In this document: piece by piece, positions 1 to 64,000 of the stretch
Layout: each line of letters begins with the position of its first letter
How positions within the stretch are numbered: position 1 is the first letter of the stretch
DNA from: Escherichia phage T5
DNA length: 64,000 nucleotides
Direction: 5' to 3' (one strand)
Sequence record: AY587007.1
Made by a program: the position numbers and the translations under genes
Notes under the pieces: model-generated
Told to the model about the DNA's origin: nothing
The model's input: the letters and a program-made list of their open reading frames with translations, nothing else
The model's database searches: none

Positions 1-72
1 TTCTTTGGAAGTGACTGGGTTTTTAAACCGCTTCTCAAGGCTTTTCAGGACTTTATTCGTCCTTCTCCAATA

Positions 73-411
73 ATGATTGTTGGGGTATCTTCATGGTTCT
101 CTGTCAGGAATGAGATGGAGAACGTTCAGATTATGACCGGGTTAGGTCTTATAGACCGTTTTCTTGGTACAACGGATTTTACTGGTGGTGGGCTATCTAG
201 GGGTAATTCTGTTCTTCGCTTCGTTGAAAAGCATAAGCTCAAACATTGGTGTGTGCTGGATGATGCTGGTGCTATGATGTATCAGTATCCAACGGTTATA
301 GTCAATGGTAGAACTGGAATAAATCTTCAAGATTTAAGAGCTGTTAGCTATATGTTAGAATTTAGTCCAGATCTTGAAATGTGTAAAGCCCTACAACAAT
401 TTAAGGTGTAA
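73..411 (+). CDS. hypothetical protein
   Basis: ORF of 112 aa in the same orientation as the early gene block; no recognisable motif; start uncertain. Confidence 0.4.
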   Translation: MIVGVSSWFSVRNEMENVQIMTGLGLIDRFLGTTDFTGGGLSRGNSVLRFVEKHKLKHWCVLDDAGAMMYQYPTVIVNGRTGINLQDLRAVSYMLEFSPDLEMCKALQQFKV

Positions 412-423
412 ATATGTTTAATA

Positions 424-843
424 ATGTATTCTCTAAAGAAGCTAATCCAATATTGGTTAATTTTTGGCGTACTGCTTCCAGCCAACCTGTACAATGAGGC
501 TATTAATGCTCTAAAAATATGGTGTGAGAATAATGAAATCTCCTTTGCTTTTAAAGGCGAGATTGAAGAAGCTCCCTGTATTGGTTTAATTGTGCAGGTA
601 GAGGATGGTCTTGAAGAGATTGTCGGCTGGAAAGAGTTAGATGAAATGGGCTTGGTTTTTGCATTAAACTATAAGCTGTTTATGCCTAATAAACACCGTA
701 TTGTTGTTAACTATAAAACCAGTGAATCTCCTGGCTTTCAAGTTAATGAACATTACGGTTGGTCTTACTCACCGGAAGAAGTAAATGATGGTATCCAAAA
801 ACTTCGTCGTTTTGGTTATCAAATTCCGGGTTTAACTGCCTAA
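424..843 (+). CDS. hypothetical protein (tandem paralog 1)
   Basis: 139 aa; shares motifs PCIG, MGL(V/I)xALN, LF(M/H)P and IPGL with the adjacent ORF 853-1245. Confidence 0.5.
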   Translation: MYSLKKLIQYWLIFGVLLPANLYNEAINALKIWCENNEISFAFKGEIEEAPCIGLIVQVEDGLEEIVGWKELDEMGLVFALNYKLFMPNKHRIVVNYKTSESPGFQVNEHYGWSYSPEEVNDGIQKLRRFGYQIPGLTA

Positions 844-852
844 GGAGGCACA

Positions 853-1245
853 ATGGAACAAATATATTGGCGTCAGATTGATCCTAGTTTGGTGAAGTGT
901 GCAGAGAAGCTGCTACAACGTTGGTTGGGGGTAAGACAAGCCTCCTTCACTTTTCCGGAGCAGCAAATAGACGATCCCTGTATTGGTGTTTTCCTATCAG
1001 GCTACGCTGGGGAATGGGAATTGGATTGGAATGAATTGTCTGCTATGGGTTTAATTGTTGCACTAAATTTCTCTTTGTTCCATCCACGTGGTTTGGCTAT
1101 ATGTCGTGTGCCTGATGATGGTTGTTCGCCCCATCTTTTACGGGTGGAAGATGATATTTGGGAGTACACTCCAGATACTCTCAAAGAAGCTAAAGAACAG
1201 TTAAACCGTGTTGGGATCTATGTTCCAGGCCTGAATGATGAATGA
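853..1245 (+). CDS. hypothetical protein (tandem paralog 2)
   Basis: 130 aa; GGAGG Shine-Dalgarno upstream; collinear similarity to ORF 424-843. Confidence 0.5.
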   Translation: MEQIYWRQIDPSLVKCAEKLLQRWLGVRQASFTFPEQQIDDPCIGVFLSGYAGEWELDWNELSAMGLIVALNFSLFHPRGLAICRVPDDGCSPHLLRVEDDIWEYTPDTLKEAKEQLNRVGIYVPGLNDE

Positions 1246-1336
1246 TTTTTATTAGCTGAACTCTGATTACCGAGTCATTTTGGCTCGGTTTTCTCTGTAC
1301 TCAAAGACACTGATAGCACCATCCGGAAAATTTTAC

Positions 1337-1365
1337 TTGCAGGATGCCCCAAATCTTGATATAAT
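1337..1365 (+). promoter_or_regulatory. sigma70-type early promoter (TTGCAG, 17-bp spacer, extended -10 TGaTATAAT)
   Basis: -35-like TTGCAG at 1337-1342 and TATAAT at 1360-1365, followed by the AT-rich motif ATTTATATTGAATTGAGAGA shared with the other early promoters. Confidence 0.5.
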
Positions 1366-1862
1366 ATTTATATTGAATTGAGAGACATTAGTAAAAATTG
1401 ATTTTGCTAATTTTTCTTGTTTACAATCCGCGATACGGAACAGTTAGGCTGCCCCATTAAGGGTTGTTTTAACTGTTACTAGTGTTTATATTGCATTAGT
1501 TAATATTCAATTAAGTGATCTGTGTACCCTGAATTCGGAAAGGTAAATCCAAACCGTGCATATTTAGCTCGTTATATAGGCAGAGTTTTATATGGGGGTG
1601 CGAACGAAAAGAGCAGCGAATGGCGGCACGTACAGTAGTCACCTACCAATAGGATAGTGAGGACAAATAGAATCGGCTTAGCGGCCAATGACCTAGGTTC
1701 TATTCTGTATATGAGCGAAGAGAGCACAGCACTGAGATATGATAACTTATTCATATTGTTTGATGATAATTGATGTTTACGTAAATAGTAGTAATAGTTG
1801 TTCTATTCTTTCTGAATAGTCCTAAAGAAAAGATTTCGATTAACCAACACAGGAGTATTGTT

Positions 1863-4649
1863 GTGTTTTCTATCCTCCAAGGTCACGCCGGATTTTCTCG
1901 TGATTTAGCAACAGGTATTTGGCGAGAAATCAAAGCGGAAGATTATACCTTTGCCAAGCGATTCTCGAAAGAGCATCCAGAAGGTAAACCAGCTTCTATG
2001 CCCTTCAAATTTGATGTAATAGAAGAGCACGACCCACAAAGCCTTGCCGAAATGTTACCCCTCATGAGACGTTTAACGTCTGACCCTCATATCGTTGCGG
2101 TGCGAGGTCGATGTCTCGCACCTAAAAATAATGTGCGACGTAAGAAAGGTAACTTTAATGTATCTAATCCTAGTAATATTATTGCTATGGACGTGGATGG
2201 TATCCTAGATACCGGTGGGTATGACAAATTTAATCTTGTTGGTATGGCCCGCCACATTATTAAGATGTTGAATAGTATTAGTGAGGATATGTTTCCTCTT
2301 GATGCAGGGTTTATTGCTCATGCATCGTCTTCGGCTGGGCTAAAACCAGGTATCCGAATGCACTTAATGCTAGAATCTAACGTCAAGGTAACTCAGGGTC
2401 AGCTAAAGTTCTTATTTACATCTATCAACGATAGTAGTAAGCAAAAATTTGGTTTTGATATTGCCGACCTAGCTTATTATTCATCTGTCCAGCTCCACTA
2501 TTTTGCCGACCCCTTATTTAGCGATGGTATTGTTGATCCGTTTAAAGCGGAGAGTAAGCCACGTCTGGTGTATGTTAAAGGTTCGAAAGTAAATTTGCCC
2601 AATAATCTGGTTGACTATGAAACAACTAGAGGGGAGTTTAAGGAAGAGTTTTATTCTTTACTTGATCAAATTAAAGGCAAAAAGATTGCTTCTGATAAAG
2701 TAGAAGAAACCATCAGCGAGTTAGAAGAGGCTGATGATGGAGTGTATTTGCGTATTATCCCCAAACTATACCATAGAGCATTAGAGGATGGTGTTGATTT
2801 TGCATGGCTAGAACGTGAGATTAAACCAGCTTTATCTGAATATATTGCAACTAAAGATAACAGTCGTAATATTCAAGATTACTTTAATAACGGTCGTAAG
2901 CAGGCTCTCAAAGCGTTTGTTAATAATTCTAAACGTGAGATTCCATTAAATCTGAAAGGTGTTCCACTTAAGAAATTAGAAGTGGATTCTCCACCAGAAG
3001 TTCCATACCTGAAGATTAACATTGTGCCCCCAAAAGGCCATATAACATTTGTTAAGGCAAGTCTTGGTACTGGTAAAACTACGGCAGTAACTAAATGGCT
3101 GGACGCAGGTGTTCTTCCAGGCAACTTTTTAGCAGTTACAAATACTAGAGCACTGGTATCTTCAAATGCCAAGAAATTTAGTGCAGGACAATACGATAAG
3201 TCTGTAGATATGCTCAACTTTAAACGTGGAGCTATCGATCGTATGTCCACAACTATTCACTCTTTGCATAAGTTCAAAAGTTTTATTGGGCAAATAGACA
3301 CCATTTTTATTGATGAATGTGACGCTGTAATGAATGACCTATTATTCGCCCCTGTTGTTAAACAACGTCGCGAGTGTATTCAAGTTCTACGTGACATCCT
3401 TATGACAGCTAAGACTGTAATCTTATCCGATGGTGATATTAGTGCTGAGACGATTGAAGCATATGGTTCTCTAATTGATTTTGATAAACCAGTAGCATTT
3501 TATAATCATCACCGTAAAATGCTGTCAAAAGCACACGCTTATGAGTTTCCTGATGAATCCAGTATTTGGGTTGCACTTCAGACTTCTCTAGAGATGGGTG
3601 AGAAATCTATTCTAGTATCTGATTGTGGCCCGGATGAGCTGAATGAGAAGGGTATGGCACTGCGTCGTAATACGGGTGCGTTAGTTAAGGAAATCCATTC
3701 AAACTCCACCTCAGATGTGGATATTCGACGTATTCTGGATTATACAACTAATGAGCTAATTGATCAACAAATTGATTGCTTATTATGTAGTCCATCCGTA
3801 ACGAGTGGCGTTGACTTTAACTATTTCGATAATGTGTTTGTTATTACTAGAACCAGTAATCAAGCGCCAAACATGCGTTTCCAAGCAATCAGGCGCGACC
3901 GTGGTGCCCAGAACATCTATTATTTTATTGATAAATCTACGAGTGGATTCTCTGCAGGTTCTGAGCAATATAATATTGATGAAGGTTGGCTGGAGTTAGC
4001 ACAGCAATTATACGCACGTCGTAGAGAGCTGGAATCTAGAAACTATACTAGTACCTTACGTTATTATTTGCTTGATCAGGGTGCAACTATTGATATTTTC
4101 AGCGAAAGCTGGGGAACTATTGAAGGTGCTGGTAAAGAATATACAGAAGAGCGAATCAAAGCTATTCTGCATTCAACTCCAGATTATTGTGCCCCACGTC
4201 ATGCAGATGCATATGAAGCTAAACTACTTCTTGTTCGCTATTATCATCTTGAGTCTATTAAAGATGTAACAGTTGAGCATGTCGAACAATATATCAAAGA
4301 TAAACCGAATGATCGAGCTGCATTCTTCCATAAGATGCACGAGATGTTCTGGGAAGATATTAAGAAGTGTTCAAATGTGACCATTAAACCATTCATAGAG
4401 GCTCTGAAAGGTAAGAAGAAAGACTTCTTCCTTAAAACAGGTCAGAGTGCCAACCCAAAATATGCTAGAATGTATCTTGGTATGATGGGTATTGGTAAGG
4501 ATATGAACACTGAAAATATTGTAGACTGGTACAGAACCTATTGTAAAATCGAGTGTATGCCAATTCCTTTCAAATTCATGACAGAGGAAGAGAGGGCTAT
4601 GGCAGAAGAAGTAATGTCCGAACTTGGAGCAACTAATGAAGATGCATAA
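1863..4649 (+). CDS. P-loop ATPase, putative replication initiation / origin-binding helicase-like protein
   Basis: 928 aa; GTG start with AGGAG 8 nt upstream; Walker A (GTGKTT) and Walker B-like (IFIDECD) motifs; position at head of replication module. Confidence 0.55.
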   Translation: MFSILQGHAGFSRDLATGIWREIKAEDYTFAKRFSKEHPEGKPASMPFKFDVIEEHDPQSLAEMLPLMRRLTSDPHIVAVRGRCLAPKNNVRRKKGNFNVSNPSNIIAMDVDGILDTGGYDKFNLVGMARHIIKMLNSISEDMFPLDAGFIAHASSSAGLKPGIRMHLMLESNVKVTQGQLKFLFTSINDSSKQKFGFDIADLAYYSSVQLHYFADPLFSDGIVDPFKAESKPRLVYVKGSKVNLPNNLVDYETTRGEFKEEFYSLLDQIKGKKIASDKVEETISELEEADDGVYLRIIPKLYHRALEDGVDFAWLEREIKPALSEYIATKDNSRNIQDYFNNGRKQALKAFVNNSKREIPLNLKGVPLKKLEVDSPPEVPYLKINIVPPKGHITFVKASLGTGKTTAVTKWLDAGVLPGNFLAVTNTRALVSSNAKKFSAGQYDKSVDMLNFKRGAIDRMSTTIHSLHKFKSFIGQIDTIFIDECDAVMNDLLFAPVVKQRRECIQVLRDILMTAKTVILSDGDISAETIEAYGSLIDFDKPVAFYNHHRKMLSKAHAYEFPDESSIWVALQTSLEMGEKSILVSDCGPDELNEKGMALRRNTGALVKEIHSNSTSDVDIRRILDYTTNELIDQQIDCLLCSPSVTSGVDFNYFDNVFVITRTSNQAPNMRFQAIRRDRGAQNIYYFIDKSTSGFSAGSEQYNIDEGWLELAQQLYARRRELESRNYTSTLRYYLLDQGATIDIFSESWGTIEGAGKEYTEERIKAILHSTPDYCAPRHADAYEAKLLLVRYYHLESIKDVTVEHVEQYIKDKPNDRAAFFHKMHEMFWEDIKKCSNVTIKPFIEALKGKKKDFFLKTGQSANPKYARMYLGMMGIGKDMNTENIVDWYRTYCKIECMPIPFKFMTEEERAMAEEVMSELGATNEDA

Positions 4650-5154
4650 ACCAATGCCTCCTATGGCATTTATCCTAGAAAAGCTTAGGTATGACGAAAG
4701 TACCGGGGACTTAATTTGGTTATCTGGCCCAAGGAAGGGAAAGGTGGCGGGCTCCAAAATGAAAACTGGAAGACAGTTAGAGTTTACGATAAATGGGGAG
4801 CGGACAGCTTACTTAGCCCATAGAATAATCTGGTTTATAAAGACAGGCGAAGATCCTGGGGATAAAACTATCGACCACAAAGACGGTGATAGTTTAAACA
4901 ACTTGTGGGATAATTTACGTAAGGCTACCTATTCCGAAAATGGAAAGAATAAGAAGTGTTCTACTAATTCTACCGGATTCACTGGAGTTGTAAAACGAGG
5001 TAATAGATATATGGCCTACGCTTACTGCGAGGGAAAGCAGCATATTTTTGGTAGACGAGATACCCCGGAAGAAGCCCATCAGCTATACCTTAGGGGAGTT
5101 AAAGAACTGTTTGGTGAATTTAATCCCTCGGAGAGATATGACAGTGAAGAATAA
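4624..5154 (+). CDS. HNH homing endonuclease with AP2-like DNA-binding domain
   Basis: 176 aa; HNH motif IDHKDGDSLNNLWDNLRKATYSEN; C-terminal AP2-like segment GFTGVVKRGNRYMAYAY; real start may be an internal Met since the ORF overlaps the upstream gene. Confidence 0.7.
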   Translation: MEQLMKMHKPMPPMAFILEKLRYDESTGDLIWLSGPRKGKVAGSKMKTGRQLEFTINGERTAYLAHRIIWFIKTGEDPGDKTIDHKDGDSLNNLWDNLRKATYSENGKNKKCSTNSTGFTGVVKRGNRYMAYAYCEGKQHIFGRRDTPEEAHQLYLRGVKELFGEFNPSERYDSEE

Positions 5155-5371
5155 AAAATGGGAAACAAGGAAGTTTCCAGTAAAAGAACGTAAAGTTCCT
5201 GTTTATGATACTTCGGAGAAGCTATGTAGGGTGGTACCGCACAGATTAGCTGGCATCCCTAACATATCCGAATGGTTACTTAAACAACGGAGGACTAGCG
5301 TATCCCTTCGCATAGGGTTTGAGTTAGATAAAGTATATGCTGAACTTTCTTCTTTGCTCAAAGAATCATAA
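5138..5371 (+). CDS. hypothetical small protein
   Basis: ATG at 5138 preceded by GGAG; trimmed from track ORF 5048-5371 whose 5' part overlaps the HNH gene in another frame. Confidence 0.3.
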   Translation: MTVKNKKWETRKFPVKERKVPVYDTSEKLCRVVPHRLAGIPNISEWLLKQRRTSVSLRIGFELDKVYAELSSLLKES

Positions 5372-5380
5372 AAAATTTAT

Positions 5381-5409
5381 TTGCTTTCAGGAAAATTTTT
5401 CTGTATAAT
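5381..5409 (+). promoter_or_regulatory. sigma70-type early promoter (TTGCTT, 17 bp, TGTATAAT)
   Basis: TTGCTT 5381-5386, TATAAT 5404-5409 with TG extension, then AGATTCATAAATTTGAGAGAGGAG and ATG at 5441. Confidence 0.55.
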
Positions 5410-5440
5410 AGATTCATAAATTTGAGAGAGGAGTTTAAAT

Positions 5441-6145
5441 ATGGCTGGTTCTCGCAGAAAGAAACATATCCATGAAATCCCGGATGAAGTCTTTAAAAAA
5501 GTTATAGAGCATCTGGAAAACGGTGGTACTAAGAAAGCAGCATGTGAAATGCTCGGCGTATCATCCAATCCAACTATGGAAAGGATGATTGAAGAGTGGC
5601 AAGACCGCCAGATTCAAGTTGCCGAAATGAAGAAAAAGAAACGTGGTACACTCATTGAAGGTATTGAGTTGGCCAACGTTATTGAACAGTATCTATCTGG
5701 CGATTCTTTCGAAGAGATTGCCGATCGTAATTACCGCTCTGTAGCAATGGTTAAATCTGTTCTGGAACGCTATGGTGCTCTGCTTCGTTTGAACGATATT
5801 GTAGATCCATTGAATCCACCAATTATTCCTGATGATGCTGTAGCAGAAGAATTTGAGGTAGGTGAGCTTGTTTGGGTTCCTGGATACCAGTGTATTGGTG
5901 AAATCAAAAAAGCAATGGATAACCCTGTTGGTTGTTACCGTGTTTGGCTTCTATCAGAAGGCAAACAACAGAACGTTCATTATATGAATTATGAGCTGGC
6001 CTCTGTTAAACACCTGGAAAAGTTAGGGGTTGATGTAAAATCTCTGGGGTATAAATGGACTCGGGAAGAAGTCATTACGTTGATTAACGAAGCTGTTAAG
6101 GCCGCCTTGAAACTTGATAAAGAAAAAGGAAAACGCCGTGAGTAG
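5441..6145 (+). CDS. hypothetical protein, possible DNA-binding
   Basis: 234 aa directly downstream of a strong promoter and RBS; N-terminal segment GGTKKAACEMLGVSSNPTMERMI is helix-turn-helix-like. Confidence 0.5.
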   Translation: MAGSRRKKHIHEIPDEVFKKVIEHLENGGTKKAACEMLGVSSNPTMERMIEEWQDRQIQVAEMKKKKRGTLIEGIELANVIEQYLSGDSFEEIADRNYRSVAMVKSVLERYGALLRLNDIVDPLNPPIIPDDAVAEEFEVGELVWVPGYQCIGEIKKAMDNPVGCYRVWLLSEGKQQNVHYMNYELASVKHLEKLGVDVKSLGYKWTREEVITLINEAVKAALKLDKEKGKRRE

Positions 6146-6389
6146 ACTAACTGATTTACTTAAAGATGGGGAAGTAAAAACACTATATCGTAGAAGCTGG
6201 GATAACGATAATAACGGCTTAGTGTTGCTAACTTTAGATGCTGACTCGGATGTAGCTACTCAGCATACCTGGGTAGCCGGTAATTATCCATATAGCGAGG
6301 TTGTTTCATTAACAGTATGCGAAGCTATTGCAGACGATTGGGAGGTTGCCAGCATTGAGGGTATGCTCGCTGTTGGCCTGGTGGAGTAA
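6114..6389 (+). CDS. hypothetical protein
   Basis: 91-aa track ORF; likely true start is GTG at 6139 preceded by AAGGA, overlapping the end of the upstream gene. Confidence 0.35.
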   Translation: MIKKKENAVSRLTDLLKDGEVKTLYRRSWDNDNNGLVLLTLDADSDVATQHTWVAGNYPYSEVVSLTVCEAIADDWEVASIEGMLAVGLVE

Positions 6390-6406
6390 CTACTTAAAAA
6401 TTTCAG

Positions 6407-6435
6407 TTGCTTAATCCTACAATTCTTGATATAAT
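6407..6435 (+). promoter_or_regulatory. sigma70-type early promoter (TTGCTT, 17 bp, TGaTATAAT)
   Basis: TTGCTT 6407-6412, TATAAT 6430-6435; a second TGTATAAT at 6462-6469 lies just upstream of the ORF at 6493. Confidence 0.5.
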
Positions 6436-6492
6436 ATTCTCATAGTTTGAAAGAACTATTCTGTATAATTCTTAATTAAGGAAATATAAAAT

Positions 6493-6903
6493 ATGACTAC
6501 TCCAACTCAGTGGACTGATGAACTGTTCGAAAAAATGTCTTCCGAATACGTTGCTCGTATGGAGCAATTCCCAGAGGATGAACGTCCGGGTGTTAGCATG
6601 GAAATTGTTAGCGAAATTGCCCAGGAAAATGGTGTAACTCCGAACGGTTTTCGTATGAAGCTGACTAAAGCAGGTTTGTATATTAAGAAAGCTGCTGGTT
6701 CTACTTCTAAATCTAGCGCATCTACTGGAGAAAAAGCTTCCGGTGGTTCTCGTACCTCCAAAGCTCAAGCCCACGCCGACCTTCGCGCAGCATTCTCTGA
6801 TGCTGGCTTAGCACCAGATTTTCTGGATGATGCAATTATCGACAAACTGACCGGTAAAGCGGCTGCTCATCTGGCAGAAGCAATCCGAGCTATCACTAAG
6901 TAA
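6493..6903 (+). CDS. hypothetical protein, codon-optimised, putative DNA-binding
   Basis: 136 aa; strong bias to E. coli major codons (CTG, CGT, GGT, GCT) unlike neighbouring genes; motif NGFRMKLTKAGL resembles the repeats in ORF 9629-10396 and in A2. Confidence 0.55.
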   Translation: MTTPTQWTDELFEKMSSEYVARMEQFPEDERPGVSMEIVSEIAQENGVTPNGFRMKLTKAGLYIKKAAGSTSKSSASTGEKASGGSRTSKAQAHADLRAAFSDAGLAPDFLDDAIIDKLTGKAAAHLAEAIRAITK

Positions 6904-6939
6904 TTTTAGATAAATCCACCAACAAAAGGAACTATAGCT

Positions 6940-7236
6940 ATGACTAAAGCTGAAATTATTGCACAGTGCGAAAAATTGGGTGAGTTTTATCTTCATTACG
7001 AGAAACTTCGTCAGAAAGGAACCACGTACCTTCAGGGTACAATGGAATTTGATCCGGCCCAAGATAAATATCTGGCTGAGCGTATTAAACGCGAACGTAT
7101 TCGTAAAGCGAAAGATGATGAAATCCTTGTCTTCTCTCGTACTAATGATAGCTTCCGTTTTATTCCTGTCGAGAAAGTCCGTCGTGTGACTAGCCTCCAA
7201 TCAGAGTTAGATCGTGCTTCTCCAGTAGGCCGATAA
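6940..7236 (+). CDS. hypothetical protein
   Basis: 98 aa, GGA-rich RBS region, same orientation as the early operon. Confidence 0.45.
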   Translation: MTKAEIIAQCEKLGEFYLHYEKLRQKGTTYLQGTMEFDPAQDKYLAERIKRERIRKAKDDEILVFSRTNDSFRFIPVEKVRRVTSLQSELDRASPVGR

Positions 7237-7286
7237 GAAAACAATTAGCCCCTATATGGGGCTTTTGGTGTATTGGGGATATGTAA

Positions 7287-7595
7287 ATGAGCGAACAGGT
7301 AAATCAAAACTATGAAGGACACGTTGATGACCAGTCCATCATACTTGGGGAGAAGGAGGGGGAACAAGTAAGATTAACAGTATCTGAATTTCGTGGGAAT
7401 CTATACATGGGTATTCGTTACTGGCTTCTTGATATTAATGATGAATGGTTTCCAACGAAATCTGGCTTCTCTTTTCCTTACACCCTAGAAACAACATCAC
7501 AGCTTTTCTATGCGTTTACACAGATTCTTAGCGAATCTGAGGTTTTACATGAAGTACAGAAACGAGCTGAAGAACTCAAAGCCAAGAATGCCTAG
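7287..7595 (+). CDS. PC4-like single-stranded DNA-binding protein
   Basis: 102 aa; segment LTVSEFRGNLYMGIRYWLLDINDEWFPTKSGFSF matches the conserved core of the PC4/YdbC fold (F-x-G-x-x-Y-x-x-IR-x-W ... P-T-K-x-G-x-S). Confidence 0.5.
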   Translation: MSEQVNQNYEGHVDDQSIILGEKEGEQVRLTVSEFRGNLYMGIRYWLLDINDEWFPTKSGFSFPYTLETTSQLFYAFTQILSESEVLHEVQKRAEELKAKNA

Positions 7596-7612
7596 TTCTT
7601 GGCTTTTTCTTT
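7578..7612 (+). terminator. rho-independent terminator
   Basis: 11-bp perfect stem AAAGCCAAGAA / TTCTTGGCTTT with 7-nt loop, followed by a T-run; overlaps the stop of ORF 7287-7595. Confidence 0.6.
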
Positions 7613-7622
7613 ATAAATGTAT

Positions 7623-7651
7623 TTGCTTTCAACTCAGTTTTGTTATATAAT
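7623..7651 (+). promoter_or_regulatory. sigma70-type early promoter (TTGCTT, 17 bp, TATAAT)
   Basis: TTGCTT 7623-7628, TATAAT 7646-7651, then ATTTATATAAATTAATGAGAGA and ATG at 7683. Confidence 0.55.
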
Positions 7652-7682
7652 ATTTATATAAATTAATGAGAGATATAAATAA

Positions 7683-8654
7683 ATGACTAATGTAAAAGAA
7701 TTTATTAAACGCTGTCAAGAAGCATATTATCAAGGCATGTCTTTAATCTCTGATGAAGAATATGATCGCCTGGTAAAACGCTTCCCGTTAGAGGAAGAGA
7801 TCGGGCCTAAGGGTGATATTCCACATCTATATCGTATGTATTCTTTACAGAAAGTTTACTATAACCGTGGTGATAAACCACCATTCAATCCTTTAGGTCA
7901 GGTGGAAACCGATAAGTTAGATGGTTGTGCAATTTCTCTGCTATATATTAACGGCGAATTTGTTCAAGCATTAACCCGCGGTAATGGTATTCTGGGGAAT
8001 GATGTCACAAGCAACGTAAGATTGCTGAACATTCCTAAAAAGATTTCCCAAAAAGTACCTACTCAAATCACTGGTGAAGTTCTAATTACAAAAGAAGTAG
8101 AAAATAAACGTAACTTTGCCTCTGGTGCTATTAACCTCAAAGATAGCGATGATTTCGTACAACGTATCGGGGAAGGTGGTTTAATCTTCGTTGCATACGG
8201 TATCCAGTGTTCTGCTGAATCTGTAGGTATTACAGAAGCATATTTAAAAGATATGCTTTGGCTAGAGAATGAGAACTTCTTAACAGTTGTTAATGTGCGT
8301 TCCTTCTTTAAATGGATTCCGACGGACGGTAAAGTTGTTCGTATTAATGACAACCACCAATTCTTCCGTGAAGGCTGGACTAATAAATTCCCTCGTGGAG
8401 CATTCGCTATTAAAGAGGATGAAGAAGGCGAGATTACAACTCTTACTAAAGTTGAATGGCAGGTAGGGGCTTCGGGTAAAGTAACTCCAGTTGGTTATTT
8501 TGAACCGGTAATTATTGATGATGCTACAATTGTTAAAGCAACTCTTAATAACGTTGATTATATTAACTCTCTCGATCTAGAGATCGGTTGCCAGATTCGA
8601 GTGATTCGTGCTGGTGGTGTAATCCCGTGCATAGTAGAGCGAGTATACGATTAA
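7683..8654 (+). CDS. NAD-dependent DNA ligase, N-terminal part (adenylation and OB domains)
   Basis: 323 aa; adenylation motif KLDGCAISLLYINGEFVQALTRGNG (KxDG) and OB-domain end IRVIRAGGVIPCIVERV are collinear with bacterial LigA. Confidence 0.8.
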   Translation: MTNVKEFIKRCQEAYYQGMSLISDEEYDRLVKRFPLEEEIGPKGDIPHLYRMYSLQKVYYNRGDKPPFNPLGQVETDKLDGCAISLLYINGEFVQALTRGNGILGNDVTSNVRLLNIPKKISQKVPTQITGEVLITKEVENKRNFASGAINLKDSDDFVQRIGEGGLIFVAYGIQCSAESVGITEAYLKDMLWLENENFLTVVNVRSFFKWIPTDGKVVRINDNHQFFREGWTNKFPRGAFAIKEDEEGEITTLTKVEWQVGASGKVTPVGYFEPVIIDDATIVKATLNNVDYINSLDLEIGCQIRVIRAGGVIPCIVERVYD

Positions 8655-8704
8655 TACATAACCCTTTGCTACCCATCTACCATATCGGAATTATAAAGTG
8701 GTTA

Positions 8705-8733
8705 TTGACATTTTCGCCGCTTAGGTATATACT
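8705..8733 (+). promoter_or_regulatory. sigma70-type promoter (TTGACA, 17 bp, TATACT)
   Basis: Consensus -35 TTGACA 8705-8710 and -10 TATACT 8728-8733 in the gap between the two ligase ORFs. Confidence 0.45.
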
Positions 8734-8797
8734 ATTATCATTCAGTTGAGGGATAGAAAGTTATGGCGAGGGTAAGCCAAGTTAGTTAAAATTGTAG

Positions 8798-8826
8798 TTG
8801 CTAAATGCTTAAATACTTGCTATAAT
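8798..8826 (+). promoter_or_regulatory. sigma70-type early promoter (TTGCTA, 17 bp, TGcTATAAT)
   Basis: TTGCTA 8798-8803, TATAAT 8821-8826, then ATTTATATAAATTGATAAGGAAG and ATG at 8854. Confidence 0.55.
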
Positions 8827-8853
8827 ATTTATATAAATTGATAAGGAAGAAAT

Positions 8854-9636
8854 TTGATGAAAATCGAAATTCCAACACAATGTCCCTCTTGTGGTTCTAA
8901 GCTAGATCTTGTCAACGGACAATTATTCTGTCGTAATAAGTCCAACTGTCCAGCGCAATCAAGTAAGTTAATTGAGAACTTCTGTACAAAAATGAAGTTA
9001 AAGGGCTTTGGCCCGAAAACTATTGAGAAGCTGGAGCTGACGAAGATTTCAGAACTATTTTACCTAACCGAAGAAGATTTGGTTAGAGCCGTGGGTAGCA
9101 AGGTTGCCGCTAAGTTAATTAGCGAATTAAATACTAAAGTTCGCGGAGACATTGACTTTGGTTCAGTTCTCGGTTCTTTAGGAATCCCTCTAATTGGAGA
9201 GGTTGCAGCAAAGAAATTATCCCAAAATTGCACTAGCTTTCAAGATGTGAAGGCTGACGGCAAGGCTGGAGAAAACTATAAAGCCTGGCTAAATTCCCCA
9301 CAAGGCAAGGATGTAATCGAATTACCGTGGAAATTCTCAAAGGGTATTAAGGGTGCTAAAGCTGAGGTCATCATCACTGATGGTCTAGTAGCCCAGCCAA
9401 ATGGAATCACGGTGTGTATTACCGGATCTTTGCAAGATTTTGCAAATCGAACGGATGCAACAAACTATTTAGAAGGTCTAGGATATACGGTTAAGAAATC
9501 CGTTACCAAAGACGTCAAATGCCTAATCTGTGAGGATGAATCGAAGCGTTCTTCCTCATCTTATAAGAAAGCCGAAACGAATGGGATAGAAATCCTGTCG
9601 ATTAAAGAACTATTGGAGAAAAATAATAATGTCTAA
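8854..9636 (+). CDS. NAD-dependent DNA ligase, C-terminal part (Zn-finger, HhH, BRCT)
   Basis: 260 aa; Cys4 zinc finger CPSCGSKL...CRNKSNC at the N-terminus, helix-hairpin-helix-like middle, BRCT-like C-terminus ITGSL...DVKCLICED; collinear with the C-terminal half of LigA. Confidence 0.75.
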   Translation: MMKIEIPTQCPSCGSKLDLVNGQLFCRNKSNCPAQSSKLIENFCTKMKLKGFGPKTIEKLELTKISELFYLTEEDLVRAVGSKVAAKLISELNTKVRGDIDFGSVLGSLGIPLIGEVAAKKLSQNCTSFQDVKADGKAGENYKAWLNSPQGKDVIELPWKFSKGIKGAKAEVIITDGLVAQPNGITVCITGSLQDFANRTDATNYLEGLGYTVKKSVTKDVKCLICEDESKRSSSSYKKAETNGIEILSIKELLEKNNNV

Positions 9637-10396
9637 ACTGAACTGGAACGTAGAAGGTGTAACCGAGTCTCTGAAAGCAAAAGCCACTGCTCTGGGTGTT
9701 GATGTAATCTCTCAAGAACAAGTAGCTGCTATCGCTGCTGAACTGGCTGCTGAAACTGGCAAAGACGTTACCGCTCGCTCTGTTGGCTCTAAGCTGCGTA
9801 AAGAAGGTTTCGAAGTACAGAAAGCTAACGAAGTACAGAAATCCCCGTGGACTCCTGAGCAGGAAGCTGAACTGGTTGATTTCCTGAACGCTCATGCTGG
9901 TCAGTATACTTATGCTGAAATCGCTGCTGCTGTAGCTGGTGGTCAATTTGGTGCTAAGCAGGTACAGGGTAAGATCCTGAGTCTGGAAATGACAGCATCT
10001 GTTAAGCCGACCGAAAAAGCTGCCGCTGTTCGTTCCTTCACTCCGGATGAAGAAACTGACTTTGTTAATCAGGTTGTTGCTGGTGCTACTATTGAAGCTA
10101 TCGCTGCTCACTTCGGTCGCAATATTAAGCAGATCCGTGGTAAAGCTCTGAGTCTGCTTCGTGAAGGTCGTATCGCGGCTATGCCGGTACAGGAAACTTC
10201 AAGTGCTAAAACTCGTGAAGATCTGCTAGAAGGTCTGGATCTGGTTAACATGACCGTTGCTGAGATCGCTGAGAAAACTGGTAAGTCTGAGCGTGGTGTT
10301 AAATCTATGCTGTCTCGTCGTGGTCTGGTTGCTAAGGACTATGATGGTGCCGCTAAGCGTGCTAAACTGGATGCAAAAGCTGCGGCTGCTGAATAA
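9629..10396 (+). CDS. repeat-containing putative DNA-binding protein (abundant early protein, possibly D5-like)
   Basis: 255 aa; four internal repeats (e.g. TARSVGSKLRKEGFEV, GAKQVQGKILSLEM, KQIRGKALSLLREG, VKSMLSRRGLVAKD); very strong major-codon bias suggesting high expression. Confidence 0.5.
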   Translation: MSKLNWNVEGVTESLKAKATALGVDVISQEQVAAIAAELAAETGKDVTARSVGSKLRKEGFEVQKANEVQKSPWTPEQEAELVDFLNAHAGQYTYAEIAAAVAGGQFGAKQVQGKILSLEMTASVKPTEKAAAVRSFTPDEETDFVNQVVAGATIEAIAAHFGRNIKQIRGKALSLLREGRIAAMPVQETSSAKTREDLLEGLDLVNMTVAEIAEKTGKSERGVKSMLSRRGLVAKDYDGAAKRAKLDAKAAAAE

Positions 10397-10413
10397 TCTG
10401 GTAAATTAAACCT

Positions 10414-10446
10414 AAGGGGAGGGGGCTATGCTCCTTCCCCTTTTTG
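10414..10446 (+). terminator. rho-independent terminator
   Basis: G/C-rich hairpin AAGGGGAGGGGG-ctatg-CTCCTTCCCCTT followed by TTTTT, directly after the stop at 10396. Confidence 0.6.
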
Positions 10447-11951
10447 CATTTAGAAGGCACGAAAGCGTGCAAAGGAGAATGACCTTGTTTAACGTGCAAG
10501 CTGTAGTGTTGAAGATGCTTCTAGCTTCCGAACAGAAGCAAATAGCATTGGAAACATTCTCAAAACTGCATAAAGATCATTTTAATGACGCTTTCTCCTC
10601 AATTTACCAAGCCGTCCAGAATTATTATAAAAAATATAACACAATGCCGTCCATTGACGCACTGATGCTTGAGGCTAATAGGAACGCCCGCCTTTCTCAA
10701 GCTCTAGTCGTTTTAGCTAACACTCAAATTCCAGAAGTTAGCATGGAACAGGCACTTGAAGTCCTAGAGGCCGAGTATACACAGGATTTATTCCTGAAGC
10801 TTCTAGAAACAGACGTGCTTCAAGATTTAACAATGCTGGATCAGGGAGAAATTCTTAACCGAGTTGCCTCCCTTCACTTAAAATTAGAAGAGAAAGTAAC
10901 GAATACTGGAAAAGTATTCAACGCAGATAACATGCGTATTTTCCAGAGAGAAGAAGATACCAAACTGAACTTAATCGCTCTTGGTATTTGTAATGAGTTC
11001 GACGCTCAAATTGGTTTAGCTCGCACAGAAACGTTACTGCTTGGTGGTTGGCGTGGTACTGGTAAATCCATTATCTGTTCAAACATACAGGTTCAGCAAT
11101 ATTTGAATGGAGATATTGCTCCATACTTCTCAATTGAGATGAAAGAACATGAAGTATTTAGACGTAATCTAGCCATGTTAGCTGGTGTATCAGCACTAGC
11201 AATGCGAAATAATACTCTAGAAGGTGCAGCTCTGTTGAGATTAGCCAGAACTAGAGCTAGAATGTTTAACGGTGGTGAAGAGCTTTTCGATAACTTCGTT
11301 AAACAATACACAATGGCTAAGATGAGTGATTTCTACGATATGGAAAGTAAGCTAATAGAAGGATATGAGCTACATACTCCTATGATTATTGTTTATGATC
11401 CTGAGCTGTCTATTACAACAGTTGACGTAGAATTAAATAAATTAGTTGCTAGATATGGGGATAAAGTTACAGTAGCTTTACTTGACTATATTAACCAAAC
11501 CCGACTTCCAGATTCTAAAACCATTGATATGTATGACTGGAAAGAACAGATGGTTGTTAGCTCGTCTTTCAAATCCATCTGCCAGAAACATAACGTGGCT
11601 GGTGTAGCTCCTTACCAGATTGATCAAGATGGTAGAACACGTATGTCAAAAGGGATTCTTGATTCCGCAGACATGGCTGCTAATCTTAATGCTGCAAAAG
11701 CTGATAATGGTCAAGGTGCTATTATGTTTGACTTCGTTAAGACCCGTTCTTCTGATAGCGTGAAGTTTATGCCTAAAATGAACTGGGAAACCCTGCGGAT
11801 GGATAACACTACCAACCTAGCAATGGAAGATATATCTCAAATGGAAGCTGAGTTCGTTATCCCTATTGAGAAGGATAAGCCGGCTCAATCTAAACGTGCT
11901 AAGAAAGACAAAGCTGAAAATTCAACAGGTGAACAGGCCAGCGATATATGA
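10428..11951 (+). CDS. DnaB-like replicative helicase
   Basis: 507 aa track ORF; Walker A in DnaB-like context LLLGGWRGTGKSIICSN; track start lies inside the upstream terminator, so the likely start is ATG 10479. Confidence 0.65.
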   Translation: MLLPLFAFRRHESVQRRMTLFNVQAVVLKMLLASEQKQIALETFSKLHKDHFNDAFSSIYQAVQNYYKKYNTMPSIDALMLEANRNARLSQALVVLANTQIPEVSMEQALEVLEAEYTQDLFLKLLETDVLQDLTMLDQGEILNRVASLHLKLEEKVTNTGKVFNADNMRIFQREEDTKLNLIALGICNEFDAQIGLARTETLLLGGWRGTGKSIICSNIQVQQYLNGDIAPYFSIEMKEHEVFRRNLAMLAGVSALAMRNNTLEGAALLRLARTRARMFNGGEELFDNFVKQYTMAKMSDFYDMESKLIEGYELHTPMIIVYDPELSITTVDVELNKLVARYGDKVTVALLDYINQTRLPDSKTIDMYDWKEQMVVSSSFKSICQKHNVAGVAPYQIDQDGRTRMSKGILDSADMAANLNAAKADNGQGAIMFDFVKTRSSDSVKFMPKMNWETLRMDNTTNLAMEDISQMEAEFVIPIEKDKPAQSKRAKKDKAENSTGEQASDI

Positions 11952-12479
11952 TAACACAGGAAAGGCTAAAAGAGTTATTTGATTACTCCCCAGGAACTGG
12001 GGAGTTTACTAGAAAAGTATCTAGAGGTAATCAGAAAGCTGGTAGTATAGTAACCAGAAAAGACTCTAACGGTTATATAATTATTGGTATAGATGGCAGG
12101 ATTACAAGCCCATCGGATGGCTTTTCTATTTATGGAAAATACATTACCGGAAAAAGTAGACCATGTAAATAGAATACCCTTTGATAATAGGTGGTGTAAT
12201 CTAAGAGATGCCACAGCCCAGGAAAATAGTAGAAATAAAACCGCATGTAGTAAGTCTGGATACTTGGGAGTTGCTTGGGATATCGAAAAACAAAGATGGA
12301 GAGTTCAGGTAAGAGACTCTAATAGCACTCTTAAAAATGGTGGCAGATTTAAGTATGAGGAGCTAGAGCTAGCTGTAAATTCAGCAAATATACTAAGGAC
12401 TAAGTTACATGGAGAACGTGCTGTTATAGAAATTTTTGATACATCTAATTATCCTTCACTGGAGGAGTTAAATTCATGA
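11948..12479 (+). pseudogene. HNH-AP2 homing endonuclease, frameshifted
   Basis: N-terminal homing-endonuclease-like part (MITQERLKELFDYSPGTGEF...GYIIIGIDGRI) in track ORF 11948-12172; HNH motif (VDHVNRIPFDNRWCNLRDATAQEN) and AP2-like part in the +1 frame (12093-12479); frames switch near 12100-12110. Confidence 0.5.
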
Positions 12480-13366
12480 GTCGAATAACAGAATTACTTG
12501 ATCTTAAGGGAATTGAGTATAAAGATACTGGTGGAGATATTTTAATCTGTTGTCTCAATCCAGATCATGACGATAAACACCCAAGTTTGCGTATTGACCC
12601 TGAAACAGGTATTATGCACTGCTTGAGTTGTGGCTTCGGTAAAGGTATACCGAGCATTTACCATTATTTTAATGAGACTCAGTACCGACAGTCCCCAAGG
12701 CTATCGCAAGTACGTAAAAAGATTTCAGAGATTAGGAATGGATCAACGAATCTTGCAATTCCTGAATCTGCTTACCTTTTCGAAGGTGATTTCCGAGGTA
12801 TAAGTTCTAAGACCTTGAAGAAATATTTTGCTTTCCAACACCAAGCAGACTGGGAAGGCAGAATTGTATTCCCAATCACAGATGCTGTTGGACGCAATAT
12901 CCTATTTTTGGGTCGTTCTATAAACAGTTCTGCCCCTCCTAAATACTTAGTAAAACCAAAACAAGTTTCACCACCAATTTTTCCTGTACGATATAATACT
13001 CCGGTTCTTATTCTAGTTGAAGGCATCTTTGATATGCTGAACCTAGAGGATAATGGTATAGACTATGCTTCTTGCTGCTTTGGTACACATCAGTTTACTT
13101 CGGATAACATTGCAGATAAGTTCAGTCCTTATATTATTGCCGGTGTAAAAGTTGTTGTTATCTTACTAGATAATGATGCTTCTGGTAATAAAGCTGCACA
13201 AGCATTGGCCCAGCTAATTCGTACCAAAACGCGTTTAACACCTGTAGTTGCTAACTTTCTTCTGCCTGAAGGTAAAGACCCGGGTGACTTAAATAAAGAA
13301 GAGATTGATACGTTAGCCAAACGTATTGAAATTTTAGTTGCTGAATCGCTTAAAGATTTGGTATAA
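12476..13366 (+). CDS. DnaG-type DNA primase
   Basis: 296 aa; CHC2 zinc finger CCLNPDHDDKHPSLRIDPETGIMHCLSCGFGKG; Toprim-like LVEGIFDMLNL and VVVILLDNDASGNKAA. Confidence 0.8.
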   Translation: MSRITELLDLKGIEYKDTGGDILICCLNPDHDDKHPSLRIDPETGIMHCLSCGFGKGIPSIYHYFNETQYRQSPRLSQVRKKISEIRNGSTNLAIPESAYLFEGDFRGISSKTLKKYFAFQHQADWEGRIVFPITDAVGRNILFLGRSINSSAPPKYLVKPKQVSPPIFPVRYNTPVLILVEGIFDMLNLEDNGIDYASCCFGTHQFTSDNIADKFSPYIIAGVKVVVILLDNDASGNKAAQALAQLIRTKTRLTPVVANFLLPEGKDPGDLNKEEIDTLAKRIEILVAESLKDLV

Positions 13367-13367
13367 T
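13338..13367 (+). promoter_or_regulatory. sigma70-type promoter inside the primase 3' end (TTGCTG, 18 bp, TGgTATAAT)
   Basis: TTGCTG 13338-13343 and TATAAT 13362-13367 with TG extension, positioned to transcribe the polymerase gene. Confidence 0.5.
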
Positions 13368-13370
13368 ATA

Positions 13371-13415
13371 TTGGTAAGTTAGAGAAGAAACACTGAAGTT
13401 ATACTTACTTACCAA
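13371..13415 (+). promoter_or_regulatory. 5' leader hairpin immediately upstream of the polymerase RBS
   Basis: Perfect 9-bp stem TTGGTAAGT / ACTTACCAA with ~27-nt loop, followed by GAGGAG and the TTG start codon at 13429. Confidence 0.4.
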
Positions 13416-13428
13416 GAGGAGATTAAAT

Positions 13429-15996
13429 TTGAAAATCGCAGTAGTTGATAAAGCTCTAAACAACACTCGTTATGATAAACATTTCCAGCTATACGGCGAG
13501 GAAGTTGATGTATTCCATATGTGTAACGAGAAGTTGTCCGGTCGTTTGCTCAAAAAGCATATTACTATCGGAACTCCGGAAAACCCATTTGACCCGAATG
13601 ATTATGATTTTGTTATACTGGTAGGTGCCGAACCTTTCCTGTACTTTGCAGGTAAGAAAGGTATTGGTGATTATACCGGTAAACGTGTAGAGTATAATGG
13701 ATATGCTAACTGGATTGCGAGTATCAGCCCAGCCCAGTTACACTTTAAACCTGAAATGAAACCAGTTTTTGATGCAACAGTAGAGAATATCCACGATATT
13801 ATCAATGGTCGTGAGAAGATTGCAAAAGCTGGTGATTACCGTCCTATTACTGACCCTGATGAGGCTGAAGAATATATCAAGATGGTGTATAATATGGTTA
13901 TCGGACCCGTCGCATTCGACTCCGAAACCTCAGCACTATACTGTCGAGATGGTTATCTGCTTGGTGTTTCTATTTCTCACCAAGAGTATCAGGGTGTATA
14001 TATCGATTCTGATTGTCTCACAGAGGTTGCAGTATATTATCTCCAGAAAATTCTGGATAGTGAAAACCACACTATTGTTTTTCACAACTTGAAGTTTGAT
14101 ATGCACTTTTATAAGTACCATCTGGGACTTACTTTTGATAAAGCACATAAAGAACGCAGGCTCCATGATACCATGTTGCAGCACTATGTTTTAGATGAAC
14201 GTCGTGGTACTCATGGCTTGAAATCTCTAGCAATGAAGTATACCGATATGGGTGACTATGACTTCGAACTAGATAAGTTCAAAGATGATTACTGTAAAGC
14301 ACATAAAATCAAGAAAGAAGATTTCACCTATGATTTAATTCCGTTTGATATTATGTGGCCATATGCTGCGAAAGATACGGATGCCACTATACGTTTGCAC
14401 AACTTCTTTTTACCAAAAATTGAGAAGAATGAAAAACTTTGCAGTCTGTATTACGATGTTTTGATGCCTGGTTGCGTATTCTTGCAACGTGTTGAGGATC
14501 GTGGAGTACCTATCTCTATTGATCGTTTGAAAGAAGCTCAGTATCAGTTGACTCATAATTTGAATAAAGCCCGTGAGAAACTGTACACTTATCCAGAAGT
14601 TAAACAGCTAGAACAAGATCAGAATGAAGCATTTAACCCGAACTCTGTTAAGCAGCTACGTGTTCTTCTGTTTGATTACGTTGGCTTAACTCCAACAGGT
14701 AAACTGACGGATACTGGAGCAGATTCTACGGATGCAGAAGCTCTAAATGAACTGGCTACGCAGCATCCAATTGCTAAAACTCTGCTAGAGATTCGTAAGC
14801 TGACTAAGCTGATCTCTACTTATGTTGAGAAGATTCTACTGAGTATTGATGCAGATGGTTGCATTCGTACTGGTTTCCATGAACATATGACTACTTCTGG
14901 TCGTCTGAGTTCTTCTGGTAAACTGAACCTGCAACAGTTACCCCGTGATGAATCTATTATCAAGGGTTGTGTAGTAGCTCCTCCTGGGTATCGTGTAATC
15001 GCGTGGGACTTAACAACTGCGGAAGTTTATTATGCTGCTGTTCTATCTGGTGATAGAAATATGCAACAGGTATTTATCAACATGAGAAATGAACCCGATA
15101 AATACCCAGACTTCCACTCCAACATCGCACACATGGTGTTTAAGCTGCAATGCGAACCCCGTGATGTTAAAAAGCTGTTCCCAGCTCTGCGTCAGGCTGC
15201 TAAAGCAATCACCTTCGGTATTCTGTATGGTTCTGGCCCAGCTAAAGTAGCGCATTCTGTTAACGAAGCATTACTAGAACAAGCAGCCAAGACGGGCGAA
15301 CCGTTTGTTGAATGTACTGTTGCAGATGCTAAAGAGTACATTGAGACTTACTTCGGTCAGTTCCCACAGCTTAAGCGTTGGATTGATAAGTGCCACGATC
15401 AGATCAAGAATCATGGATTTATCTATAGTCACTTTGGTCGTAAACGTCGTCTGCATAATATCCATTCCGAAGACCGTGGTGTTCAGGGTGAAGAAATTCG
15501 TTCTGGATTTAATGCAATCATTCAGTCTGCTTCTTCTGATAGTCTCCTTTTAGGTGCTGTAGATGCAGATAATGAGATCATTTCTCTTGGTTTAGAACAA
15601 GAGATGAAGATTGTTATGTTGGTTCATGACTCCGTAGTTGCTATTGTTCGTGAGGATTTGATCGACCAATACAATGAAATCCTGATTCGTAATATTCAGA
15701 AAGACCGTGGTATCAGTATTCCTGGCTGTCCGATTGGTATTGATTCAGATTCTGAAGCTGGAGGTTCTCGTGACTATTCTTGTGGTAAGATGAAGAAACA
15801 GCACCCATCAATCGCTTGTATTGATGATGATGAATATACTCGTTATGTCAAGGGTGTATTACTTGATGCAGAATTCGAGTATAAGAAACTAGCTGCAATG
15901 GATAAAGAGCATCCAGATCATAGCAAATACAAGGATGATAAGTTTATTGCTGTATGTAAAGATTTGGATAACGTGAAAAGGATTCTCGGTGCTTGA
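13429..15996 (+). CDS. DNA polymerase (family A) with 3'-5' exonuclease domain
   Basis: 855 aa; TTG start; exonuclease motif VAFDSETSAL; polymerase motif A-like WDLTTAEVYYAA, motif B RQAAKAITFGILYGSG, motif C-like MLVHDSVV. Confidence 0.9.
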   Translation: MKIAVVDKALNNTRYDKHFQLYGEEVDVFHMCNEKLSGRLLKKHITIGTPENPFDPNDYDFVILVGAEPFLYFAGKKGIGDYTGKRVEYNGYANWIASISPAQLHFKPEMKPVFDATVENIHDIINGREKIAKAGDYRPITDPDEAEEYIKMVYNMVIGPVAFDSETSALYCRDGYLLGVSISHQEYQGVYIDSDCLTEVAVYYLQKILDSENHTIVFHNLKFDMHFYKYHLGLTFDKAHKERRLHDTMLQHYVLDERRGTHGLKSLAMKYTDMGDYDFELDKFKDDYCKAHKIKKEDFTYDLIPFDIMWPYAAKDTDATIRLHNFFLPKIEKNEKLCSLYYDVLMPGCVFLQRVEDRGVPISIDRLKEAQYQLTHNLNKAREKLYTYPEVKQLEQDQNEAFNPNSVKQLRVLLFDYVGLTPTGKLTDTGADSTDAEALNELATQHPIAKTLLEIRKLTKLISTYVEKILLSIDADGCIRTGFHEHMTTSGRLSSSGKLNLQQLPRDESIIKGCVVAPPGYRVIAWDLTTAEVYYAAVLSGDRNMQQVFINMRNEPDKYPDFHSNIAHMVFKLQCEPRDVKKLFPALRQAAKAITFGILYGSGPAKVAHSVNEALLEQAAKTGEPFVECTVADAKEYIETYFGQFPQLKRWIDKCHDQIKNHGFIYSHFGRKRRLHNIHSEDRGVQGEEIRSGFNAIIQSASSDSLLLGAVDADNEIISLGLEQEMKIVMLVHDSVVAIVREDLIDQYNEILIRNIQKDRGISIPGCPIGIDSDSEAGGSRDYSCGKMKKQHPSIACIDDDEYTRYVKGVLLDAEFEYKKLAAMDKEHPDHSKYKDDKFIAVCKDLDNVKRILGA

Positions 15997-16486
15997 TTTC
16001 AAATTGCCCGTCTATGCGTTACGGGCGTTTGTATCAATTGAGCAAGAAGGTGATTATTCCGTAATTACAACAAGATATAATAAATATGTGCTAGATAACA
16101 GGAAGTTGCCTGGCACGTTTTCTCAACGTAGGCTTATTCTATTTGAGAAACGGAAAGAATTACCATACAAGCTCTATCCTATTAGGGGTAGAATATCAAT
16201 GTTGTCTCAATTAGTTGGGTCAAAGCGTAACCAATTTATAGATTCTGATGGAAATCTTATTAATTGGAAGAAAACTACGTTCTATGATGTTGTCACCTCT
16301 AAAGTTTTGCATTCAGCTAGAATTTATAATGGAAAATACCAATGCTATGTGGCTAAAGTCCCTTATCCATTTGTATTATCCTATGTTCCAGCTTATATAA
16401 GCTATATTCTGGTAAATAATAGCCCTGTTATTTATCAAGTCCATCAAGAGGAGCCTGAAATTCCTAGACTTAGAATAAAATTATGA
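15989..16486 (+). CDS. hypothetical protein
   Basis: 165 aa; start overlaps the polymerase stop and end overlaps the helicase start (translational coupling). Confidence 0.45.
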   Translation: MLDFKLPVYALRAFVSIEQEGDYSVITTRYNKYVLDNRKLPGTFSQRRLILFEKRKELPYKLYPIRGRISMLSQLVGSKRNQFIDSDGNLINWKKTTFYDVVTSKVLHSARIYNGKYQCYVAKVPYPFVLSYVPAYISYILVNNSPVIYQVHQEEPEIPRLRIKL

Positions 16487-17835
16487 AGGTTGTTATATCT
16501 AATAAAGCCTATTTCAAGCCCGATGATGAACTTTGGGATTATTGTAGTAAGCAAACCACTTATCACATAGAGACAATGACTAGTAAATACCCTATTATGT
16601 ATAAGAATAGTGGTGTTGTTGCCAAAGAGATTAAGTGGATTCCTATTACGCGTCTGGACTTATTAGATGCTAAAGGAATAAAATACGAATTAGTCGATAA
16701 ACGCACACTAGCACCGGTAGATATACCAAAACCTAAGTTCAAGCTGCGTGAAGAAGATCAGCTTCCAATATACGAAGAATGCGATGATACCTGTATTATT
16801 AATGGTAAGCCTGGGTTTGGTAAAACTATCCTAGCACTTGCACTTGCGTATAAATTTGGCCAGAAAACTTTAGTAATCTGTACGAATACATCCATTCGTG
16901 AAATGTGGGCGGCAGAAGTTCGTAAATGGTTTGGGTTTGAACCAGGTATCATAGGTTCTGGGAAATACAATATTGATCCGCCAATTGTAGTCAGTAATAT
17001 TCAAACAGTGAATAAACATGCGAATAATCTTTCTAAAGTATTCGGTACTGTTATAGTTGATGAAGTTCACCATTGTGTGGCTACAACTTTCACTAACTTC
17101 CTAGAAATATCATGTGCTCGCTATAAAATTGGACTATCCGGTACACTAAAACGAAAAGACGGTTTACAAGTTATGTTCAAAGATTTCTTTGGATATAAGA
17201 TATTTAGCCCGCCGGTTAATAATACTGTTGCACCTACAATCCATAGGTACTCCGTGCCTGTTGAGCTATCAGGAAACCAAAACGTACCGTGGGCATTACG
17301 TGCTAACGATGTGTATAATCATCCTGAATATCGAGAGACTATTATAAACCTAGCACATTTATATGTGAATATGGGACATAAAGTACTCATTGTAAGTGAT
17401 AGAACAGAGTTAATCCAAACAATACTAGAAGCTCTTACACAGCGTGGTGTTACAACCTATGAAATTATAGGAGCAACCCACTTAGATGACCGATTAAAAA
17501 TTCAGGAAGATATAGCAAAAGGCGGGCCGTGTGTGCTTGCAGCAGCTCAAAGCATCTTCTCTGAAGGTATTTCACTTAACGAGCTGTCTTGTTTAATAAT
17601 GGGAAGCCTCATTAATAATGAATCTCTCATTGAACAGCTTGCAGGCCGTGTTCAACGTATTGTCGAGGGTAAACTCGACCCAATCGTTGTAGATCTAATT
17701 ATGAAAGGTGGCACTGGGTTAAGGCAGGCTTCTGGACGTATGGCAGTATATCGTAACAACGGGTGGAAAACTATTACTATGACTCCGGAGAAAGCAGTTC
17801 AATTAGCTAAAATTGCATTTGGCAACAGCTCATAA
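16483..17835 (+). CDS. SF2 DNA helicase (D10-like)
   Basis: 450 aa; motif I GKPGFGKT, motif II VIVDEVHH (DExH box), C-terminal helicase domain. Confidence 0.75.
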   Translation: MKVVISNKAYFKPDDELWDYCSKQTTYHIETMTSKYPIMYKNSGVVAKEIKWIPITRLDLLDAKGIKYELVDKRTLAPVDIPKPKFKLREEDQLPIYEECDDTCIINGKPGFGKTILALALAYKFGQKTLVICTNTSIREMWAAEVRKWFGFEPGIIGSGKYNIDPPIVVSNIQTVNKHANNLSKVFGTVIVDEVHHCVATTFTNFLEISCARYKIGLSGTLKRKDGLQVMFKDFFGYKIFSPPVNNTVAPTIHRYSVPVELSGNQNVPWALRANDVYNHPEYRETIINLAHLYVNMGHKVLIVSDRTELIQTILEALTQRGVTTYEIIGATHLDDRLKIQEDIAKGGPCVLAAAQSIFSEGISLNELSCLIMGSLINNESLIEQLAGRVQRIVEGKLDPIVVDLIMKGGTGLRQASGRMAVYRNNGWKTITMTPEKAVQLAKIAFGNSS

Positions 17836-17847
17836 ATGATGTATAAT
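17819..17847 (+). promoter_or_regulatory. sigma70-type early promoter (TTGGCA, 17 bp, TGTATAAT)
   Basis: TTGGCA 17819-17824 inside the helicase 3' end, TATAAT 17842-17847, then ATATACATAAATTTGAGAGAG. Confidence 0.5.
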
Positions 17848-17918
17848 ATATACATAAATTTGAGAGAGAAAGTTTCGGATTGATAAGAAAGTCCGAAGCA
17901 GAAAAATAAAAATTTTAG

Positions 17919-17948
17919 TTGCTAAATTCTCTCGAAATCTAGTATAAT
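17919..17948 (+). promoter_or_regulatory. sigma70-type early promoter (TTGCTA, 18 bp, TATAAT)
   Basis: TTGCTA 17919-17924, TATAAT 17943-17948, then ATATACATAAATTCGAGGAG. Confidence 0.5.
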
Positions 17949-18055
17949 ATATACATAAATTCGAGGAGAAAACAAAAATTAAATTCTTCGATTATGAAAA
18001 GCTATACTTACTAGCTAGAGGAAATTCCGACCTAATTATTAAGCTATTCAAAAGA

Positions 18056-18340
18056 ATGCTTACAGAGCCTGATGCTCACCAATTATTGGTCGGTTCCTCA
18101 TTCATTTTGAATGAATCAACAATAGTTGATAATCCAAATAAATTGTCTAATAGGCAACTGGCAGAATATCTAGGAATTTTAAGTCTACGAAATTATGCCG
18201 AATACAAGTTTACAAACGATCCTAGTTTGGACATACAATATGTTCCAGTATGGATACCACGTTTAGTAATCGACACTAACCCACTAATCGCAATTAACAA
18301 ATCGAAATTAATCTTTAAAGAGGAAATAAAATATGGCTAA
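18056..18340 (+). CDS. hypothetical protein
   Basis: 94-aa ORF between the two tandem promoters and the next gene; no motif recognised. Confidence 0.35.
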   Translation: MLTEPDAHQLLVGSSFILNESTIVDNPNKLSNRQLAEYLGILSLRNYAEYKFTNDPSLDIQYVPVWIPRLVIDTNPLIAINKSKLIFKEEIKYG

Positions 18341-19106
18341 GTCTTGGGGCGAAACTACTGGCGGTTCTAACGATAAAATCGAATTCCTGAAGTTCAACAA
18401 CGGTATCACTCGTGTTCGTATCGTTTCTGGTGTTCTTCCACGTTATGTCTATTGGCTGACTAATAAAGAGGGTAGCGTAGCTCCTTTCGAATGTCTCCGT
18501 TTTAACCGTGACAAAGAGAGCTTTGTTCGTGGTAAAGCTGATCCGGTTCATGAGTTGGGCTTCTTTGAGAAAGAGCTGGATAAAGATGGCAATCGTGTAC
18601 CGCTGAAACCGAAGAAAAACTATATCGCTTTTGTTATCGACCGTTCTGATAACAAACTGAAAGTAATGGAAGTCAAAGCTACTATTCTGAAAGGCATCCA
18701 GTCTATCATGAAGCAGTTGAATCTGGCAACTCCGTTTGATATTGATATTTCTATCGAGAAAAAAGGCAAAGGTTTCGATACTGAGTATGATGTACAGCAG
18801 ATTGCTGCTATGCAGTTCCAGATTAAGCTGCAAGATCCTAACAGTGCAGAATCTAAGCAATATGCTGCAGATGTAGATCTGATTGGTGAAGCTATGTGTG
18901 ACGAAGATGGCGACATCATTAAGTTCGAGAAAGTTCCTTCTCTGGAACAAACCTATCCGGTTCCTACCTATGAAGAGCAGAAAGAAGCAATTCAAGCCTT
19001 CATGGAAGGTCGTGAGAATAAAGATGACGATGCCAAGTCTGGTAACAGCAATGCTGGTTCTCAGAAAGGTATTGACCAGGAAGCTGCAAGCGATCTGGAT
19101 GACTAA
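18333..19106 (+). CDS. hypothetical abundant early protein with acidic C-terminal tail (SSB-like?)
   Basis: 257 aa; strong major-codon bias; acidic C-terminus DQEAASDLDD reminiscent of SSB tails; followed by a strong terminator. Confidence 0.5.
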   Translation: MAKSWGETTGGSNDKIEFLKFNNGITRVRIVSGVLPRYVYWLTNKEGSVAPFECLRFNRDKESFVRGKADPVHELGFFEKELDKDGNRVPLKPKKNYIAFVIDRSDNKLKVMEVKATILKGIQSIMKQLNLATPFDIDISIEKKGKGFDTEYDVQQIAAMQFQIKLQDPNSAESKQYAADVDLIGEAMCDEDGDIIKFEKVPSLEQTYPVPTYEEQKEAIQAFMEGRENKDDDAKSGNSNAGSQKGIDQEAASDLDD

Positions 19107-19113
19107 TAAATAG

Positions 19114-19137
19114 AGGGGCTTCGGCCCCTTTCTTTTT
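19114..19137 (+). terminator. rho-independent terminator
   Basis: AGGGGC-ttcg-GCCCCT hairpin followed by TTCTTTTT. Confidence 0.7.
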
Positions 19138-19142
19138 AATAT

Positions 19143-20120
19143 ATGAGAATATTATTTAGTGCTGATCATCATATCAAACTAGGACAAGATAAAGTTCCAA
19201 AGGAATGGCAGAAGCGTCGCTTCCTGATGCTAGGAGAACGGTTAAATGATATATTCCATAATCATAACTGTGATCTTCATATTGCTGGTGGTGATATACT
19301 TGATGTTGCCGACCCGTCGTCAGAAGAAATAGAACTGCTTGAACAGTTCATGTCAAGACTTGACCATCCAGGCAAAATTTTTACTGGAAATCATGAAATG
19401 TTAACTAAAACCATTTCGTGTCTGTATCATTACGCAGGGGTTATTAATAAAGTAACTAGTGGGAAGTGGGAAGTAATTACCAAACCATATCGTTCCCCTG
19501 AATTTGATATTGTTCCGTATGATGAGATCCATAAAGCTAAGTGGAAACCTCCGGTATCAAAACTATGTTTCACGCATGTTCGTGGTGAAATCCCTCCACA
19601 TGTAAAACCAGAAATTGATCTAACTAAGTACAACTGTTATGATACTGTAATTGCTGGCGATTTACATTCTTATACTAATAGCCAGACTATCGGATCTACT
19701 AGACTCCTCTACCCAGGGTCTCCATTAACTACATCGTTCCATAGAGAACGCACAAAAGGTACAAATGGTTGCTTTATTATTGATACCGACACATTAAAAG
19801 TAGAATGGATTGAACTAGGTGATTTACCACAACTGATTCGTAAAACAATCGGAGCAGGTGAAGAGATGGAACCTAGTGATTATGATCGTGTAGTCTACGA
19901 AGTTACTGGTGACGTTGTTCAATTAAAGTCTATCAAAGACTCTGATTTATTAGATAAGAAGATTAACCATCGAGTTACTAAAGACGCTAAGTTAAATCTT
20001 GTTGATCTTGATATGTTAGGTGAACTTGAACTTTACTTCCGTGAAGTCGAGAAGCTATCTCAAGGCGACATTGATAGAATCTTGGCTAGAGCTGCGAAAT
20101 ATGTCAAAGATTACAATTAA
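19143..20120 (+). CDS. Mre11/SbcD-like nuclease (D12-like)
   Basis: 325 aa; calcineurin-like phosphoesterase motifs at the N-terminus (SADHH, GDILD, GNHE). Confidence 0.85.
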   Translation: MRILFSADHHIKLGQDKVPKEWQKRRFLMLGERLNDIFHNHNCDLHIAGGDILDVADPSSEEIELLEQFMSRLDHPGKIFTGNHEMLTKTISCLYHYAGVINKVTSGKWEVITKPYRSPEFDIVPYDEIHKAKWKPPVSKLCFTHVRGEIPPHVKPEIDLTKYNCYDTVIAGDLHSYTNSQTIGSTRLLYPGSPLTTSFHRERTKGTNGCFIIDTDTLKVEWIELGDLPQLIRKTIGAGEEMEPSDYDRVVYEVTGDVVQLKSIKDSDLLDKKINHRVTKDAKLNLVDLDMLGELELYFREVEKLSQGDIDRILARAAKYVKDYN

Positions 20121-21939
20121 GACACTAAAATTTAGTAACGTTATGTCTTACGGTAAGGACATCGTAATTCATTTCGATAAGAATCCAGTTACTCAACTAA
20201 TTGGGGGCAATGGGCTAGGGAAATCCACCATCGCTACGGTTATCGAGGAGTTGTTTTATAACAAGAACTCTCGAGGTATCAAGAAGGATGCATTGTTCTC
20301 TTGGAATGCCCCTAAGAAAGAATACGATATGCACGCTTACTTCTCAAAAGATGAAGATGAGTATGAATTGCATAAAGTAGTTAAATCAACTGCTAAAGTT
20401 ACACTCATTAAGAATGGAGAAGATATTAGTGGGCATACGGCAACCCAAACATATAAGATGATTGAAGAGATTATGGGTGGTGACTTTCAAACATTCACCA
20501 AACTAATTTATCAATCAGTGGGTTCCAACCTAGATTTTCTAAAAGCAACGGATGCAACACGTAAGGCTTTTCTTGTTAACTTGTTCAATCAAGAGCAATA
20601 CAAAGAAATGTCGGAAACTATTAAGGCTGACCGTAAAGAAATAGCAAATACCTTAAATAATTTGCAGGGCCAGATGGCTGTAATTACGAAAATCCTTAAT
20701 GGGAAAAATAATCTAGGAACTTTGCAGGAACCTGTAGAAGTACCGGAGTTTGATGAAGAGCCATTAGCACAAGAACTTACTGAATCGAAAATTAAGGCGG
20801 CATTAGCCAAGTCTCAAGAGGCTAATATTACTAAGTTGCGTAATTTGGACAAAGCTGTACAAGTTGCCGAACAATCTTTCGAACCTTTCAAAAATTTGCC
20901 CGCGCCCACCGACCAAAATGAAGAGATCTCGAGTGTTACGCGTGACCTAACGATTGTGACCTCACGTGCGAGCGAAGTTAAGAAACGTTATCAGAAGTTC
21001 AAGCAAGAGGCTTCAAATACTGAATGTCCTACTTGCGGTACTCATCTGGATACAACTGCTGCTCAAAAAGCCATGGATATGGCTAGAGTAGAATATGATC
21101 CTCTGTTCAAAGAGAAGCAATCTCTTGAAGCTAAGCTAGAACAGTTGAAGAAAGAACAACTTGAGTACGTTGCGTATACTAGAGCAAAGGATGCTTTGGA
21201 TAAAGCAGTGGTAGCTAGAGACGAGTTCAAAAATTCAATGAGTGATGCTTCTTTTGAAGAACTCAATGTGCAAATCCTACAGGTGCAAATCCGACAATTA
21301 GAGCAGGAAATCGCTGATGGCCGTTCTAAGGTTGCAATTGCCAAAGAGCATAATGCAACTGTCGAATTAGCCAATGCAAAATATAAAGCAAAGCTAGAAC
21401 AGATTGAGAAAGCAGAAGCAGAAATGACTGAGATTACCTCCAAACTGGATGGAGTATCAGAAGCTGTTGCTGATCTCGATATTCTAATTGCTGCATTGAA
21501 AAATCTGGTGGGGTATAAACTAGAGCATAGTGTGAAAGTATTTGAAGAGCTAATTAATAAATATCTTTCTATTATGACTGGCGGTAAATTCGCACTTGGA
21601 TTTGAACTTGATGAAACAAAATTACAAGTAGTAATCTTCAATGATGGAAATCGTACCAGTATGGAGAACTGCTCTACTGGTCAGCAAAGTCGAATTAATC
21701 TAGCAACCCTGTTAGCTATTCGGATGCTGTTAACATCTATTAGTAAAGTTAATATTAATCTTCTATTCCTTGATGAAGTAATTAGCTTTATTGATACGAA
21801 AGGACTTGATACTCTCGTTGAACTATTAAATGAGGAAGAAAGTCTAAATTCTATCATTGTTTCTCATGGGCATACGCATCCATTAGCTCATAAGATTACT
21901 GTCAAAAAAGATGCAGAAGGATTTTCCTACTTAGAATAA
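20101..21939 (+). CDS. Rad50/SbcC-like ATPase with CxxC zinc hook (D13-like)
   Basis: Start taken at ATG 20101 (MSKITIK), overlapping the upstream gene; Walker A GGNGLGKST, coiled-coil middle with ECPTCG hook, C-terminal LLFLDEV Walker B/D-loop. Confidence 0.85.
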   Translation: MSKITIKTLKFSNVMSYGKDIVIHFDKNPVTQLIGGNGLGKSTIATVIEELFYNKNSRGIKKDALFSWNAPKKEYDMHAYFSKDEDEYELHKVVKSTAKVTLIKNGEDISGHTATQTYKMIEEIMGGDFQTFTKLIYQSVGSNLDFLKATDATRKAFLVNLFNQEQYKEMSETIKADRKEIANTLNNLQGQMAVITKILNGKNNLGTLQEPVEVPEFDEEPLAQELTESKIKAALAKSQEANITKLRNLDKAVQVAEQSFEPFKNLPAPTDQNEEISSVTRDLTIVTSRASEVKKRYQKFKQEASNTECPTCGTHLDTTAAQKAMDMARVEYDPLFKEKQSLEAKLEQLKKEQLEYVAYTRAKDALDKAVVARDEFKNSMSDASFEELNVQILQVQIRQLEQEIADGRSKVAIAKEHNATVELANAKYKAKLEQIEKAEAEMTEITSKLDGVSEAVADLDILIAALKNLVGYKLEHSVKVFEELINKYLSIMTGGKFALGFELDETKLQVVIFNDGNRTSMENCSTGQQSRINLATLLAIRMLLTSISKVNINLLFLDEVISFIDTKGLDTLVELLNEEESLNSIIVSHGHTHPLAHKITVKKDAEGFSYLE

Positions 21940-21942
21940 AAC

Positions 21943-22425
21943 ATGGCTGTAGATAGTAGAGAGAAAGGTAAACGTGGAGAATATCAGGTAAGAGATATTC
22001 TACGTGAGCGTACAGGTCTTGAGTGGGAACGTGTTCCTGGCTCTGGTGCTTTTGGCCAGAGCCACGGACTGAAAGGTGACATCTACCTTCCACCACAAAG
22101 TGGACACATTAGTAAATACTGCTTCGAAGTTAAGTGGTATAAAGATGATAATATATCAAGTAATTTATTTAATGTTGGTGAATCCACTCTAGAGAAGTGG
22201 TGGCAGCAGTGCTCACGTGAAGGTGAGCAGATGAACTCCAAACCTGCATTAATATTCAAAAAAGACAGAGGACAGTGGTTAATAGCTTTGGATAGCTCAG
22301 ACCCGATGGTTGACAACTTAATGAGTCGTACCCATATGGTGTTAAATAAGAAAGACATGGAAATCGTAATTGGTTTATTTGAGCCGTGGCTACATCATGC
22401 ATCTGTTGAGGACTTAATTAAATAA
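21943..22425 (+). CDS. Hjc-like PD-(D/E)xK nuclease, putative Holliday junction resolvase
   Basis: 160 aa; KRGEYQVRDILRERTGLEWERVPGSGA followed by GDIY...FEVKW (D...E-x-K) matches the archaeal Hjc-type arrangement. Confidence 0.5.
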   Translation: MAVDSREKGKRGEYQVRDILRERTGLEWERVPGSGAFGQSHGLKGDIYLPPQSGHISKYCFEVKWYKDDNISSNLFNVGESTLEKWWQQCSREGEQMNSKPALIFKKDRGQWLIALDSSDPMVDNLMSRTHMVLNKKDMEIVIGLFEPWLHHASVEDLIK

Positions 22426-23300
22426 TGAGTAAATCCTGGGGAAAATTTATTGAAGAAGAGGAAGCTGAAATGGCTTCCCGTCGTAATCTAATGATTGTCG
22501 ATGGAACTAACTTAGGCTTTCGCTTCAAACATAACAATAGTAAAAAACCATTTGCCTCAAGTTATGTTTCAACTATTCAATCTCTGGCAAAATCCTACTC
22601 TGCCAGAACTACGATTGTTCTAGGTGATAAGGGAAAATCTGTATTTCGTCTAGAACATCTACCAGAGTATAAAGGTAATCGTGATGAAAAGTACGCACAA
22701 CGTACGGAAGAGGAGAAAGCGCTAGATGAGCAGTTCTTTGAGTATTTGAAGGATGCTTTCGAGTTGTGTAAAACTACATTCCCAACTTTTACCATTCGTG
22801 GTGTAGAAGCAGACGATATGGCAGCTTATATTGTTAAGCTCATCGGGCATCTTTATGATCACGTTTGGCTAATATCTACAGATGGTGACTGGGATACTTT
22901 ATTAACGGATAAAGTTTCTCGTTTTTCTTTCACAACACGTCGTGAGTATCATCTTCGTGATATGTATGAACATCATAATGTTGATGATGTTGAGCAGTTT
23001 ATCTCCCTGAAAGCAATTATGGGAGATCTAGGAGATAATATTCGTGGTGTTGAAGGAATAGGAGCAAAACGCGGATATAATATTATTCGTGAGTTTGGTA
23101 ACGTACTGGATATTATTGATCAGCTTCCACTGCCTGGAAAGCAGAAATATATACAGAACCTGAATGCATCGGAAGAACTGCTTTTCCGAAACTTGATTCT
23201 GGTTGATTTACCTACCTACTGTGTGGATGCTATTGCTGCTGTAGGTCAAGATGTGTTAGATAAGTTTACAAAAGATATTTTGGAGATTGCAGAACAATGA
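22425..23300 (+). CDS. D15: flap endonuclease / 5'-3' exonuclease
   Basis: 291 aa; I recognise the sequence (MSKSWGKFIEEEEAEMASRRNLMIVDGTNLGFRF...) as the T5 D15 5'-exonuclease; PIN-like acidic residues and H3TH motif GIGAKRG. Confidence 0.9.
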   Translation: MSKSWGKFIEEEEAEMASRRNLMIVDGTNLGFRFKHNNSKKPFASSYVSTIQSLAKSYSARTTIVLGDKGKSVFRLEHLPEYKGNRDEKYAQRTEEEKALDEQFFEYLKDAFELCKTTFPTFTIRGVEADDMAAYIVKLIGHLYDHVWLISTDGDWDTLLTDKVSRFSFTTRREYHLRDMYEHHNVDDVEQFISLKAIMGDLGDNIRGVEGIGAKRGYNIIREFGNVLDIIDQLPLPGKQKYIQNLNASEELLFRNLILVDLPTYCVDAIAAVGQDVLDKFTKDILEIAEQ

Positions 23301-23743
23301 TTAAAATTAAGTTAACTCATCCAGATTGTATGCCTAAGATTGGATCTGAAGATGCCGCAGGTATGGATCTGCGAGCATTCTTTGGTACTAATCCTGCAGC
23401 GGATTTACGAGCTATTGCACCAGGCAAATCCCTAATGATTGACACCGGTGTTGCGGTAGAAATTCCGCGAGGTTGGTTCGGTTTGGTGGTTCCTCGTAGC
23501 TCTTTAGGTAAGCGCCATTTGATGATCGCAAACACCGCAGGAGTGATCGACTCAGACTATCGTGGTACTATTAAGATGAACCTCTATAATTATGGTTCTG
23601 AAATGCAAACTCTAGAGAATTTCGAAAGACTTTGTCAGTTGGTAGTGCTACCACATTATTCAACCCATAACTTTAAAATCGTTGACGAACTAGAGGAGAC
23701 TATTCGTGGAGAAGGCGGATTTGGAAGTTCAGGAAGCAAATAA
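23297..23743 (+). CDS. dut: dUTP diphosphatase
   Basis: 148 aa; dUTPase motifs PRSSLGKRH and AGVIDSDYRG, C-terminal RGEGGFGSSG. Confidence 0.85.
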   Translation: MIKIKLTHPDCMPKIGSEDAAGMDLRAFFGTNPAADLRAIAPGKSLMIDTGVAVEIPRGWFGLVVPRSSLGKRHLMIANTAGVIDSDYRGTIKMNLYNYGSEMQTLENFERLCQLVVLPHYSTHNFKIVDELEETIRGEGGFGSSGSK

Positions 23744-23969
23744 TTTTACTGATCCTAATATAGTAGGTACTGATACTAGTACACCAACTTATCAGACTAA
23801 AACTACAGAACCAGAAACGTTTGTACTAAAAACAGACAAAGAAGGTAATGTTACTTTCTGGGATCCTGAAGGTTTTGTAGAGCTTTGTACTAATACAGAT
23901 AATGATCAGTTAAAATTACTACTAACTATTTATAATCTTGGTATTATAGAAGGTTGTAGAAGTGAATAA
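23706..23969 (+). CDS. hypothetical protein
   Basis: 87 aa, last ORF of the plus-strand block before the convergent terminators. Confidence 0.4.
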   Translation: MEKADLEVQEANNFTDPNIVGTDTSTPTYQTKTTEPETFVLKTDKEGNVTFWDPEGFVELCTNTDNDQLKLLLTIYNLGIIEGCRSE

Positions 23970-23971
23970 TA

Positions 23972-24012
23972 GAAAAACCCCAGTGGACAAAATCCACTGG
24001 GGTTTCTTTTTT
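23972..24012. terminator. bidirectional rho-independent terminator
   Basis: 13-bp perfect stem AAACCCCAGTGGA / TCCACTGGGGTTT flanked by an A-run upstream and a T-run downstream, at the junction of convergent early and late blocks. Confidence 0.7.
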
Positions 24013-24173
24013 ATTAAACCTTACTAGCAAGTAAAGAATTAACTACTTGGGTTAAGTCTGCTATTTGCTTTTTAAAATCTCTATTAGACAATTAGCTGAG
24101 TGTTTGTCATATAATATTGCTATTGAATACCTAGCTCGATGATGTTTCCCTGTAAAATGCTATGTGAAAATAA

Positions 24174-24198
24174 AGGGGCCTAATGACCCCTCTTTTTT
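24174..24198. terminator. terminator hairpin at the early/late junction
   Basis: AGGGG-cctaatga-CCCCT followed by CTTTTTT; abuts the stop codon of the tail fibre gene. Confidence 0.5.
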
Positions 24199-27100
24199 AC
24201 ATACCTAATTTATCCTCAATTGCAGATAACCTCGCTTCAAATCCTTTTGCGATAAAAAGGTTTAACTCTTCAAGGCGGAATGAGTAATGATCGCCAGCCG
24301 GGATTGTTTTGTAGATCGGGTTTTCAGTTCCATCTTCATTTGCAGGGCCGTATTCAGAAACAACCGTATGTTCATCCCATTTGTCATAGCAGATGAAACC
24401 ATATTTGAACGGATCAAGCCCAAAACTTTCCATGATCTCAATTGCACGCTGCACGGTCAAACCGCAGTGTTCGCGAATATCATTCATGTCAGCTTGCTCC
24501 TTCCACGTCCAAAACCCAATCTCCTTCGCAATAGCTTTGGCCGCTTCGGTTTCAGGATCGCTCATGGCTCGAACATCGTTCTTCAATCTAGCATCGGAGG
24601 TGTTAATTGTACCATTTACGGCGTAAACCTGCTTAACCCTACCAGATCCCCAGCCTAAGTTATATCTGTTATCTGCCATCGGCATTAACGTTCCGTTATG
24701 GTCAACCCCCCACCGTGGGAGACGAGAGATGCTTCCAGACTCACATGTCTCCAACACAACCTGTGTTGGCGTTGAAGTTGGACCCCACCCCCCAGCGGAC
24801 TTAATTGCTACACTACCACGCATTGAGTCGAACTTCTCTCCATCATGACCAGACGCACCAATATAGAAAGTCGAACCGGGTTGTGTAGCGCCAATATATC
24901 GCGTCGTATCTGCTAGACTACCATCACACCACATAGCTCGAATAGCTGGCGCCGAGGCCCCAGAACCACGTGGCGCAATCAAGTCAATCTCTGGTGCCTG
25001 GGGTGCAACAATTTTCAGCCCTCGTCCATCCTGTATACTCGGGGCGTTAAACCTAGGCACAGCAGCATTTAGTGTTTCAATGCTACGCACCAACCCAAGA
25101 TCTGAGTGCATAGCTCCATCTGGAACTAGCCAAAGATCTCCATTATCTGACAGTCTGAATGCCGGAACCCTATCGCTAATCGTCTTACCTTTAGGAGTGA
25201 CAAGTAAACGAATCCACCCCCCGTGATTGGTTGCCGATGTATCGCCAGCCCCCAGGAAATGCAATGCTGCATTGCTATGTTCAGTATATGTAGAACCTAA
25301 CCACGGGCGTGAACCATAACCACCTAAAAGCTGGTTGTTCTTCGTTACGCTATTGGACGCTCCGCGAGTGTAGTTATGGAACACGGCAGAACCTCCAGCC
25401 GTATTCTCAATACCAAAAGAACACTCCGTTGCGCTATCGCCGATAAAGTTAACGCCAATCCCGGTTGTCGCGGTTGTCTCCTTCAGTGGTAAGCTCTGTG
25501 ACGCGGTAACATCAATCTCTTTGCTATTGACACCACCCTTAACAACCAAATCACCATTTGGTGAAAGAATCATCTGACCTTCCGATATCCCATCACCATT
25601 TGGTCGAAAATATATCATTTGACCAGCTTTTGCGCTAATGATTGGAGAGCCTGCATTGTTGCAACGAATTGCCGCACCTTGACCAAATGAGATTTTTGTG
25701 TCTCCAGCGCTGGCCGATGTGCAAGAAATTTCAACCTGGTTATCTAGCGACGTTGCCCCCGCTGGACGAAGCTGCAATAGTCTATCAGTTCCGCCAGAGG
25801 AAGATAAAATCAATCTACCTTCACCACCTTCACGAACTATAGAGCCGCGACCAATTACGATCCCCTTATCAGACGATGGCATTTTTGATGTAGCGCCGCC
25901 ACCAACACCGAGGTTTCCGTTCAGAACGCCAGCGCCACCAACCGAAAGCTCATTACCAGACAGGCGACCTGATACGCTCATTGACTTAACACTCACATCT
26001 TGGTTCATGCCGCTGACAACAGACTCACGCCAGGCTGACCACGTGCCATTGCTACAATAACGTGTAAACTCACGATTTAAGTCAGTGCCAAAAAGTCGCT
26101 GGCGGTTAGTGAAATCAGTGTCACCCACTTTGCGGATTGACTCGACGTAAAGAATGAAGTTACCACCTATTCCGCTTGGCTTGTTGGTAATGTTGTTGCC
26201 GCCACCAGCACTAACGCACTGGTAAACACGAATCGACCCGGGATCGCTTTTCTTAATCATCAAGGAGTTAAGATCAAGTTCCTGGTCACTAATGTTTTTA
26301 GCCTCCCAAGGTCCGGCGAATCCATTAGTAAAATCCATTAGCCCAGCAACAGAGAAACCAGCATCCATCATCTTGCGCGTTACAATCTTGCTGTTTTGTT
26401 TATGATCAGGATTCTCACCAAAAGCTAGATCTCCATCAATATCAATACCTAGAAGCTTTGCGTTCATGTTATTGAGCTTGAATCCAACCGACACATTAGA
26501 ATCTGAGTCGCGCACTAACATGATGGGCGTATGTTGCTTACCACTGACTCGCAGGTTTGTAGCAGCTGTGTTTGTGTCATCGTTGGAAAATTCAGCAGTC
26601 CGAGATGAGATCTTATAACTGATCTTTGCATCTTTCGCTTCGATTCGCCCATCGTGACGCACGATAAAATCTCCAGTACTGGTGCCGTCGGAAGTCTTAG
26701 CCCTGATGTGGATTTCGCCAAGTGAGCCATTGTTTGGTGGTGACCAAATAACACCGCGCTCGCCTCCGTCGTTGTTCATGAACCACAGATGGGCGTTTCC
26801 TTGTGTTGATTTTAACCTGATAGACGGCGTTTCTTTCCGTATATCAAGATCACCTGACATAACATCGCCTGCTTTTTTCACCTGCGCATCGTTAGTTACG
26901 TTGCCAAGTCCAACGTCCGATTTCGACGGTTTGTTTGCCGTGCCGTAGAGAGTGTTGGCGTAAACAATGTCACTTGCAAGGTTGCGGTCAGTGGTTGCTA
27001 GCACCTTAACGATTCCAGTGTTGTACTGCACGTTAATTGCAGCATGGGTATCTCCGCAATGAGAGTAAAAGCCAGAACCGTGATCGTTAATATCAACGTT

Positions 27101-28387
27101 TGCACCTGATTCGCGAGCCGCTCGCCAGTATTGACCGCCATTAGCTTTAAGCTTGTTGATCAAGTCTACGTTGCTCTGCACGGAGCTATAGGAAAGACCG
27201 TTACCGCCAAGACCGAAAGCGCCTACAAGCATAGCATTTTCAAGGCCCAAGTCTGCCTTAGTAGGCTTATTTACCTGGTCGTAAATCCTTGCGGCTAGGC
27301 TTTCAATAAATCCTGATGGTTGAGTATCTTGACTAACAAATCCTTCTGGAATGTATAATTCAGTCCTGCCAGTCTGTGCCAGTACTGCAACCCTTGTTTC
27401 TTTAATAAAGGCTCGCTGATAGCACCAGACTTCGAAATAGCCATCACCTTCTACAAGGCCGTAACGCAGTTGGTTATCCCAGGCAAGGTTTGGTGAACCG
27501 AGTCGGCGAACACTTAAAAATTTAGTTATATTTTCACTGGTTACCCCTCTTGCATCGTTAAGACCGCGAGCAGATATCTCTACAAAGTCAATATTACCGT
27601 AACTTGAACCGTAGTTACCGCCATTTGTAATCATTAGCGTTAGGTGACAGCTTACTGCACCTGGATCGGTAAGTTTAGCTATCTTGACGTAAACGCTATT
27701 GTTGTTTGTACCGACGGGCCAGTCGTATTGCGTTACTGGGCTTACGAGTTCACTTGCCATATCGAGATATTCTTTCGCCTTATTCTCTGACGTTTTGGCA
27801 TTGGTTTCGCTTGTTTTTGCTGCTGTCTCGCTTTTCTTTGCATTGGTTTCTGATGTTTTTGCTGCTGTGGCAGAGTTTGCAGCCGCTGTTTTTGATGCAT
27901 CCGCCGCCTGAGCGCTATTACCAGCATTTGTTTCAGATGTTTTTGCGGCCCTCGCGGAATTTTCTGCCGCCGTTGCAAAGGAAGATGCGCTACTAGCACT
28001 TGATGCTGCGTTCGTTTCTGAAGTTTTTGCAGCATTTTTACTATTATTGGCGTTAGTCTCGGAAGTTTTTGCAGCTTTAGCACTATTAGCAGAAGCAGTA
28101 GCAGAGGAGGCAGACTGAGTTGCAGATTGCTGAGAAGATGTTGCGGAAATTTCTGCCTCATTCTCAGAATCTTTGGCATTTAACTCTGATTGCTTAGCAT
28201 TAATTTCAGACTGCTTAGCTGCAGCAGCGGATGCTTTAGAAGACTCTATCGCAGAGGTTAGCTCTGCAGCAGTAATAGAGCTAATGGAATTAGAAAGCAC
28301 AACTGTATACTTAGGATATTTACTTGCAGTTATACTATTCTGGTCCATAGTGACCATTTGCTGTAGAATTATTTTAGTTATAGCCAT
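24197..28387 (-). CDS. ltf: L-shaped tail fibre protein with C-terminal intramolecular chaperone domain (pb1-like)
   Basis: 1396 aa; N-terminal Ala/Ser/Thr-rich repeats (AAKTSETNA); C-terminal S74-type intramolecular chaperone signature (SDARLKNDV...). Confidence 0.85.
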   Translation of the reverse strand: MAITKIILQQMVTMDQNSITASKYPKYTVVLSNSISSITAAELTSAIESSKASAAAAKQSEINAKQSELNAKDSENEAEISATSSQQSATQSASSATASANSAKAAKTSETNANNSKNAAKTSETNAASSASSASSFATAAENSARAAKTSETNAGNSAQAADASKTAAANSATAAKTSETNAKKSETAAKTSETNAKTSENKAKEYLDMASELVSPVTQYDWPVGTNNNSVYVKIAKLTDPGAVSCHLTLMITNGGNYGSSYGNIDFVEISARGLNDARGVTSENITKFLSVRRLGSPNLAWDNQLRYGLVEGDGYFEVWCYQRAFIKETRVAVLAQTGRTELYIPEGFVSQDTQPSGFIESLAARIYDQVNKPTKADLGLENAMLVGAFGLGGNGLSYSSVQSNVDLINKLKANGGQYWRAARESGANVDINDHGSGFYSHCGDTHAAINVQYNTGIVKVLATTDRNLASDIVYANTLYGTANKPSKSDVGLGNVTNDAQVKKAGDVMSGDLDIRKETPSIRLKSTQGNAHLWFMNNDGGERGVIWSPPNNGSLGEIHIRAKTSDGTSTGDFIVRHDGRIEAKDAKISYKISSRTAEFSNDDTNTAATNLRVSGKQHTPIMLVRDSDSNVSVGFKLNNMNAKLLGIDIDGDLAFGENPDHKQNSKIVTRKMMDAGFSVAGLMDFTNGFAGPWEAKNISDQELDLNSLMIKKSDPGSIRVYQCVSAGGGNNITNKPSGIGGNFILYVESIRKVGDTDFTNRQRLFGTDLNREFTRYCSNGTWSAWRESVVSGMNQDVSVKSMSVSGRLSGNELSVGGAGVLNGNLGVGGGATSKMPSSDKGIVIGRGSIVREGGEGRLILSSSGGTDRLLQLRPAGATSLDNQVEISCTSASAGDTKISFGQGAAIRCNNAGSPIISAKAGQMIYFRPNGDGISEGQMILSPNGDLVVKGGVNSKEIDVTASQSLPLKETTATTGIGVNFIGDSATECSFGIENTAGGSAVFHNYTRGASNSVTKNNQLLGGYGSRPWLGSTYTEHSNAALHFLGAGDTSATNHGGWIRLLVTPKGKTISDRVPAFRLSDNGDLWLVPDGAMHSDLGLVRSIETLNAAVPRFNAPSIQDGRGLKIVAPQAPEIDLIAPRGSGASAPAIRAMWCDGSLADTTRYIGATQPGSTFYIGASGHDGEKFDSMRGSVAIKSAGGWGPTSTPTQVVLETCESGSISRLPRWGVDHNGTLMPMADNRYNLGWGSGRVKQVYAVNGTINTSDARLKNDVRAMSDPETEAAKAIAKEIGFWTWKEQADMNDIREHCGLTVQRAIEIMESFGLDPFKYGFICYDKWDEHTVVSEYGPANEDGTENPIYKTIPAGDHYSFRLEELNLFIAKGFEARLSAIEDKLGM
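27790..28110. repeat. imperfect tandem nucleotide repeats encoding the AAKTSETNA units of the tail fibre N-terminus
   Basis: Recurring GTTTC(G/T)...GTTTTTGC(A/T)GC units on the plus strand, giving at least five AAKTSETNA peptide repeats. Confidence 0.6.
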
Positions 28388-28809
28388 TATTGAGTTACTC
28401 CATCACTAATATAAACCTTGCCTTCCATAATACGGAAAGAACTAGCAGCACTACCAACAGCTGTTCTAGTAATAATTACATCATAGTATCCAGCCAATCT
28501 CTGTCTAGGGTTATATCTATCTCTTTCTTTGGATGCTTTGGAAGCAATAGTAGTTACAGCACTAACAGGTAGGCTTATAGATGCTACACCTTGTGCAGCA
28601 TCAACAATAGCTGTAGTAAAAGATGCTACAGTTTCAGCCCCATCTTCCAAGCTGCTTTTAATACTCCCTCTAAGAGAGAAATCAGTAAGATCTACTGGTT
28701 TGGATGTAGATGGGTAAACACTATCATCTACGTCCATAAATTGCATAAGTAAACCATAAGGTACGTTCTCGTCTACCACTAAATCAATAACTCTATTTTC
28801 TGTACTCAT
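28387..28809 (-). CDS. tail fibre attachment / collar protein candidate (p132-like)
   Basis: 140 aa immediately upstream of and overlapping the tail fibre gene start; assignment by position and size only. Confidence 0.4.
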
Positions 28810-28813
28810 TATT

Positions 28814-30880
28814 TTACCTTATATGGATATACCCGTTTTGCAGGTCTATCTTCATTTTGTAGGATCCCTCTGGGTTAGAGGATAGTGCTGCTGCACGATC
28901 ATATATAATATTTACACCAATTTGTGATAAGAAAGCATTGTTAGCAACAATTTTACTAGCAGTTACCGTGCCATTAACTATCATATCTCCGTGTAAAACC
29001 ATTGCAGGGCTAGTCCACGCCGAACCATTCCACTGTCTAGTAAAAGCTGTCCCAGGAGCACCACTCTTATATTCAGTTAATACGTCATATTTAACAGGAC
29101 CACTGCCGAAATTAGATGTAAAAAATGAATTAGCTTGTGAGTCATTCCATGCTGTTAAATTAGCAATAGCAAGAGAATACATTCCAGGACCACGTTGTCC
29201 TGTAGCCCCCGGCCTGCCATCAACACCTTCTGTACCACTCCATTGAACTACGTCAGACCAACTAGTTCCCGATACTAATTGATTAGTAACTGGGTCCAGA
29301 GTACCTGTAGAACAGTAAATATTCTGAGTATTAGATGTTCTATTTGGTGGAGTTTTAGACCAACCAGAAGGTGGGTATGCAGGACTTGTTGGTTTAGCAG
29401 GTAATGAAGTACCTATAATATAGATAAATACTGTTTGCTTCCCTTGTATACCCGTCTGTATATCAATATCACCATTTGGGGTACCAATTACAACCTCACT
29501 AGAGATCCTAAGTATATTACCATCATAACGAATATACTGTGTAGCATTACCAATATCTAATTTTGGTTTAGCAGTAACATTATCCATGCCCATCCAGATA
29601 CCGGATTTTGTATCGCCCCAAGTTTTACCCTGTGTATAAATTGCTGGGTTATCTTGACCGGTTAAATTAGTCATGACAAAGTTAGCAGCATTAATAGTTT
29701 TAGTTATTACACTCCCATCAACGTTAACTATCTTTTTAACAGGGTCAAAGGATATTGGTGCTTTTCCTTCTGCGTCTAGAAGACCTATATTAATAGCACC
29801 AGTTGCAGCGTCAATTAAGAAAGTTTGTTTCCAGGTAGATCCATCTTTAATTTTACCCTTAATGTACGCATAGTTTACTTCGATACCAGTTTCATTAACA
29901 AAACTATTGTCTAATGGTGTACTCTCATTTAATATAAATGTCTGTACTGCGGAATCAGTAACATCTTGAGCATCTGGTCCCCAGGCAATAGATGACACTT
30001 TAAATTTATGCTCTACTTTCCACGGGAATGATATAATTGTTGCCGACTGAGCAGCCCCCACGTTGATTTTTTGTGCCTTAGTCCATCCAGTTCTTACAAA
30101 CTCTGCCGAATCTATATAAGATAGAACGAACTCACGAACATTAGCACCCGCACCCCTATTCCAGTCCCACTGCACACGTAAATCATAACGCTCTTTACCG
30201 TCTGCTATGCGCGCAGCTTTAAACACAATATTAATAGGAGCCGCAGGAGGTACAAAGTTATATCTAACTTCAAAGACATTAGGATATTCATAGTATCCTG
30301 ATGAATCAATAGTAACACCGTCTGGTAGGCTTATTTGACCAGAAATTCTTACCTTATAGGATCCAATTGGCACACCACCAAACATAATAGTAGGCATTAG
30401 TGCACCAACGTAATATTTAACCCATGGATTATTGGCATTAGAATTATCTTTTAATTCTATAGTGCAATAATCGGCCTCCCCTGTAGTATCTATATAAACT
30501 ATTGGTGCTCCAACACCAACATCTACTGGTTCTGACTCGCATCGAGCACCAGTGATTCTAGGTGCTGATTTCATTTTAAAAGTTTGCTTATCAGATAGAT
30601 TAATTCCTATCTGTGCATTAAGAAGTTCAGAGTCTATTATGGAATCATAAAATGCACCCTGAACTTCATAAGTTGTTGTAGGTTTTAAGTTATTAATAGT
30701 TACAGAGAAAGTATCAATACCCGTGAAATCCCTACGAGTAACGTTGCTGCCTTCTTTAAGCCAAAATGATCTACCTATAACGTCGTAATCAGAGTAGATA
30801 GAATGCTGGATATACGCCAACGTATATCCAGTTAAGACGCTATTTAGAACCATTTTAGCTGGTGCATTATTTGAAATCAT
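28814..30880 (-). CDS. baseplate / central fibre protein (pb4-like)
   Basis: 688 aa, between baseplate hub and fibre genes; beta-rich sequence; called by synteny and size. Confidence 0.55.
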
Positions 30881-33730
30881 TTAAATAGTAGCCCAACCAA
30901 CAGATTGCTCTCCGTTTTCCCCTTCAGCTCGTATTCTAAACCGTAATTTACGATTGATACCTAGAGCCCCCGAGTTTAGTAAAGCAAAATCCGCCTTATT
31001 ATATGTTAATAGATAATCATAGGTATAGACATCTTCTATTCTAACACTACGAAGCATTCTATCTTGAGAATCATAAATTTCCAAAGTATAGTAAATTTCA
31101 GGAATTATTTCTTCCTCTGGAATCTTATCCCAAGCAAGTTTAACATCCGGTCCAACAAATTCAGTTACGTCTCCTGAAGCAGTATTAACAACCCTAAAGT
31201 TACTAACTACGCTTAAGTTCTTTGCGGAGTTAAGATCTACAGATAGTGTAACTGGAGAACTACGTCTACCATTAATATCTACTGCGCGTAGCTCAAAAAT
31301 AGCTAAACCAGCAGGCTCCCCTATAATCTCCTGAATCATTCTCTCATTAGGATTATTTTCCAGTTGTTGAACTATGTAGGGATTAACATGTCCAGAATGT
31401 GCAATAGAATAGTATACTACGTTATTTGTAAGACTAGGAAGCCAGGATAGCTCACCATTCTTACCTATAGCACCAACTACGCCACCTGGAGTAGGGGTGT
31501 ACTTAAAGTCTCTAGGCGGTAGAACGTTATTACTAATATCAGGAATATCATTACCACTATTATCTACCTGTTCGGAATTAATAAATACATCTTCTCCATA
31601 CTCTTGGAGGACTAGATTAATTTTACCATCACGAGTATTTTCTACTTCGTCAACCAGGAAGAATTTGTCCTTCCAGCCGTAACGTTCATATGTGAAAGCA
31701 ATAGGATCGTTAGGCTCTATACCTATAAATTTATAGGGTACGGAAAAACTTAAAGTACGGGAGTATCTAGATTTCTTAAGTTCCCTATCTGCGTAACTCC
31801 TAGCAGTGTAGTAATTAGTAATATTAGCAAAAGATAACTGAAGTTTCTTGTCAAGACCTTTATCCTGCTCTTTAAACTTCGAGTTATAGAACGTAATAGA
31901 GTTTGTTTTCCAGCTTAGTGCAGGGTCTACTAAGGATGCCTGTACTGAGTTAAACTTATTTCTACCAGTAGTATCAGATAAGTCTAAATCTCCATAAGTA
32001 TCTAGAAAATTTATTCTCAGAGGATTCGTAGAATATTTTTCTACTGTTATTCTATACTCACCTGATAGGTTATTTATAGCTCCACCAAAGGATTCTAATA
32101 TACCTTGAACGTTTTTAAAAACTGATTCAGAAGTATCCAGTATAGTATTTAGTTGAACTATTTGACGATTCTCAGATAGGGGGTCATTCCACCCAACGTA
32201 ACGCCAGTAGGGCTGCCAACTAGTCTGGTAGGACTCGTCAATTATATCAAGTATTTTTGCCTCTGATATTACTTTTTGTAGCGGGAACTGATCTAAAGTA
32301 ATATCAGCACCATAACGATCTGAAGTCAGGTAATCCATAAGTTGCCAGATACCATTTAAGCTAGTCTTATCTGCTTTTATAGTACCATCAGAGTTGTATA
32401 CTTTAACTTTCTTACCCTGCACTTCTGCGCTAATTTCAGGAATTTCAGTTCTATTCTCATTAATAGTAAATCTAACTATAGCATAAGCTGTATCCAATAA
32501 CTTATAACGAGAATCCCAGTATTCCGGTCCGTTGCCGTTCTGATTCTGTAGATAAAATCCTTTTTTCTTAGCAATGTCTACAAGTACTTGTGCAGCAGTC
32601 TGGTCTGGTTTTCCATGAAAGGTCCAGATTCTTATATCCCCATTACCATCGTTATACTTATATTCTTGTCCATGAACAGAAGGTTGAGATGTACTTGTAC
32701 CAGCAGCTAGACGGTGCATTGTATCACCGACTATCTTTTTACGTCCAAAACAAGTTCTAGTATCGGAGTCTGTTTCATCAAAACATATCATAGGGCTATC
32801 TCCGATATAGAAATCTAGAAATCCATCTATCTCACCTTCTGCAAAAGCATATACTACGTATACTATATTAGGGTTATTTAGTTCCGTATCTGCAAAAATA
32901 GGTATACCAGGAATTTTCTGAACACCATATACTACAGGTATAAATTTAGCTGCTAAGTTAAAGTCTAGGTCAACTTCTTTAGTTACAGTCTCATAGTATT
33001 TTTTAAGGCTGTAGCTTCTAGACAGACCAAATAACTTTTTCTTAGACTGTAATTTATATCGTTCTTCTTTAACTTGGTATTTAGCTAGAATAGTTGTACT
33101 TTTATTAGAGTGGAAGAATCCATAGTCTTCTTGGTACTCAGGACGTTTAGCCCCATTTGATGGCTGAAGAGTTCCATTAACAACTTCAAGACCTCTATGA
33201 GATGCATCATCTGTATACCTGCCGTTTACTCTATCAAAATCATAAAATTGATTAGAACAGTTCCAAGTAATAACTGATGTACCTATTCCGGAAGTATTAA
33301 CGTTATCTTTTATTCCGCCTCCGGTAATTCTACCGCGGAAGAATAATAAAGGGCCATCTGTATCAGGATCTACAGGAAGAATATTTCCTTCTTCATTGAT
33401 TATTGCCTGATGGATAGTTATACCCCTATCTAGGAAAGATACTCCATTTTGAACTAGCTTTAGTACCTCATCTTCGGCAGTACCAGTTATTGTGAAGGAT
33501 AGACTACCAATAGATAATTGACGGTTCTGTTTATGGGAGCTTATACTTTTTACTTTACCTGATCTGTACAAAATACCATTATATGTAACATCTCTAAAAT
33601 AATCTGTTAAGTAGATATAAGTAGCTGCGGAACCAGATGAACTTGGCAATTCAAGAGCTATAAGACATGCTGTCTTTAATTTATCATGGGTATTCAGGTA
33701 ATTTTTAGCACTATCGAGTATTTTCTTCAT
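30881..33730 (-). CDS. baseplate hub protein (pb3-like)
   Basis: 949 aa large tail protein directly downstream of the Dit-like gene; synteny of siphophage tail modules. Confidence 0.55.
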   Translation of the reverse strand: MKKILDSAKNYLNTHDKLKTACLIALELPSSSGSAATYIYLTDYFRDVTYNGILYRSGKVKSISSHKQNRQLSIGSLSFTITGTAEDEVLKLVQNGVSFLDRGITIHQAIINEEGNILPVDPDTDGPLLFFRGRITGGGIKDNVNTSGIGTSVITWNCSNQFYDFDRVNGRYTDDASHRGLEVVNGTLQPSNGAKRPEYQEDYGFFHSNKSTTILAKYQVKEERYKLQSKKKLFGLSRSYSLKKYYETVTKEVDLDFNLAAKFIPVVYGVQKIPGIPIFADTELNNPNIVYVVYAFAEGEIDGFLDFYIGDSPMICFDETDSDTRTCFGRKKIVGDTMHRLAAGTSTSQPSVHGQEYKYNDGNGDIRIWTFHGKPDQTAAQVLVDIAKKKGFYLQNQNGNGPEYWDSRYKLLDTAYAIVRFTINENRTEIPEISAEVQGKKVKVYNSDGTIKADKTSLNGIWQLMDYLTSDRYGADITLDQFPLQKVISEAKILDIIDESYQTSWQPYWRYVGWNDPLSENRQIVQLNTILDTSESVFKNVQGILESFGGAINNLSGEYRITVEKYSTNPLRINFLDTYGDLDLSDTTGRNKFNSVQASLVDPALSWKTNSITFYNSKFKEQDKGLDKKLQLSFANITNYYTARSYADRELKKSRYSRTLSFSVPYKFIGIEPNDPIAFTYERYGWKDKFFLVDEVENTRDGKINLVLQEYGEDVFINSEQVDNSGNDIPDISNNVLPPRDFKYTPTPGGVVGAIGKNGELSWLPSLTNNVVYYSIAHSGHVNPYIVQQLENNPNERMIQEIIGEPAGLAIFELRAVDINGRRSSPVTLSVDLNSAKNLSVVSNFRVVNTASGDVTEFVGPDVKLAWDKIPEEEIIPEIYYTLEIYDSQDRMLRSVRIEDVYTYDYLLTYNKADFALLNSGALGINRKLRFRIRAEGENGEQSVGWATI

Positions 33731-34341
33731 AGACTTTCCCTCAAGGAAAGTGAAATACCAGAGTAAGTACCATTGTTATTTAGGGTAGAACCGAAGGAAT
33801 CTCCGTTCATTAGCTTAGTTCTAAATAAGATACCATTAAAAACTGGTTTTTCACTACCCGTAGTAGTAATAAATAGATCAGGATACAGGGAAATATTCCA
33901 TACGTTTCCTGAACTACTAAAATTTGTTATTTTATAAACTTTAGGATGAGTAGATAATTTAAATAAATCCCCAGCTTTTGGCTGCCCAGTTAGGGTTCCA
34001 TTAGTATTTAGTATAATTTGAGAACCTTTTTGACCGGCGGGTATGGTAACACTCTTGGTATCACCACGTACTCTAAATGCTTCATACTGAGGCAGGAGTA
34101 CATCTAAATAATCTCCAGTTCTTTTATACTCTAAAAGCCTAGAGTCTAGAAATGCATATTCATCCGGGAAAAGTTCCGGGTATGAGATATTAATTCCCCA
34201 GTATTGAGCAGATATTTTAACCTCTTTGACTTTACCATTAGGTAATTCATCACGAATCATAGGGTCGTTATCTACTAAATTGACGCTTTCAAAACCTAAC
34301 CCTGGGTACTCTGGGTTCGTGTATGGATCTGGTAGTCTCAT
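33727..34341 (-). CDS. distal tail protein (pb9-like)
   Basis: 204 aa downstream of the tape measure gene, overlapping the start of the hub gene. Confidence 0.55.
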   Translation of the reverse strand: MRLPDPYTNPEYPGLGFESVNLVDNDPMIRDELPNGKVKEVKISAQYWGINISYPELFPDEYAFLDSRLLEYKRTGDYLDVLLPQYEAFRVRGDTKSVTIPAGQKGSQIILNTNGTLTGQPKAGDLFKLSTHPKVYKITNFSSSGNVWNISLYPDLFITTTGSEKPVFNGILFRTKLMNGDSFGSTLNNNGTYSGISLSLRESL

Positions 34342-34412
34342 AGTTAATTTCTCCTCTTTAATAACAATATTATAATAGTATTGGAAAATTTTATCAAGAA
34401 ATTTTTATTTTT

Positions 34413-34443
34413 CCATAAAGAAAAGGAGGACATAAAGTCCTCC
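34413..34443 (-). terminator. rho-independent terminator downstream of the tape measure gene
   Basis: GGAGGAC / GTCCTCC hairpin, followed on the minus strand by TTTTCTTTAT. Confidence 0.6.
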
Positions 34444-34450
34444 TCCAATA

Positions 34451-37400
34451 TTAAGAATTACCAAGAGATTTCAGGGTGGTTCCATTCTCATTAAGAGCCA
34501 GTTCCACGGCATCTCTGAAAGCAGTACTGTTATTCGATGCAAAATCTCTGAAGCTTGCCGCATCCATAGTGCTGATATTCAGGATAATAGGTCTTCCAGA
34601 GGTAGTCTTTGATCCATCGGAAAGCTGATCATTAGGTGTAGCTTTCATAGGAACCATAGGAGTTACTACTTCGGTACCATGCTCACCCATTTGATAACTA
34701 ACTCCAGGGTACATCATACCGCCCTCAGCACGCGGAACAAATGAGTTGGCATTACCAATACCTTTATCACCGCGTAGGTAGGATAGTTCTCCTGAACTAG
34801 CTTGCATAGATACATCAACATTTTTCTGTCGCTCACCTAGAGTTAAGTACTGAGTAGTATCTGCCCCAGAATCCGCAATAGAAGACATGCCAGATGCAGA
34901 AGATGCTTGAGCAAGAGCTAACGCACCTGCTAAACCTGCCGCCACCATCAAAGGAATAGAGAACGGGTATGGTACAGCTGTTGCTGCTTGCATTACTGCT
35001 ACTGCTGTCTGAATGATGATCTGTTTCTTAGCTGCATCTTGCTGAATCTTCAGCTTTTCAGCTTCTAATTTTTTCAGCTTAGCTTTAGATGCCTCAGATT
35101 TGCCATCACGCTTCTGTTCTGCTGCAATAGCCTGATCAATTGCACTAACCTGCTGACTAGTACTGTATTGAATCATAGAAGCTACAGTCTGCATACCGGA
35201 AGCAATCATAGACGTAGTATCTAAAGATCCCTGAGAGAACTGAATCATAGCATTAGTTAAATTACCCATGCTTTGAGCCACAGCGGTTGCTTCGGAATTT
35301 AATTCAGACAACTTAGAGATCGCCTGGTCATAAGAAGCCATTCTATTTTGCATATCAGCAAAATCTTTATCTTCTCCGATTAACCCAGTAGTAGGAGTAT
35401 AAGTAGCCCCAACAGAAGATCCTACCTGTTGCTGCATTTGACTTTCTCGCTGCTTTTTAAGCTGCTCTAAAGCTGCTGAAGTTTTATAAATCTCATTACG
35501 ATACTTAAGCTCCTCTTCCGTATTACCCTTAGATAGTTCCAGCTGTTGCTGGAGAATGGATAATCTCTCCGTAAGAATTTGAGATTGACCAGTAACATTT
35601 CTCTGCGTTTGACTGACCTCTAGTGCATCCATGAGGGCTGATACATGTGAGGCTGTTCCCTGTTTCTCCGCTTCCCATATTTCTCTACTTATTTGTGCTT
35701 GAGCACGTCTAGACTGCTCTACTTTAGCTTGACCATCCGCTTGTTTAGAGTATAATTCCGTTTTTTCCTGCTCTAACTGCAGCTCTAGTCTTAACTGCGC
35801 CAAACGATACTGAGTACTCGTCATAGTGCGGTCATTCAGAAGAGCTATTTCTCTATCAACACCAAGAATCTTATCAGTATAGTCTTTAGTCTTCTTAGCA
35901 TTTTCGAATCCCTGGGCTTTAGTATTAAGAATTTCTGTCTCTATCTTAGCTACTTGTTTTAATGCTTCGGGATCATTAGGGTTAATAGCTAGCAACGCTT
36001 TTGCCGCCGTAAGCTGTTCCTGCTGTTGTCGTAGTAACACCTCTCTAGCTGCTGCTTCTGCCTTGGCCTTATCCTTAGTCTGGTTGTAAACCTCATCTTT
36101 ACGCTTAGCTACTTCCAGTGCATTTTGCTCACTCTTATCCATAGCAGTTACATATTCTGATAGACCTTTCTGTGCAGCCTTCATTTGGTCTAGGCTTGAG
36201 AAACCTAGATTTAGGTTCTTAACTAGAGTATCCGCACTTTGCCCGGTTACTTTAGAAGTATCTTCTACTGCTTTTACAACACTATTTAGGTCACTAGAGG
36301 CTTTTTTAGCGTTAGTAATACTACTTGCCGCCATTCTTATGTTATTTGCAGTATCACTAGAGCTTTTCTTCAGGAAATCAAAGTTCTTCTGTATCTCTGA
36401 TACAGCTTTGAGGTTATTAGGATCAACTTCGAATACTCCTTTGTCTCCTGGAACAGCAGTATCAGCATACTTCATCTTAGCGCCTAACTGCTCAGCTAGT
36501 TTGCCATTACGTAACAGAGCTTCTCCAGTATCCTGTACCGCTTGTCTTAGAACCTTCTCAGTTTTAGTGCGTTCTTCTATCTCTTTGTTTTGACGAGCCA
36601 ATTCATTAGTGAGTTGTACTACTAACTTATTACTCTCATCACCACCAATACCGCCAGCAGTAAGGGCATTGGCGATAGGAGCAGTAGCCGCCTGTTTTGC
36701 CTTAAGATCATCCAATTGCTGCTTAAGCTCTTGAGCTTTCTTAACACGTTCTTCGCTTTCTTTAAGATATGTATCTAGATCTTCTCGCGCCCCTACAGCA
36801 TTCTCTATTAAAGCTGTAACGTTTTCAGCTGGAGTAGTTTTAGCGGATGCACTACGTGCCATTGCGGAAACTCTCATCTGGGAAGATTTAGTTTGGTATA
36901 AGAAAGTATTAAGGGTATCCATAACAGGATTTAAGTATGTAGCAGCACTTTGTTGTAAACTTCTTAGAGCTGAGTTAGCATTGGCAGCAAATTGTTCCCA
37001 AGAGGTTGCCTTAAGAGCATCATCTAGGTATCCAAATCTACGAGTAGACTCTGCAATAACTTCATTTGCATACGCTTGTTGTTTCTGGTATGTAGTTAAA
37101 CTATCTACAGTATATTTAATACCTGTACTGGTAGCATTTAATTGTTTAACGTAATTTTCATACGCATCGTTAAGACGAATAGTAACACCAAGTTCATCCA
37201 GAAGTTCGATTTCTTGTTTTGATACACCCTTAATTACACGGTTAAGTGCATCAGTCATATCAACACCAAGAACAGCAGCCGCACGACGTGCTACTAAACC
37301 GAACTGCTCTAGTTGTTCGCTGTCAAATCCATAAGCGGAAGCAGAGGATGCTTGACGCATAGCCTCTTCAAAGGATATAGCACCATTAGTAGCGTTTTGT

Positions 37401-38110
37401 AGTGATAAAGCTAGTGTCTGTACCGGTGTACCTGTCATGGTGCCGACAATAGTACCGAACTGTTCCAGCCTATTTAGCTGGTCACCTACTTTTAGGCTCT
37501 CAAAAGCAGTCTGTAGGACGAATACGTTAGAAGCAAGAGCTGCGTACATAATAGGTAACCTACCGCCGATCTTAGCCATTGCTGCAAAGTCACGAGTAGC
37601 TCCGCGTGCGGAACCGGAAGTATTACCTAAAGCTCTAGAAGCCCTACCAGCAGCACCAGCAGTGTCATTAAAACCCTTAGATGTACCACCTAAAGCTCTA
37701 TTGGTGTCATACAATCTATCTTGAACTTTCTCTGTTGCAGCTGCAACATCATTACCCATTGCTTTAACAGATCTAGAAACCCCATCGAATCCAATTTCTA
37801 GTTTATCTGTTACTTCAATAAGTTGGATAGCCAGGTAATCTAGCTTATCACCAATACCATCAATGGATTTAGTGATACCAGCCATACCCCTACTAGCCTG
37901 CATTTTAGTAAGACTTTTTGCTGCTCTATCTGCTGCCCTCTCAATGGAGTATAGAGTTCTGGGCATTTTACCTAACTGTTCATTTGTCAGTTCGGAAGCA
38001 GCAGCAGCATTTTCTAATGCATCAGATACGTTTTCAATAGACTTTGCAGTACGGGTTGCCCCCTTCTGTTTAACGTCTATTAGTAATTCTCGTATTAGCT
38101 TATCAGTCAT
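34451..38110 (-). CDS. tail tape measure protein (pb2-like)
   Basis: 1219 aa; long Ala/Gln/Glu-rich coiled-coil region; position upstream of Dit and hub genes. Confidence 0.85.
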   Translation of the reverse strand: MTDKLIRELLIDVKQKGATRTAKSIENVSDALENAAAASELTNEQLGKMPRTLYSIERAADRAAKSLTKMQASRGMAGITKSIDGIGDKLDYLAIQLIEVTDKLEIGFDGVSRSVKAMGNDVAAATEKVQDRLYDTNRALGGTSKGFNDTAGAAGRASRALGNTSGSARGATRDFAAMAKIGGRLPIMYAALASNVFVLQTAFESLKVGDQLNRLEQFGTIVGTMTGTPVQTLALSLQNATNGAISFEEAMRQASSASAYGFDSEQLEQFGLVARRAAAVLGVDMTDALNRVIKGVSKQEIELLDELGVTIRLNDAYENYVKQLNATSTGIKYTVDSLTTYQKQQAYANEVIAESTRRFGYLDDALKATSWEQFAANANSALRSLQQSAATYLNPVMDTLNTFLYQTKSSQMRVSAMARSASAKTTPAENVTALIENAVGAREDLDTYLKESEERVKKAQELKQQLDDLKAKQAATAPIANALTAGGIGGDESNKLVVQLTNELARQNKEIEERTKTEKVLRQAVQDTGEALLRNGKLAEQLGAKMKYADTAVPGDKGVFEVDPNNLKAVSEIQKNFDFLKKSSSDTANNIRMAASSITNAKKASSDLNSVVKAVEDTSKVTGQSADTLVKNLNLGFSSLDQMKAAQKGLSEYVTAMDKSEQNALEVAKRKDEVYNQTKDKAKAEAAAREVLLRQQQEQLTAAKALLAINPNDPEALKQVAKIETEILNTKAQGFENAKKTKDYTDKILGVDREIALLNDRTMTSTQYRLAQLRLELQLEQEKTELYSKQADGQAKVEQSRRAQAQISREIWEAEKQGTASHVSALMDALEVSQTQRNVTGQSQILTERLSILQQQLELSKGNTEEELKYRNEIYKTSAALEQLKKQRESQMQQQVGSSVGATYTPTTGLIGEDKDFADMQNRMASYDQAISKLSELNSEATAVAQSMGNLTNAMIQFSQGSLDTTSMIASGMQTVASMIQYSTSQQVSAIDQAIAAEQKRDGKSEASKAKLKKLEAEKLKIQQDAAKKQIIIQTAVAVMQAATAVPYPFSIPLMVAAGLAGALALAQASSASGMSSIADSGADTTQYLTLGERQKNVDVSMQASSGELSYLRGDKGIGNANSFVPRAEGGMMYPGVSYQMGEHGTEVVTPMVPMKATPNDQLSDGSKTTSGRPIILNISTMDAASFRDFASNNSTAFRDAVELALNENGTTLKSLGNS

Positions 38111-38919
38111 CTAATGTTTTCCTGTATAAAACTATTAGTTAAAGATAGTATAGTTTCTAGCTCAGAGTAGTGACAAGTTTCGGTGTACCCATCTGGAAGG
38201 ATACGTTTATCTAATACTCCTGTGTTTACTGAGTCCTTTACTACTTTTTCTAGCCCCCTAGCCATAGAACCATAAGAAAAAGTATGAGAAAAAATTACCG
38301 AGTGCTCGCATAGTGATTTATTGCTCTGCTGCCTCATTCTCTCTAGTACATCCTTACCAGTGATCCCAAATTTTAGAAAGTGAGTCCCTTGATACGTTAA
38401 TTTCTGTATATAAAAAGTAGCTGGTATATTAGGATTAAATCCTCCTGAAGCACAATCAGGACACCCTGTATCGTGATTAATAAAATGGTGTATAGACACA
38501 TCCCAGATACAACCATCTTTTAAACACTTAAGTATAATCTTAGAATCTTTATTAATATAGGTGGAAGACCAAGATAGAAAGTTATATCCTTTCTCGGCAC
38601 ACTTACTTTTTATTTGTTCTTCTCTTTCTTCCTTCGTCCATCTAGCTTTGCCTGCGCATGCAGGGCATTTTTGGGCAGTAATCCGTAAAAAGTTATCCAA
38701 CCTAGGAGACCAGGTGTAATAACATTTATTACACTTAAGTGTAAGGGTGCTTTTAATATTAGTGTACTCACCTATCCAGCCAACAAAGGATAAATTTTTA
38801 TCATTGCAAATGTTGCTTATCTGAGACTCTCTATCCTGTTTAGTAATCTTCTTTCCCATACTATACCAACCTATATGTTTATAAATAAAAAAGGCTCTGG
38901 GCATATCACCCAGAGCCAA
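38107..38919 (-). CDS. Zn-ribbon plus GIY-YIG-like (T5orf172-type) putative homing endonuclease
   Basis: 270 aa; two repeats of a Cys/His pattern (KCNKCYYTW...CPACAG; KCLKDGCIW...CPDCASG) and C-terminal ATFYIQKL...FLKFGIT; probable start at internal MGKKITKQ; paralog of 48103-48936. Confidence 0.5.
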   Translation of the reverse strand: MALGDMPRAFFIYKHIGWYSMGKKITKQDRESQISNICNDKNLSFVGWIGEYTNIKSTLTLKCNKCYYTWSPRLDNFLRITAQKCPACAGKARWTKEEREEQIKSKCAEKGYNFLSWSSTYINKDSKIILKCLKDGCIWDVSIHHFINHDTGCPDCASGGFNPNIPATFYIQKLTYQGTHFLKFGITGKDVLERMRQQSNKSLCEHSVIFSHTFSYGSMARGLEKVVKDSVNTGVLDKRILPDGYTETCHYSELETILSLTNSFIQENIR

Positions 38920-38953
38920 GCCTCATCGTGGAACGCCCCATTGGAGGAAACTT

Positions 38954-39322
38954 TTACCGTGCTCGAGATTTGGCATGTGGCTTAACGTTAGGTATTCTAC
39001 CGTTTTGCGGCTTATGCTTCTCAGCACGTTTACGTGCAGCGTCTACAGCTTTAGCATCAAATATATTGATAATGTGTAGAACAAATTCTTTCTCTATAGG
39101 ATCTGTAATCCCATAAATATCAAATAAAACACCTAAAGCAGCCTTGTCTTTACCTATAAAGATAGGGAAGTCACCAGGTATGAAACAGTCAACTAGACTA
39201 TTATAAATATTCATACTAATAGCTACAATAGGTGGAAAGTCTTCAAGTTCAACAGGCATGGCCTTAGGATCAGGCTCTATACCCATTGATTCACAAAGTA
39301 TTAAATATTGTTGTTTAGTCAT
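38954..39322 (-). CDS. hypothetical protein (tail assembly chaperone candidate by position)
   Basis: 122 aa upstream of the tape measure gene; no motif recognised. Confidence 0.4.
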   Translation of the reverse strand: MTKQQYLILCESMGIEPDPKAMPVELEDFPPIVAISMNIYNSLVDCFIPGDFPIFIGKDKAALGVLFDIYGITDPIEKEFVLHIINIFDAKAVDAARKRAEKHKPQNGRIPNVKPHAKSRAR

Positions 39323-39383
39323 TTTAGATGCTGAGCTTTTAATACACTTATCTGCAAAATCAGCAACAGCATCTAGTAATTCT

Positions 39384-39788
39384 TTACGCTTTTGAGCTAC
39401 GAAAAGTATCTAGGTGGAACACTGTCTGGTTGATCCAAGAATCAAACGCAGCAGAGTTCTGCATAAGCATTACAGCATTATCACGACTAAATGGAACTTC
39501 AGTAGCAGGATCAGCATCTGTTTCAATCAGCATCAGTTTTTCAACGTCACCTACAGTCAAACCAGTCCAACCTTTAATCGCAGCATCAACGAAAGCTTCA
39601 ATAAACTTATCATCATCCTGTACCTGAATCAAAGTACCATTAACCCACTCGTCACGCTTAGCAGAGGTGATAACTCGTTTAGAAGTAGCACGAGACATAT
39701 AATTAAGCTCTAGCTTAAAGTTTGGCATACCTGGGTATGAAAGAGTGACAGTACGAGTTTCTAAAGTAATATCTTTTAAGTTAATCAT
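39384..39788 (-). CDS. hypothetical protein (tail assembly chaperone candidate by position)
   Basis: 134 aa between tail tube region and tape measure gene. Confidence 0.4.
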   Translation of the reverse strand: MINLKDITLETRTVTLSYPGMPNFKLELNYMSRATSKRVITSAKRDEWVNGTLIQVQDDDKFIEAFVDAAIKGWTGLTVGDVEKLMLIETDADPATEVPFSRDNAVMLMQNSAAFDSWINQTVFHLDTFRSSKA

Positions 39789-40684
39789 TATTTTCTTTCT
39801 CCAAAGAAGTTTATTTCTACAGGGTCTGAATCAGCAGTAGGGATTACGTCATACTCTACCTGATACAAATCTGAGAAGTTTAGGCGTTTTGAAATACGTG
39901 CTAAAGGGAATGTTATAGAAACATATTTATTTTTAATAATTAGTGGAGTTCTTGTTTCAGGATCTAGATTCAAGAACTTATCTCCTACCAATCTCTTAAC
40001 ATAATAGAAAGCTAGCGTTGCGGAAGCATTCATCTCATTGACATAAGCTCGTTTATTAGTATAAATTTTATTTATATCAAATATATTTCTATCTTCTCTC
40101 CAAGAACATTGTTGCTGGAAAGACATAGATGCTGAAATTAGCGCTGGCAACGGAGAGCTATTAGTGTACACAGCAGGAGCGCTATATGGAAGAACTTCAC
40201 CCTGTGTAATTGTATATCCATCTCGGAAAGTAGATACTTCAGAGAATTTTCCAGACTCAATACCAACATTTAGGATCGGTATACTCTTATCTAGAGAAAA
40301 ATCAACTGTTGATACATAACAGTTTTCGAAATAAATACAGCTATTATTATGATTAATAATATACATATTGAACATAATAGGTTCAATATTGGGAGTATTT
40401 CTTGGCAAAAATAAAGAATTTCCCTCACGCGTGAATCCCATCCAATCAAAGAAGTTAGATTCAATAAGCGTAGTACTGAAATTTATTGCCAATGAAATAG
40501 ATGAAGGATCTTGAGCATTAATAATAGAGTCTGCATAGTTTGTACGATTATGAATAGTACGTCTAAGAGTTTTAAACTCTTGAAAAGACGTACTAGCGTC
40601 ATAGTTAGAGAGGGCATCGAAATGATACCCTCTACCGTCATACTCAATAACTATTTTAGACTCTCGCATGAGAGAATAAAACAT
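39788..40684 (-). CDS. hypothetical tail protein
   Basis: 298 aa immediately downstream of the tail tube gene. Confidence 0.4.
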   Translation of the reverse strand: MFYSLMRESKIVIEYDGRGYHFDALSNYDASTSFQEFKTLRRTIHNRTNYADSIINAQDPSSISLAINFSTTLIESNFFDWMGFTREGNSLFLPRNTPNIEPIMFNMYIINHNNSCIYFENCYVSTVDFSLDKSIPILNVGIESGKFSEVSTFRDGYTITQGEVLPYSAPAVYTNSSPLPALISASMSFQQQCSWREDRNIFDINKIYTNKRAYVNEMNASATLAFYYVKRLVGDKFLNLDPETRTPLIIKNKYVSITFPLARISKRLNFSDLYQVEYDVIPTADSDPVEINFFGERK

Positions 40685-40688
40685 TTAA

Positions 40689-42083
40689 TTAACCACCTGC
40701 TGTTACAGTAATAACTTTAGTGCCTTTAACACCAGAGCCGTCTTTAGCCGTGGCTTCAACAGTTACCGCACCGGTTTTACTAGCATCTGCTCTTAGTAAC
40801 CCTGTTGCATTGATAGTAGCTGCATCACCGGCAGTGATAGCCCAAGTAACTTCCTTATTCCTTGCGGAAGAAGGAGTAACTTCAACACTCATCTGAAGAG
40901 TAGCTGATCGATTTAATGTAGTAACATTTCCAGCAGACTTAACAGTAATTGCGGTTACAGCATCAGTAGCACCGTCACCATTAACAATTAGATTATTAAT
41001 AGTTGTTCTAGTATACTTACTAGAGAAGCCTAAGTAACCTTCGTCACCAGCATCCAGATCTGACGGAATAGCCTTAAATTCTACTGAAGTACCAAGTACA
41101 TCATCAGTCTCAATAGTAGGAATATTAACGTGCGCCTGTTTAGCTACTAGAATAGCTGCAGGACGTTCATCATCATACTCGCCACCAAGTACTAGGGCGA
41201 TTTCAAAGCGGTTAACTACCTTCAGAGTTTTGATAAGATCTTTATACAGTTCCATAGAACCAAGAGATTTATCATTCAGGTAAGCAGTTAATGAACCAGT
41301 TAATTCAAAAGCACCAGTAAAGGAACCAATTGGAATAGTAACACGGGACATTACATTAGGTGTTAGGTAAGTAATGTTGTTGTTAATAGTAAAAGTACCA
41401 CCGGTAATTGGTATATCATAAGACTTATTGGTATCCATGTCCTTGATCTTCAAGATCGTTAGTTTGTTCTTAATGTAAGAACCCTGGATAGTCATATAAG
41501 TTTCATCATCAATACCTATTTGATCTGGATCAAATGGTTGCTCATCCAGTGGGATTAGCTGGTTACCATTACCAGACCAAGTTACACGACCAATATCTTC
41601 AATATCAACGTTAACTTCTGCCTGATTAATCTGACAGGAATCGATATAACTCCACGTTTTATCAGTCAGAATGTAAATATGTAGCATTGCTAACTCATGA
41701 TAGGAATTATCTTTAAAGTTAACCATGAAGTTAGTAGCATTATTATGTGCTCCAGTAGTTCCTTCAAGATTAATAGCTCTACCACTAGAAAGTGCATGCC
41801 ATAACATATAGTCAGGAACAATTTGTTTGCTAGTATTTTTATCTTTATACGGCAGGATATAAGTAGAGAAACTCCACTCAGCTGCGTTTAAAGAGTCGTT
41901 AAAACGTTTAGAACCACGAGTTGGACGCGGACCAGCTTCATTAACAGTAATATCTGTTGAGTTACTGTCCTGACCCCAAGAAATATCATCCTGAACTAGA
42001 ATCTCTTGCGTGTTGGTCTTATTATGACCAGTCTTAACCGTAGACACGAAGATTCGAGTATTACGTAATAGTTGTAAAGACAT
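40689..42083 (-). CDS. major tail tube protein with C-terminal Ig-like domain (pb6-like)
   Basis: 464 aa; C-terminal ~90 aa has an Ig-like (BIG2-type) composition (TVEATAKDGSGVKGTKVITVTAGG). Confidence 0.7.
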   Translation of the reverse strand: MSLQLLRNTRIFVSTVKTGHNKTNTQEILVQDDISWGQDSNSTDITVNEAGPRPTRGSKRFNDSLNAAEWSFSTYILPYKDKNTSKQIVPDYMLWHALSSGRAINLEGTTGAHNNATNFMVNFKDNSYHELAMLHIYILTDKTWSYIDSCQINQAEVNVDIEDIGRVTWSGNGNQLIPLDEQPFDPDQIGIDDETYMTIQGSYIKNKLTILKIKDMDTNKSYDIPITGGTFTINNNITYLTPNVMSRVTIPIGSFTGAFELTGSLTAYLNDKSLGSMELYKDLIKTLKVVNRFEIALVLGGEYDDERPAAILVAKQAHVNIPTIETDDVLGTSVEFKAIPSDLDAGDEGYLGFSSKYTRTTINNLIVNGDGATDAVTAITVKSAGNVTTLNRSATLQMSVEVTPSSARNKEVTWAITAGDAATINATGLLRADASKTGAVTVEATAKDGSGVKGTKVITVTAGG

Positions 42084-42109
42084 TTAATTATTTTCTCCTA
42101 ATCTGTAAC

Positions 42110-42595
42110 TTATCTGCGAAGTGACCTACGTGGAGGCTGATACCTCACTGTTACATTTATTTCTGCTAAACCATATGGGGCCAGTAGACCCTCATCTGTA
42201 CTAACTGATGTAATGATCATATCAGTTGCCTCACATGGGAAGGTCGATCCATTAGGTTTACTAACAGTATATTCTAAATTTCCACCTGTGTCAATAACGG
42301 TTTTTATATCCGCTACGAGTTTTTCAAGTTGCTCTTGAATGTCTGTTTTCTCTTTATCGTACACCAGGATTGGAAGTTCTAAAAACATCCACTGTTGGCC
42401 TGAAGGAAGATACTGCCCAGTTTCAGTTCCGATATGAACTGCTACATAAGGAAACTCTCGTATTTCCTCAAATTTATAAGTTTGACGAGAAACGTTTCCA
42501 TATAGGTTATTAAAATATTCGTCAGGTTGAGAACCATCCATTTGTTTAGAGATTCGGTCAACCATAGCTTGTGCAATACTTGTTCTATGATCCAT
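42110..42595 (-). CDS. hypothetical head-tail joining / tail completion protein
   Basis: 161 aa between capsid and tail tube genes; positional call. Confidence 0.4.
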   Translation of the reverse strand: MDHRTSIAQAMVDRISKQMDGSQPDEYFNNLYGNVSRQTYKFEEIREFPYVAVHIGTETGQYLPSGQQWMFLELPILVYDKEKTDIQEQLEKLVADIKTVIDTGGNLEYTVSKPNGSTFPCEATDMIITSVSTDEGLLAPYGLAEINVTVRYQPPRRSLRR

Positions 42596-42598
42596 TTA

Positions 42599-43366
42599 TT
42601 AGGTTCCTTGATTAACCTTAATTTTATATCTGGAGTGAATCAGGTCTCTTGCAGCTTTTGCTATAGCCTCACCAATAAGTTTTTGTGGGTTTCTAGCGCC
42701 AGGATAAGGTCGTAGGGATAATCTTCTATATGTAGATACTGCCGGATTGAACACAGAATATGGACGAGTCATATAGTTATATGTTACGTTTAATTCAGGA
42801 GAGCCTTTACTAGTTTCAGAATCACGAAGCATAACATCTTTAATTTTTAAAGAGTTTGCAAAGCGACCAGTTCTAAACTTTAATGGTGCTCCAGCTTTTT
42901 TCATATCCTTTATTAAGTATTCTTTAGCAACTATTTCTAGTATAATCTTCATATTGCTGTTAGACACAAAACGTCCAGAAGCACCTGTTACTGCACCAGA
43001 ATATCCATCTTCAACATCACTAGGATCACCAAAGTTTACCTGTACCCTACCAGTAGAACGTTTTTTACCTACTGAGGATTTTTTACCGGCGGTTGCTTGT
43101 ATTAGATTCTCCAGAGCACCTAAATCTCCAGAAAGATCTAAACTAGAGGATACAGCTTTTAGTATAGAAGCTGTCCTAATGTTAAGGAGATCTTGTGATA
43201 CAGGTTTTGAAAACTTAAAGGATACTTGAGCAACAGTACCATCTCTGGTAGGATCTTTTAACCCTGTTTCAACAGAGTATACAACAGTATTCTTATTGTT
43301 TTCAGATCGGCTTGCAGTATCTAGCTGCTCTTTAATAATTTGTCTAGCTAGATCAGAAAGAGACAT
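42599..43366 (-). CDS. hypothetical tail completion protein
   Basis: 255 aa, tightly packed with neighbours in the head-tail junction block. Confidence 0.4.
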   Translation of the reverse strand: MSLSDLARQIIKEQLDTASRSENNKNTVVYSVETGLKDPTRDGTVAQVSFKFSKPVSQDLLNIRTASILKAVSSSLDLSGDLGALENLIQATAGKKSSVGKKRSTGRVQVNFGDPSDVEDGYSGAVTGASGRFVSNSNMKIILEIVAKEYLIKDMKKAGAPLKFRTGRFANSLKIKDVMLRDSETSKGSPELNVTYNYMTRPYSVFNPAVSTYRRLSLRPYPGARNPQKLIGEAIAKAARDLIHSRYKIKVNQGT

Positions 43367-43878
43367 TATACTCTCCTATACACTTCAATAATAGTACGAA
43401 TATGCTCTGGAATACCAGATTTAGTGTTATTGAAGGTTACTGTTTCACCACCAATTGTTCTAGCTTGGCGATAATCTTGTTTGTGCCAATGATCTACTAG
43501 CATACATGCTGCAAGTTTGAGATCCTCAGGCATTGGGTTAAACCCACCCTGTGTATATTCTACGTCCATATAACCTTCTGGAGGATTAAATTTAAGAAGT
43601 ATAACCCCATCAGAATACAACTTATACTGTTCAGGATCTATCTCCTTATCATTAATAGTCATTTTGGTTACTGAAGTAGCTGAGGGAGAACTTAAAAAGT
43701 ATTTTTTACGAGTAGGTTTTGTAGTGATTAACTGGTCTACTGCGTCAGCATCATCCATACCTAAAAGGCTAGTAATCAGCGCATTGGCAGCAGTAATCAT
43801 CACCTCTACTCCAGATTCTAGTTCCGGTCGTTTTAAACCACCATATAATCTATAGTCTTCAGCTGTGATTATTTGCAT
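43366..43878 (-). CDS. hypothetical head completion protein
   Basis: 170 aa, first gene downstream of the capsid gene terminator. Confidence 0.4.
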   Translation of the reverse strand: MQIITAEDYRLYGGLKRPELESGVEVMITAANALITSLLGMDDADAVDQLITTKPTRKKYFLSSPSATSVTKMTINDKEIDPEQYKLYSDGVILLKFNPPEGYMDVEYTQGGFNPMPEDLKLAACMLVDHWHKQDYRQARTIGGETVTFNNTKSGIPEHIRTIIEVYRRV

Positions 43879-43887
43879 TTATTTTTC

Positions 43888-43918
43888 CCAATAAAAAAGG
43901 AGAGCCGAAGCTCTCCTT
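43888..43918 (-). terminator. rho-independent terminator downstream of the major capsid gene
   Basis: AAGGAGAGC-cgaa-GCTCTCCTT hairpin followed on the minus strand by TTTTTATTGGG. Confidence 0.65.
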
Positions 43919-43937
43919 ATCGGCTGAAAAGCCTGTA

Positions 43938-45314
43938 TTAAGACGCAGCGTAAGTACCAGATACAACGCCATTTGCAAAGTAACGTTGCAGGTTAACACG
44001 CTGAGTAACGTAGTACGCATCACGCTGTTTACCAGCTTGGCGCTCACGTTCAACAGTAACAGCGCGCTGACGTGGCATTACGAAGTTATCTTTATAAACA
44101 ATAACTGCGAACTCTGCTGAGTTAGCTTTAGCTGGGAAATACTCGGAAACTACAACCGGCAGACCATAAATACGACCAACCTGACCTTGCAGTTTAACAG
44201 AATCGTTACCAACCTGGGCAACATCCTGCCATTCTTCATCTTCCAGCAGATCGTAGTAAGCATCCATAGATACGATCAGTACCAGTTTGCTCAGTTTCAG
44301 ACCATGACGACCCAGTTTACGACGCAGTTTGGAGATAGTTTTAGCAGTTACTAGAACAGAACCATCAGCTTTAGCCTCAGTAACAACCTTAGCACTATCT
44401 TCACTAGCAAGGGTCAGCAGACCTTTCGGCTTACCAGAACCATCACCAGTCATGAAAGCTTCTTCGATAGAAACAGCGTGTGCTTCAATCAGACGCTTAC
44501 GCAACAGCGGCAGCAGGGAGAAGATTGCATCTTCTTCAGTTTCATCAGTAATAAAGGACTTGGCAGCCAGTTTGTAAGTACTGAAGTGGATTTCTTTAAG
44601 AGCTCCTTTAACTTCCTCACCAGTAGTTGTATCGGTACCATAAGTAGAAGCAGCAACCCAAGTAGCTTTACCAGCATCCGGTTCAACCAGCATAGTAAGA
44701 ATCTTACTGGACATCGGCAGTTCTTCGAACAGTGCGCCAACTACCAGCTCTTTCTGCAGGTCGCGGATAATACGCTGAGAGAAAATAGTTTCATAGCTTT
44801 CACTAGAAACTTCTACGGAAGAAGACTGATTCACTGCTTTCAGGTGTCTCTGACCATGCTCGGTCTCGAATACGCCTTTTTCCATTACATAAGATAACAG
44901 AACCAGTTTTTCTACTTCGTCTTCAAAGTTTTCCTGAGTACCATACAGTGCTTTAGCTACGCTATCACCGACGAAGGAACGACCTTCACGAGCTGTCAGC
45001 AGAGATTTGATTTCATCCTGAAGACCAACAATAGTTTCCTGCTGTTTTTCTACTGTCTGCGCAAACAGTTCATTACTCTTCTTAGATTTCTCATCCAGCG
45101 ACTTAACCAGTTCCAGAGCCTCTTCCAGACGCTTACGGTCTTCGCCAACTGCTTTAGAAACCAGGTCATTCATACGAGCCAGTTCTTTTTCTTCCTGCTC
45201 TTTACGCATACGTTCAGCTTCCTGAGCTTTCTGAGCAGCGGTCAGACCTTCCAGAGATTTAGCCAGATCACCCAGACCAAGTTCTTCTTTCAGCTTATTA
45301 ATATCAATAGTCAT
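43938..45314 (-). CDS. major capsid protein with N-terminal scaffolding (delta) domain (pb8-like)
   Basis: 458 aa; N-terminal ~150 aa is a charged coiled coil typical of fused scaffolds; strong major-codon bias; protease gene directly upstream. Confidence 0.8.
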   Translation of the reverse strand: MTIDINKLKEELGLGDLAKSLEGLTAAQKAQEAERMRKEQEEKELARMNDLVSKAVGEDRKRLEEALELVKSLDEKSKKSNELFAQTVEKQQETIVGLQDEIKSLLTAREGRSFVGDSVAKALYGTQENFEDEVEKLVLLSYVMEKGVFETEHGQRHLKAVNQSSSVEVSSESYETIFSQRIIRDLQKELVVGALFEELPMSSKILTMLVEPDAGKATWVAASTYGTDTTTGEEVKGALKEIHFSTYKLAAKSFITDETEEDAIFSLLPLLRKRLIEAHAVSIEEAFMTGDGSGKPKGLLTLASEDSAKVVTEAKADGSVLVTAKTISKLRRKLGRHGLKLSKLVLIVSMDAYYDLLEDEEWQDVAQVGNDSVKLQGQVGRIYGLPVVVSEYFPAKANSAEFAVIVYKDNFVMPRQRAVTVERERQAGKQRDAYYVTQRVNLQRYFANGVVSGTYAAS

Positions 45315-45331
45315 TTTTAAATAATTCTCCG

Positions 45332-45964
45332 TTATTCTTTAACGTAGCCTAAAGCTATCGCAAGTTTTTCTAGTTCAGAAAGATTACGTTCTTGAGCTGG
45401 GACAGCTTTAGAACTTATTGCAGTAAAAGATTTACGCCATTCAGTATAATCATGACCATTCATGCTCTTAGCGAGATTGAATGTTGAGTCCTGATTACAA
45501 GGTACAGAAACTACCGAAACTTCGTATAGTTCTAAATCTTTAATAATAAATATATCAGTAGCTTCATCCCACTCTGCATCTAGGCAGCGGAATCCGATAC
45601 TAAAAGTTTTCAGTACACCGTTTTTAATTAGTGAAAAGATAGCCGGGTCAGAACTTTCATAGATCTCACATTCGATTTCGAGACCCATTTCAGTAGGGTT
45701 AAGATCAATACACTTACCGATTGGACGACGATGATCGTGTCCGAAAAGAATAATCGGGTTTTTCATGTAGTTAGTAAGTGCATTAGACGTTTTCCACGCA
45801 GAAGCAGGAATTACATCACCAGCGCGATCTTTACTAATTGTGTTAGCGAATCCACGGATTTTTACAACACCTTCTTTGGATTCGCTATCAATAGATTTAA
45901 TATAAGCATCTAAATGAACGGGTGCTGATTTTAACTTGTTATAGTCAATAGCAGCTTGTGTCAT
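45332..45964 (-). CDS. prohead protease (pb11-like)
   Basis: 210 aa between decoration and capsid genes; segment PIILFGHDHRRPIGK is consistent with HK97-type protease. Confidence 0.6.
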   Translation of the reverse strand: MTQAAIDYNKLKSAPVHLDAYIKSIDSESKEGVVKIRGFANTISKDRAGDVIPASAWKTSNALTNYMKNPIILFGHDHRRPIGKCIDLNPTEMGLEIECEIYESSDPAIFSLIKNGVLKTFSIGFRCLDAEWDEATDIFIIKDLELYEVSVVSVPCNQDSTFNLAKSMNGHDYTEWRKSFTAISSKAVPAQERNLSELEKLAIALGYVKE

Positions 45965-45967
45965 TTA

Positions 45968-46462
45968 TTAGCCTCCAGGAACAGTAGGATTAACTGTCAC
46001 AGCACATGTAGTAGAATCCTTACTTACTTGCTTACTATCTGTTACAGTTACTTTATAAGAGCCGGCATCCTCAGCTGCTGCTGTAGGCTTAGTATAGGTA
46101 GCTCCTGAAGCATCCGGAATAGGAGAACCATCTTTAGTCCATGCATAAGTATATGGACCAGTACCACCAGTTGCAGTAACAGAAAGTGTTAATGCTGCTC
46201 CCTCTTCAACTGACATGCTAGCAGTTAAATCTTTAGAAAGAGTTAATGGTGGAGCCGGTGGGGCCGGAGGAATTGCTTTACCATAAGCCTCTACAAATTT
46301 CTTCCATACTTTACGGTTAGTATGCGCAGATGAAAGCCCTAGTTCTCTACGCAGAAAAGCATAGCTAGGAACATATTTATGCGCAGCAACCGTAGCAAAG
46401 AAGATATGAGATTCTGGTAGTTTTTCACCAAAAATGGTCCTTAGACCACTATAATCAATCAT
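45968..46462 (-). CDS. capsid decoration protein with Ig-like domain (pb10-like)
   Basis: 164 aa; C-terminal Ig-like segment TLSVTATGGTGPYTYAWTKDGSPIPDASGATYTKP...GSYKVTVTD. Confidence 0.6.
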   Translation of the reverse strand: MIDYSGLRTIFGEKLPESHIFFATVAAHKYVPSYAFLRRELGLSSAHTNRKVWKKFVEAYGKAIPPAPPAPPLTLSKDLTASMSVEEGAALTLSVTATGGTGPYTYAWTKDGSPIPDASGATYTKPTAAAEDAGSYKVTVTDSKQVSKDSTTCAVTVNPTVPGG

Positions 46463-46464
46463 TC

Positions 46465-47676
46465 TTAATCTCCCTCGGTGGAACCTTTAGGTCTACCACC
46501 TTCTTGACCAGATACACCTGTTGCAGAACCAGCGACGTTAGCAGGAATACGGATCTTATTCATCTGCTCATCATCTAAAGGCTCCAGGTTCAGCTCTGAA
46601 CGAGCTTCGTTACCGGTTATAATACCATTATTAACCAATGAGGTTAAATGTTTAGCCTCTGCTTCTTTATCTGGTGTTAATGCTGCGACTTCCTTAGTAT
46701 TAGGAGTGATCTTATAACCAAAAAAGAAAGTAAGAGAACTAGTCAGTTTGTTCAGCATAGGAATGATAGTCATATAATAGAACAATTCGATGTTTGGTCG
46801 AATATTCGCATTATTACCACCATCAAGCAGTACTTGCGGAACTCCAAAGGCTAGACAAATAGATTTATTAAACCCTTCTATGTCTTCCTTAAAGTCTAGA
46901 TCTTTAAAAGAGGATATTTGGGAGTACGGTTTAGCTTTCATACCACCATCTAGAATCAGGACAGAGGACTGACCCGTACTAGGATTATAATCGAGTTGTA
47001 ATTCTTCTTGTTTACGCTCACGCAATTTCTTGTTCAGGATTTCATCCGTCTCAAGAATAAGACCAATCACGGTTCCGTTATCGAGGAATTTCTCTTTAAA
47101 GTTAAGCATCTTAGAACGCTTCTCAAGAGAATCAATAACAGTAGCAACACGAGATTGGCCAGAAATTTGAGAGTTTGTGCCACACACGTAACTGTTATCC
47201 TTTATAAAGATAATCTCATCTACGCGATAGTTTATCTGATTATTAAATATAAATTTTTTGATAAACTTATTGGCATCTGCCTCGACCTGCATAAGAGCGG
47301 CCGGGACATGGTAAAGCGATGTGCCATCCCAATAGATGTATGCACAACCTTCAAAAAGTAGGTCAGTGACTACAAGTCTACGGAATGTGCTTATATCCAT
47401 GAATGGATTAGGTCGTACATTTAAGAGAGTGTCTAGAGTCTTTGTTTTGACGCCATTAGCGTACGTAACAATATTATATTTATCTCCGACAGTATAAGAA
47501 CACTCCGCCGCACTATCTATAACCATATTAGCAGTTCTATTGAGAATCTCAATTTTACTGTAGGCTTGTCCAGTGGTAAAAGGCTTACGGTTAGTGCGAT
47601 GACTAACTGGTTCCATGTCTCTTATAATACGTTGACCCGGATTTAGCTTTTCAGTAATCCAGCTTTTAAAACCCAT
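46465..47676 (-). CDS. portal protein
   Basis: 403 aa, placed between terminase-proximal genes and the protease/capsid genes. Confidence 0.7.
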   Translation of the reverse strand: MGFKSWITEKLNPGQRIIRDMEPVSHRTNRKPFTTGQAYSKIEILNRTANMVIDSAAECSYTVGDKYNIVTYANGVKTKTLDTLLNVRPNPFMDISTFRRLVVTDLLFEGCAYIYWDGTSLYHVPAALMQVEADANKFIKKFIFNNQINYRVDEIIFIKDNSYVCGTNSQISGQSRVATVIDSLEKRSKMLNFKEKFLDNGTVIGLILETDEILNKKLRERKQEELQLDYNPSTGQSSVLILDGGMKAKPYSQISSFKDLDFKEDIEGFNKSICLAFGVPQVLLDGGNNANIRPNIELFYYMTIIPMLNKLTSSLTFFFGYKITPNTKEVAALTPDKEAEAKHLTSLVNNGIITGNEARSELNLEPLDDEQMNKIRIPANVAGSATGVSGQEGGRPKGSTEGD

Positions 47677-48128
47677 TATAAGAACCTTGCGAATCCTGAT
47701 TTTGTTTCAGTCTTGACTTGTGTCTTTTCTTGAGGATTCTGTATTTTGTCTTTCTGCTTTTGAACCCATGCTTTCTGTTTATTAGCAGAAAATAATGGAG
47801 GTTCTTTCGTGTAAACCTTATGTAATAATTGGTGATGGTGCTGGCACAATGTTACCACGTCCCTAACTAACTCATGCTCATATTTCTTGTAGAATGCTTC
47901 CCTATTTGAAAGGACGATATTCTCATCAGTGAAATCCAGCTGGAGTTCTTTAGCAAATTTTTTTATTAGCTGAGATATAGTATGATAGTGATGAAGTTCT
48001 AGGTCTTCACTACTACCACATATAGCACAGCAACCATCCTTACTATACCTAGATTTTATACCATCCCTCATTATGGAAATGGCATCACGTTTGTACTTAG
48101 TATTAGTGGCCATACTCCTCCAATCCAA
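47676..48128 (-). CDS. HNH endonuclease
   Basis: 150 aa track ORF; HNH zinc motifs CAICGSSEDLELHHYH and LCQHHHQLLH; likely start at internal MATNTKYK; sits between terminase and portal. Confidence 0.65.
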   Translation of the reverse strand: MDWRSMATNTKYKRDAISIMRDGIKSRYSKDGCCAICGSSEDLELHHYHTISQLIKKFAKELQLDFTDENIVLSNREAFYKKYEHELVRDVVTLCQHHHQLLHKVYTKEPPLFSANKQKAWVQKQKDKIQNPQEKTQVKTETKSGFARFL

Positions 48129-48936
48129 AGCTATTTAGAAAGATTACTATATCCTCAGGAGCAACATTAAAAAATTCCGTGCTTCCTGTAAAATTAGAAA
48201 ACCCACAGTTTTTATTATAATATTCTCTGTGAACTTCCTTTTCTAAATCTAAAGCAGTCTCTCTATCTGGCAGATGATACATGGTGAACAAGTACAGGTC
48301 AGAAAATCCAGATTCTCTTTTAACTTCATTCAACCGTTTCTCGGGATATAAGCTTATGCCTACTTTAGTACCGCTAGAGAAGGACATGATATAGAGGAAT
48401 CCACCATTCTCCCACTTAAGAGAACAATAAGGACATCTCTTACCTTGAGTCAATCCATCTAAGGTAATGAAACAGTCATGCCCATTATTGCAGCGTAGAT
48501 GTAGTTTTGTTTTAGCATTAGTATAGCTGCTTAACAGAGTATACCCTATATTAGATATTCTGTTACTAACTTCATCTAACGATATTGTATTATTGGAGCA
48601 GTGTGGACAACCTCTCCTCATATGGAGTATAGAATGTGGTGTTGCTTCCCAAACGTGTGCTCTCTGGCATTTAAATACTGTTTTTGTACGTTGGTTTACA
48701 TATTCACCGACAATTTGGATTCCACGATCAGCTAATCTAATATTTATATCTTTTATTGTTAGCTTTTGTCGACCCATAGAATCTCCTACACCCATGTAGA
48801 GCATTAATTTTTCTTGTTTACGTTCTATTATGGGAGAAGTTCTCCCGATCAATGAATATAGTATACATAATCGTATCGAATTTGTAAAGGGGATTTTAAA
48901 ATACAGGAATGGGATACCAACTGAGTAGTATCCCAT
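48103..48936 (-). CDS. Zn-ribbon plus GIY-YIG-like (T5orf172-type) putative homing endonuclease (paralog)
   Basis: 277 aa; Cys/His repeats (KCQRAHVW...CPHCSN; RCNNGHDC...CPYCS) and C-terminal GFLYIMSF...KVGIS; same architecture as 38107-38919; start uncertain. Confidence 0.5.
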   Translation of the reverse strand: MGYYSVGIPFLYFKIPFTNSIRLCILYSLIGRTSPIIERKQEKLMLYMGVGDSMGRQKLTIKDINIRLADRGIQIVGEYVNQRTKTVFKCQRAHVWEATPHSILHMRRGCPHCSNNTISLDEVSNRISNIGYTLLSSYTNAKTKLHLRCNNGHDCFITLDGLTQGKRCPYCSLKWENGGFLYIMSFSSGTKVGISLYPEKRLNEVKRESGFSDLYLFTMYHLPDRETALDLEKEVHREYYNKNCGFSNFTGSTEFFNVAPEDIVIFLNSFGLEEYGH

Positions 48937-48947
48937 CCTATACTTAT

Positions 48948-50264
48948 TTATTTACCACGGGAAATAGAGTAAATTCCATAGCGGAGCGCATCACAAAGGT
49001 GAGAGTTAGCATCATGACGTGGTTTTTCACGTGATAATTTCTCTTCGCCTTCTTGGAAGTCCCACTTATAGTTCTGCAATGCATGAATTAAGGAGGAACA
49101 TGAAGCATCTACAATAATCTTGCCCTGCTGGAATAGCGCTTGCAGGCATGCTAGACCATCTAGGACAGACTTTTTAGCTGGAGCAGATGCAATTTCATGC
49201 TCATATGCTAAATCCTGGCGGAACTGAGCTGCTGCAGAGTCAACAAAAATACGATCAACTTTATAACGATCTATACAGTGCTGAATATAAGCAGCATGCT
49301 GAGCTGTAGTTTTCTCCGCCTGCTGGTACTCTTCTAATACATAGTAAGTATCCGTATCGTAATGATATTTAATAGTAAGAACTGCTGTAGGATCACGATA
49401 ACCAACGTCAATACCAAGCAACGTTTCGAATGCTTCATCATCTTTAAAGAAGTGACGCATACCTTTGAGGTCTTTAACATGATCGATAGCATTAAAGGTA
49501 TCAAAGATCTGGCCCTCGAATACAGAGAAGTCAGCCTCGTATTCTTGGCGGAAGTAGTTTTTACTAACTGTACGGCGTGCTTCCTCAATATCATTCAAGT
49601 CAGCACGTGGGTTATCACGATATGTACCATGAATAGATACCCAGTTAGGCAACGTATCATCAAATCCGTAGGCGTAAAACTCTTTAAACCAGTTACCTCC
49701 ACGAGGGGTGGAAATAAATAGAGCCTTAGAATTAGGTTTATCCAGAGTAGGACGCAGCTGAACCCTGAAAGCATCACCACCCACATCGGAAATTGCCGCT
49801 TCGTCAAAGATGATAAAATCATATGAACGTCCAACTGCGGAGTCAGCCTGCGCCGCAGAAGCTAGTTTGAAGAGCGAGCCGTTTGCCAGCTCAATCTCTT
49901 TATCTTTGGCGTTTTCACGTTCGGTTTGTAGGCCATACTTCTTGATAAGACCACGAATCTGTGACCAACCAATGTTAGCCAGTGAGTAGTTAGGGGCAAC
50001 TACTAGTACCTTCACATTAGGTTCCAGCAATTTTAGGAACCCAAGTGTGTATGCGATGAAGGATTTGCCTACACGACGTGACACACACGCTGTTACAAAA
50101 CGATGTCTAGGGTCCTCTAGGGCATTAATAATCGCTATTTGAGGACCATTAGGTGTAATACCTTCTTGTGCTAGTATTCCTGAAACAGGTAGACGAAAGA
50201 AACGTTTATCTATCCCGAAATCGATAACATCTACTGTATTAACGTAGGGTCTTGATACTTCCAT
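48948..50264 (-). CDS. terminase large subunit
   Basis: 438 aa; Walker A-like SRRVGKS, Walker B YDFIIFDEAA, C-terminal nuclease-like region. Confidence 0.8.
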   Translation of the reverse strand: MEVSRPYVNTVDVIDFGIDKRFFRLPVSGILAQEGITPNGPQIAIINALEDPRHRFVTACVSRRVGKSFIAYTLGFLKLLEPNVKVLVVAPNYSLANIGWSQIRGLIKKYGLQTERENAKDKEIELANGSLFKLASAAQADSAVGRSYDFIIFDEAAISDVGGDAFRVQLRPTLDKPNSKALFISTPRGGNWFKEFYAYGFDDTLPNWVSIHGTYRDNPRADLNDIEEARRTVSKNYFRQEYEADFSVFEGQIFDTFNAIDHVKDLKGMRHFFKDDEAFETLLGIDVGYRDPTAVLTIKYHYDTDTYYVLEEYQQAEKTTAQHAAYIQHCIDRYKVDRIFVDSAAAQFRQDLAYEHEIASAPAKKSVLDGLACLQALFQQGKIIVDASCSSLIHALQNYKWDFQEGEEKLSREKPRHDANSHLCDALRYGIYSISRGK

Positions 50265-50746
50265 TACTTCTTACCTCCAGTAGCTAGGGAAGTAATTAAG
50301 TCCATGTAGTTTTGATCCCCAGCTCCAGCAATAATATTATTCTGGATGTTGGTCTGGTTAGCTGGAGTACGGGCTGCTGCCTTCACTTTCTCCAGTTCTA
50401 CCATCATTTTCATTTCTTCCATTTTCATTTTATGTGCTTTCCAGAGAATATCCATAATATCTTGGTCAGAACCCATGCCAGTTTCTTCCAGTTCCTCTAG
50501 TTTACGCTTGATAACTTCATCCAGAACACCAAATAAACGATCTCTGTTACGGAAACCACTCTCCATAAAAATATCATTTAAGTAGTTCTTAACTTCACTA
50601 CGATTCATAATATCTCGAAAAGCAATTTCGGACATTCCAAGACTACGTGCGGCAGAAGGCACGTCGCTGCCACACTGTAAATAAGCTTCAATCACATCCA
50701 TCCCTTCAGGGGACATAAGATCTGGTACTAATACATCATTTGCCAT
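50264..50746 (-). CDS. terminase small subunit (HTH)
   Basis: 160 aa immediately upstream of the large subunit with overlapping stop/start; helix-turn-helix-like [15 protein letters not shown]. Confidence 0.5.
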
Positions 50747-50756
50747 ATTTCCTCCT

Positions 50757-52679
50757 TTAGGTAAGGCGTTGAATTATAAGTTTAATATTAGGTAAGCATG
50801 CTTTCATGCCAATTATATTACTCATGGAAGAATCTAACCAAATAGAGATATTATTATTTCCATCATTTCTCATATAGTAAGTTAGAGTATAGTATCCTGT
50901 TTGCCCAACAGATCCAGGCAACCCAGATACCCAATATGGTGTTGGATTATACGCAGCAGCCTGCAATTTACAAGCGTTTACAACTGTACCTTTTATAGTA
51001 AAGAATGGAACGTATTCTCCGGCTGGTAGAGATAGTATTTGATGCAGTTTTTTATTTATGGTATTCCCCCCTATCCTAAATCTACTATCACCGTATTCTG
51101 CCCCTTGGGATAACATTTCTGTAGGATTGAAGCAACCAATACCGCCTGCGGATAGCCATGTATCATCTATAAACTCCATAGTACATACAATAGCACCATT
51201 TCTACTGCTATTAAGATCTAACCCCACAGTACCAACATGTACAGATCCATTACCCTGGAATACTATGTTTCCAGATAATATAGTGCTACCACTACCTCCC
51301 AGGAGTCTTAATGGTAATAAATTCTCACTCCAAACGTCGCCATAGTTATTACCTATTTTTGGTGGATTACTAGATACATACCAAGATGCTGAAGGTAAAA
51401 AATTATAAATACTAACAACATTAGCATGTAAGCCACCAACATTACCACCTTTAATACTAGGAGCATTATTGCTCTCTGTGGTTGGTAGCCCAAATGTTGC
51501 TATACCTGATATTCCTGTTGAGGGAGAATCTTTACTTAGATTACAACCAACATCACGAAAATCAGCTCTGTTACCAACGTTGAAATTTTTCTCTATAAAA
51601 TTAATAAATTTCCAAGATGTATTATTAACATTAACCCCTTTAATAATAAATTCTCTTGGGCTGAGCTTAATGTCATTACCGTTAAATAACCCACCGTCTA
51701 TATTATACCCAGAACCATTGTATACTAGGTTAGTAACATACCATGTAATTTTAGATGGATAAATGCCTAAATGTTCGCTGTAGATACCTATAGGTCCATT
51801 GGCAGAATCATTAGGATCTCCCATACTTTCCCAGTAAGCATAGTTAGTAGGATCAGCACGTGCGAAACCTACGGAATACTTTGGTGATTCTGGATTACTG
51901 GGGTTATACGTAAAGTTAAGGGCTCCAGAGCTCGAAGCTCCCTGCACAGCCCCACCGGTAGTATAGTTTGGTCCTTCCATACCATAAAGAACCCTATTAC
52001 AAGACCTACCACGAACGTATATAGCATTAAAACCAAAGTTCCTAGCTCCTGGGTGTCTAACATAATCACTAGGGATAGTTAAGGTTCCTGCATCAGCCAC
52101 CACATAACCGGAACCACTCCACGCAGATTTGTAAAGAGCAGCACCACCTAAGTACATTGCACTTGATGCAAACCCCCTTCTCCCACTAAAAGCACCGAAC
52201 ATATGTTGACATCCTGTGCCATCTCTTAACTTTTGTGGTATAGTGCCACTAGTACCCGTATTAAAATAACCTACATCAAGTGAAAGATCGGCACTAGCTG
52301 TTATTTGTGTTTTTAATCCACCCTGAGACATAATCTGAGGATTTATAATACCATAGGCTTTTGCACCTACTCCCATAGACATGCCAGATAGCATATGTCT
52401 AGAGCCATCAGAAAACTCAATCTCTGTTAATACAACTCTATTAGGGTCATTATTATGTAGCTGTGTAACTCTACTAGGCATTTCAGACCAGTAATAGTCA
52501 CCAGCCCCCTGATCCAATCTTAATCCAGTAGAATGAGTTTCCGTTATAATTACGTGCGACATATCTGAATGAAAGATGGTTTGGGAATCAGGGTTGATAT
52601 GTTGGTTAGTATCTCCACCACTACCCCTTCGCAGTGAGAGTATAGATTTGTTATTTAGCTTGCCAGCGAAAAAACTCAT
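50757..52679 (-). CDS. oad: receptor-binding tail protein (pb5-like)
   Basis: 640 aa Gly/Ser/Asn-rich beta protein, divergently paired with a small lipoprotein gene as described for T5 oad/llp. Confidence 0.6.
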
Positions 52680-52697
52680 AAGTTCTCCAAAAATTTA

Positions 52698-52727
52698 GTT
52701 GCTTATACTGCCATAATTCTGTATAAT
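52698..52727 (+). promoter_or_regulatory. sigma70-type early promoter for llp (TTGCTT, 18 bp, TGTATAAT)
   Basis: TTGCTT 52698-52703, TATAAT 52722-52727, then AGTATTATAAATTAAATAGGGGAG and ATG 52759. Confidence 0.55.
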
Positions 52728-52758
52728 AGTATTATAAATTAAATAGGGGAGAATGTAA

Positions 52759-52992
52759 ATGAAAAAATTATTTTTAGCTATGGCAGTGGTACTTCTTTCG
52801 GCTTGCTCTACTTTTGGACCTAAAGATATTAAATGTGAGGCATACTATATGCAGGATCATGTGAAATATAAGGCTAATGTTTTTGATAGGAAAGGGGATA
52901 TGTTTTTGGTGTCACCAATTATGGCCTATGGATCTTTCTGGGCCCCCGTAAGCTACTTTACCGAAGGAAATACATGCGAGGGAGTTTTCTAA
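52759..52992 (+). CDS. llp: lipoprotein, Llp-like (receptor-blocking lytic conversion protein)
   Basis: 77 aa; signal peptide with lipobox LLSAC; divergent from the receptor-binding protein gene. Confidence 0.7.
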   Translation: MKKLFLAMAVVLLSACSTFGPKDIKCEAYYMQDHVKYKANVFDRKGDMFLVSPIMAYGSFWAPVSYFTEGNTCEGVF

Positions 52993-53155
52993 GTAAAAAC
53001 CACCTTAGTAACCATCACCACTTAAGATGAACCTAGTGCAGAATTAGTTCAGGATACCACACAAGACACTATGGAAGGTGTGATGGGAATATTTACACTA
53101 ATCACTGCAATTGCTAGAGTATTTTAAATACCACACTTATAGGAGCATGAAAGAT

Positions 53156-53284
53156 ATGTCAAACAAAAGAAAGAGCAGACGTGGAGAAGTGTACGATAGC
53201 TGGATTAATAGCTTTGGATTAGGAACTATTTTATTCTTTATTTTCGTAGGTTTTTGGTTAGCAGCTATGGCGGGGTGGATTTAA
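53156..53284 (+). CDS. small membrane peptide (42 aa)
   Basis: Below track threshold; ATG 53156 with AGGAG 10 nt upstream; MSNKRKSRRGEVYDSWINSFGLGTILFFIFVGFWLAAMAGWI has one predicted TM helix; stop overlaps the next start (TAATG). Confidence 0.35.
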   Translation: MSNKRKSRRGEVYDSWINSFGLGTILFFIFVGFWLAAMAGWI

Positions 53285-53391
53285 TGGAATGGGTAATTAT
53301 TGCGTTGCTAGGGGTTGTGATTATTGGACAATGTATTTTAGATAATCACTTAGCTAGAATTGAAACTTTATTAACGGAGAAGCGTAAATGA
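53284..53391 (+). CDS. small membrane peptide (35 aa)
   Basis: MEWVIIALLGVVIIGQCILDNHLARIETLLTEKRK; N-terminal TM helix; ATGA overlap with the next ORF. Confidence 0.35.
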   Translation: MEWVIIALLGVVIIGQCILDNHLARIETLLTEKRK

Positions 53392-53582
53392 TGGAAGTAG
53401 TAGCTATAATAACAGTAATACTAGTCTGGGCAATTTTCATTGCTTCTTGCACCGTGTACGTTCGCCTAAAAACTCTAGAAGCTCAAGTAAAACAACAACA
53501 ATTTGCTATAGAAAAATTAGTAGAACTCCAACGTTGTGATAGCATTCGTATTCTGCAAATTGAGAGGGAATTAGATGTTTAG
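53388..53582 (+). CDS. small membrane protein (64 aa)
   Basis: Track ORF; N-terminal TM helix VVAIITVILVWAIFIASCTV followed by a coiled-coil-like tail. Confidence 0.45.
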   Translation: MMEVVAIITVILVWAIFIASCTVYVRLKTLEAQVKQQQFAIEKLVELQRCDSIRILQIERELDV

Positions 53583-53820
53583 CATTATAGTTGCTTTTAT
53601 TATCGGAATAATCGCGGGAGTTTTCGGAATGACTGCGGCTATTAACAAGCATCGTAAATACATTGCGGAAGTATCGCGGGAGATTGCGGAAAGGGAGCGG
53701 AAGTTTGACGAAAAACGTGCGGAGTTTGAGCGGGAGTGGTCGGACGGTTCTCGGGCGTCGCGGAAGAGATTCCGTGAGTTCAGACCAAAATACGGAGTTG
53801 ATGACCATTCTATGCGCTAA
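53575..53820 (+). CDS. small membrane protein (81 aa)
   Basis: Track ORF; N-terminal TM helix IIVAFIIGIIAGVFGMTAAI followed by a charged Arg/Glu-rich tail. Confidence 0.45.
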   Translation: MFSIIVAFIIGIIAGVFGMTAAINKHRKYIAEVSREIAERERKFDEKRAEFEREWSDGSRASRKRFREFRPKYGVDDHSMR

Positions 53821-53930
53821 TTGGGAAATCTCGAAATTTCATAAGATTACACATGAAGGTGTGTCCACTGCCTCCGGCGAAAATACTTAGTCTGCTAACC
53901 GCCACCCCCGTTACTATTACCATGCTAACT

Positions 53931-53967
53931 GTTTCACCCTGCAACCATTTTAATTGCAGGGTGAAAC
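53931..53967. other. stable hairpin (14-bp perfect stem) between convergent genes
   Basis: GTTTCACCCTGCAA / TTGCAGGGTGAAAC with 9-nt loop; no U-tract on either strand. Confidence 0.5.
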
Positions 53968-53984
53968 AATTTCAACTTTAATTA

Positions 53985-54719
53985 TTACGCAACTTTTAAT
54001 TTCTCAATATATTGTTGCGGGCTGCAACTATATTCTGCGCGTTCTTCTTCGGTCATACCTTCCCAACATAATTGCAGGCGGTCGGCTAGGAACTGATAAT
54101 CATTATCATCCTCAAGAGATTCATCAATAAAGGTTTCACCTATCAATGTCACGCCGATTGATAGAATATCATTAACGGCTTGTGCGTCCAGCGTTTTAAA
54201 TCCGTATGACGCTGCCGCTGATAGCACGCCTTTATGATCATCAATCATTGTAAAATCAGCGTTCGGATATAATTGTTTGAATAGCCCAAAATAGTAACTT
54301 TTATAAACTGCGTCTTTGCTGTGGTATATCTCGCTAACTTTATCAGCCTCAAAATATTTGTGTAGTGTATCGCGGGAAAATACACGGATATTACTATCAC
54401 CACGACCGCGCAACCCTTGTTTACGCAAATAATAATAGTCCGACTTGCTCATTAGTCGAGCGGTGCAAATAATGTTTAAAGTATTTGCGTCATTCATGCA
54501 CTGGCGCATATATGTAACAAGGGGCAATAGTGTATCTTGCATTATTAAATCATGTTTGCAGGCTTCATTTTTATACTTATTTAAATCTAAATTGCCCTCG
54601 CTATCAAAGCAAGGCGCTACACGATGAAACGAATTAATGATAGTGCCGTCCAGATCCCAAATCATGACGCGGGAAATATGCGGGAAATTACGGGTAATAT
54701 TCGTTTTAACTTGATTCAT
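53985..54719 (-). CDS. dmp: HAD-family 5'-deoxyribonucleotidase (Dmp-like)
   Basis: 244 aa; HAD motif I IWDLDGTII near the N-terminus; first gene of the minus-strand pre-early block. Confidence 0.7.
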   Translation of the reverse strand: MNQVKTNITRNFPHISRVMIWDLDGTIINSFHRVAPCFDSEGNLDLNKYKNEACKHDLIMQDTLLPLVTYMRQCMNDANTLNIICTARLMSKSDYYYLRKQGLRGRGDSNIRVFSRDTLHKYFEADKVSEIYHSKDAVYKSYYFGLFKQLYPNADFTMIDDHKGVLSAAASYGFKTLDAQAVNDILSIGVTLIGETFIDESLEDDNDYQFLADRLQLCWEGMTEEERAEYSCSPQQYIEKLKVA

Positions 54720-54799
54720 TTTGTTACGTTCTCCATTTGAGGGATTAGATTAATTCAGCATTACCCGCTATTAAATAGCGGGTAATAATAAATTAACTA

Positions 54800-55195
54800 T
54801 TAAAGGCCATACGCTAGCGCATCAGCGATAAAACTAACATCCTCGCCCGATACGCTGGAACGAATGCCAGCGCATGTATACACCTTTGCGCTCATTAGCT
54901 GATCATCAAGGCAAGCGGGGCAAGGTGCGACTACTGCGAAAGCTAAACCGGATTTTACCGCGTCAATAATGATTGTTTCCTGTTTCATAGTGTCAACATA
55001 AACACCTTTTGCTTTAATATGGCTTGTTAGTTTGCCCTGCATATATGCAAACGTTGTAACTTGCATCGCGTCATTGAAATCTAATAGCTCATCAATAACG
55101 TGACCGGCCTCGACGTGATAACGCTGACCATTAGAATAAACCAGAACAATAGAAGACTGAGCGCGATCGAATGGGATACGGTTAGATTTAGCCAT
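54800..55195 (-). CDS. hypothetical pre-early protein
   Basis: 131 aa; contains a PCPAC motif but no convincing family assignment. Confidence 0.45.
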   Translation of the reverse strand: MAKSNRIPFDRAQSSIVLVYSNGQRYHVEAGHVIDELLDFNDAMQVTTFAYMQGKLTSHIKAKGVYVDTMKQETIIIDAVKSGLAFAVVAPCPACLDDQLMSAKVYTCAGIRSSVSGEDVSFIADALAYGL

Positions 55196-55231
55196 GTTTA
55201 TAACTCCAATTAGTTTAATAAGGGATTTAAT

Positions 55232-55510
55232 TTATTTGCTAGCTTCAAGACTTACAACAAAAGCGAGATTTGTTTCTTTCCATACGTCAGGAATATCATT
55301 TTCCTGTAAATGGTCTTTCGCTTCATACTCATTTTCAAAAGAATAAAAATCGCCGGACTCAATTATATAAATATGCCCGTTTAGTTCATTTTGATAAATA
55401 TAACAATTATTATCTTTTAAATTGCGGTATACAGTACCATGCCGTAAAACATCAAGCGACCATGTATCAGCGGTGTTTTTCATGCTGGGAAGATTAATTT
55501 TAATAGCCAT
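55232..55510 (-). CDS. hypothetical pre-early protein
   Basis: 92 aa between the A1-like and 131-aa genes. Confidence 0.4.
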   Translation of the reverse strand: MAIKINLPSMKNTADTWSLDVLRHGTVYRNLKDNNCYIYQNELNGHIYIIESGDFYSFENEYEAKDHLQENDIPDVWKETNLAFVVSLEASK

Positions 55511-55566
55511 TTAATTTAGCTCCTGTAATAGCGGCTATATCTCAAGCCGCTAGGGGAATAATTTAA

Positions 55567-57150
55567 TTACGCAAAGAATTTACCATTCTTAAAGTCAATC
55601 AAAGTGCGTTGACCGTTTGCATAGGTAATAATATGCGTTTGAGTCCAGCTAGACGCGCCAACGTTGTAACCCATGTCCAGACTACCAGTCACGCCAGCGG
55701 TATAAACGCCGCCGTAAATGCTGGCGGTGTGGGTGTGTCCGGTGTTTAATTTGCCCAATTTCTTAAACTGTTTCGGGTTGCCACGGCTCCCGTTAATGCC
55801 GTTGTGACCGTGTACGCCGCATTCAATGCCTGCAATCTTGAAAGATTGGTCAGTGGTCAGGAAAATGGCGTTAAATTCACAGCCTGCAACCTTGCGCAGC
55901 GCATAATCAAGCACGTTAAAAGTATCGTCTTTTTCTGCAATAGCTCCATAAATCGCAGCATTCAGGCGGTGATATAGTTCCGCGTTTGCTGGGTCGTCTT
56001 TAATGTTAGCATTACGATCATCTAACCAGCGGGATAGCGCCAGATCATGATTAGATTCAACAATGATTGTTTGAGAAAAATCACGCTCCATTGATTCCAG
56101 TACGCGCCCCGTATCGATAAGATCATCTAATACCTTATCACGTCCGGCGGCATATTGTTTCGCTAGGAATACGCCAGATGCGCGGTTGTGATGGTTGCGT
56201 GATGTAAAATCATGCACGTCGTGTACAAACTGATATTTTGGTTTAAGAATATCAACAAGCCCGTAGGTGTCACCATGCCCCCAAGACGCAGCGGCGCACT
56301 CCTCATCTAATTTTTCAGCGTGAATGTCGCCATATTGTAAACCTAAAACGTGCCCCGTTGTTTCATAACATCCGGCAGGAGTGGCGCAAGTATTCAAATC
56401 ATAAAACACGCCGCTCTCGTCCATCGTTTCAAGCTGGCGCACAAAAAACTCACCGTCCTCGTCAAACTCAACAATAAGCGCACCGAAGTTATGCAGCGCC
56501 TCGGCCTTTTGTCCTGCTTTCTGCTGGATGTAATTTTTTAGCGTTGCCGTTCCGGTTGAATACATACGGCGCACAATTTCACCTTTTAAAGCTGGCACGC
56601 TTTCGGCGGTGATTTTAGCCGCTCCAATTGCTAGACCTTCAAGATTCAGCGCGGTTGCAGTTTCAGCGAATCCAGAAAGCGGATAATCTGCGGTGGGTAA
56701 AACGTTAATTTCAGCCATGAAAGCAAATCGGCGATTATTTAAAAACACGTTTTTATTGCAGATATATTTGTCAAATGCGGAATCGTATCTGATACCGTCG
56801 GCGCCCTCGCCATTTTGAAAACCGTTTTTGTTATAGATAAACTTGCTAACCAGCAAATCAGCGCCGATAAATTGGGCGTATTGTTCAAGTGAGGCTAAAA
56901 AGTTTTTATGCGGGAACGTATTATTCTGAATCGATGTAATAATAAAGCGTTTACCTTGTTTTACTTCCCATTGCTCAACCGTGCTAGAAACAATCCCCGC
57001 CGCTTCTGGGCGCTCATCGTTTTTAATGGCTTTTGCTACTTTCGCCGCTTTCGGTTTCGCTGGTTTATTTGCTTCCAGCCAGTCACAAATTGCGGTAGAG
57101 TGTTTTGTTGTATCGTAAACCATTTTTGAAATATCGTCGCAAACTTCCAT
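55567..57150 (-). CDS. A1: metallophosphoesterase-family pre-early protein (A1-like)
   Basis: 527 aa from ATG 57150; phosphoesterase motifs GDIHAE, ESNHD, GVHGHNG, TGHTHTAS; an upstream ORF with a good RBS overlaps in another frame (see findings). Confidence 0.75.
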   Translation of the reverse strand: MEVCDDISKMVYDTTKHSTAICDWLEANKPAKPKAAKVAKAIKNDERPEAAGIVSSTVEQWEVKQGKRFIITSIQNNTFPHKNFLASLEQYAQFIGADLLVSKFIYNKNGFQNGEGADGIRYDSAFDKYICNKNVFLNNRRFAFMAEINVLPTADYPLSGFAETATALNLEGLAIGAAKITAESVPALKGEIVRRMYSTGTATLKNYIQQKAGQKAEALHNFGALIVEFDEDGEFFVRQLETMDESGVFYDLNTCATPAGCYETTGHVLGLQYGDIHAEKLDEECAAASWGHGDTYGLVDILKPKYQFVHDVHDFTSRNHHNRASGVFLAKQYAAGRDKVLDDLIDTGRVLESMERDFSQTIIVESNHDLALSRWLDDRNANIKDDPANAELYHRLNAAIYGAIAEKDDTFNVLDYALRKVAGCEFNAIFLTTDQSFKIAGIECGVHGHNGINGSRGNPKQFKKLGKLNTGHTHTASIYGGVYTAGVTGSLDMGYNVGASSWTQTHIITYANGQRTLIDFKNGKFFA

Positions 57151-57277
57151 TTAGTAGCGCGCAGACGTTTACCGTAGAAATTAAAGTCAGCGGCCATTTT
57201 CAGGATAACGGTTTGTTTTTCTGCGGAAATAACCATAATAATAAAACTCCATTAAAGGGATTAAAAAACGTTTGTTA

Positions 57278-57293
57278 TTGGCAATATTGCCAA
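57278..57293. promoter_or_regulatory. perfect 16-bp palindrome TTGGCAATATTGCCAA (operator-like)
   Basis: Exact inverted repeat read directly, in the intergenic region upstream of the A1-like gene. Confidence 0.4.
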
Positions 57294-57332
57294 ATATAAC
57301 GCCTTGAATAATAGGCGTTATAATTTGCAACA

Positions 57333-57530
57333 TTAATTTAAAGGCATAAGGCTAGAACTAACACCACAAGCAACGGCGGCAATAAAACAAATCAGACCTA
57401 AACGCTTTGCTAACTTAGATTTACGTTTAAAATAATACGAATCTAAATCATTTTGAAAATAAGCGAACAATAACGAGGCCGCCATAATAAACAAGCCTAG
57501 AATGAGGGATTCAGTAGGGTAAAAGATCAT
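57333..57530 (-). CDS. small membrane protein
   Basis: 65 aa with two hydrophobic segments (LILGLFIMAASLLFAYF and LGLICFIAAVACGVSSSL). Confidence 0.4.
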   Translation of the reverse strand: MIFYPTESLILGLFIMAASLLFAYFQNDLDSYYFKRKSKLAKRLGLICFIAAVACGVSSSLMPLN

Positions 57531-57586
57531 TTTAAAACTCCAGTCAAAGGGAAATTATAGTGGGGAATATTCCCCACTAATTAAAT

Positions 57587-57994
57587 TTATTCGCCTGCGG
57601 CTTGTTTTACTTCATCGGCAACGCCTAACAGTTGCGCCACGGCGTCCAGCGTTTCCAATTTTGCACTTTCCAGTGATGCCAGATCGTCAGCGTCTTTGAT
57701 AATACCGGAATCGATGGCATGTTTTGCAATCACACGCACGTAGTGCGCTTTGCGGATAGAACTGCCGCCGCCAACCTTGCGAGGTTTATCGCTTTTCTGA
57801 TACGCTTTCGCGCTGGTCAATTTTGAGCGAACAGACACGGGAGAAGCCGCGCCAACTGCTTTTGCAATCTCTTTTAAACCGTCGCTATTTGCGAAATCTA
57901 AACCGTTTTCATTAATTAACTGCTGGTACATGGAAACAGCTTTCTGAGTGTTTTCTTCATTCCAAGCGAATTTTGCGGTTTTAGCGTTAGTCAT
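57587..57994 (-). CDS. A2: A2-like DNA-binding pre-early protein
   Basis: 135 aa directly upstream of the A1-like gene; motif SPVSVRSKLTSAKAYQK resembles the repeats in ORFs 6493-6903 and 9629-10396. Confidence 0.5.
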   Translation of the reverse strand: MTNAKTAKFAWNEENTQKAVSMYQQLINENGLDFANSDGLKEIAKAVGAASPVSVRSKLTSAKAYQKSDKPRKVGGGSSIRKAHYVRVIAKHAIDSGIIKDADDLASLESAKLETLDAVAQLLGVADEVKQAAGE

Positions 57995-58089
57995 GATGTA
58001 ACTCCTGTTTATTTAATTTAAGGGATAAGATTAACATAATGTTAATCGTTATATCCCCCGAACTACTGGGGGATATAAAAGTAACACTA

Positions 58090-58341
58090 TTACGCTACGG
58101 CTTCCCATTTTTCGTTACGCTGGGCAACCTTTACAACGTCGCCGGATTTAACCCGAACGTTGTAAACAGTTTTTCCGTTGTTACTCCGTTCCGTTTCAGC
58201 GTATACCGCATCAATTACATCAAACGGCATAAGCGCCGCGCCTTTAATGCGTTCGGTTTTTCCGGTTACCTCATCCGTTTTAGTAACGAAAGGGATAAAA
58301 ACGGATTGACCAATTTTTGGCGCAGTAGTAACGTTTTGCAT
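58090..58341 (-). CDS. hypothetical pre-early protein
   Basis: 83 aa; GGAG about 13 nt upstream of the ATG. Confidence 0.4.
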   Translation of the reverse strand: MQNVTTAPKIGQSVFIPFVTKTDEVTGKTERIKGAALMPFDVIDAVYAETERSNNGKTVYNVRVKSGDVVKVAQRNEKWEAVA

Positions 58342-58574
58342 AATATAAACTCCAGTTTATTAAGGGGGATTGTTCCGCATTACCTGCTGTAAAAGTAGTG
58401 GCAGGTAATAAGCAACAATCCGCTCGCCAATATAATCAATTTAAAGAACTCCACTCAGGCCGCTATATCCCAGTTAGGGGGCGGGACACATTATGGTAAG
58501 TGCCGACCGTCATATTTTATCAAGTTATCGCTCTCATCGAACTGGGTACATCTTAAAGCCTATCGGCTAGGGTG

Positions 58575-58778
58575 TCAAACTATTTTTTGCAGTTTTTTAT
58601 GATTTTCTTTCAAGTCAATCATAATGTTTCGCCAGATCATTTCCAGACCTTGCTGGCGGCCTTTCTTGTACTGCCTAAATCGATATTTTACCGATTGCTG
58701 GGCTATTGTCAACAATTTTTTAGTAGTACCATCTAATTTTTTAGCTGGTTTACCAGTGATCAATAAAGTTTGTTTCAT
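58575..58778 (-). CDS. hypothetical small basic protein
   Basis: 67 aa, Lys/Arg-rich; AAGGA upstream; weak support. Confidence 0.3.
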   Translation of the reverse strand: MKQTLLITGKPAKKLDGTTKKLLTIAQQSVKYRFRQYKKGRQQGLEMIWRNIMIDLKENHKKLQKIV

Positions 58779-59329
58779 ATCGTCGATTCCTTATAATATA
58801 TAAGTTTACCGCCGATAGACTTTAAGATGTACCCAATTTTTAAAGAGCGTGGCGGTAAACTTCCCGCCGTGTAGTTCGTCATTGCCGCCCTACGAGATAA
58901 ATAATAGGGGATACCCAAAAATGGCGCAACCTTATTTTTGTAAAGAAACGTAAAGAAGGCAACACGTCCGGCGCTCACCTAAGTTTAAAGGAAACGGGCG
59001 CGCGAATACCATAAAACCTAGCAGGTTGGCAAGTAATTTTTTCCTTTATATTTGCCTTGCCCTAGTTGACAAATCTTAGAAAGCTCGTGGTGACGATAAA
59101 CGGGTTATCCCCTTATGATGGGATGCCTGAAAAATTTACCGCGTCAGAAAGCGTTTTAGGCGGCTTATTTTCGATTTAACAAATATTTAACAAAAGCAAA
59201 ATTGAAAAATAGTTGGAAAAGATATTGACTTTTAAAAATCAAGACTAAACGAGTTATTTTATAAAATTAATTAATTGACAATTCCAAATTCAGCTTTTTT
59301 AGTTTCTACCCATAATAATAACTCTTGTA

Positions 59330-59714
59330 AATCATAACCTGATTTACTAACACTTTTGTTACTAGTAGGATCTTTAACTATAGCGCGCAAATAGTTTCTT
59401 CCGGTTATTATCAACTCTAGAACCATTATAATAGATATGCTTAGGCAACTTATTAGCACGGTTACGATCATTATGATCGATTGTTAGATTGCTATCAATC
59501 TCACCATTAAATAATACCCATATTATTCTATGCACTGCGTATGTTCGCCTGCTAACTTTACTCGATAGTAACCTGTGTTACTATAATGCCCTGCAATATC
59601 ACCCACCTTACTATTACCTTTCTGTACTTTCCATCTTAGAAATGATGGGGATGTTTCATCATAATAAAAGTTATCATTAGCAAGCGAATAATCTATATCT
59701 TTAAATAGACCCAT
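59330..59714 (-). pseudogene. decayed HNH-type homing endonuclease remnant
   Basis: Track ORF 59523-59714 has a homing-endonuclease-like N-terminus (ETSPSFLRWKV...GYYRVKLAGEH) and stops early; an HNH-like segment (LTIDHNDRN...RVDNNR) continues in another frame at about 59390-59520. Confidence 0.45.
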
Positions 59715-59883
59715 TGTTATAGTTTCCTTATGTTATTAATTTAATCTCTATTATATTATATCAAAACCATTAGCAAACTACCTAATGAGTTTTTCAGGTT
59801 TAATTAGCAGACTCATAATCACTTTAAAATCCTATTAGCCAACTAACTATATTTTGTTATATAATAACTGCATAAATTAGTTA

Positions 59884-60013
59884 GTGAGAAACACTATCAT
59901 TTAAGTTATCCACAGCCTTATACATTTTGTAAATTAACTTGACACAATAGGAAGGCTTTATAGCACTTTTACACAGACTTATCCACAGGTTATTCCACTG
60001 TATAAATATACAG
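59884..60013. repeat. left arm of a ~130-bp inverted repeat pair (two DnaA boxes plus an SOS-box-like palindrome)
   Basis: TTATCCACA at 59906-59914 and 59979-59987; CTGTATAAATATACAG at 59998-60013; outer and inner segments are near-exact reverse complements of 63193-63322. Confidence 0.75.
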
Positions 60014-60277
60014 GGTAAATGGAAGACATATTATAATGATGCCCAAAATAAGCGGCCTAAAACGCTTTCTAACGAGCCAAACGCTATAGGGTAATATTAA
60101 AGTAAAGCCTCACGCGTCGCCTGGTGGCTTCGCCGTGTTTTGCTCTTTACTATACCGCTGCGCGGTTAGCATAAAACTAGGCGCTAGGCAAGGAAAATAA
60201 AAAGGTAAAATAATATTTGCCTATGCTAGAAAATTACCTTTATCATTCACTCACCGATTAACGAGGGAGGCCAACAA

Positions 60278-61015
60278 ATGCGGCTATATAAACCAGATAA
60301 CGCAACCGTCTTAAAGGGCGCCTTGCGCAACCTGCTGGATGGTAGCAGGACAACCAGCATTAAACATTTTATTAACAAGGCTGAAACTATTCACCAAAAC
60401 TTTTTTAATGATTATGATGCCTATGATATGGATAGTTTTCTACCCCTATATAAGCAGGGGGCAACGATTATCTTATATAATCGTGATTGCCATATCTTTA
60501 CGGGCAGGGGAGCGGGGCCGGATACTGATTTTATTGTTGCGCAGGGTAATAATATCGTTGCGTATCATAGCAATTCAGGCCGTCAATCATTTAATATAAA
60601 TAATTTTGAGCTTGTTGGGCTTGAATTAATAAACGGACTTTCTAGCCTTGAGGGATTTTTAGATGTTATCTGGAAGTATTTATCTGCTGGATGGCATAGA
60701 CCTGATAGTGATGGATCTCAATATACGGCTGTAATGGCTTTTGATGGCGACGGTAATTTTTTATTACCATCGGAATTATATCCGTATGTATATAATGAGC
60801 TAGTACAAGAAGCGGGTTTTATTTTCTGGAAAGATGAGAATCAGATCATTGACAACACGGAAAAACATGCTGTAAATTCTAACACTCAAAGCGTTAACAC
60901 TCAAATCACTGAAAACAAAGGAAAAAATGCCATGACCAAGATCGCTAATATCGTTGCCGCTAATAAATCCGCCGTTGTAAATGCTGCAAAACTGGAAGCG
61001 GGCAAATTGCATTAA
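60278..61015 (+). CDS. hypothetical protein (first gene of the inverted-repeat-bracketed operon)
   Basis: 245 aa; GGAGG 7 nt upstream of the ATG. Confidence 0.5.
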   Translation: MRLYKPDNATVLKGALRNLLDGSRTTSIKHFINKAETIHQNFFNDYDAYDMDSFLPLYKQGATIILYNRDCHIFTGRGAGPDTDFIVAQGNNIVAYHSNSGRQSFNINNFELVGLELINGLSSLEGFLDVIWKYLSAGWHRPDSDGSQYTAVMAFDGDGNFLLPSELYPYVYNELVQEAGFIFWKDENQIIDNTEKHAVNSNTQSVNTQITENKGKNAMTKIANIVAANKSAVVNAAKLEAGKLH

Positions 61016-61053
61016 CTCAAATCACGAAAGTAGCGGCTAAAAAAGCACCATTT

Positions 61054-61287
61054 ATGATTAAAGGTTATATTGATACGCCTATTGGTCGGGTAGTTATTGC
61101 TAACCTGCTGAGCGTAGCGGTTGACCAGTACGCCCCTAGCAACCAAAAGGCGAAAGCGGTAGCGGGTGCAGCTATGGAAGCGGCTATGCTAGAAATGGTG
61201 CAAAGTTTTAACATCGCTGAAATGATTGATGAAATGGTGAAAGGTATTGATATTTCTACTTTTACCGTTAACACCGAAAGCGAGTAA
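61054..61287 (+). CDS. hypothetical protein
   Basis: 77 aa track ORF; weak RBS. Confidence 0.35.
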   Translation: MIKGYIDTPIGRVVIANLLSVAVDQYAPSNQKAKAVAGAAMEAAMLEMVQSFNIAEMIDEMVKGIDISTFTVNTESE

Positions 61288-61405
61288 TAATTAACCTAAT
61301 GTAAAGTTTTGTAAAGGTCGCCATAATCGGCGGCCTTTTTTGTTATAATGCCTTTACACCGTTTGAGGACGGTTGAAAATTTTCCCAAAATTTTGGAGGC
61401 TTAAA

Positions 61406-61636
61406 ATGGTTGCTTATTCTTCTTCTGACGCTCTTTTCACTGGAAAAGGCTGGGTATCAAATCGCTGGATCATTCAAGAAATGGTGCAGGAGTTCGGCAT
61501 TGCTAAAACTTACACTACCATTCAGGCGCTTTATGATAATGATCAAATCGATCAGCAAACGGCGGGCTTTTCGCTGGATACCCTGAAAGCGGAACACTGT
61601 ACTAAAAAACAAGCCGCCAAAATTGTTTTAATGTAA
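61406..61636 (+). CDS. hypothetical protein
   Basis: Trimmed from track ORF 61373-61636 to ATG 61406, which has GGAGG 6 nt upstream. Confidence 0.45.
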   Translation: MVAYSSSDALFTGKGWVSNRWIIQEMVQEFGIAKTYTTIQALYDNDQIDQQTAGFSLDTLKAEHCTKKQAAKIVLM

Positions 61637-61685
61637 TTAATAACGGGGCGTTACTTTCGCCCCACTAACTAGGGGAGTATTACAA

Positions 61686-61865
61686 ATGGTTATTTTTCGA
61701 GCTATTCTGGCAGGTATCTTGGGCGCTATTCTGACCCTTTTTGCTACCGCTTACGGTATTCAAGATTCTTATTGTGGTTTAGTAAATACTAAACCTATGG
61801 TTATTATTGGCGCGGGTATCGCTGTATTTTCTTATCTGCTGGGCTGCATGAATAAAGGAGAATAA
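61686..61865 (+). CDS. small hydrophobic membrane peptide (59 aa)
   Basis: Below track threshold; MVIFRAILAGILGAILTLFATAYG...MVIIGAGIAVFSYLLGCMNKGE has two hydrophobic helices; its stop region carries the RBS of the next gene. Confidence 0.4.
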   Translation: MVIFRAILAGILGAILTLFATAYGIQDSYCGLVNTKPMVIIGAGIAVFSYLLGCMNKGE

Positions 61866-61867
61866 AA

Positions 61868-62080
61868 ATGATCCGCAACGTTTCTCTTGCTCGTTCAAAG
61901 GGTTTTAAGCTGGTGGATGTTAACACATTCGAGCGGGAAGATTGTAAAATCGAATATGTAGCACGTAATAAAAACGCCTTTCGTGTTACAGAAAAGAAAT
62001 TTGATAAGCGCGGCAACGTGATAGCTGAAACGGTTAAACATTTTGCCACCTTTTACGCGGCTTTTCGTGGAGTGTTATAA
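61868..62080 (+). CDS. hypothetical protein
   Basis: 70 aa; AAAGGAG RBS upstream. Confidence 0.45.
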   Translation: MIRNVSLARSKGFKLVDVNTFEREDCKIEYVARNKNAFRVTEKKFDKRGNVIAETVKHFATFYAAFRGVL

Positions 62081-62081
62081 A

Positions 62082-62426
62082 ATGGTAATTTATGAAGGCA
62101 ATCGCTTTGTTGCTATTTGCCGACCGGGATTATTAGCAAACTACTTAAATCAGGTGTCACCTGAATATAAAGGCGTCATTAATATTTATGAGGGCAAGGC
62201 GCATTATAAGATTAATGCGGTCGTTGCCCGTGAATTAGCATTTCAATTTTTGACTTTCGCATCTTGTGATATTCAGGTCATGGGTGAAGCGTTAATTGCA
62301 GAAAATGAAGATGATTTTATTAATATCTTCCGCAAGGTATACACCGAGCGCCTGATAATGAAAGGCGCATATATTCAGTCAACTGCGGAAAGTATTGAAA
62401 CAGCTTTCAGAAAGGTGGCGCAATGA
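62082..62426 (+). CDS. hypothetical protein
   Basis: Trimmed from track ORF 62043-62426 to ATG 62082, directly after the upstream stop; GGAG 9 nt upstream. Confidence 0.45.
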   Translation: MVIYEGNRFVAICRPGLLANYLNQVSPEYKGVINIYEGKAHYKINAVVARELAFQFLTFASCDIQVMGEALIAENEDDFINIFRKVYTERLIMKGAYIQSTAESIETAFRKVAQ

Positions 62427-62518
62427 AGCTATATATTTTCGTTGGTAATGTTGAGGCTGCGAATGATTCCGCTGGTGGCGATAACGTTCGCCACTATTGG
62501 CAAAAATATATTTACTAG
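62423..62518 (+). CDS. hypothetical small peptide (31 aa)
   Basis: ATGA overlap with the upstream gene and AGGTGG RBS; weak evidence. Confidence 0.25.
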   Translation: MKLYIFVGNVEAANDSAGGDNVRHYWQKYIY

Positions 62519-62525
62519 GGTTATT

Positions 62526-62720
62526 ATGATTACACTGATTTGCGTTAAAGCCGAAGGCGACACGATAGCGCGAGAAGGGCAAAAATATAAAGCCCAAAAA
62601 GATCAATTACTCAAAACAATTGAGCGTTACAAAATACCCGATCTCAAGTATTCCGTAGTAGGACGCGATGGGATTCTAAGGGCGACACTTGAGAACGCTA
62701 TCTTTGAGATAGTCAACTAA
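62526..62720 (+). CDS. hypothetical protein
   Basis: Trimmed from track ORF 62442-62720 to ATG 62526. Confidence 0.35.
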   Translation: MITLICVKAEGDTIAREGQKYKAQKDQLLKTIERYKIPDLKYSVVGRDGILRATLENAIFEIVN

Positions 62721-62735
62721 TAACGGGGCGTTATT

Positions 62736-62939
62736 ATGAGCAATAAAATTATTGTGACCAAAACTACCACAATGGTAGACGTTTTTTATGTGCCCGATAC
62801 GCCGGAGAATCGGGGAGCGGTCGAGCGGGGCGAGTATGATAGCGTTATTTATGATGCCGATGGTTATTATCAGCATTTGGTCGATTCCTACGGGGAAGAG
62901 GAGAAGATCACGCATCGATTACCCGAGGGGGATTTATGA
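62736..62939 (+). CDS. hypothetical acidic protein
   Basis: 67 aa track ORF. Confidence 0.45.
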   Translation: MSNKIIVTKTTTMVDVFYVPDTPENRGAVERGEYDSVIYDADGYYQHLVDSYGEEEKITHRLPEGDL

Positions 62940-63049
62940 AACGATGGTTTAATCACTGGTATAAACGGTTTTTAGTACGGCATCGCAAGTCTAGACAGCA
63001 AGATGATTGGCGGGAAATGGCCAAGCGTAACAATTGCCCACTTCTCTGA
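62936..63049 (+). CDS. hypothetical small basic peptide (37 aa)
   Basis: ATGA overlap with the upstream ORF; followed directly by a terminator. Confidence 0.3.
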   Translation: MKRWFNHWYKRFLVRHRKSRQQDDWREMAKRNNCPLL

Positions 63050-63055
63050 TAACCG

Positions 63056-63078
63056 ACGGGGATCAGCTCCCCGTTTTT
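63056..63078 (+). terminator. rho-independent terminator closing the small-gene operon
   Basis: ACGGGGA-tcagc-TCCCCGT hairpin followed by TTTTT. Confidence 0.65.
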
Positions 63079-63192
63079 CACGCCTCCAGTTAAATCCCCC
63101 TTTGTTTTAGTATCCCCATCAAAATTAAACGCGTTAGAATGCGATCTAGGACGTTTTAGGCATATATTAGAATTATTCACTGCGTAGGAATA

Positions 63193-63322
63193 CTGTATAA
63201 ATATACAGTAGGATAACCTGGGGATAAGTCTGTTGATAACGCTTCAAAATGGCTAGGATTTTGTCAAGGCGAATCGTGCTGTTGATAAGTCTGTGGATAA
63301 CTTAAATAACAGTGTTTCTCAC
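63193..63322. repeat. right arm of the inverted repeat pair (DnaA boxes plus near-consensus SOS box)
   Basis: TGTGGATAA at 63292-63300; TGGGGATAA at 63219-63227; TGTTGATAA at 63231-63239 and 63280-63288; CTGTATAAATATACAG at 63193-63208 within TACTGTATAAATATACAGTA (63191-63210). Confidence 0.75.
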
Positions 63323-63327
63323 TTCCG

Positions 63328-63491
63328 TTTTTAAATACGAATCATTATCATTCGTATTCCGCTTTTTAAATGAGAATCATTCCGCTTTTTAAATGAGAAT
63401 CATTTCACTTCCTGAATAGTTCTCATTCCCTTTCTTAAATGAGAATCATTATCATTTGCATTTCACTTTTTAAATGAGATTGATTCTCATT
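63328..63491. repeat. array of five direct repeats of ~19 bp (TTTTTAAATGAGAATCATT)
   Basis: Copies begin at 63328, 63363, 63386, 63431 and 63467 with spacings of 23-45 bp; two copies extend into palindromes. Confidence 0.75.
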
Positions 63492-63543
63492 ATCATTCGC
63501 ATTCAGGCGAGCAGGCAATTGCCCTGCGCTTTTGTGCAAATCC

Positions 63544-63766
63544 GACATTTGCCCCCATGGATTACGCGTGGGCGTGTATGTGCAAATCCGACAATTTTTG
63601 GTAGTGTGCGAATCCGACCCGAAAAATTTTTATAGTGTGCAAATCCGACAATGAATTTTCCCAAAAACTCCAGCAATCACGAACTGCGTTCGAATCCTGT
63701 GGAATTAGCTAGAGTATGTGCAAATCCGACATGTGTTGAGATGTGCGAATCCGACAAGATTTTTGT
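63544..63766. repeat. array of six to seven direct repeats of 14 bp (GTGC[A/G]AATCCGAC[A/C])
   Basis: Copies at 63544-63557, 63590-63603, 63616-63629, 63647-63660, 63728-63741 and 63753-63766, plus a degenerate copy near 63689-63700; all in the same orientation. Confidence 0.75.
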
Positions 63767-63769
63767 GAC

Positions 63770-63960
63770 TTCGATGGGAGGGTGTGTGATTGTATGGGTT
63801 TGAGGGGAAGATGAGAGAGCGAGAGAAATTTGGGAGGCTAGAAGGATATGGGCGCAGGATTGGTGCGGAGCACCTGATTTGCGGGGATTTTGGGGAAGAG
63901 TTGAGATAATTTGGGAAGATTTGAGATAGGTGCAGAAAAAGTAAAATTTTATTAGCTAAA
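63770..63960. other. purine-rich, cytosine-poor tract with short TTTGGGA(A/G)G / TTTGAGATA repeats
   Basis: Plus strand is almost entirely G/A/T over ~190 bp; the minus-strand track ORF here is a low-complexity artefact. Confidence 0.5.
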
Positions 63961-64000
63961 GGGGGCAAAATAGCTTGACAAGTGAAAATTTCTGTGGATC

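Follow-up and report, generated by a model that had tools for sequence, protein, structure and literature searches.

Two 130-bp inverted repeats enclose a short operon in phage T5, and this arrangement raises the question of what the repeats are and what they do at that place. The DNA analysed (the window) is a 64,000-nt stretch of Escherichia phage T5, record AY587007.1. Its right end is the T5 right terminal repeat, 99.8% identical to AY543070 / NC_005859, and both arms are 100% identical to AY543070. The pre-early, first-step-transfer location proposed in the preliminary description agrees with the T5 records. The arms and the hexamers in their spacers are:

59884..60013: left arm, IRC-spacer-IRD, an inverted repeat with published name and coordinates (AY543070 6099-6228; AY587007 6022-6152), between hegG and T5.011 within 'Repeat Region 2'
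59939-59944, plus strand: TTGACA of the left spacer, pointing inward, its place constant across the arm copies from 14 phages
63193..63322: right arm, IRD'-spacer-IRC' (AY543070 ~9411-9540; AY587007 9332-9462), at the left edge of 'Repeat Region 3' and within the GenBank 'injection stop signal (iss)' feature
63267-63262, minus strand: TTGACA of the right spacer, pointing inward

The 130-bp inverted repeats are the already known IRC/IRD repeats of the T5 first-step-transfer region. Davison (bioRxiv 10.1101/866236) named both arms, gave their coordinates in the T5 terminal repeat, catalogued their paired DnaA boxes, reported the arms in 25 T5-like phages and proposed that injection is halted at the arms by membrane-bound DnaA. 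In the same nomenclature the inner palindrome is palC/palD, and Repeat Region 2 includes IRB'. The first-step-transfer and iss repeats are treated in Heusterspreute 1987, Wang 2005, Davison 2015 and Davison 2020 (bioRxiv 10.1101/866236). Each published feature was found here: the same genome and positions, an inverted pair of ~131 bp, DnaA boxes paired 3 bp apart, a spacer of constant length, and arms conserved in T5-like phages around varying genes, with no structural difference. The structure had been presented as lying beyond ordinary annotation; instead it has been published for T5, in exactly this form, as IRC-spacer-IRD / IRD'-spacer-IRC', DnaA boxes included. What the present analysis adds is a rigid layout in 27 arm copies from 14 phages, a LexA-type box at the arm inner end, a block inversion of the cassette in Sugarlandvirus phages and My1, and the fact that a published deletion takes out the left arm.

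The inverted alignment of the arms in their outer and inner parts held on recomputation. A repeat search of the window gave an outer repeat, I1, of 39 nt (59883-59921 / 63285-63323, 92% complementary) and an inner repeat, I2, of 41 nt (59973-60013 / 63193-63233, 88%), while blastn aligned the whole arms at 74% identity across 130-134 nt (E 1.5e-14). Exact identity between the two T5 arms extends over at most 17 bp. Between the two repeats lies the divergent spacer with its inward TTGACA that had been described for both arms; its length is constant, and CTTGACAnAAT is kept in both. As promoter elements the TTGACA hexamers did not hold up: they are conserved, yet they are not predicted promoters, as no sigma-70 −10 element was found downstream of either one.

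The preliminary description had also counted two DnaA boxes per arm. The boxes are present, but the count was too low, as each arm carries two pairs, with one left box degenerate:

59906, 59967 and 59979, all plus strand: DnaA boxes of the left arm
59906..59914, plus strand: left outer pair, a perfect TTATCCACA with the degenerate partner TTATACATT at 59918-59926
59967..59987, plus strand: left inner pair, TTTTACACA and TTATCCACA, 12 bp start to start
63219, 63231, 63280 and 63292, all minus strand: DnaA boxes of the right arm
63219..63239, minus strand: right inner pair, DnaA-type, TTATCCCCA and TTATCAACA, 12 bp start to start
63280..63300, minus strand: right outer pair, TTATCAACA and a perfect TTATCCACA

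T5 thus carries seven of the eight boxes, as published, the eighth having been lost (Davison, bioRxiv 10.1101/866236). The arms contain every one of the three perfect TTATCCACA sites in the 64 kb, four of the eight strict TTWTNCACA matches (within the 260 bp of the arms) and six of the 24 matches with at most one mismatch, where ~0.08 would be expected. Judged by these clustered consensus 9-mers, the arms are candidate DnaA-binding loci. They resemble the R boxes of E. coli oriC, datA and DARS in having clustered 9-mers (TTATCCACA / TTWTNCACA) in a set orientation and spacing. They differ in that the T5 boxes form head-to-tail pairs 12 bp start to start with no adjacent unwinding element identified, and in that the module occurs as two inverted copies, on phage DNA whose replication is not under way at this point. 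Seven or eight clustered boxes, several of them perfect R1/R4-type 9-mers, could in principle mark a replication origin or a datA-like DnaA sink that shuts off host initiation. This is highly improbable, since the origins of T5 have been mapped close to mid-genome, the replication genes are silent during first-step transfer, and host DNA is destroyed within minutes. Eight DnaA sites per incoming molecule would also be too few to titrate out the DnaA of a cell.

At the inner end of each arm lies a palindrome that reads as a near-consensus LexA (SOS) box and is a candidate operator:

59996..60015: left arm inner end, LexA-box-like palindrome cACTGTATAAATATACAGgg, with the 16-bp core CTGTATAAATATACAG
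63191..63210: right arm inner end, LexA box TACTGTATAAATATACAGTA, one mismatch from the 20-bp E. coli consensus

The consensus used, TACTGTATATATATACAGTA, was taken from PMC5101192 and PMC13203515. The right-arm box is the sole match at three or fewer mismatches in the 64 kb (expected 0.01), the 16-bp core is identical in the left and right arms, and CTGT-N8-ACAG has five matches against 0.82 expected. A search of the literature found no earlier report of a LexA (SOS) box at the arm inner ends. Like the LexA operators of E. coli, of colicin operons and of temperate-phage switches, the T5 box is a 20-bp palindrome one mismatch from TACTGTATATATATACAGTA, and both arms share their CTGT-N8-ACAG core; unlike them, it belongs to a virulent phage and forms part of a DnaA-box module, and no strong promoter clearly lies beneath it. 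T5 is generally reported to grow on recA hosts, which argues against LexA cleavage being needed for second-step transfer.

The whole module is held in a fixed geometry. Across the 27 copies compared, which represent 14 phages and four or more genera, boxes stand at arm positions 29, 41, 90 and 102, TTGAC at position 62 and the palindrome at position 121, and the box sequences drift solely among DnaA-compatible variants. Such conservation would also be expected if the arms bound phage proteins, either dimeric A2 or an A1/A2 complex, for restart, cleavage or circularisation, the DnaA- and LexA-like motifs being incidental. A2 is a DNA-binding dimer, and conservation covers the full 16-20 bp palindrome, even at central positions dispensable for LexA, as well as a 24-bp outer block (AGTGAGAAACACT..TTTAAG) and TTGACA. 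We nevertheless consider binding of A2 unlikely to be the explanation. The boxes vary exactly within the DnaA-compatible set, chance would very rarely bring a 20-bp site within one mismatch of the LexA consensus, and A2 has no described recognition sequence. The palindrome variants CTGG and CCAG, moreover, are ones we take to occur in genuine E. coli LexA boxes.

Between the arms, a compact plus-strand operon was found as described, with seven annotated genes (T5.011-T5.017) and one possible 37-codon ORF in place of the ~10 small genes first counted:

60194..60272, plus strand: annotated operon promoter (AY543070 6411-6489), upstream of T5.011 and outside the arm
60278..61287, plus strand: T5.011, 336 aa, DUF7566, '37 kD pre-early protein', toxic to E. 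coli
61313..61338, plus strand: internal rho-independent terminator 3' of T5.011, −16.4 kcal/mol, z −4.7
61406..61636, plus strand: T5.012, 76 aa, no known function
61686..61865, plus strand: T5.013, 59 aa, two transmembrane helices; toxic, compromises cell integrity
61868..62080, plus strand: T5.014, 70 aa, called Ung-dependent nickase in RefSeq and PHROGs naming
62082..62426, plus strand: T5.015, 114 aa, toxic
62463..62720, plus strand: T5.016, 85 aa, no known function, rare among relatives
62736..62939, plus strand: T5.017, 67 aa, no known function
62936..63049, plus strand: 37-codon ORF, absent from the annotation, that overlaps the stop of T5.017; 86% conservation in JLBYU43
63055..63080, plus strand: rho-independent terminator ending the operon, a hairpin at 63055-63075 followed by U5 (AY543070 9275-9296)

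The operon does run from promoter to terminator, its closing hairpin (−12.9 kcal/mol) agreeing with the GenBank terminator, and the two-helix membrane peptide noticed earlier is T5.013. T5.011 is split in this record into ORFs of 245 and 77 aa by an A-run that is 1 nt shorter at 61003. The name Ung-dependent nickase on T5.014 probably belongs to T5.015 instead: the published primers map to the T5.015 ORF, and T5.015 nicks abasic (AP) sites in an Ung-dependent manner (Mahata 2021; Annor 2026). The 011, 013 and 015 products are toxic to E. coli. A viable T5 deletion has been published in which the whole operon and the left arm are gone; by primer mapping it spans 59254-62942 of the window. T5.011-T5.017 is a dispensable, plastic pre-early host-takeover cassette, in our reading one that is not functionally tied to the arms. 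An anti-defence role had been suggested for it, but the known facts are host take-over and toxicity, the nickase activity of T5.015 and the deletability of the operon.

The position of the arms directly outside the operon promoter and terminator would suit transcriptional control or insulator elements, at which bound DnaA and LexA silence weak promoters that face inward or stand in the way of RNA polymerase. The effect would be to keep cassette transcription off the iss and the uninjected DNA, or to tie expression to the state of the host. Inward hexamers do lie over the LexA box in both arms (plus strand 60007-60034, TATACA-16-TATTAT; minus strand 63199-63172, TATACA-16-AATAAT), the right arms of Markadamsvirinae phages keep the AATAAT/AATAAC element, and the spacer TTGACA is invariant. 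These hexamers overlapping the LexA-type boxes are weak matches (9/12), however, the region having 21 such matches against 14.1 in shuffles, a slight excess, and TTGACA has no −10 element after it. The promoter upstream of 011, characterised by experiment and with promoter-like hexamers at 60185-60246, is ~200 bp inside the arm; a right-arm inward promoter would be antisense to the operon and read into no credible ORF; and the operon and left arm are dispensable. A control or insulator function is accordingly quite improbable.

The distribution of the arms bears on whether they define a mobile or invertible segment. The right arm matched 533 phage records, and in 527 the coverage was at least 80%; a record typically has two or four such places. 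In viral contigs the composite motif occurred solely in those of T5 size, and contigs with both arms had the left copy on the plus strand and the right copy on the minus strand, 1.8-4.1 kb apart. No match to the arms was found in 20,395 E. coli records and 72,556 plasmids; in phages and viral contigs they occupied the same locus of T5-like genomes every time. The inter-arm distance ranged from 1.85 to 4.26 kb, and gene content between the arms differed greatly among relatives; at the 14 loci compared, the enclosed genes do vary between conserved arms. In three Sugarlandvirus phages and My1 the entire cassette has the opposite orientation, between flanks that are both still collinear. L-type and R-type sequences have changed places immediately inward of the arms, as expected with inversion breakpoints in the arms. 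All 10 Markadamsvirinae loci have one orientation, indicating that inversion is rare. JLBYU43 lacks the left arm altogether and keeps the right one, and the left arms of Sugarlandvirus and My1 lack the outer part.

Variable gene content, block inversion and the L/R-type swap are what would be seen if the inverted repeats were mainly recombination substrates, bordering an exchangeable or invertible cassette of accessory genes of the mobile or flip-flop kind. A gene block between inverted repeats that occurs in both orientations among relatives recalls Mu G, P1 C, Salmonella Hin, the yeast 2-micron plasmid and herpesvirus isomers. T5 differs from these in having no invertase or recombinase gene and in that its repeats are short and diverged; with a longest identity of 17 bp they are a poor substrate for homologous recombination. 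Pfam and PHROGs found no transposase, invertase or other recombinase among the eight enclosed ORFs, in line with the earlier remark that no transposase is present, and none lies beside the cassette; the HNH gene hegG is outside the arms and rare in relatives. Terminal inverted repeats are thus present, but a recombinase and a range of genomic contexts are not, as the arms are confined to one constant locus of T5-like phages. The right arm is also retained in phages without a left arm, and recombination leaves the conserved DnaA and LexA geometry unexplained. We therefore regard a mainly recombinational role as distinctly unlikely. Fixed orientation within subfamilies marks the inversion as an evolutionary event, not a switch.

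There remains the injection stop, whose other features adjoin the right arm:

63316..63763: rest of the iss repeat region, with DRE (67 nt) twice, DRC (23 nt) five times and DRD (TGTGCAAATCCGAC) six times
~63480: estimated first-step-transfer shear point, within the iss repeat region
63529/63530: major 7.9% nick, within the iss repeat region

The right arm matches the iss in place and make-up: it is non-coding and repeat-rich and lies shortly before the 7.9-8% halt or shear point, ~160 bp to the left of the estimated shear position. The left arm, 3.3 kb away, does not share this location. An old report described a further FST band at ~5.8 kb, not far from the left arm. The halt takes place even when no phage protein is made, and must therefore depend on host or cis factors.

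We give about even chances to a reading in which the arms are fixed-geometry landing pads for host DNA-binding proteins, linked to the injection stop, with the enclosed cassette functionally separate. Each arm would be one pad, made of two head-to-tail DnaA-box pairs, the invariant TTGACA between them and the LexA-type palindrome at the inner end. The right arm would form the left edge of the stop signal, ~160-210 bp before the halt of the first 8% of the genome. Pre-existing host proteins would load on the module during entry, as we infer after Davison, with DnaA the prime candidate and LexA, on the present reading, another. The left arm would be an accessory, dispensable copy, and the inverted repeats would have permitted block inversion of the cassette in the evolution of the family. 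The injection-control guess made earlier for the arms coincides with the sole published hypothesis, that of Davison. The concentration in the arms of all three perfect DnaA boxes and the sole near-consensus LexA box of the 64 kb argues for landing pads, as do the rigid arm layout and the restriction of the composite motif to T5-sized contigs. Against them, the arm pair is dispensable, as seen in the viable deletion, in JLBYU43 and in the left arms of Sugarlandvirus and My1; the stop signal could equally well reside in the adjacent DRE, DRC and DRD repeats; and it is not obvious how DNA held in the tail would be stopped by a protein on DNA that is already internal.

One further repeat lies near the left arm:

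60045..60081: IRB'-type repeat CCTAAAACGC...TTCTAACG (I4, 37 nt, 86%)

Its inverted copy is at 59135-59171, across hegG, and a related motif occurs within the right arm flank.

The sequence of 59700–64000 matched phage T5 (AY543070, NC_005859 and AY692264) with 99.8% identity and 100% query coverage in a megablast search of phage records. The match was to left-terminal-repeat coordinates 5915–10216 and had a second place in each T5 record, indicating that the end of the window is the right end of the T5 genome and that the arms and cassette lie in the right terminal-repeat copy, that is, the first-step transfer (FST), pre-early region. Relative to AY543070, the segment has four substitutions, four single-base length differences and three added bases at the extreme end of the window. 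At 61003 an A-run is shorter by one base than its AY543070 counterpart (GGGCAAATTG vs GGGCAAAATTG), which converts T5.011 (336 aa) into ORFs of 245 and 77 aa; the cause may lie in the strain or in the sequencing.

A repeat search of the window returned two inverted pairs exactly where the preliminary description had placed inverted repeats (59884–60013 and 63193–63322), an outer pair at 59883–59921 / 63285–63323 (39 nt, 92%) and an inner pair at 59973–60013 / 63193–63233 (41 nt, 88%). Aligned end to end, the arms were 74% identical over 130–134 nt (E 1.5e-14), and the diverged spacer still had CTTGACAnAAT in common. The arms had thus been observed accurately, with small corrections needed. Weaker inverted homology extends about 75 bp inward of each arm (60014–60090 / 63116–63192) and contains a −10-like element and the motif CCTAAAACGC...TTCTAACG, of which a third, inverted copy lies at 59135–59171, beyond the HNH gene hegG (pair I4, 37 nt, 86%).

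The structure had been thought unexplained by annotation. It has in fact been published exactly by Davison ("Phage T5 two-step injection", bioRxiv 10.1101/866236), who named the elements IRC-spacer-IRD (AY587007 6022–6152, "Repeat Region 2") and IRD'-spacer-IRC' (AY587007 9332–9462, "Repeat Region 3"), each 131 bp, and the right arm lies inside the GenBank feature "injection stop signal (iss)". The preprint dates the first notice of the DnaA boxes in the arms to 1987, and reports eight boxes, in pairs 3 bp apart, in almost all of 25 T5-like phages (one being lost in T5), a spacer of 52 bp in every case, and an inter-repeat coding region of poor conservation and highly variable length. It proposes that membrane-associated DnaA on the boxes stops injection, and suggests that both repeats participate, with A1/A2 then cutting the DNA and transfer restarting. 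Given this description and the GenBank iss, the structure was to a large extent already annotated in T5; its observation here is a rediscovery of a published model-phage feature and adds nothing to the published description. The function of the arms is at the stage of hypothesis: experimental studies of these sites are lacking (phage BF23 paper, 2023) and the mechanism is still poorly understood (PNAS paper, 2026).

The DnaA-type boxes claimed for the arms were borne out by counts over the 64 kb. Four of the eight strict TTWTNCACA sites fall in the 260 bp of the arms, as do all three perfect TTATCCACA sites, and with up to one mismatch allowed 6 of 24 sites are inside the arms, where about 0.08 would be expected. 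The boxes, strongly concentrated in the arms, are paired, 12 bp from start to start, and all lie on the + strand in the left arm and on the − strand in the right. A replication origin or a DnaA sink would be one use for such a cluster, and a very improbable one in our judgement. The TTGACA that each arm carries was rejected as a standard promoter. A sigma-70 scan returned neither a promoter starting at either TTGACA nor a −10 element after it, the candidate −10 sequences lying at spacers of 13–15 bp or 20 bp, and the annotated operon promoter lies outside the arm, at about 60194–60272. Transcriptional control or insulation by the arms has only a small probability.

Conservation was examined first by database search and then in 13 further loci from Tequintavirus, Epseptimavirus, an unclassified Markadamsvirinae phage, Sugarlandvirus and Myunavirus. 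The right arm was found in 533 phage records, nearly all with at least 80% coverage, usually at two places per record or at four where both terminal repeats are present. The T5 right arm is 88–95% identical to the right arms of other Markadamsvirinae in six of nine loci and about 77% identical to those of UTK0009 and KKP_3711; for left arms the figure is 74–83%. The enclosed genes differ between phages, with the arms 1.85–4.26 kb apart. Escherichia phage JLBYU43, which has the right arm only, is a natural single-arm variant, with neither a DnaA box nor the palindrome described below in its 620-bp intergenic region (2301–2920 of that locus). Across 27 arm copies from 14 phages the layout is rigid (boxes start at arm positions 29, 41, 90 and 102, TTGAC at 62 and the palindrome at 121), and the box sequences drift within DnaA-compatible variants only. 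A mobile element was considered and rejected, since arm homologues were absent from 20,395 E. coli records and 72,556 plasmids, and domain searches found no recombinase domain in the cassette ORFs.

At its inner end the right arm carries a palindrome, TACTGTATAAATATACAGTA (63191–63210), that matches the 20-bp LexA consensus of E. coli, TACTGTATATATATACAGTA (PMC5101192, PMC13203515), at all but one position. No other site in the window comes within three mismatches of that consensus, 0.01 being expected, and the palindrome of the left arm (59996–60015) has an identical 16-bp core, CTGTATAAATATACAG. By exact pattern, the palindrome occurs at its fixed position in 21 of the 27 arm copies, the hosts of the 14 phages being Escherichia, Salmonella, Klebsiella, Enterobacter and Pectobacterium. 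The variants CTGG and CCAG are of a type known from genuine SOS boxes. In IMG/VR, the composite GGTTATYCT + box was found only in contigs of 96–123 kb, and where both arms matched, the left copy was on the + strand and the right copy on the − strand, 1.8–4.1 kb apart. Sequence comparison shows the arms to be conserved, non-coding modules that are dense in predicted consensus sites for two DNA-binding proteins abundant in the host. The words "LexA" and "SOS" do not occur in the Davison preprint (bioRxiv 10.1101/866236), where elements of this kind go by the names palC/palD, and no link of LexA to these repeats was found in the literature searched. Heusterspreute 1987, Wang 2005 and Davison 2015 (PMC4743489) fell outside its scope, and priority for the LexA-box and inversion observations is therefore uncertain.

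Three Sugarlandvirus phages and Pectobacterium phage My1 carry the whole cassette in the orientation opposite to that of T5 (59884–63322), with both flanks collinear:

Inverted cassettes in the loci of the three Sugarlandvirus phages and My1 (locus coordinates; cassette homologues on the strand opposite to T5)
L009, 2348–6134: inverted cassette
L013, 985–4874: inverted cassette
L014, 2275–6134: inverted cassette
L015, 7824–11914: inverted cassette

In these four phages the left flank keeps T5 order and strand, with the 007 homologue and, where detected, A2; so does the right flank, with DRE repeats in all four and DRD repeats and the 018 homologue in the Sugarlandvirus loci. Homologues of 011, of the 495-nt ORF and of either 015 or 017 are found in reverse order on the other strand. 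The inner flanks of the arms are also swapped, the Sugarlandvirus left arm being followed by the flank type of the Markadamsvirinae right arm and the reverse holding at the other arm, which is the product expected of an inversion with breakpoints inside the arms. The T5 orientation was found in 10 of 10 Markadamsvirinae loci, and the two T5 arms share no exact identity longer than 17 bp; for these reasons we regard the inversion as a rare evolutionary event and not as a switch. That the arms are mainly a recombination substrate is quite unlikely. Block inversion does mean that the repeats also shape the evolution of the accessory pre-early gene set. A joint reading, in which functional LexA boxes join the DnaA-box clusters and the same repeats are the breakpoints of cassette inversion, is possible but doubtful.

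The outer half of the spacer (59918–59938 vs 63269–63288, and the same columns in the relatives' loci L003–L015) exists in two versions. The TTATACATTTTGTAAATTA version is in the left arm in T5 and in the right arm in UTK0009, KKP_3711, the Sugarlandvirus phages and My1, and the TTATCAACAGCACGATTTG version is in both arms in the remaining phages, a distribution that suggests that the arms have exchanged or converted one another. The central dinucleotide of the palindrome (60005–60006 and 63200–63201; arm positions 128–129) is AA or TT in the 27 copies, without intermediates. It was rejected as a marker of inversion history, as the pattern tracks neither arm side nor cassette orientation and fits no simple scheme.

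The enclosed genes do form an operon, as described, of seven annotated genes (T5.011–T5.017) and one possible 37-codon ORF instead of about ten, and its terminator (63055–63080) is real and also annotated in GenBank. In domain searches (Pfam and PHROG), T5.011 was DUF7566, and the other cassette ORFs gave only PHROG families of unknown function or no match. Toxicity has been reported for 011 and 015, the latter nicking abasic sites made by host Ung (Mahata et al. 2021), and for 011, 013 (two transmembrane helices) and 015 (Annor et al. 2026). A viable phage with a hegG-to-017 deletion has been constructed (Annor et al. 2026). When its junction primers were mapped onto the window the deletion spanned about 59254–62942, so the whole left arm and the operon are lost and the right arm is retained. 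The left arm and cassette are dispensable, which makes the cassette an accessory module for host takeover; the arm pair is not needed for viability, and attention shifts to the right arm.

How T5 injection stops at 8% and restarts has been a question for more than 50 years, and the repeats are leading candidates for the cis-acting stop signal. Beyond the right arm, the estimated shear point (~63480) follows after about 160 bp and the major 7.9% nick (63529/63530) after about 210 bp. The halt happens without phage protein synthesis (bioRxiv 10.1101/866236), so it is pre-existing host proteins that would load. A rival reading, binding of phage A2 or A1/A2 at the arms, appears unlikely. In the reading to which we give roughly even chances, DnaA, perhaps joined by LexA, would load onto the right arm as it comes in and help to keep the DNA in place until A1/A2 act, and the left arm would serve as an accessory second anchor. 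An old observation of another FST band, near 5.8 kb (bioRxiv 10.1101/866236), is in line with such a role. If the LexA box is functional, the host SOS repressor would be part of the nucleoprotein complex on FST DNA; its occupancy might aid the halt or silence inward promoters, and its cleavage after A1-driven breakdown of host DNA might help to time release. The rigid geometry of the module across genera makes the stop question easier to test. With a LexA box beside the DnaA boxes, lexA(Def), lexA(Ind−) and recA hosts join dnaA mutants as simple genetic tests, and the box and the inversion together offer new, cheap tests of mechanism.

To the right of the right arm, 63316–63763 is a dense direct-repeat array, the known DRE, DRC and DRD of the iss, with a 67-nt unit present twice, ATTCCGCTTTTTAAATGAGAATC five times and TGTGCAAATCCGAC six times; the ATTCCGCTTTTTAAATGAGAATC unit has a relative in the outer 21 nt of the arms (pair I11). 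Structured RNA was rejected for 59500–64000, where the sole match in an Rfam scan was to the Salmonella sRNA STnc320 (61304–61356, − strand), sub-threshold at 27 bits (gathering score 50, E 0.05). It overlaps the internal terminator after T5.011 and is probably a chance match. Finally, RefSeq and PHROG 4227 attach the label 'endonuclease nicking abasic sites generated by host Ung' to T5.014 (70 aa, 61868–62080). According to Mahata 2021 and Annor 2026 the Ung-dependent nicking belongs to T5.015 (62082–62426), and the Annor cloning primers map to this 114-aa ORF; the nickase name on T5.014 is probably an off-by-one annotation transfer.

Follow-up and report, generated by a model that had tools for sequence, protein, structure and literature searches.

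Predicted LexA operators joined to DnaA boxes at the tips of the injection-stop inverted repeats of phage T5 and other Demerecviridae

The SOS boxes of Escherichia coli, such as those of umuDC, sulA, recA, dinD, and the colicin genes, share the 20-bp palindrome TACTG-(N10)-CAGTA. Temperate phages and mobile elements can also make use of the host SOS repressor through consensus boxes; LexA-controlled switches are found in GIL01, CTXphi, coliphage 186 tum, and integron integrases. In these elements, LexA times induction or recombination from a resident state. Bacteriophage T5 halts once 8% of its genome has been injected and later resumes; how it does either has been a question since the 1960s. 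To our knowledge, the cis signal for this stop has never been dissected, and DnaA is the only host factor proposed so far. The injection-stop repeats, their palindromes, and their DnaA boxes were described by Heusterspreute (1987) and Wang (2005), as cited by Davison (bioRxiv 10.1101/866236). The latter preprint already noted that the repeats and DnaA pairs are conserved throughout the family, and it ascribed host-factor binding to DnaA only; going by this source, halting of DNA transfer in cis has never been shown genetically, even for the whole repeats (Davison, bioRxiv 10.1101/866236).

The palindrome of the E. coli SOS boxes was found twice in the T5 terminal repeat. The analyzed DNA, herein referred to as the window, is a 64-kb stretch of phage T5 that holds the right copy of the terminal repeat. 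The 16-mer CTGTATAAATATACAG is present in the window as an exact match in two places:

59996-60015, core 59998-60013: left (A1-proximal) candidate LexA box, CACTGTATAAATATACAGGG
63191-63210, core 63193-63208: right (iss-proximal) candidate LexA box, TACTGTATAAATATACAGTA

Exact search bore out both positions given in the original prediction, and comparison with the LexA consensus TACTGTATATATATACAGTA agreed with its claim that the right 20-mer has a single central mismatch. With up to two mismatches allowed, 0.04 matches to CTGTATAAATATACAG are expected by chance, and the observed number was reached in 0 of 100 shuffles. Strict CTGT-N8-ACAG sites number 5 in the window (0.82 expected). The left and right copies count as one event rather than two because both are arms of one inverted repeat.

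Matrix scoring, which the original prediction had proposed, was performed with a heterology index based on 29 E. coli LexA operators. The operators are those of the literature; four of the 29 (recA, lexA1, lexA2, and umuDC) were confirmed verbatim in MG1655. The operators used have indices of 1.3-10.3 (n = 29). The right T5 box, at 0.8-1.0, is better than all 29 (umuDC, 1.26), and the left box, at 4.7, is close to recA (4.9), so that both score as well as or better than real operators. The third-best site anywhere in the window has an index of 8.9, and shuffled related loci contained 0 sites with an index <5 per 8.5 Mb. Both boxes were thereby confirmed as excellent predicted LexA operators; as they score in the operator range, the objection of a poor matrix score fails. 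Both sites also conform to the motif that defines LexA sites in Beta- and Gammaproteobacteria, CTGT-N8-ACAG with an AT-rich centre (PMC3323433).

The boxes lie in two repeat arms:

59883-60013, plus strand: 131-bp IRC-spacer-IRD (Repeat Region 2), with the LexA core as its last 16 nt
63193-63323, minus strand: 131-bp IRD'-spacer-IRC' (Repeat Region 3, the annotated injection stop signal), with the LexA core as its first 16 nt

The left arm and the reverse complement of the right arm are identical at 93 of 131 positions, ungapped, and the arms were recovered as inverted-repeat pairs I1 and I2. With a constant offset of 53,861, they correspond to Davison coordinates 6022-6152 and 9332-9462; the right arm is inside the iss feature of AY543070 and AY692264. 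The boxes are part of the same DNA as Davison's injection-stop repeats: they make up the innermost 16 nt of both IRD and IRD', and they form the inner tips of the published 131-bp repeats with exactly coinciding ends. That these tips belong to long-known repeats had been missed in the original prediction, as had the fact that this copy of the terminal repeat is the right one. The box palindrome is probably one of the palindromes listed by Davison (bioRxiv 10.1101/866236). The terms "LexA" and "SOS" have 0 occurrences in that preprint, and the boxes are not called LexA sites in any searchable paper or GenBank record. New here are the identification of the palindrome as a predicted LexA operator and the extension of its apparent conservation to lineages with about 32% A1 identity.

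DnaA-type boxes adjoin both LexA-type boxes, in line with the mention of DnaA in the original prediction; a companion motif is listed with them:

63208-63239, minus strand: three phased DnaA-type 9-mers beside the right box, GTAGGATAA, TGGGGATAA, and TGTTGATAA
63280-63300, minus strand: distal DnaA pair of the right repeat, TGTTGATAA and TGTGGATAA, also given by Davison
59906-59914, 59967-59975, and 59979-59987, plus strand: DnaA boxes of the left repeat, TTATCCACA, TTTTACACA, and TTATCCACA, also given by Davison
63128-63160, plus strand: companion motif CGTTAGAA..GCGTTTTAGG, inward of the right box (inverted pair I3)

By their coordinates, the 9-mers beside the right box are spaced 11-12 bp apart; GTAGGATAA is a weak DnaA-type 9-mer overlapping the flank of the box. 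Each arm has paired DnaA boxes 3 bp apart, which are conserved in T5-like phages, and the pair beside the right box was described by Davison (bioRxiv 10.1101/866236). In the resulting module, a predicted LexA box is followed by two or three DnaA boxes in helical phase, and a 52-bp spacer separates these from a second DnaA pair. Further copies of the companion motif are located at 60045-60081 (minus strand) and 59135-59171.

The right T5 box resembles the tightest E. coli operators in its score, and the variants tolerated are also identical. Unlike the E. coli SOS boxes, the T5 boxes are not placed over a demonstrated promoter, are fused to DnaA arrays, are duplicated as the tips of a 131-bp repeat, and belong to an obligately lytic phage, in which LexA-type sites are unusual, as originally remarked. 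As with GIL01 and the other LexA-controlled elements, a mobile element would be using the host SOS repressor through consensus boxes, but T5 has no lysogeny, and its sites are at the DNA-entry boundary without an evident regulated gene. With oriC and DnaA-oligomer sites, T5 shares same-orientation 9-mers about 11-12 bp apart by AT-rich DNA; unlike oriC, it has a predicted LexA operator at the place of the unwinding element and shows no sign of origin function.

Among the close relatives, 37 have sufficient flanking DNA, and each of these keeps both boxes as the only sites of index <8.5 within 13-21 kb. In some relatives, the left box is weaker or degenerate (CTTG). The copy found universally is the iss-proximal one, which is near-consensus in every Demerecviridae lineage sampled except Aeromonas phages, whose boxes are weaker (index 6.7 and 9.4). 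In T5, My1, and VF16, it is located 0.5-1 kb away from where the terminal repeat ends on its inner side. In total, the LexA-DnaA module was found in phages of Escherichia, Salmonella, Klebsiella, Pantoea, Pectobacterium, Providencia, Aeromonas, and Vibrio. Its distant carriers include Pectobacterium phage My1, Klebsiella phage Roth37, Pantoea phage AAS21, Providencia phage PSTCR5, Aeromonas phage AhSzq-1, and Vibrio phages VCPH, VF16, VPT02, AG74, and 70E35.2, with A1 protein identity down to 31-35%. The DnaA pair is kept together with the box in all lineages, and motifs related to the companion motif adjoin the boxes in all of them. A comparison of the 10-kb T5 repeat with VCPH detected nucleotide similarity in the module only (90% over 50 nt), and the VCPH module used as a query matched 587 phage records. 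No module was found in the plasmids and E. coli genomes searched or in non-Demerecviridae phages encoding A1.

Within the boxes, the half-sites CTGTAT and ATACAG are constant and the centre varies (AAAT, ATTT, ATCC, and GGAT). Positions T4, G5, C16, and A17 are invariant among 28 distinct boxes, and the majority consensus is the E. coli LexA consensus. The LexA index cost of the observed substitutions was below that of random ones in 2000 of 2000 replicates, a figure that, like the other conservation statistics, is inflated by common descent and by copy correction from one repeat arm to the other. The host genera all belong to groups with the common CTGT-N8-ACAG LexA motif, which fits a conserved host protein keeping the site constant. 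This conservation strengthens the case for LexA beyond the argument made originally.

The following transcription signals were found around the boxes:

60007-60037, plus strand: promoter-like match over the left box, TATACA-16-TATTAT, 9/12 consensus, plus the TATAAT at 60032-60037
63172-63199, minus strand: mirror promoter-like match over the right box, TATACA-16-AATAAT, 9/12 consensus, directed inward
60217-60246, plus strand: probable gene 011 promoter, TTGCCT-18-TATCAT, with an A-rich upstream region
60278-63049, plus strand: accessory pre-early cassette T5.011-T5.017 and a small ORF, between both boxes
63053-63078, plus strand: intrinsic terminator ending the cassette, annotated in AY543070, 113 nt before the right box

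The TATAAT 18 nt past the left box is where the original prediction placed it. The left box had also been taken for the -35 element of a promoter of the small-gene operon. In its general form, this explanation makes the boxes classical SOS operators at which LexA represses inward promoters with a -35 element in each box. The left promoter would provide a leader for the T5.011 operon, the right one would be antisense to the cassette end, and part of the pre-early programme would be expressed only upon LexA depletion. The mirror-image matches over both boxes are consistent with such operators. Additionally, 11 of 19 oriented modules (16% expected) carry a -10-like hexamer 13-16 nt past the 20-mer, among them Providencia phage PSTCR5 with a perfect TATAAT, and secondary LexA-like boxes of Vibrio phages occupy an operator position, as they begin 17-18 nt past the -12 element of sigma-54-type promoters. 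However, the T5 matches reach just 9/12 in AT-rich DNA, the TATAAT is specific to T5 and replaced in close relatives, and the hexamer is absent from the Klebsiella and Pectobacterium iss-proximal modules, from Pantoea, and from some Tequintavirus modules. The annotated 011 promoter is located 200 bp downstream of the left box: 60217-60246 is inside promoter features 6411-6489 and 6422-6490 of T5 GenBank records, and the three FST promoters characterised by experiment include one upstream of 011. No experimental support was found for the left-box match, and a search of the literature found no reports of T5 transcript starts or SOS dependence. The T5.011-T5.017 cassette, published as dispensable, is transcribed toward the right box, and an inward transcript from this universal box would have no gene to express. 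A published viable T5 mutant has a deletion of approximately 59254-62942 of the window that includes the left box, which is therefore dispensable. Operators so near the consensus, and so extremely conserved, would be unusual if they served a regulatory input that the phage can do without. Classical SOS operators are thus considered unlikely here. The original interpretation is thus supported in part: the operator quality of the boxes was retained on the matrix scores, and the promoter reading of the left box was considered weak.

The palindrome could also be a site for a phage protein (A2 or A1/A2), its likeness to LexA operators being incidental or a competitive mimicry; the site might be bound, cleaved for release or circularisation as in the Davison model, or used for cassette-swapping recombination. 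Second-step transfer requires A2, a conserved DNA-binding protein that is 31% identical between T5 and VCPH; its putative recognition segment, VGAxSxxSVRSKL, is conserved from T5 to Vibrio phages. Cleavage at a palindrome in this region was proposed by Davison (bioRxiv 10.1101/866236), and the repeats bracket a hypervariable cassette. We nevertheless regard a phage ligand as quite improbable: the family consensus matches that of one host repressor at 19 of 20 positions, for which accident is very unlikely, the tolerated substitutions (CTGG, CTGTAC, TACACAG, and a free centre) follow the LexA operator pattern, and the neighbouring conserved motifs are host-factor (DnaA) sites as well. Even with a phage protein bound, LexA should bind too. 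The chances are smaller still that the module acts in cis when the terminal repeat is replicated or processed, for instance as a site of DnaA-dependent unwinding or as a signal for packaging or for duplicating the repeat, with LexA as a modulator and no relation to the injection stop. Phased DnaA arrays beside an AT-rich element do resemble replication origins, and the module is 0.5-1 kb from the repeat boundary, beside tandem repeat arrays, but the T5 origins are near the genome centre (Davison, bioRxiv 10.1101/866236), and no origin-like 13-mers or initiator genes were found nearby. Strongly disfavoured, to the point of being hardly credible, is the absence of any protein-specific function, that is, a chance AT-rich palindrome carried in the repeat, or a hairpin or cruciform. 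In its favour are the common descent of both copies, which are arms of a single repeat, and the ability of the palindrome to fold, but the hairpin energy is just -3.9 to -4.9 kcal/mol, shuffling yielded no comparable sites, and the half-sites are kept with a variable centre across lineages with about 32% protein identity.

The best explanation, held tentatively and with slightly less than even confidence, is that the boxes are selected high-affinity operators for host LexA within a composite LexA/DnaA module, which would act as a barrier or clamp at the first-step-transfer boundary. This is a form of the roadblock idea of the original prediction. The boxes would then be neither stand-alone regulatory sites nor a classical operator of the T5.011 operon. 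We infer that LexA binds, that selection acts on this binding, and that the module serves as a barrier or clamp; LexA may have been overlooked as a host factor in the two-step DNA entry of T5 or in its pre-early control. After entry of the left terminal repeat, resident LexA dimers and DnaA would occupy the iss-proximal module (window 63191-63323); the calculated stop or shear point lies approximately 270 bp farther out. A stable nucleoprotein cap would form at the boundary of the first-step-transfer DNA and hinder RNA polymerase in crossing the module; it might also oppose DNA movement. How far the cap is occupied would depend on the LexA (SOS) state of the host, with the left copy as an auxiliary duplicate. 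Against the docking module stand the growth of T5 on recA1 cloning strains, so that LexA cleavage cannot be required for infection, the dispensable left box, the weak boxes of Aeromonas phages, and the possibility that phage A2 could be the real ligand of the box or of neighbouring motifs. Against a halt of entry, LexA is cytoplasmic, while the complex would sit on DNA already inside.

A near-consensus box fused to DnaA boxes and conserved from coliphages to Vibrio phages provides a second concrete, easily testable candidate factor for the injection stop. If LexA matters, this would be the first obligately lytic phage family in which genome entry or immediate-early control is wired to the SOS repressor. 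The outcome of infection would be tied to the DNA-damage state of the host, with relevance to SOS-inducing phage-antibiotic combinations. A bolder version, to which we assign little probability, has LexA, along with DnaA, as the host component still missing from accounts of the T5 injection stop signal: an SOS repressor gate at the first-step boundary of a whole virulent phage family, which would block RNA polymerase or DNA movement structurally until removed by A1/A2 or host DNA breakdown. In the Vibrio relatives, outward sigma-54-type promoters run through the box toward DNA that has not yet entered, which hints, by analogy with T7, that transcription across the module could help to pull in the remaining genome.

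The 16-mer CTGTATAAATATACAG was found as an exact match at 59998-60013 and 63193-63208, the chance expectation for a 16-mer at two or fewer mismatches being 0.04 matches. The full 20-mers are CACTGTATAAATATACAGGG (left or A1-proximal box, 59996-60015) and TACTGTATAAATATACAGTA (right or iss-proximal box, 63191-63210; iss, injection stop signal). Both were scored with a heterology index, in which lower values are closer to LexA operators. The index was built on 29 Escherichia coli operators with sequences from the literature, of which four (recA, lexA1, lexA2, and umuDC) were confirmed verbatim 5' of their genes in MG1655. The right box has an index of 0.8-1.0, ahead of all 29 operators in the set, and the left box has an index of 4.7, comparable to the recA operator. 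The next best site in the 64-kb window has an index of 8.9, and no site with an index below 5 was found in 8.5 Mb of shuffled related loci. The two LexA boxes of the original prediction are thus borne out by exact match and by index, both scoring as good operators in the matrix check proposed there. Weaker LexA-like sites at 14579, 11404, 47556, 45051, and 11073 (index 8.9-9.8) fall in the range of the poorest real operators.

Host LexA is very likely to bind both boxes, as the DNA of T5 carries no modification and no E. coli site this near to the consensus is known to escape LexA.

The region 59700-64000 matches the T5 terminal repeat (5915-10216 of AY543070 and AY692264) at 99.8% identity. 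With an offset of 53,861, the end of the terminal repeat, which we take to be 10,139 in record numbering, falls on base 64000, so that the window presumably makes up the final 64 kb of a T5 genome. In that case its pre-early region (53862-64000) would be the right copy of the terminal repeat, the last to enter, and the identical left copy would be the first-step transfer (FST) DNA. The same single offset converts the AY587007 numbering of Davison (bioRxiv 10.1101/866236) for both 131-bp inverted repeats, located here by inverted-repeat search:

59883-60013 (Davison 6022-6152), IRC-spacer-IRD, 131 bp
63193-63323 (Davison 9332-9462), IRD'-spacer-IRC', 131 bp

Each box forms the inner 16 nt of one arm of this inverted repeat, which brackets the accessory pre-early cassette T5.011-T5.017, and the right arm falls within the annotated injection stop signal. 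Within the cassette, T5.011 (DUF7566, 336 aa in AY543070) is represented here by two ORFs, 60278-61015 and 61054-61287, consistent with the sequence differences reported by Davison for the Hangzhou record. The asymmetric centre AAAT points the same way in both T5 boxes, making them direct repeats within inverted arms. In most relatives (loci L004-L039) the centres are inverted, AAAT versus ATTT; the central dinucleotide in T5 and these loci is AA or TT and never the fully symmetric TA. A hairpin or cruciform reading was rejected, the folding energy of -3.9 to -4.9 kcal/mol being too weak.

DnaA-type 9-mers lie outward of both boxes. On the right side, a weak one, GTAGGATAA, overlaps the box flank and two others, TGGGGATAA and TGTTGATAA, are spaced by 11-12 bp; beyond this first DnaA pair, the right arm continues with a spacer and a second DnaA pair. 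Davison (10.1101/866236) has already described the DnaA pairs together with the 52-bp spacer and numerous palindromes, in a preprint in which the words "LexA" and "SOS" do not occur. No link of LexA to T5 or Demerecviridae was found by full-text literature searches, and no LexA or SOS feature is annotated in any of the hundreds of GenBank records among the matches listed. The kind of element (a LexA operator) and the region (the iss repeats) are known. What appears unreported in the searchable literature is the recognition of the boxes as LexA sites, their combination with DnaA boxes, and the conservation of this composite architecture throughout a family of obligately lytic phages. A sixty-year-old question becomes a matter of a few simple experiments.

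In total, 43 loci were retrieved via the A1 protein, including 37 close relatives with sufficient upstream DNA. Both boxes are retained in all 37, as the sole sites with an index below 8.5 in 13-21 kb. The iss-proximal box is near consensus in every close relative, and its variants (CTGG, CTGTAC, and TACACAG) are found in genuine operators too; the A1-proximal box is weaker and at times degenerate (CTTG). The box with its DnaA module was also found in Pectobacterium phage My1, Klebsiella phage Roth37, Pantoea phage AAS21, Providencia phage PSTCR5, Aeromonas phage AhSzq-1, and the Vibrio phages VCPH, VF16, VPT02, AG74, and 70E35.2. The lineages sampled represent six of the nine named Demerecviridae clades together with unclassified members. 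A1 proteins of the Vibrio and Aeromonas phages are 31-35% identical to that of T5, and blastn finds a single nucleotide similarity between the 10-kb T5 repeat and VCPH, namely the module (90% over 50 nt). In the more distant phages, alignments with T5 begin exactly at the box.

Among 28 distinct boxes, T4, G5, C16, and A17 are invariant and the centre is variable (AAAT, ATTT, ATCC, or GGAT). Their majority consensus, TACTGTATATATATACAGTA, is identical to the LexA consensus of E. coli. In 2000 of 2000 replicates, the substitutions seen in the boxes carried a lower LexA-index cost than random ones. These conservation statistics take no account of common ancestry or of copy correction between the arms and so overstate the independence of the boxes. 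The pattern is nevertheless the one expected if a conserved host protein contacted two half-sites. No hosts of the sampled clades lie outside Gammaproteobacteria, and LexA of all host groups recognises CTGT-N8-ACAG. The boxes were not found in A1-encoding loci outside Demerecviridae, namely the metagenomic loci L040-L045 and Shewanella phage KASIA. The module has no match in plasmids or E. coli genomes and hence does not derive from any known origin or SOS gene.

The original prediction also placed the left box at the -35 position of a promoter facing the small-gene operon, a reading that is weak. The TATAAT at 60032-60037, 18 nt past the left box, is present; as a conserved element it was ruled out, close relatives carrying a replacement there. 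In a consensus promoter scan, overlaps with the boxes reach 9/12 at most, and the annotated promoter of gene 011 lies 200 bp downstream of the left box:

overlapping the left box, promoter-like TATACA-16-TATTAT, 9/12
overlapping the right box, mirror image, directed inward, promoter-like TATACA-16-AATAAT, 9/12
60217-60246, annotated promoter of gene 011, TTGCCT-18-TATCAT

Three FST promoters have been experimentally characterised, one of them upstream of 011. A -10-like hexamer at the matching offset was found in 11 of 19 oriented modules versus 16% expected; it is absent from the Klebsiella and Pectobacterium iss-proximal modules, from Pantoea, and from several Tequintavirus modules. An inward transcript from the right box would meet no gene, just the convergent cassette and a terminator at 63053-63078. 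In the 52-bp spacer, a TTGAC(A/G) hexamer (approximately 63262-63267 and 59939-59944; -58 from the box) is kept in all enterobacterial lineages, without a convincing -10 at 16-18 nt; the Aeromonas phage has the -12 element of a sigma-54-type promoter in its place. An Rfam scan of 58000-64000 at permissive thresholds returned no known RNA, the one hit being a chance-level STnc320 (E = 0.07).

Sites with the sigma-54-type consensus TGGCA[CT]-N5-TTGC[AT] are clustered in the pre-early/terminal-repeat regions of Vibrio and Aeromonas T5-like phages, with up to five per 3 kb versus approximately 0.04 expected per 20 kb:

VCPH (L047): 751, 3112, 3290, 3343, 3636
L049: 9289, 9559, 11766
L046: 8017
also in L054, L050, L052, L055, and L060

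No such sites were found in the T5 window or in the loci from Klebsiella, Pantoea, and Providencia. Among the Vibrio and Aeromonas sites, some point outward and would direct transcription across the LexA/DnaA module toward not-yet-injected DNA.

We favour the iss-proximal LexA/DnaA module as a putative architectural barrier at the FST boundary. This reading is suggested by the extreme degree to which a non-coding module is conserved, by its constant position 0.5-1 kb from the repeat end, by the fusion of the LexA box to DnaA arrays, and by the absence of any conserved promoter or target gene. In T5, the module lies approximately 270 bp inside the calculated shear point, position 9618 of Davison (window 63479). 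A rival is a conditional SOS operator, best supported by the Vibrio phages, in which secondary LexA-like boxes start 17-18 nt past the -12 elements of sigma-54-type promoters. Because T5 grows on recA1 strains, infection cannot depend on LexA cleavage, and an SOS-gated restart needing it was rejected as an obligatory mechanism. Further rivals to the barrier are a site bound by the phage DNA-binding protein A2 or cleaved by A1/A2, and a replication or processing element. A plain hairpin, at just -4 to -5 kcal/mol, or chance is effectively excluded.

The left box is dispensable. A 2026 preprint describes a viable T5 mutant with smaller plaques, deleted from hegG through 017. Its junction primers map to 59221-59253 and 62943-68, which places the deletion at approximately 59254-62942; the entire left repeat is lost together with its LexA box and the 011 promoter, and the right repeat is intact. 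This agrees with the absence of the left repeat from some T5-like phages (Davison, 10.1101/866236) and with the single module of PSTCR5.

A Pfam search of A2, the neighbouring small ORF, and the cassette proteins returned DUF7566 (T5.011) and no LexA-like or other DNA-binding domain, and A2 had no match among solved structures. A2 (57587-57994, minus strand) is 31% identical to VCPH A2 (L047 4047-4493); both keep a segment, L.E.AK.VGA.S..(S/A)VRSKL.., resembling a DNA-recognition helix. A companion motif, approximately CGYTTAGAA..GCGTTTTAG and often with CTAG, was found on the inner side of every LexA box:

59135-59171, companion motif
60045-60081, minus strand, companion motif
63128-63160, companion motif
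L046-L055, companion motif beside the boxes

In My1 and the Vibrio phages it directly adjoins a third LexA-like box. The motif is probably IRB/IRB', and A2 is a candidate ligand for it.

Just beyond the right inverted repeat, two tandem or dispersed repeat families occupy 63321-63504 and 63530-63763, with the units ATTCCGCTTTTTAAATGAGAATC (5 copies) and TGTGCRAATCCGAC (6 copies). In the iss region these repeats are known as the DRE/DRC and DRD types, and the annotated major nick at 7.9% falls among them, at approximately 63531.

Follow-up and report, generated by a model that had tools for sequence, protein, structure and literature searches.

The window analyzed here is a stretch of 64,000 nucleotides that covers the right ~64 kb of the genome of Escherichia phage T5. 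Window positions 40000 to 63997 align with positions 97670 to 121747 of the T5 record AY543070 at 99.9% identity, and position 64000 is the physical right terminus of both the genome and the terminal repeat. In AY543070, the terminal repeat has a left copy (1 to 10219) and a right copy (111532 to 121750), and window positions 63100 to 63997 correspond to left-repeat coordinates 9318 to 10216, again with 99.9% identity. The AY543070 features over this stretch are the injection stop signal (iss; 9140 to 10149), the terminal repeat, and a major DNA single-chain interruption. An earlier note on this DNA had proposed that two adjacent repeat arrays, here called family A and family B, belong to an iss at a terminal-repeat boundary, and the 99.9% identity to T5, the position under the annotated iss, and the end of the window at the genome terminus bear this out. 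In the alignment to the published iss and boundary sequences, the repeat-bearing stretch falls inside the annotated 9140 to 10149 interval, and the annotated right terminus places the arrays beside the repeat boundary. The lytic-conversion lipoprotein gene llp/lpp (AY543070 110429 to 110662), estimated in the note to lie ~10 kb away, is located ~10.5 to 11 kb upstream of the arrays.

Three differences between the window and AY543070 were observed: an indel of ~60 to 80 bp in the repeat at 59450 to 59464, one G fewer in a hairpin stem at 63511 to 63527, and a change in the last three bases at 63998 to 64000 (GGATC versus GGCTC). These suggest a T5 record or isolate other than AY543070, of the AY587007 type with a 10,139-bp repeat.

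The arrays are not newly found. Davison (2020; bioRxiv 10.1101/866236) described a "Repeat Region 3" at positions 9194 to 10409 of AY587007, comprising an IRD'-spacer-IRC' structure with DnaA boxes, two 66-bp DRE copies, four DRC copies, and nine DRD copies, and attributed the first description of the repeats to Heusterspreute 1987 and Wang 2005. The repeat nomenclature used here (IRD', IRC', DRC, DRE, and DRD) is taken from that work. The features that characterize the iss are present in the window: paired DnaA boxes lie in the IRD'-spacer-IRC' structure, DRE/DRC and DRD repeats follow, and the 7.9%/99.5% nick is there as well. It is virtually certain that the element is the known T5 iss/Repeat Region 3, in its right-repeat copy. 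Both families, which the earlier note had held to be not identifiable from sequence, already have names at the descriptive level, family A being DRC/DRE and family B being DRD. The features of the locus are collected in Table 1.

Table 1. Features at the right end of the 64,000-nucleotide window (window coordinates; a dot marks features to which no strand is assigned)
Feature	Position(s)	Strand	Remarks
Rho-independent terminator closing the pre-early operon; left edge of the noncoding block	63054..63078	+	Annotated at AY543070 9275-9296
LexA/SOS-box-like palindrome TACTGTATAAATATACAGTA, left edge of IRD'	63191..63210	.	One mismatch to TACTGTATATATATACAGTA; kept in 20 loci
Right inverted-repeat arm (IRD'-spacer-IRC' of Wang/Davison)	63193..63323	.	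Partner 59883-60013
Four DnaA boxes in two pairs, 3 bp within pair	63219-27, 63231-39, 63280-88, 63292-300	-	Conserved in relatives
Family A array	63316..63486	+	DRE1 63316-63382, DRE2 63420-63486; five DRC-type units
GC-rich hairpin followed by TTTT, terminator-like	63511..63533	+	3' side is the nick motif CCCTGCGC; conserved in Markadamsvirinae
Major single-strand interruption	63529..63530	-	Between AAAA and GCGC on the minus strand; AY543070 9748^9749 and 121279^121280
Family B array (DRD 1-6)	63533..63755	+	63533-46, 63579-92, 63605-18, 63636-49, 63717-30, 63742-55
Distal half (ATTACG) of the bipartite nick motif	63561..63566	+	
G-rich, GC-skewed spacer, from B6 to the terminus	63770..63930	+	GC skew +0.59 to +0.65; sequence poorly conserved
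Conserved terminal block with TTGACA (63975-63980)	63935..64000	+	Right genome end at 64000

These features form a conserved noncoding block of ~1 kb that extends from the last pre-early terminator to the terminal-repeat end. The stretch has no annotated coding sequence (CDS) in the T5 reference, in agreement with its description as ORF poor in the earlier note, and coding potential was rejected on this ground and on that of copy-number indels among relatives. Two other candidate explanations were also rejected: for a structured RNA or known RNA family, just two subthreshold Rfam matches were obtained (E = 0.3 to 0.56), and for promoter or operator arrays, promoter-like matches were not commoner than in shuffled sequences.

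The inverted-repeat arms pair as 39- and 41-nucleotide segments that are 88% to 92% complementary. One of the four DnaA boxes is perfect and three have one mismatch; all lie inside the right arm, near the arrays as the earlier note stated, and the partner arm, at a distance of 3.3 kb, has the same pairs of boxes.

Family A (TTTTTAAATGAGAATCATT) has five matches with 0 to 2 mismatches in the 64-kb window, starting at 63328, 63363, 63386, 63432, and 63467 (extent, 63328 to 63485). Only ~0.13 matches are expected by chance in 64 kb, and none of 100 shuffles reached five, so that the five copies reported earlier are confirmed far above chance; the array was also recovered by repeat finding and TRF. 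The units, which partly form palindromes, are nested in two 67-nucleotide copies (DRE1 and DRE2) that are 82% identical. Their core is a 7-1-7 palindrome, TGAGAAT-N-ATTMTCA, and their spacing is irregular (35, 23, 46, and 35). The first-step shear point calculated by Davison (2020), 9618, lies within DRE2 and converts to window position ~63479.

Family B, TGTGC(A/G)AATCCGAC, is represented by six exact copies, and the exact TGTGCRAATCCGAC copies start at the six positions in Table 1, all on the plus strand. When up to two mismatches are allowed, eight matches occur in the window, where 0.48 would be expected, and a count of eight was not attained in any of 100 shuffles. Six or seven copies had been listed at 63544 to 63766; six are exact, whereas the putative seventh (~63686 to 63699) retains the AATCC core only, and the array is real, although the earlier start lies ~11 nucleotides too late. 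The spacing is again irregular (46, 26, 31, 81, and 25). The claim that the stretch is AT rich holds for family A (29% GC) but not for family B (43% to 47% GC). Outside the array, the window has only one further family B pair (21267 to 21295, with one mismatch each), and the family is absent from T5 between 13.2 and 58 kb. That pair lies in the D13 (SbcC-like) CDS, where tandem family B-like 14-mers 15 bp apart encode a VQI(L/R)Q repeat and are probably coincidental. One further exact B copy was seen at T5 position 12153, in the T5.019 CDS; many relatives have conserved it, ~1.8 kb rightward of the array.

A profile built from 95 family B sites of 11 phages gives a 14-bp asymmetric motif with 1.2 to 2.0 bits at every position, flanked by sequence that is almost uninformative apart from a weak T tract 5 to 7 nucleotides downstream. 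These sharp bounds and the asymmetry look like the signature of a sequence-specific protein-binding site. Because of the bounded 14-bp motif of family B and the 7-1-7 palindromic core of family A, both families would resemble, as judged from sequence, arrays of sites for sequence-specific DNA-binding proteins. A comparison by eye of family B with CRP, Fis, IHF, Tus/Ter, and marbox sites gave no convincing match.

Direct repeats combined with DnaA boxes are known from replication origins such as those of pSC101, P1 (oriR), and lambda (ori). The earlier note offered an iteron-type origin as one of its readings. In such an origin, an initiator bound to the repeats would start replication within the terminal repeat with the help of the DnaA boxes and the AT-rich DNA. 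The direct repeats do adjoin four DnaA boxes and a 29% GC stretch, but their irregular spacing shows no helical phasing, the AT-rich stretch coincides with the family A array and would not be a separate unwinding element, and the same DnaA-box pairs are found in the partner arm 3.3 kb away. Nor was a Rep-like gene found nearby: Pfam searches of 10 terminal-repeat ORFs detected no domain save one DUF and thus no DNA-binding or Rep-like domain. Davison (2020) considered an origin role of the DnaA boxes unlikely because the T5 origins are near the genome center and the replication genes are not on the first-step DNA. The origin reading is hardly credible on these grounds.

The LexA SOS box has the form CTGT-N8-ACAG, and the Fur 7-1-7 motif is TGATAAT-N-ATTATCA. 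The palindrome at the left edge of IRD' has 19 of the 20 nucleotides of the SOS consensus and recurs in the partner arm (59996 to 60015); the only other CTGT-W8-ACAG in the window is this inverted-repeat partner (59998 to 60013). It was found in 20 of 20 T5-like loci, among which the AT-rich center alone flips (AAA versus TTT), and the promoter-like matches that overlap it, on the minus strand, are all weak (9/12). In the family A array (region 63435 to 63494), three positions match the 19-bp Fur consensus GATAATGATAATCATTATC at 15 or 16 of 19 nucleotides. Three sites within 3 to 4 mismatches were obtained in 0 of 2,000 composition-matched simulations. Of the 14 positions that the 15-bp Fur 7-1-7 motif specifies, the sequence TGAGAAT-C-ATTATCA (63440 to 63454) agrees at 13. 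Most relatives have a Fur-like site with 2 to 4 mismatches, and three relatives have only sites with 5 to 6 (13 to 14 of 19 matching). A Fur-like resemblance of the family A type was also seen at 54089 to 54113, inside a dmp-like ORF.

Such sites could turn the block into a landing pad on the first-entering DNA, where host LexA, DnaA, and Fur would be recruited or titrated, thereby anchoring the DNA or perturbing host regulation. The retention of a near-consensus SOS box in all 20 relatives, the Fur-like matches, and the conserved DnaA boxes are in keeping with this proposal, as is the suggestion by Davison (2020) that membrane-bound DnaA is the brake. However, the family A core TGAGAAT-N-ATTCTCA carries a symmetric G/C where Fur has T/A, which suggests a different specificity, and some relatives offer only the Fur-like sites with 5 to 6 mismatches. 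Moreover, a single DNA copy per cell cannot titrate abundant regulators, and the sites do not overlap credible promoters. A landing pad of this kind is very improbable, and the LexA-like and Fur-like sites are leads only. Neither LexA nor Fur is mentioned by Davison (2020), and our literature search found no relevant paper on either, including none linking LexA to T5.

The major single-strand interruption in the window is the 99.5% nick of the right repeat, whose left-repeat equivalent is called the 7.9% nick. It falls between the two arrays, at the 3' foot of the conserved hairpin and 3 nucleotides before the first B copy. Four distinct major nick sites have in common the sequence CCCTGCGC, at the end of which the nick lies, plus (A)TTACG 30 to 32 nucleotides downstream. 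Written as CC[CT]?GCGC-N30-32-TTAC[AG], this bipartite motif occurs at 63523 to 63566 and 20899 to 20940 in the window and at 22330 and 39740 in T5. On both T5 strands, the second element accompanies 5 of 36 CC[CT]?GCGC sites, which are exactly the five annotated major nicks, with the pattern having been derived post hoc; since it was drawn from the same sites, the bipartite consensus is best regarded as a lead. Family B was rejected as a nick recognition element, because the 7.9%/99.5% site is the only one of the four distinct major nick sites that contains it. A link between family B and the 64.8% nick was also rejected, as the pair in D13 lies 364 bp from the annotated nick with no GCGC nearby.

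In Salmonella phage Seabear (position 8522) and Proteus phage Stubb (position 11415), the terminal repeat predicted by PhageTerm ends exactly after CCCTGCGC, which is independent, read-based evidence of a strong strand end at the nick. The repeat lengths of these two phages are probably undercalled by ~0.5 to 0.75 kb, the nick having been taken for the terminus. Read-based terminus callers can thus confuse the major nick with the terminal-repeat end in T5-like genomes.

Relatives of the stretch were found in 545 deposited phage genomes. An alignment of 12 nonredundant loci was made from Tequintavirus, Epseptimavirus (saus132), Klebsiella T5-like phages (Roth39 and an IMG/VR contig), and Pectobacterium phage My1, a member of another subfamily. 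The earlier note had allowed for the repeats not being conserved in related phages; both the arrays and the order of the modules proved to be kept across T5-like genera. The modules always follow one another as LexA-like palindrome, DnaA pairs, family A, hairpin plus CCCTGCGC with the major nick, and co-oriented family B, and this order is retained in three lineages beyond Tequintavirus, namely, Epseptimavirus, the Klebsiella T5-like phages, and My1. The copy number of family A varies among the aligned relatives around a conserved core, TG(A/C)GAAT-N-ATT(A/C)TCA. Proteus phage Stubb, whose A1 protein is 42% identical, has a reduced, single-unit version of the block that consists of the LexA-like palindrome, DnaA boxes, one perfect TGAGAAT-G-ATTCTCA, CCCTGCGC, a single B-like unit (TGTGCGTAATCGAC), and TTACG. 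As Stubb has no more than these single units of the A and B types, multiplicity is not universal. In Shigella phage SHSML-45, an insertion of ~600 bp with an annotated homing endonuclease separates family B copies 3 and 4, and HNH genes also lie under the match in Salmonella phages MET_P1_179_112 and SE3. As viable relatives carry such insertions inside the B array, its spacing is not critical.

The left-end context of T5 would also fit a different kind of role for family B. There, six B copies lie inside the repeat (9752 to 9961) and three outside it (10305, 10340, and 10477), so that repeated motifs are present on both sides of a fixed end, and the repeat end (10219) falls in the 344-bp gap between the inner and outer copies. 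The spacing of 46, 26, 31, 81, 25, ~343, and 35 (a 6 + 2-3 layout) recurs in ~30 T5-like loci, and all B copies are co-oriented. The end itself, between GCTTGACAAGTGAAAATTTCTGTGGCTC and TAAAAAC, is inside a block that is conserved as far as My1; the repeat end annotated in My1 has the homologous position, and this is also where the genomes of several isolates stop. The bracketed arrangement is kept in Markadamsvirinae, the Klebsiella types, and My1. Stubb has instead two inverted TGCAAATCC cores ~250 bp before its own TTGACA block.

Short repeats at genome ends are familiar from packaging systems: in P1 pac, 4 + 3 hexamers flank the cut, in T7, arrays of short repeats lie beside the terminal repeat, and lambda cosB contains R sites. 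By analogy, family B, and perhaps the whole block, might be mainly a signal for genome-end formation or packaging. Co-oriented sites would then bracket the place, on the right-hand edge of the terminal repeat, where terminase cuts the concatemer, and the right copy would gain a direct function. The first-ejected end is generally the last packaged, and since the left end of T5 is ejected first, packaging should start at the right end; the direction in T5 is taken from this general rule. Against a packaging role, the left repeat boundary, which must be cut too, has no B motif nearby, and Stubb has no bracketing array, its two cores being oppositely oriented. In addition, the bracketing in the other phages is inherited synteny and not independent recurrence, and homing-endonuclease genes occur within the B array in some relatives. 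We consider a function mainly in packaging possible, if on the whole unlikely.

Several further observations were made around the repeat end. The genome end is located 20 bp after the conserved TTGACA, and beyond the end, in the context of the left copy, a GGGCCTTCGGCCC hairpin follows; the two may be halves of a promoter that the terminus divides, or else belong to the signal for the cut. ATAACCGCCCT(CCCT/GTAT) repeats adjoin the repeat end, with conservation that extends from T5 as far as My1 and Stubb. The G-rich tracts that precede the two repeat boundaries were dismissed as a common cut signal, as the left tract overlaps the annotated CDSs T5.161/162.

Among the possible roles of the arrays, we rank first that of protein-binding sites in the pausing and restarting of DNA transfer, acting in the left copy, and we see the probabilities for and against this candidate role as close to balanced. 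The right-hand copy cannot act as the first-step stop because the right repeat enters the cell last. The injection-stop reading of the earlier note thus stands with respect to the region and the boundary but not as a function of the copy on which it was made. In the proposed mechanism, the block would act in cis. In the left copy, the arrays, the DnaA- and LexA-type sites, and the nick would assemble a nucleoprotein or structural obstacle at the place where transfer pauses after ~8% of the genome. The side already in the cell would carry family A and the host-factor-like sites, and the side still in the tail would carry family B, which would be the first DNA met at restart under A1/A2. The right copy would exist through duplication of the repeat at packaging, with any use of its own at genome-end formation. 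Taken together, a right-repeat iss block and an obstacle mechanism of this kind in the left copy are, in our judgment, rather probable.

Interruption-deficient T5 mutants reportedly still transfer their DNA in two steps, so that the nick alone would not be the signal. The assignment of the iss in the literature is positional, from shear mapping at ~7.9%. Pauses of T5 ejection in vitro were reported to coincide with the nick positions (review PMC2771126), and these pauses, along with the location of the first major nick exactly between the arrays, count for the pause-site reading. So do the conservation of the module order, the information-rich 14-bp motif, and the scarcity of family B elsewhere in the T5 DNA scanned, whereas the insertions within the B array of viable relatives and the single units of Stubb count against it. 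The DnaA-membrane model of Davison (2020) "assigns no role" to the many repeats, and two papers from 2026 describe the iss as a repeat- and palindrome-rich noncoding region whose mechanism is still poorly understood.

A more specific form of the transfer-control reading would be a composite switch. A host-factor pad composed of the LexA box, the paired DnaA boxes, and the 7-1-7 array of Fur-family type would brake on the cell side, and the bipartite, sequence-specified nick would be a second, separable part. The polar 14-bp array would serve both transfer restart and packaging initiation; a single conserved protein of the phage, either A2 or a terminase subunit, would bind it, and it would bracket the concatemer cut. 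This joint reading, put together from sequence patterns, is improbable as a whole. In the papers that could be searched, we encountered neither a LexA-like or Fur-like reading nor any mention that the repeat end is bracketed or that the nick motif is bipartite.

How T5 stops and restarts transfer after ~8% of its genome has been a question since the 1960s, and the rediscovery of an annotated element leaves that unchanged. The added anatomy narrows the targets to a 14-bp site and a 7-1-7 palindrome, with LexA, Fur, and DnaA as candidate host factors, and gives the DRD array a concrete alternative role, namely, in packaging.

Compared with known systems, the locus resembles the origins of pSC101, P1 (oriR), and lambda (ori) in having direct repeats beside DnaA boxes and AT-rich DNA but differs from them in its irregular spacing and the lack of an adjacent initiator gene, and the T5 origins are elsewhere. 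The putative LexA site is like the SOS box at 19 of 20 positions but is overlapped by no more than weak promoter-like matches; family A differs from Fur operators in its symmetric G/C, which the relatives have kept, and its sites do not lie at credible promoters. Lambda cosB, P1 pac, and T7 share with the locus co-oriented short repeats on both sides of a fixed, end-forming cut, whereas the T5 repeats lie 86 to 245 bp from the cut and have no counterpart at the other boundary, the role of terminase here being putative. The closest match is the T5 iss/Repeat Region 3 (Heusterspreute 1987; Wang 2005; Davison 2015, 2020), with which the locus shares its position in the repeat, the DnaA boxes, the DRC/DRE and DRD repeats, the major nick, and 99.9% identity; compared with the left-end region, the window copy is truncated by the genome end and therefore has six of the nine DRD copies.
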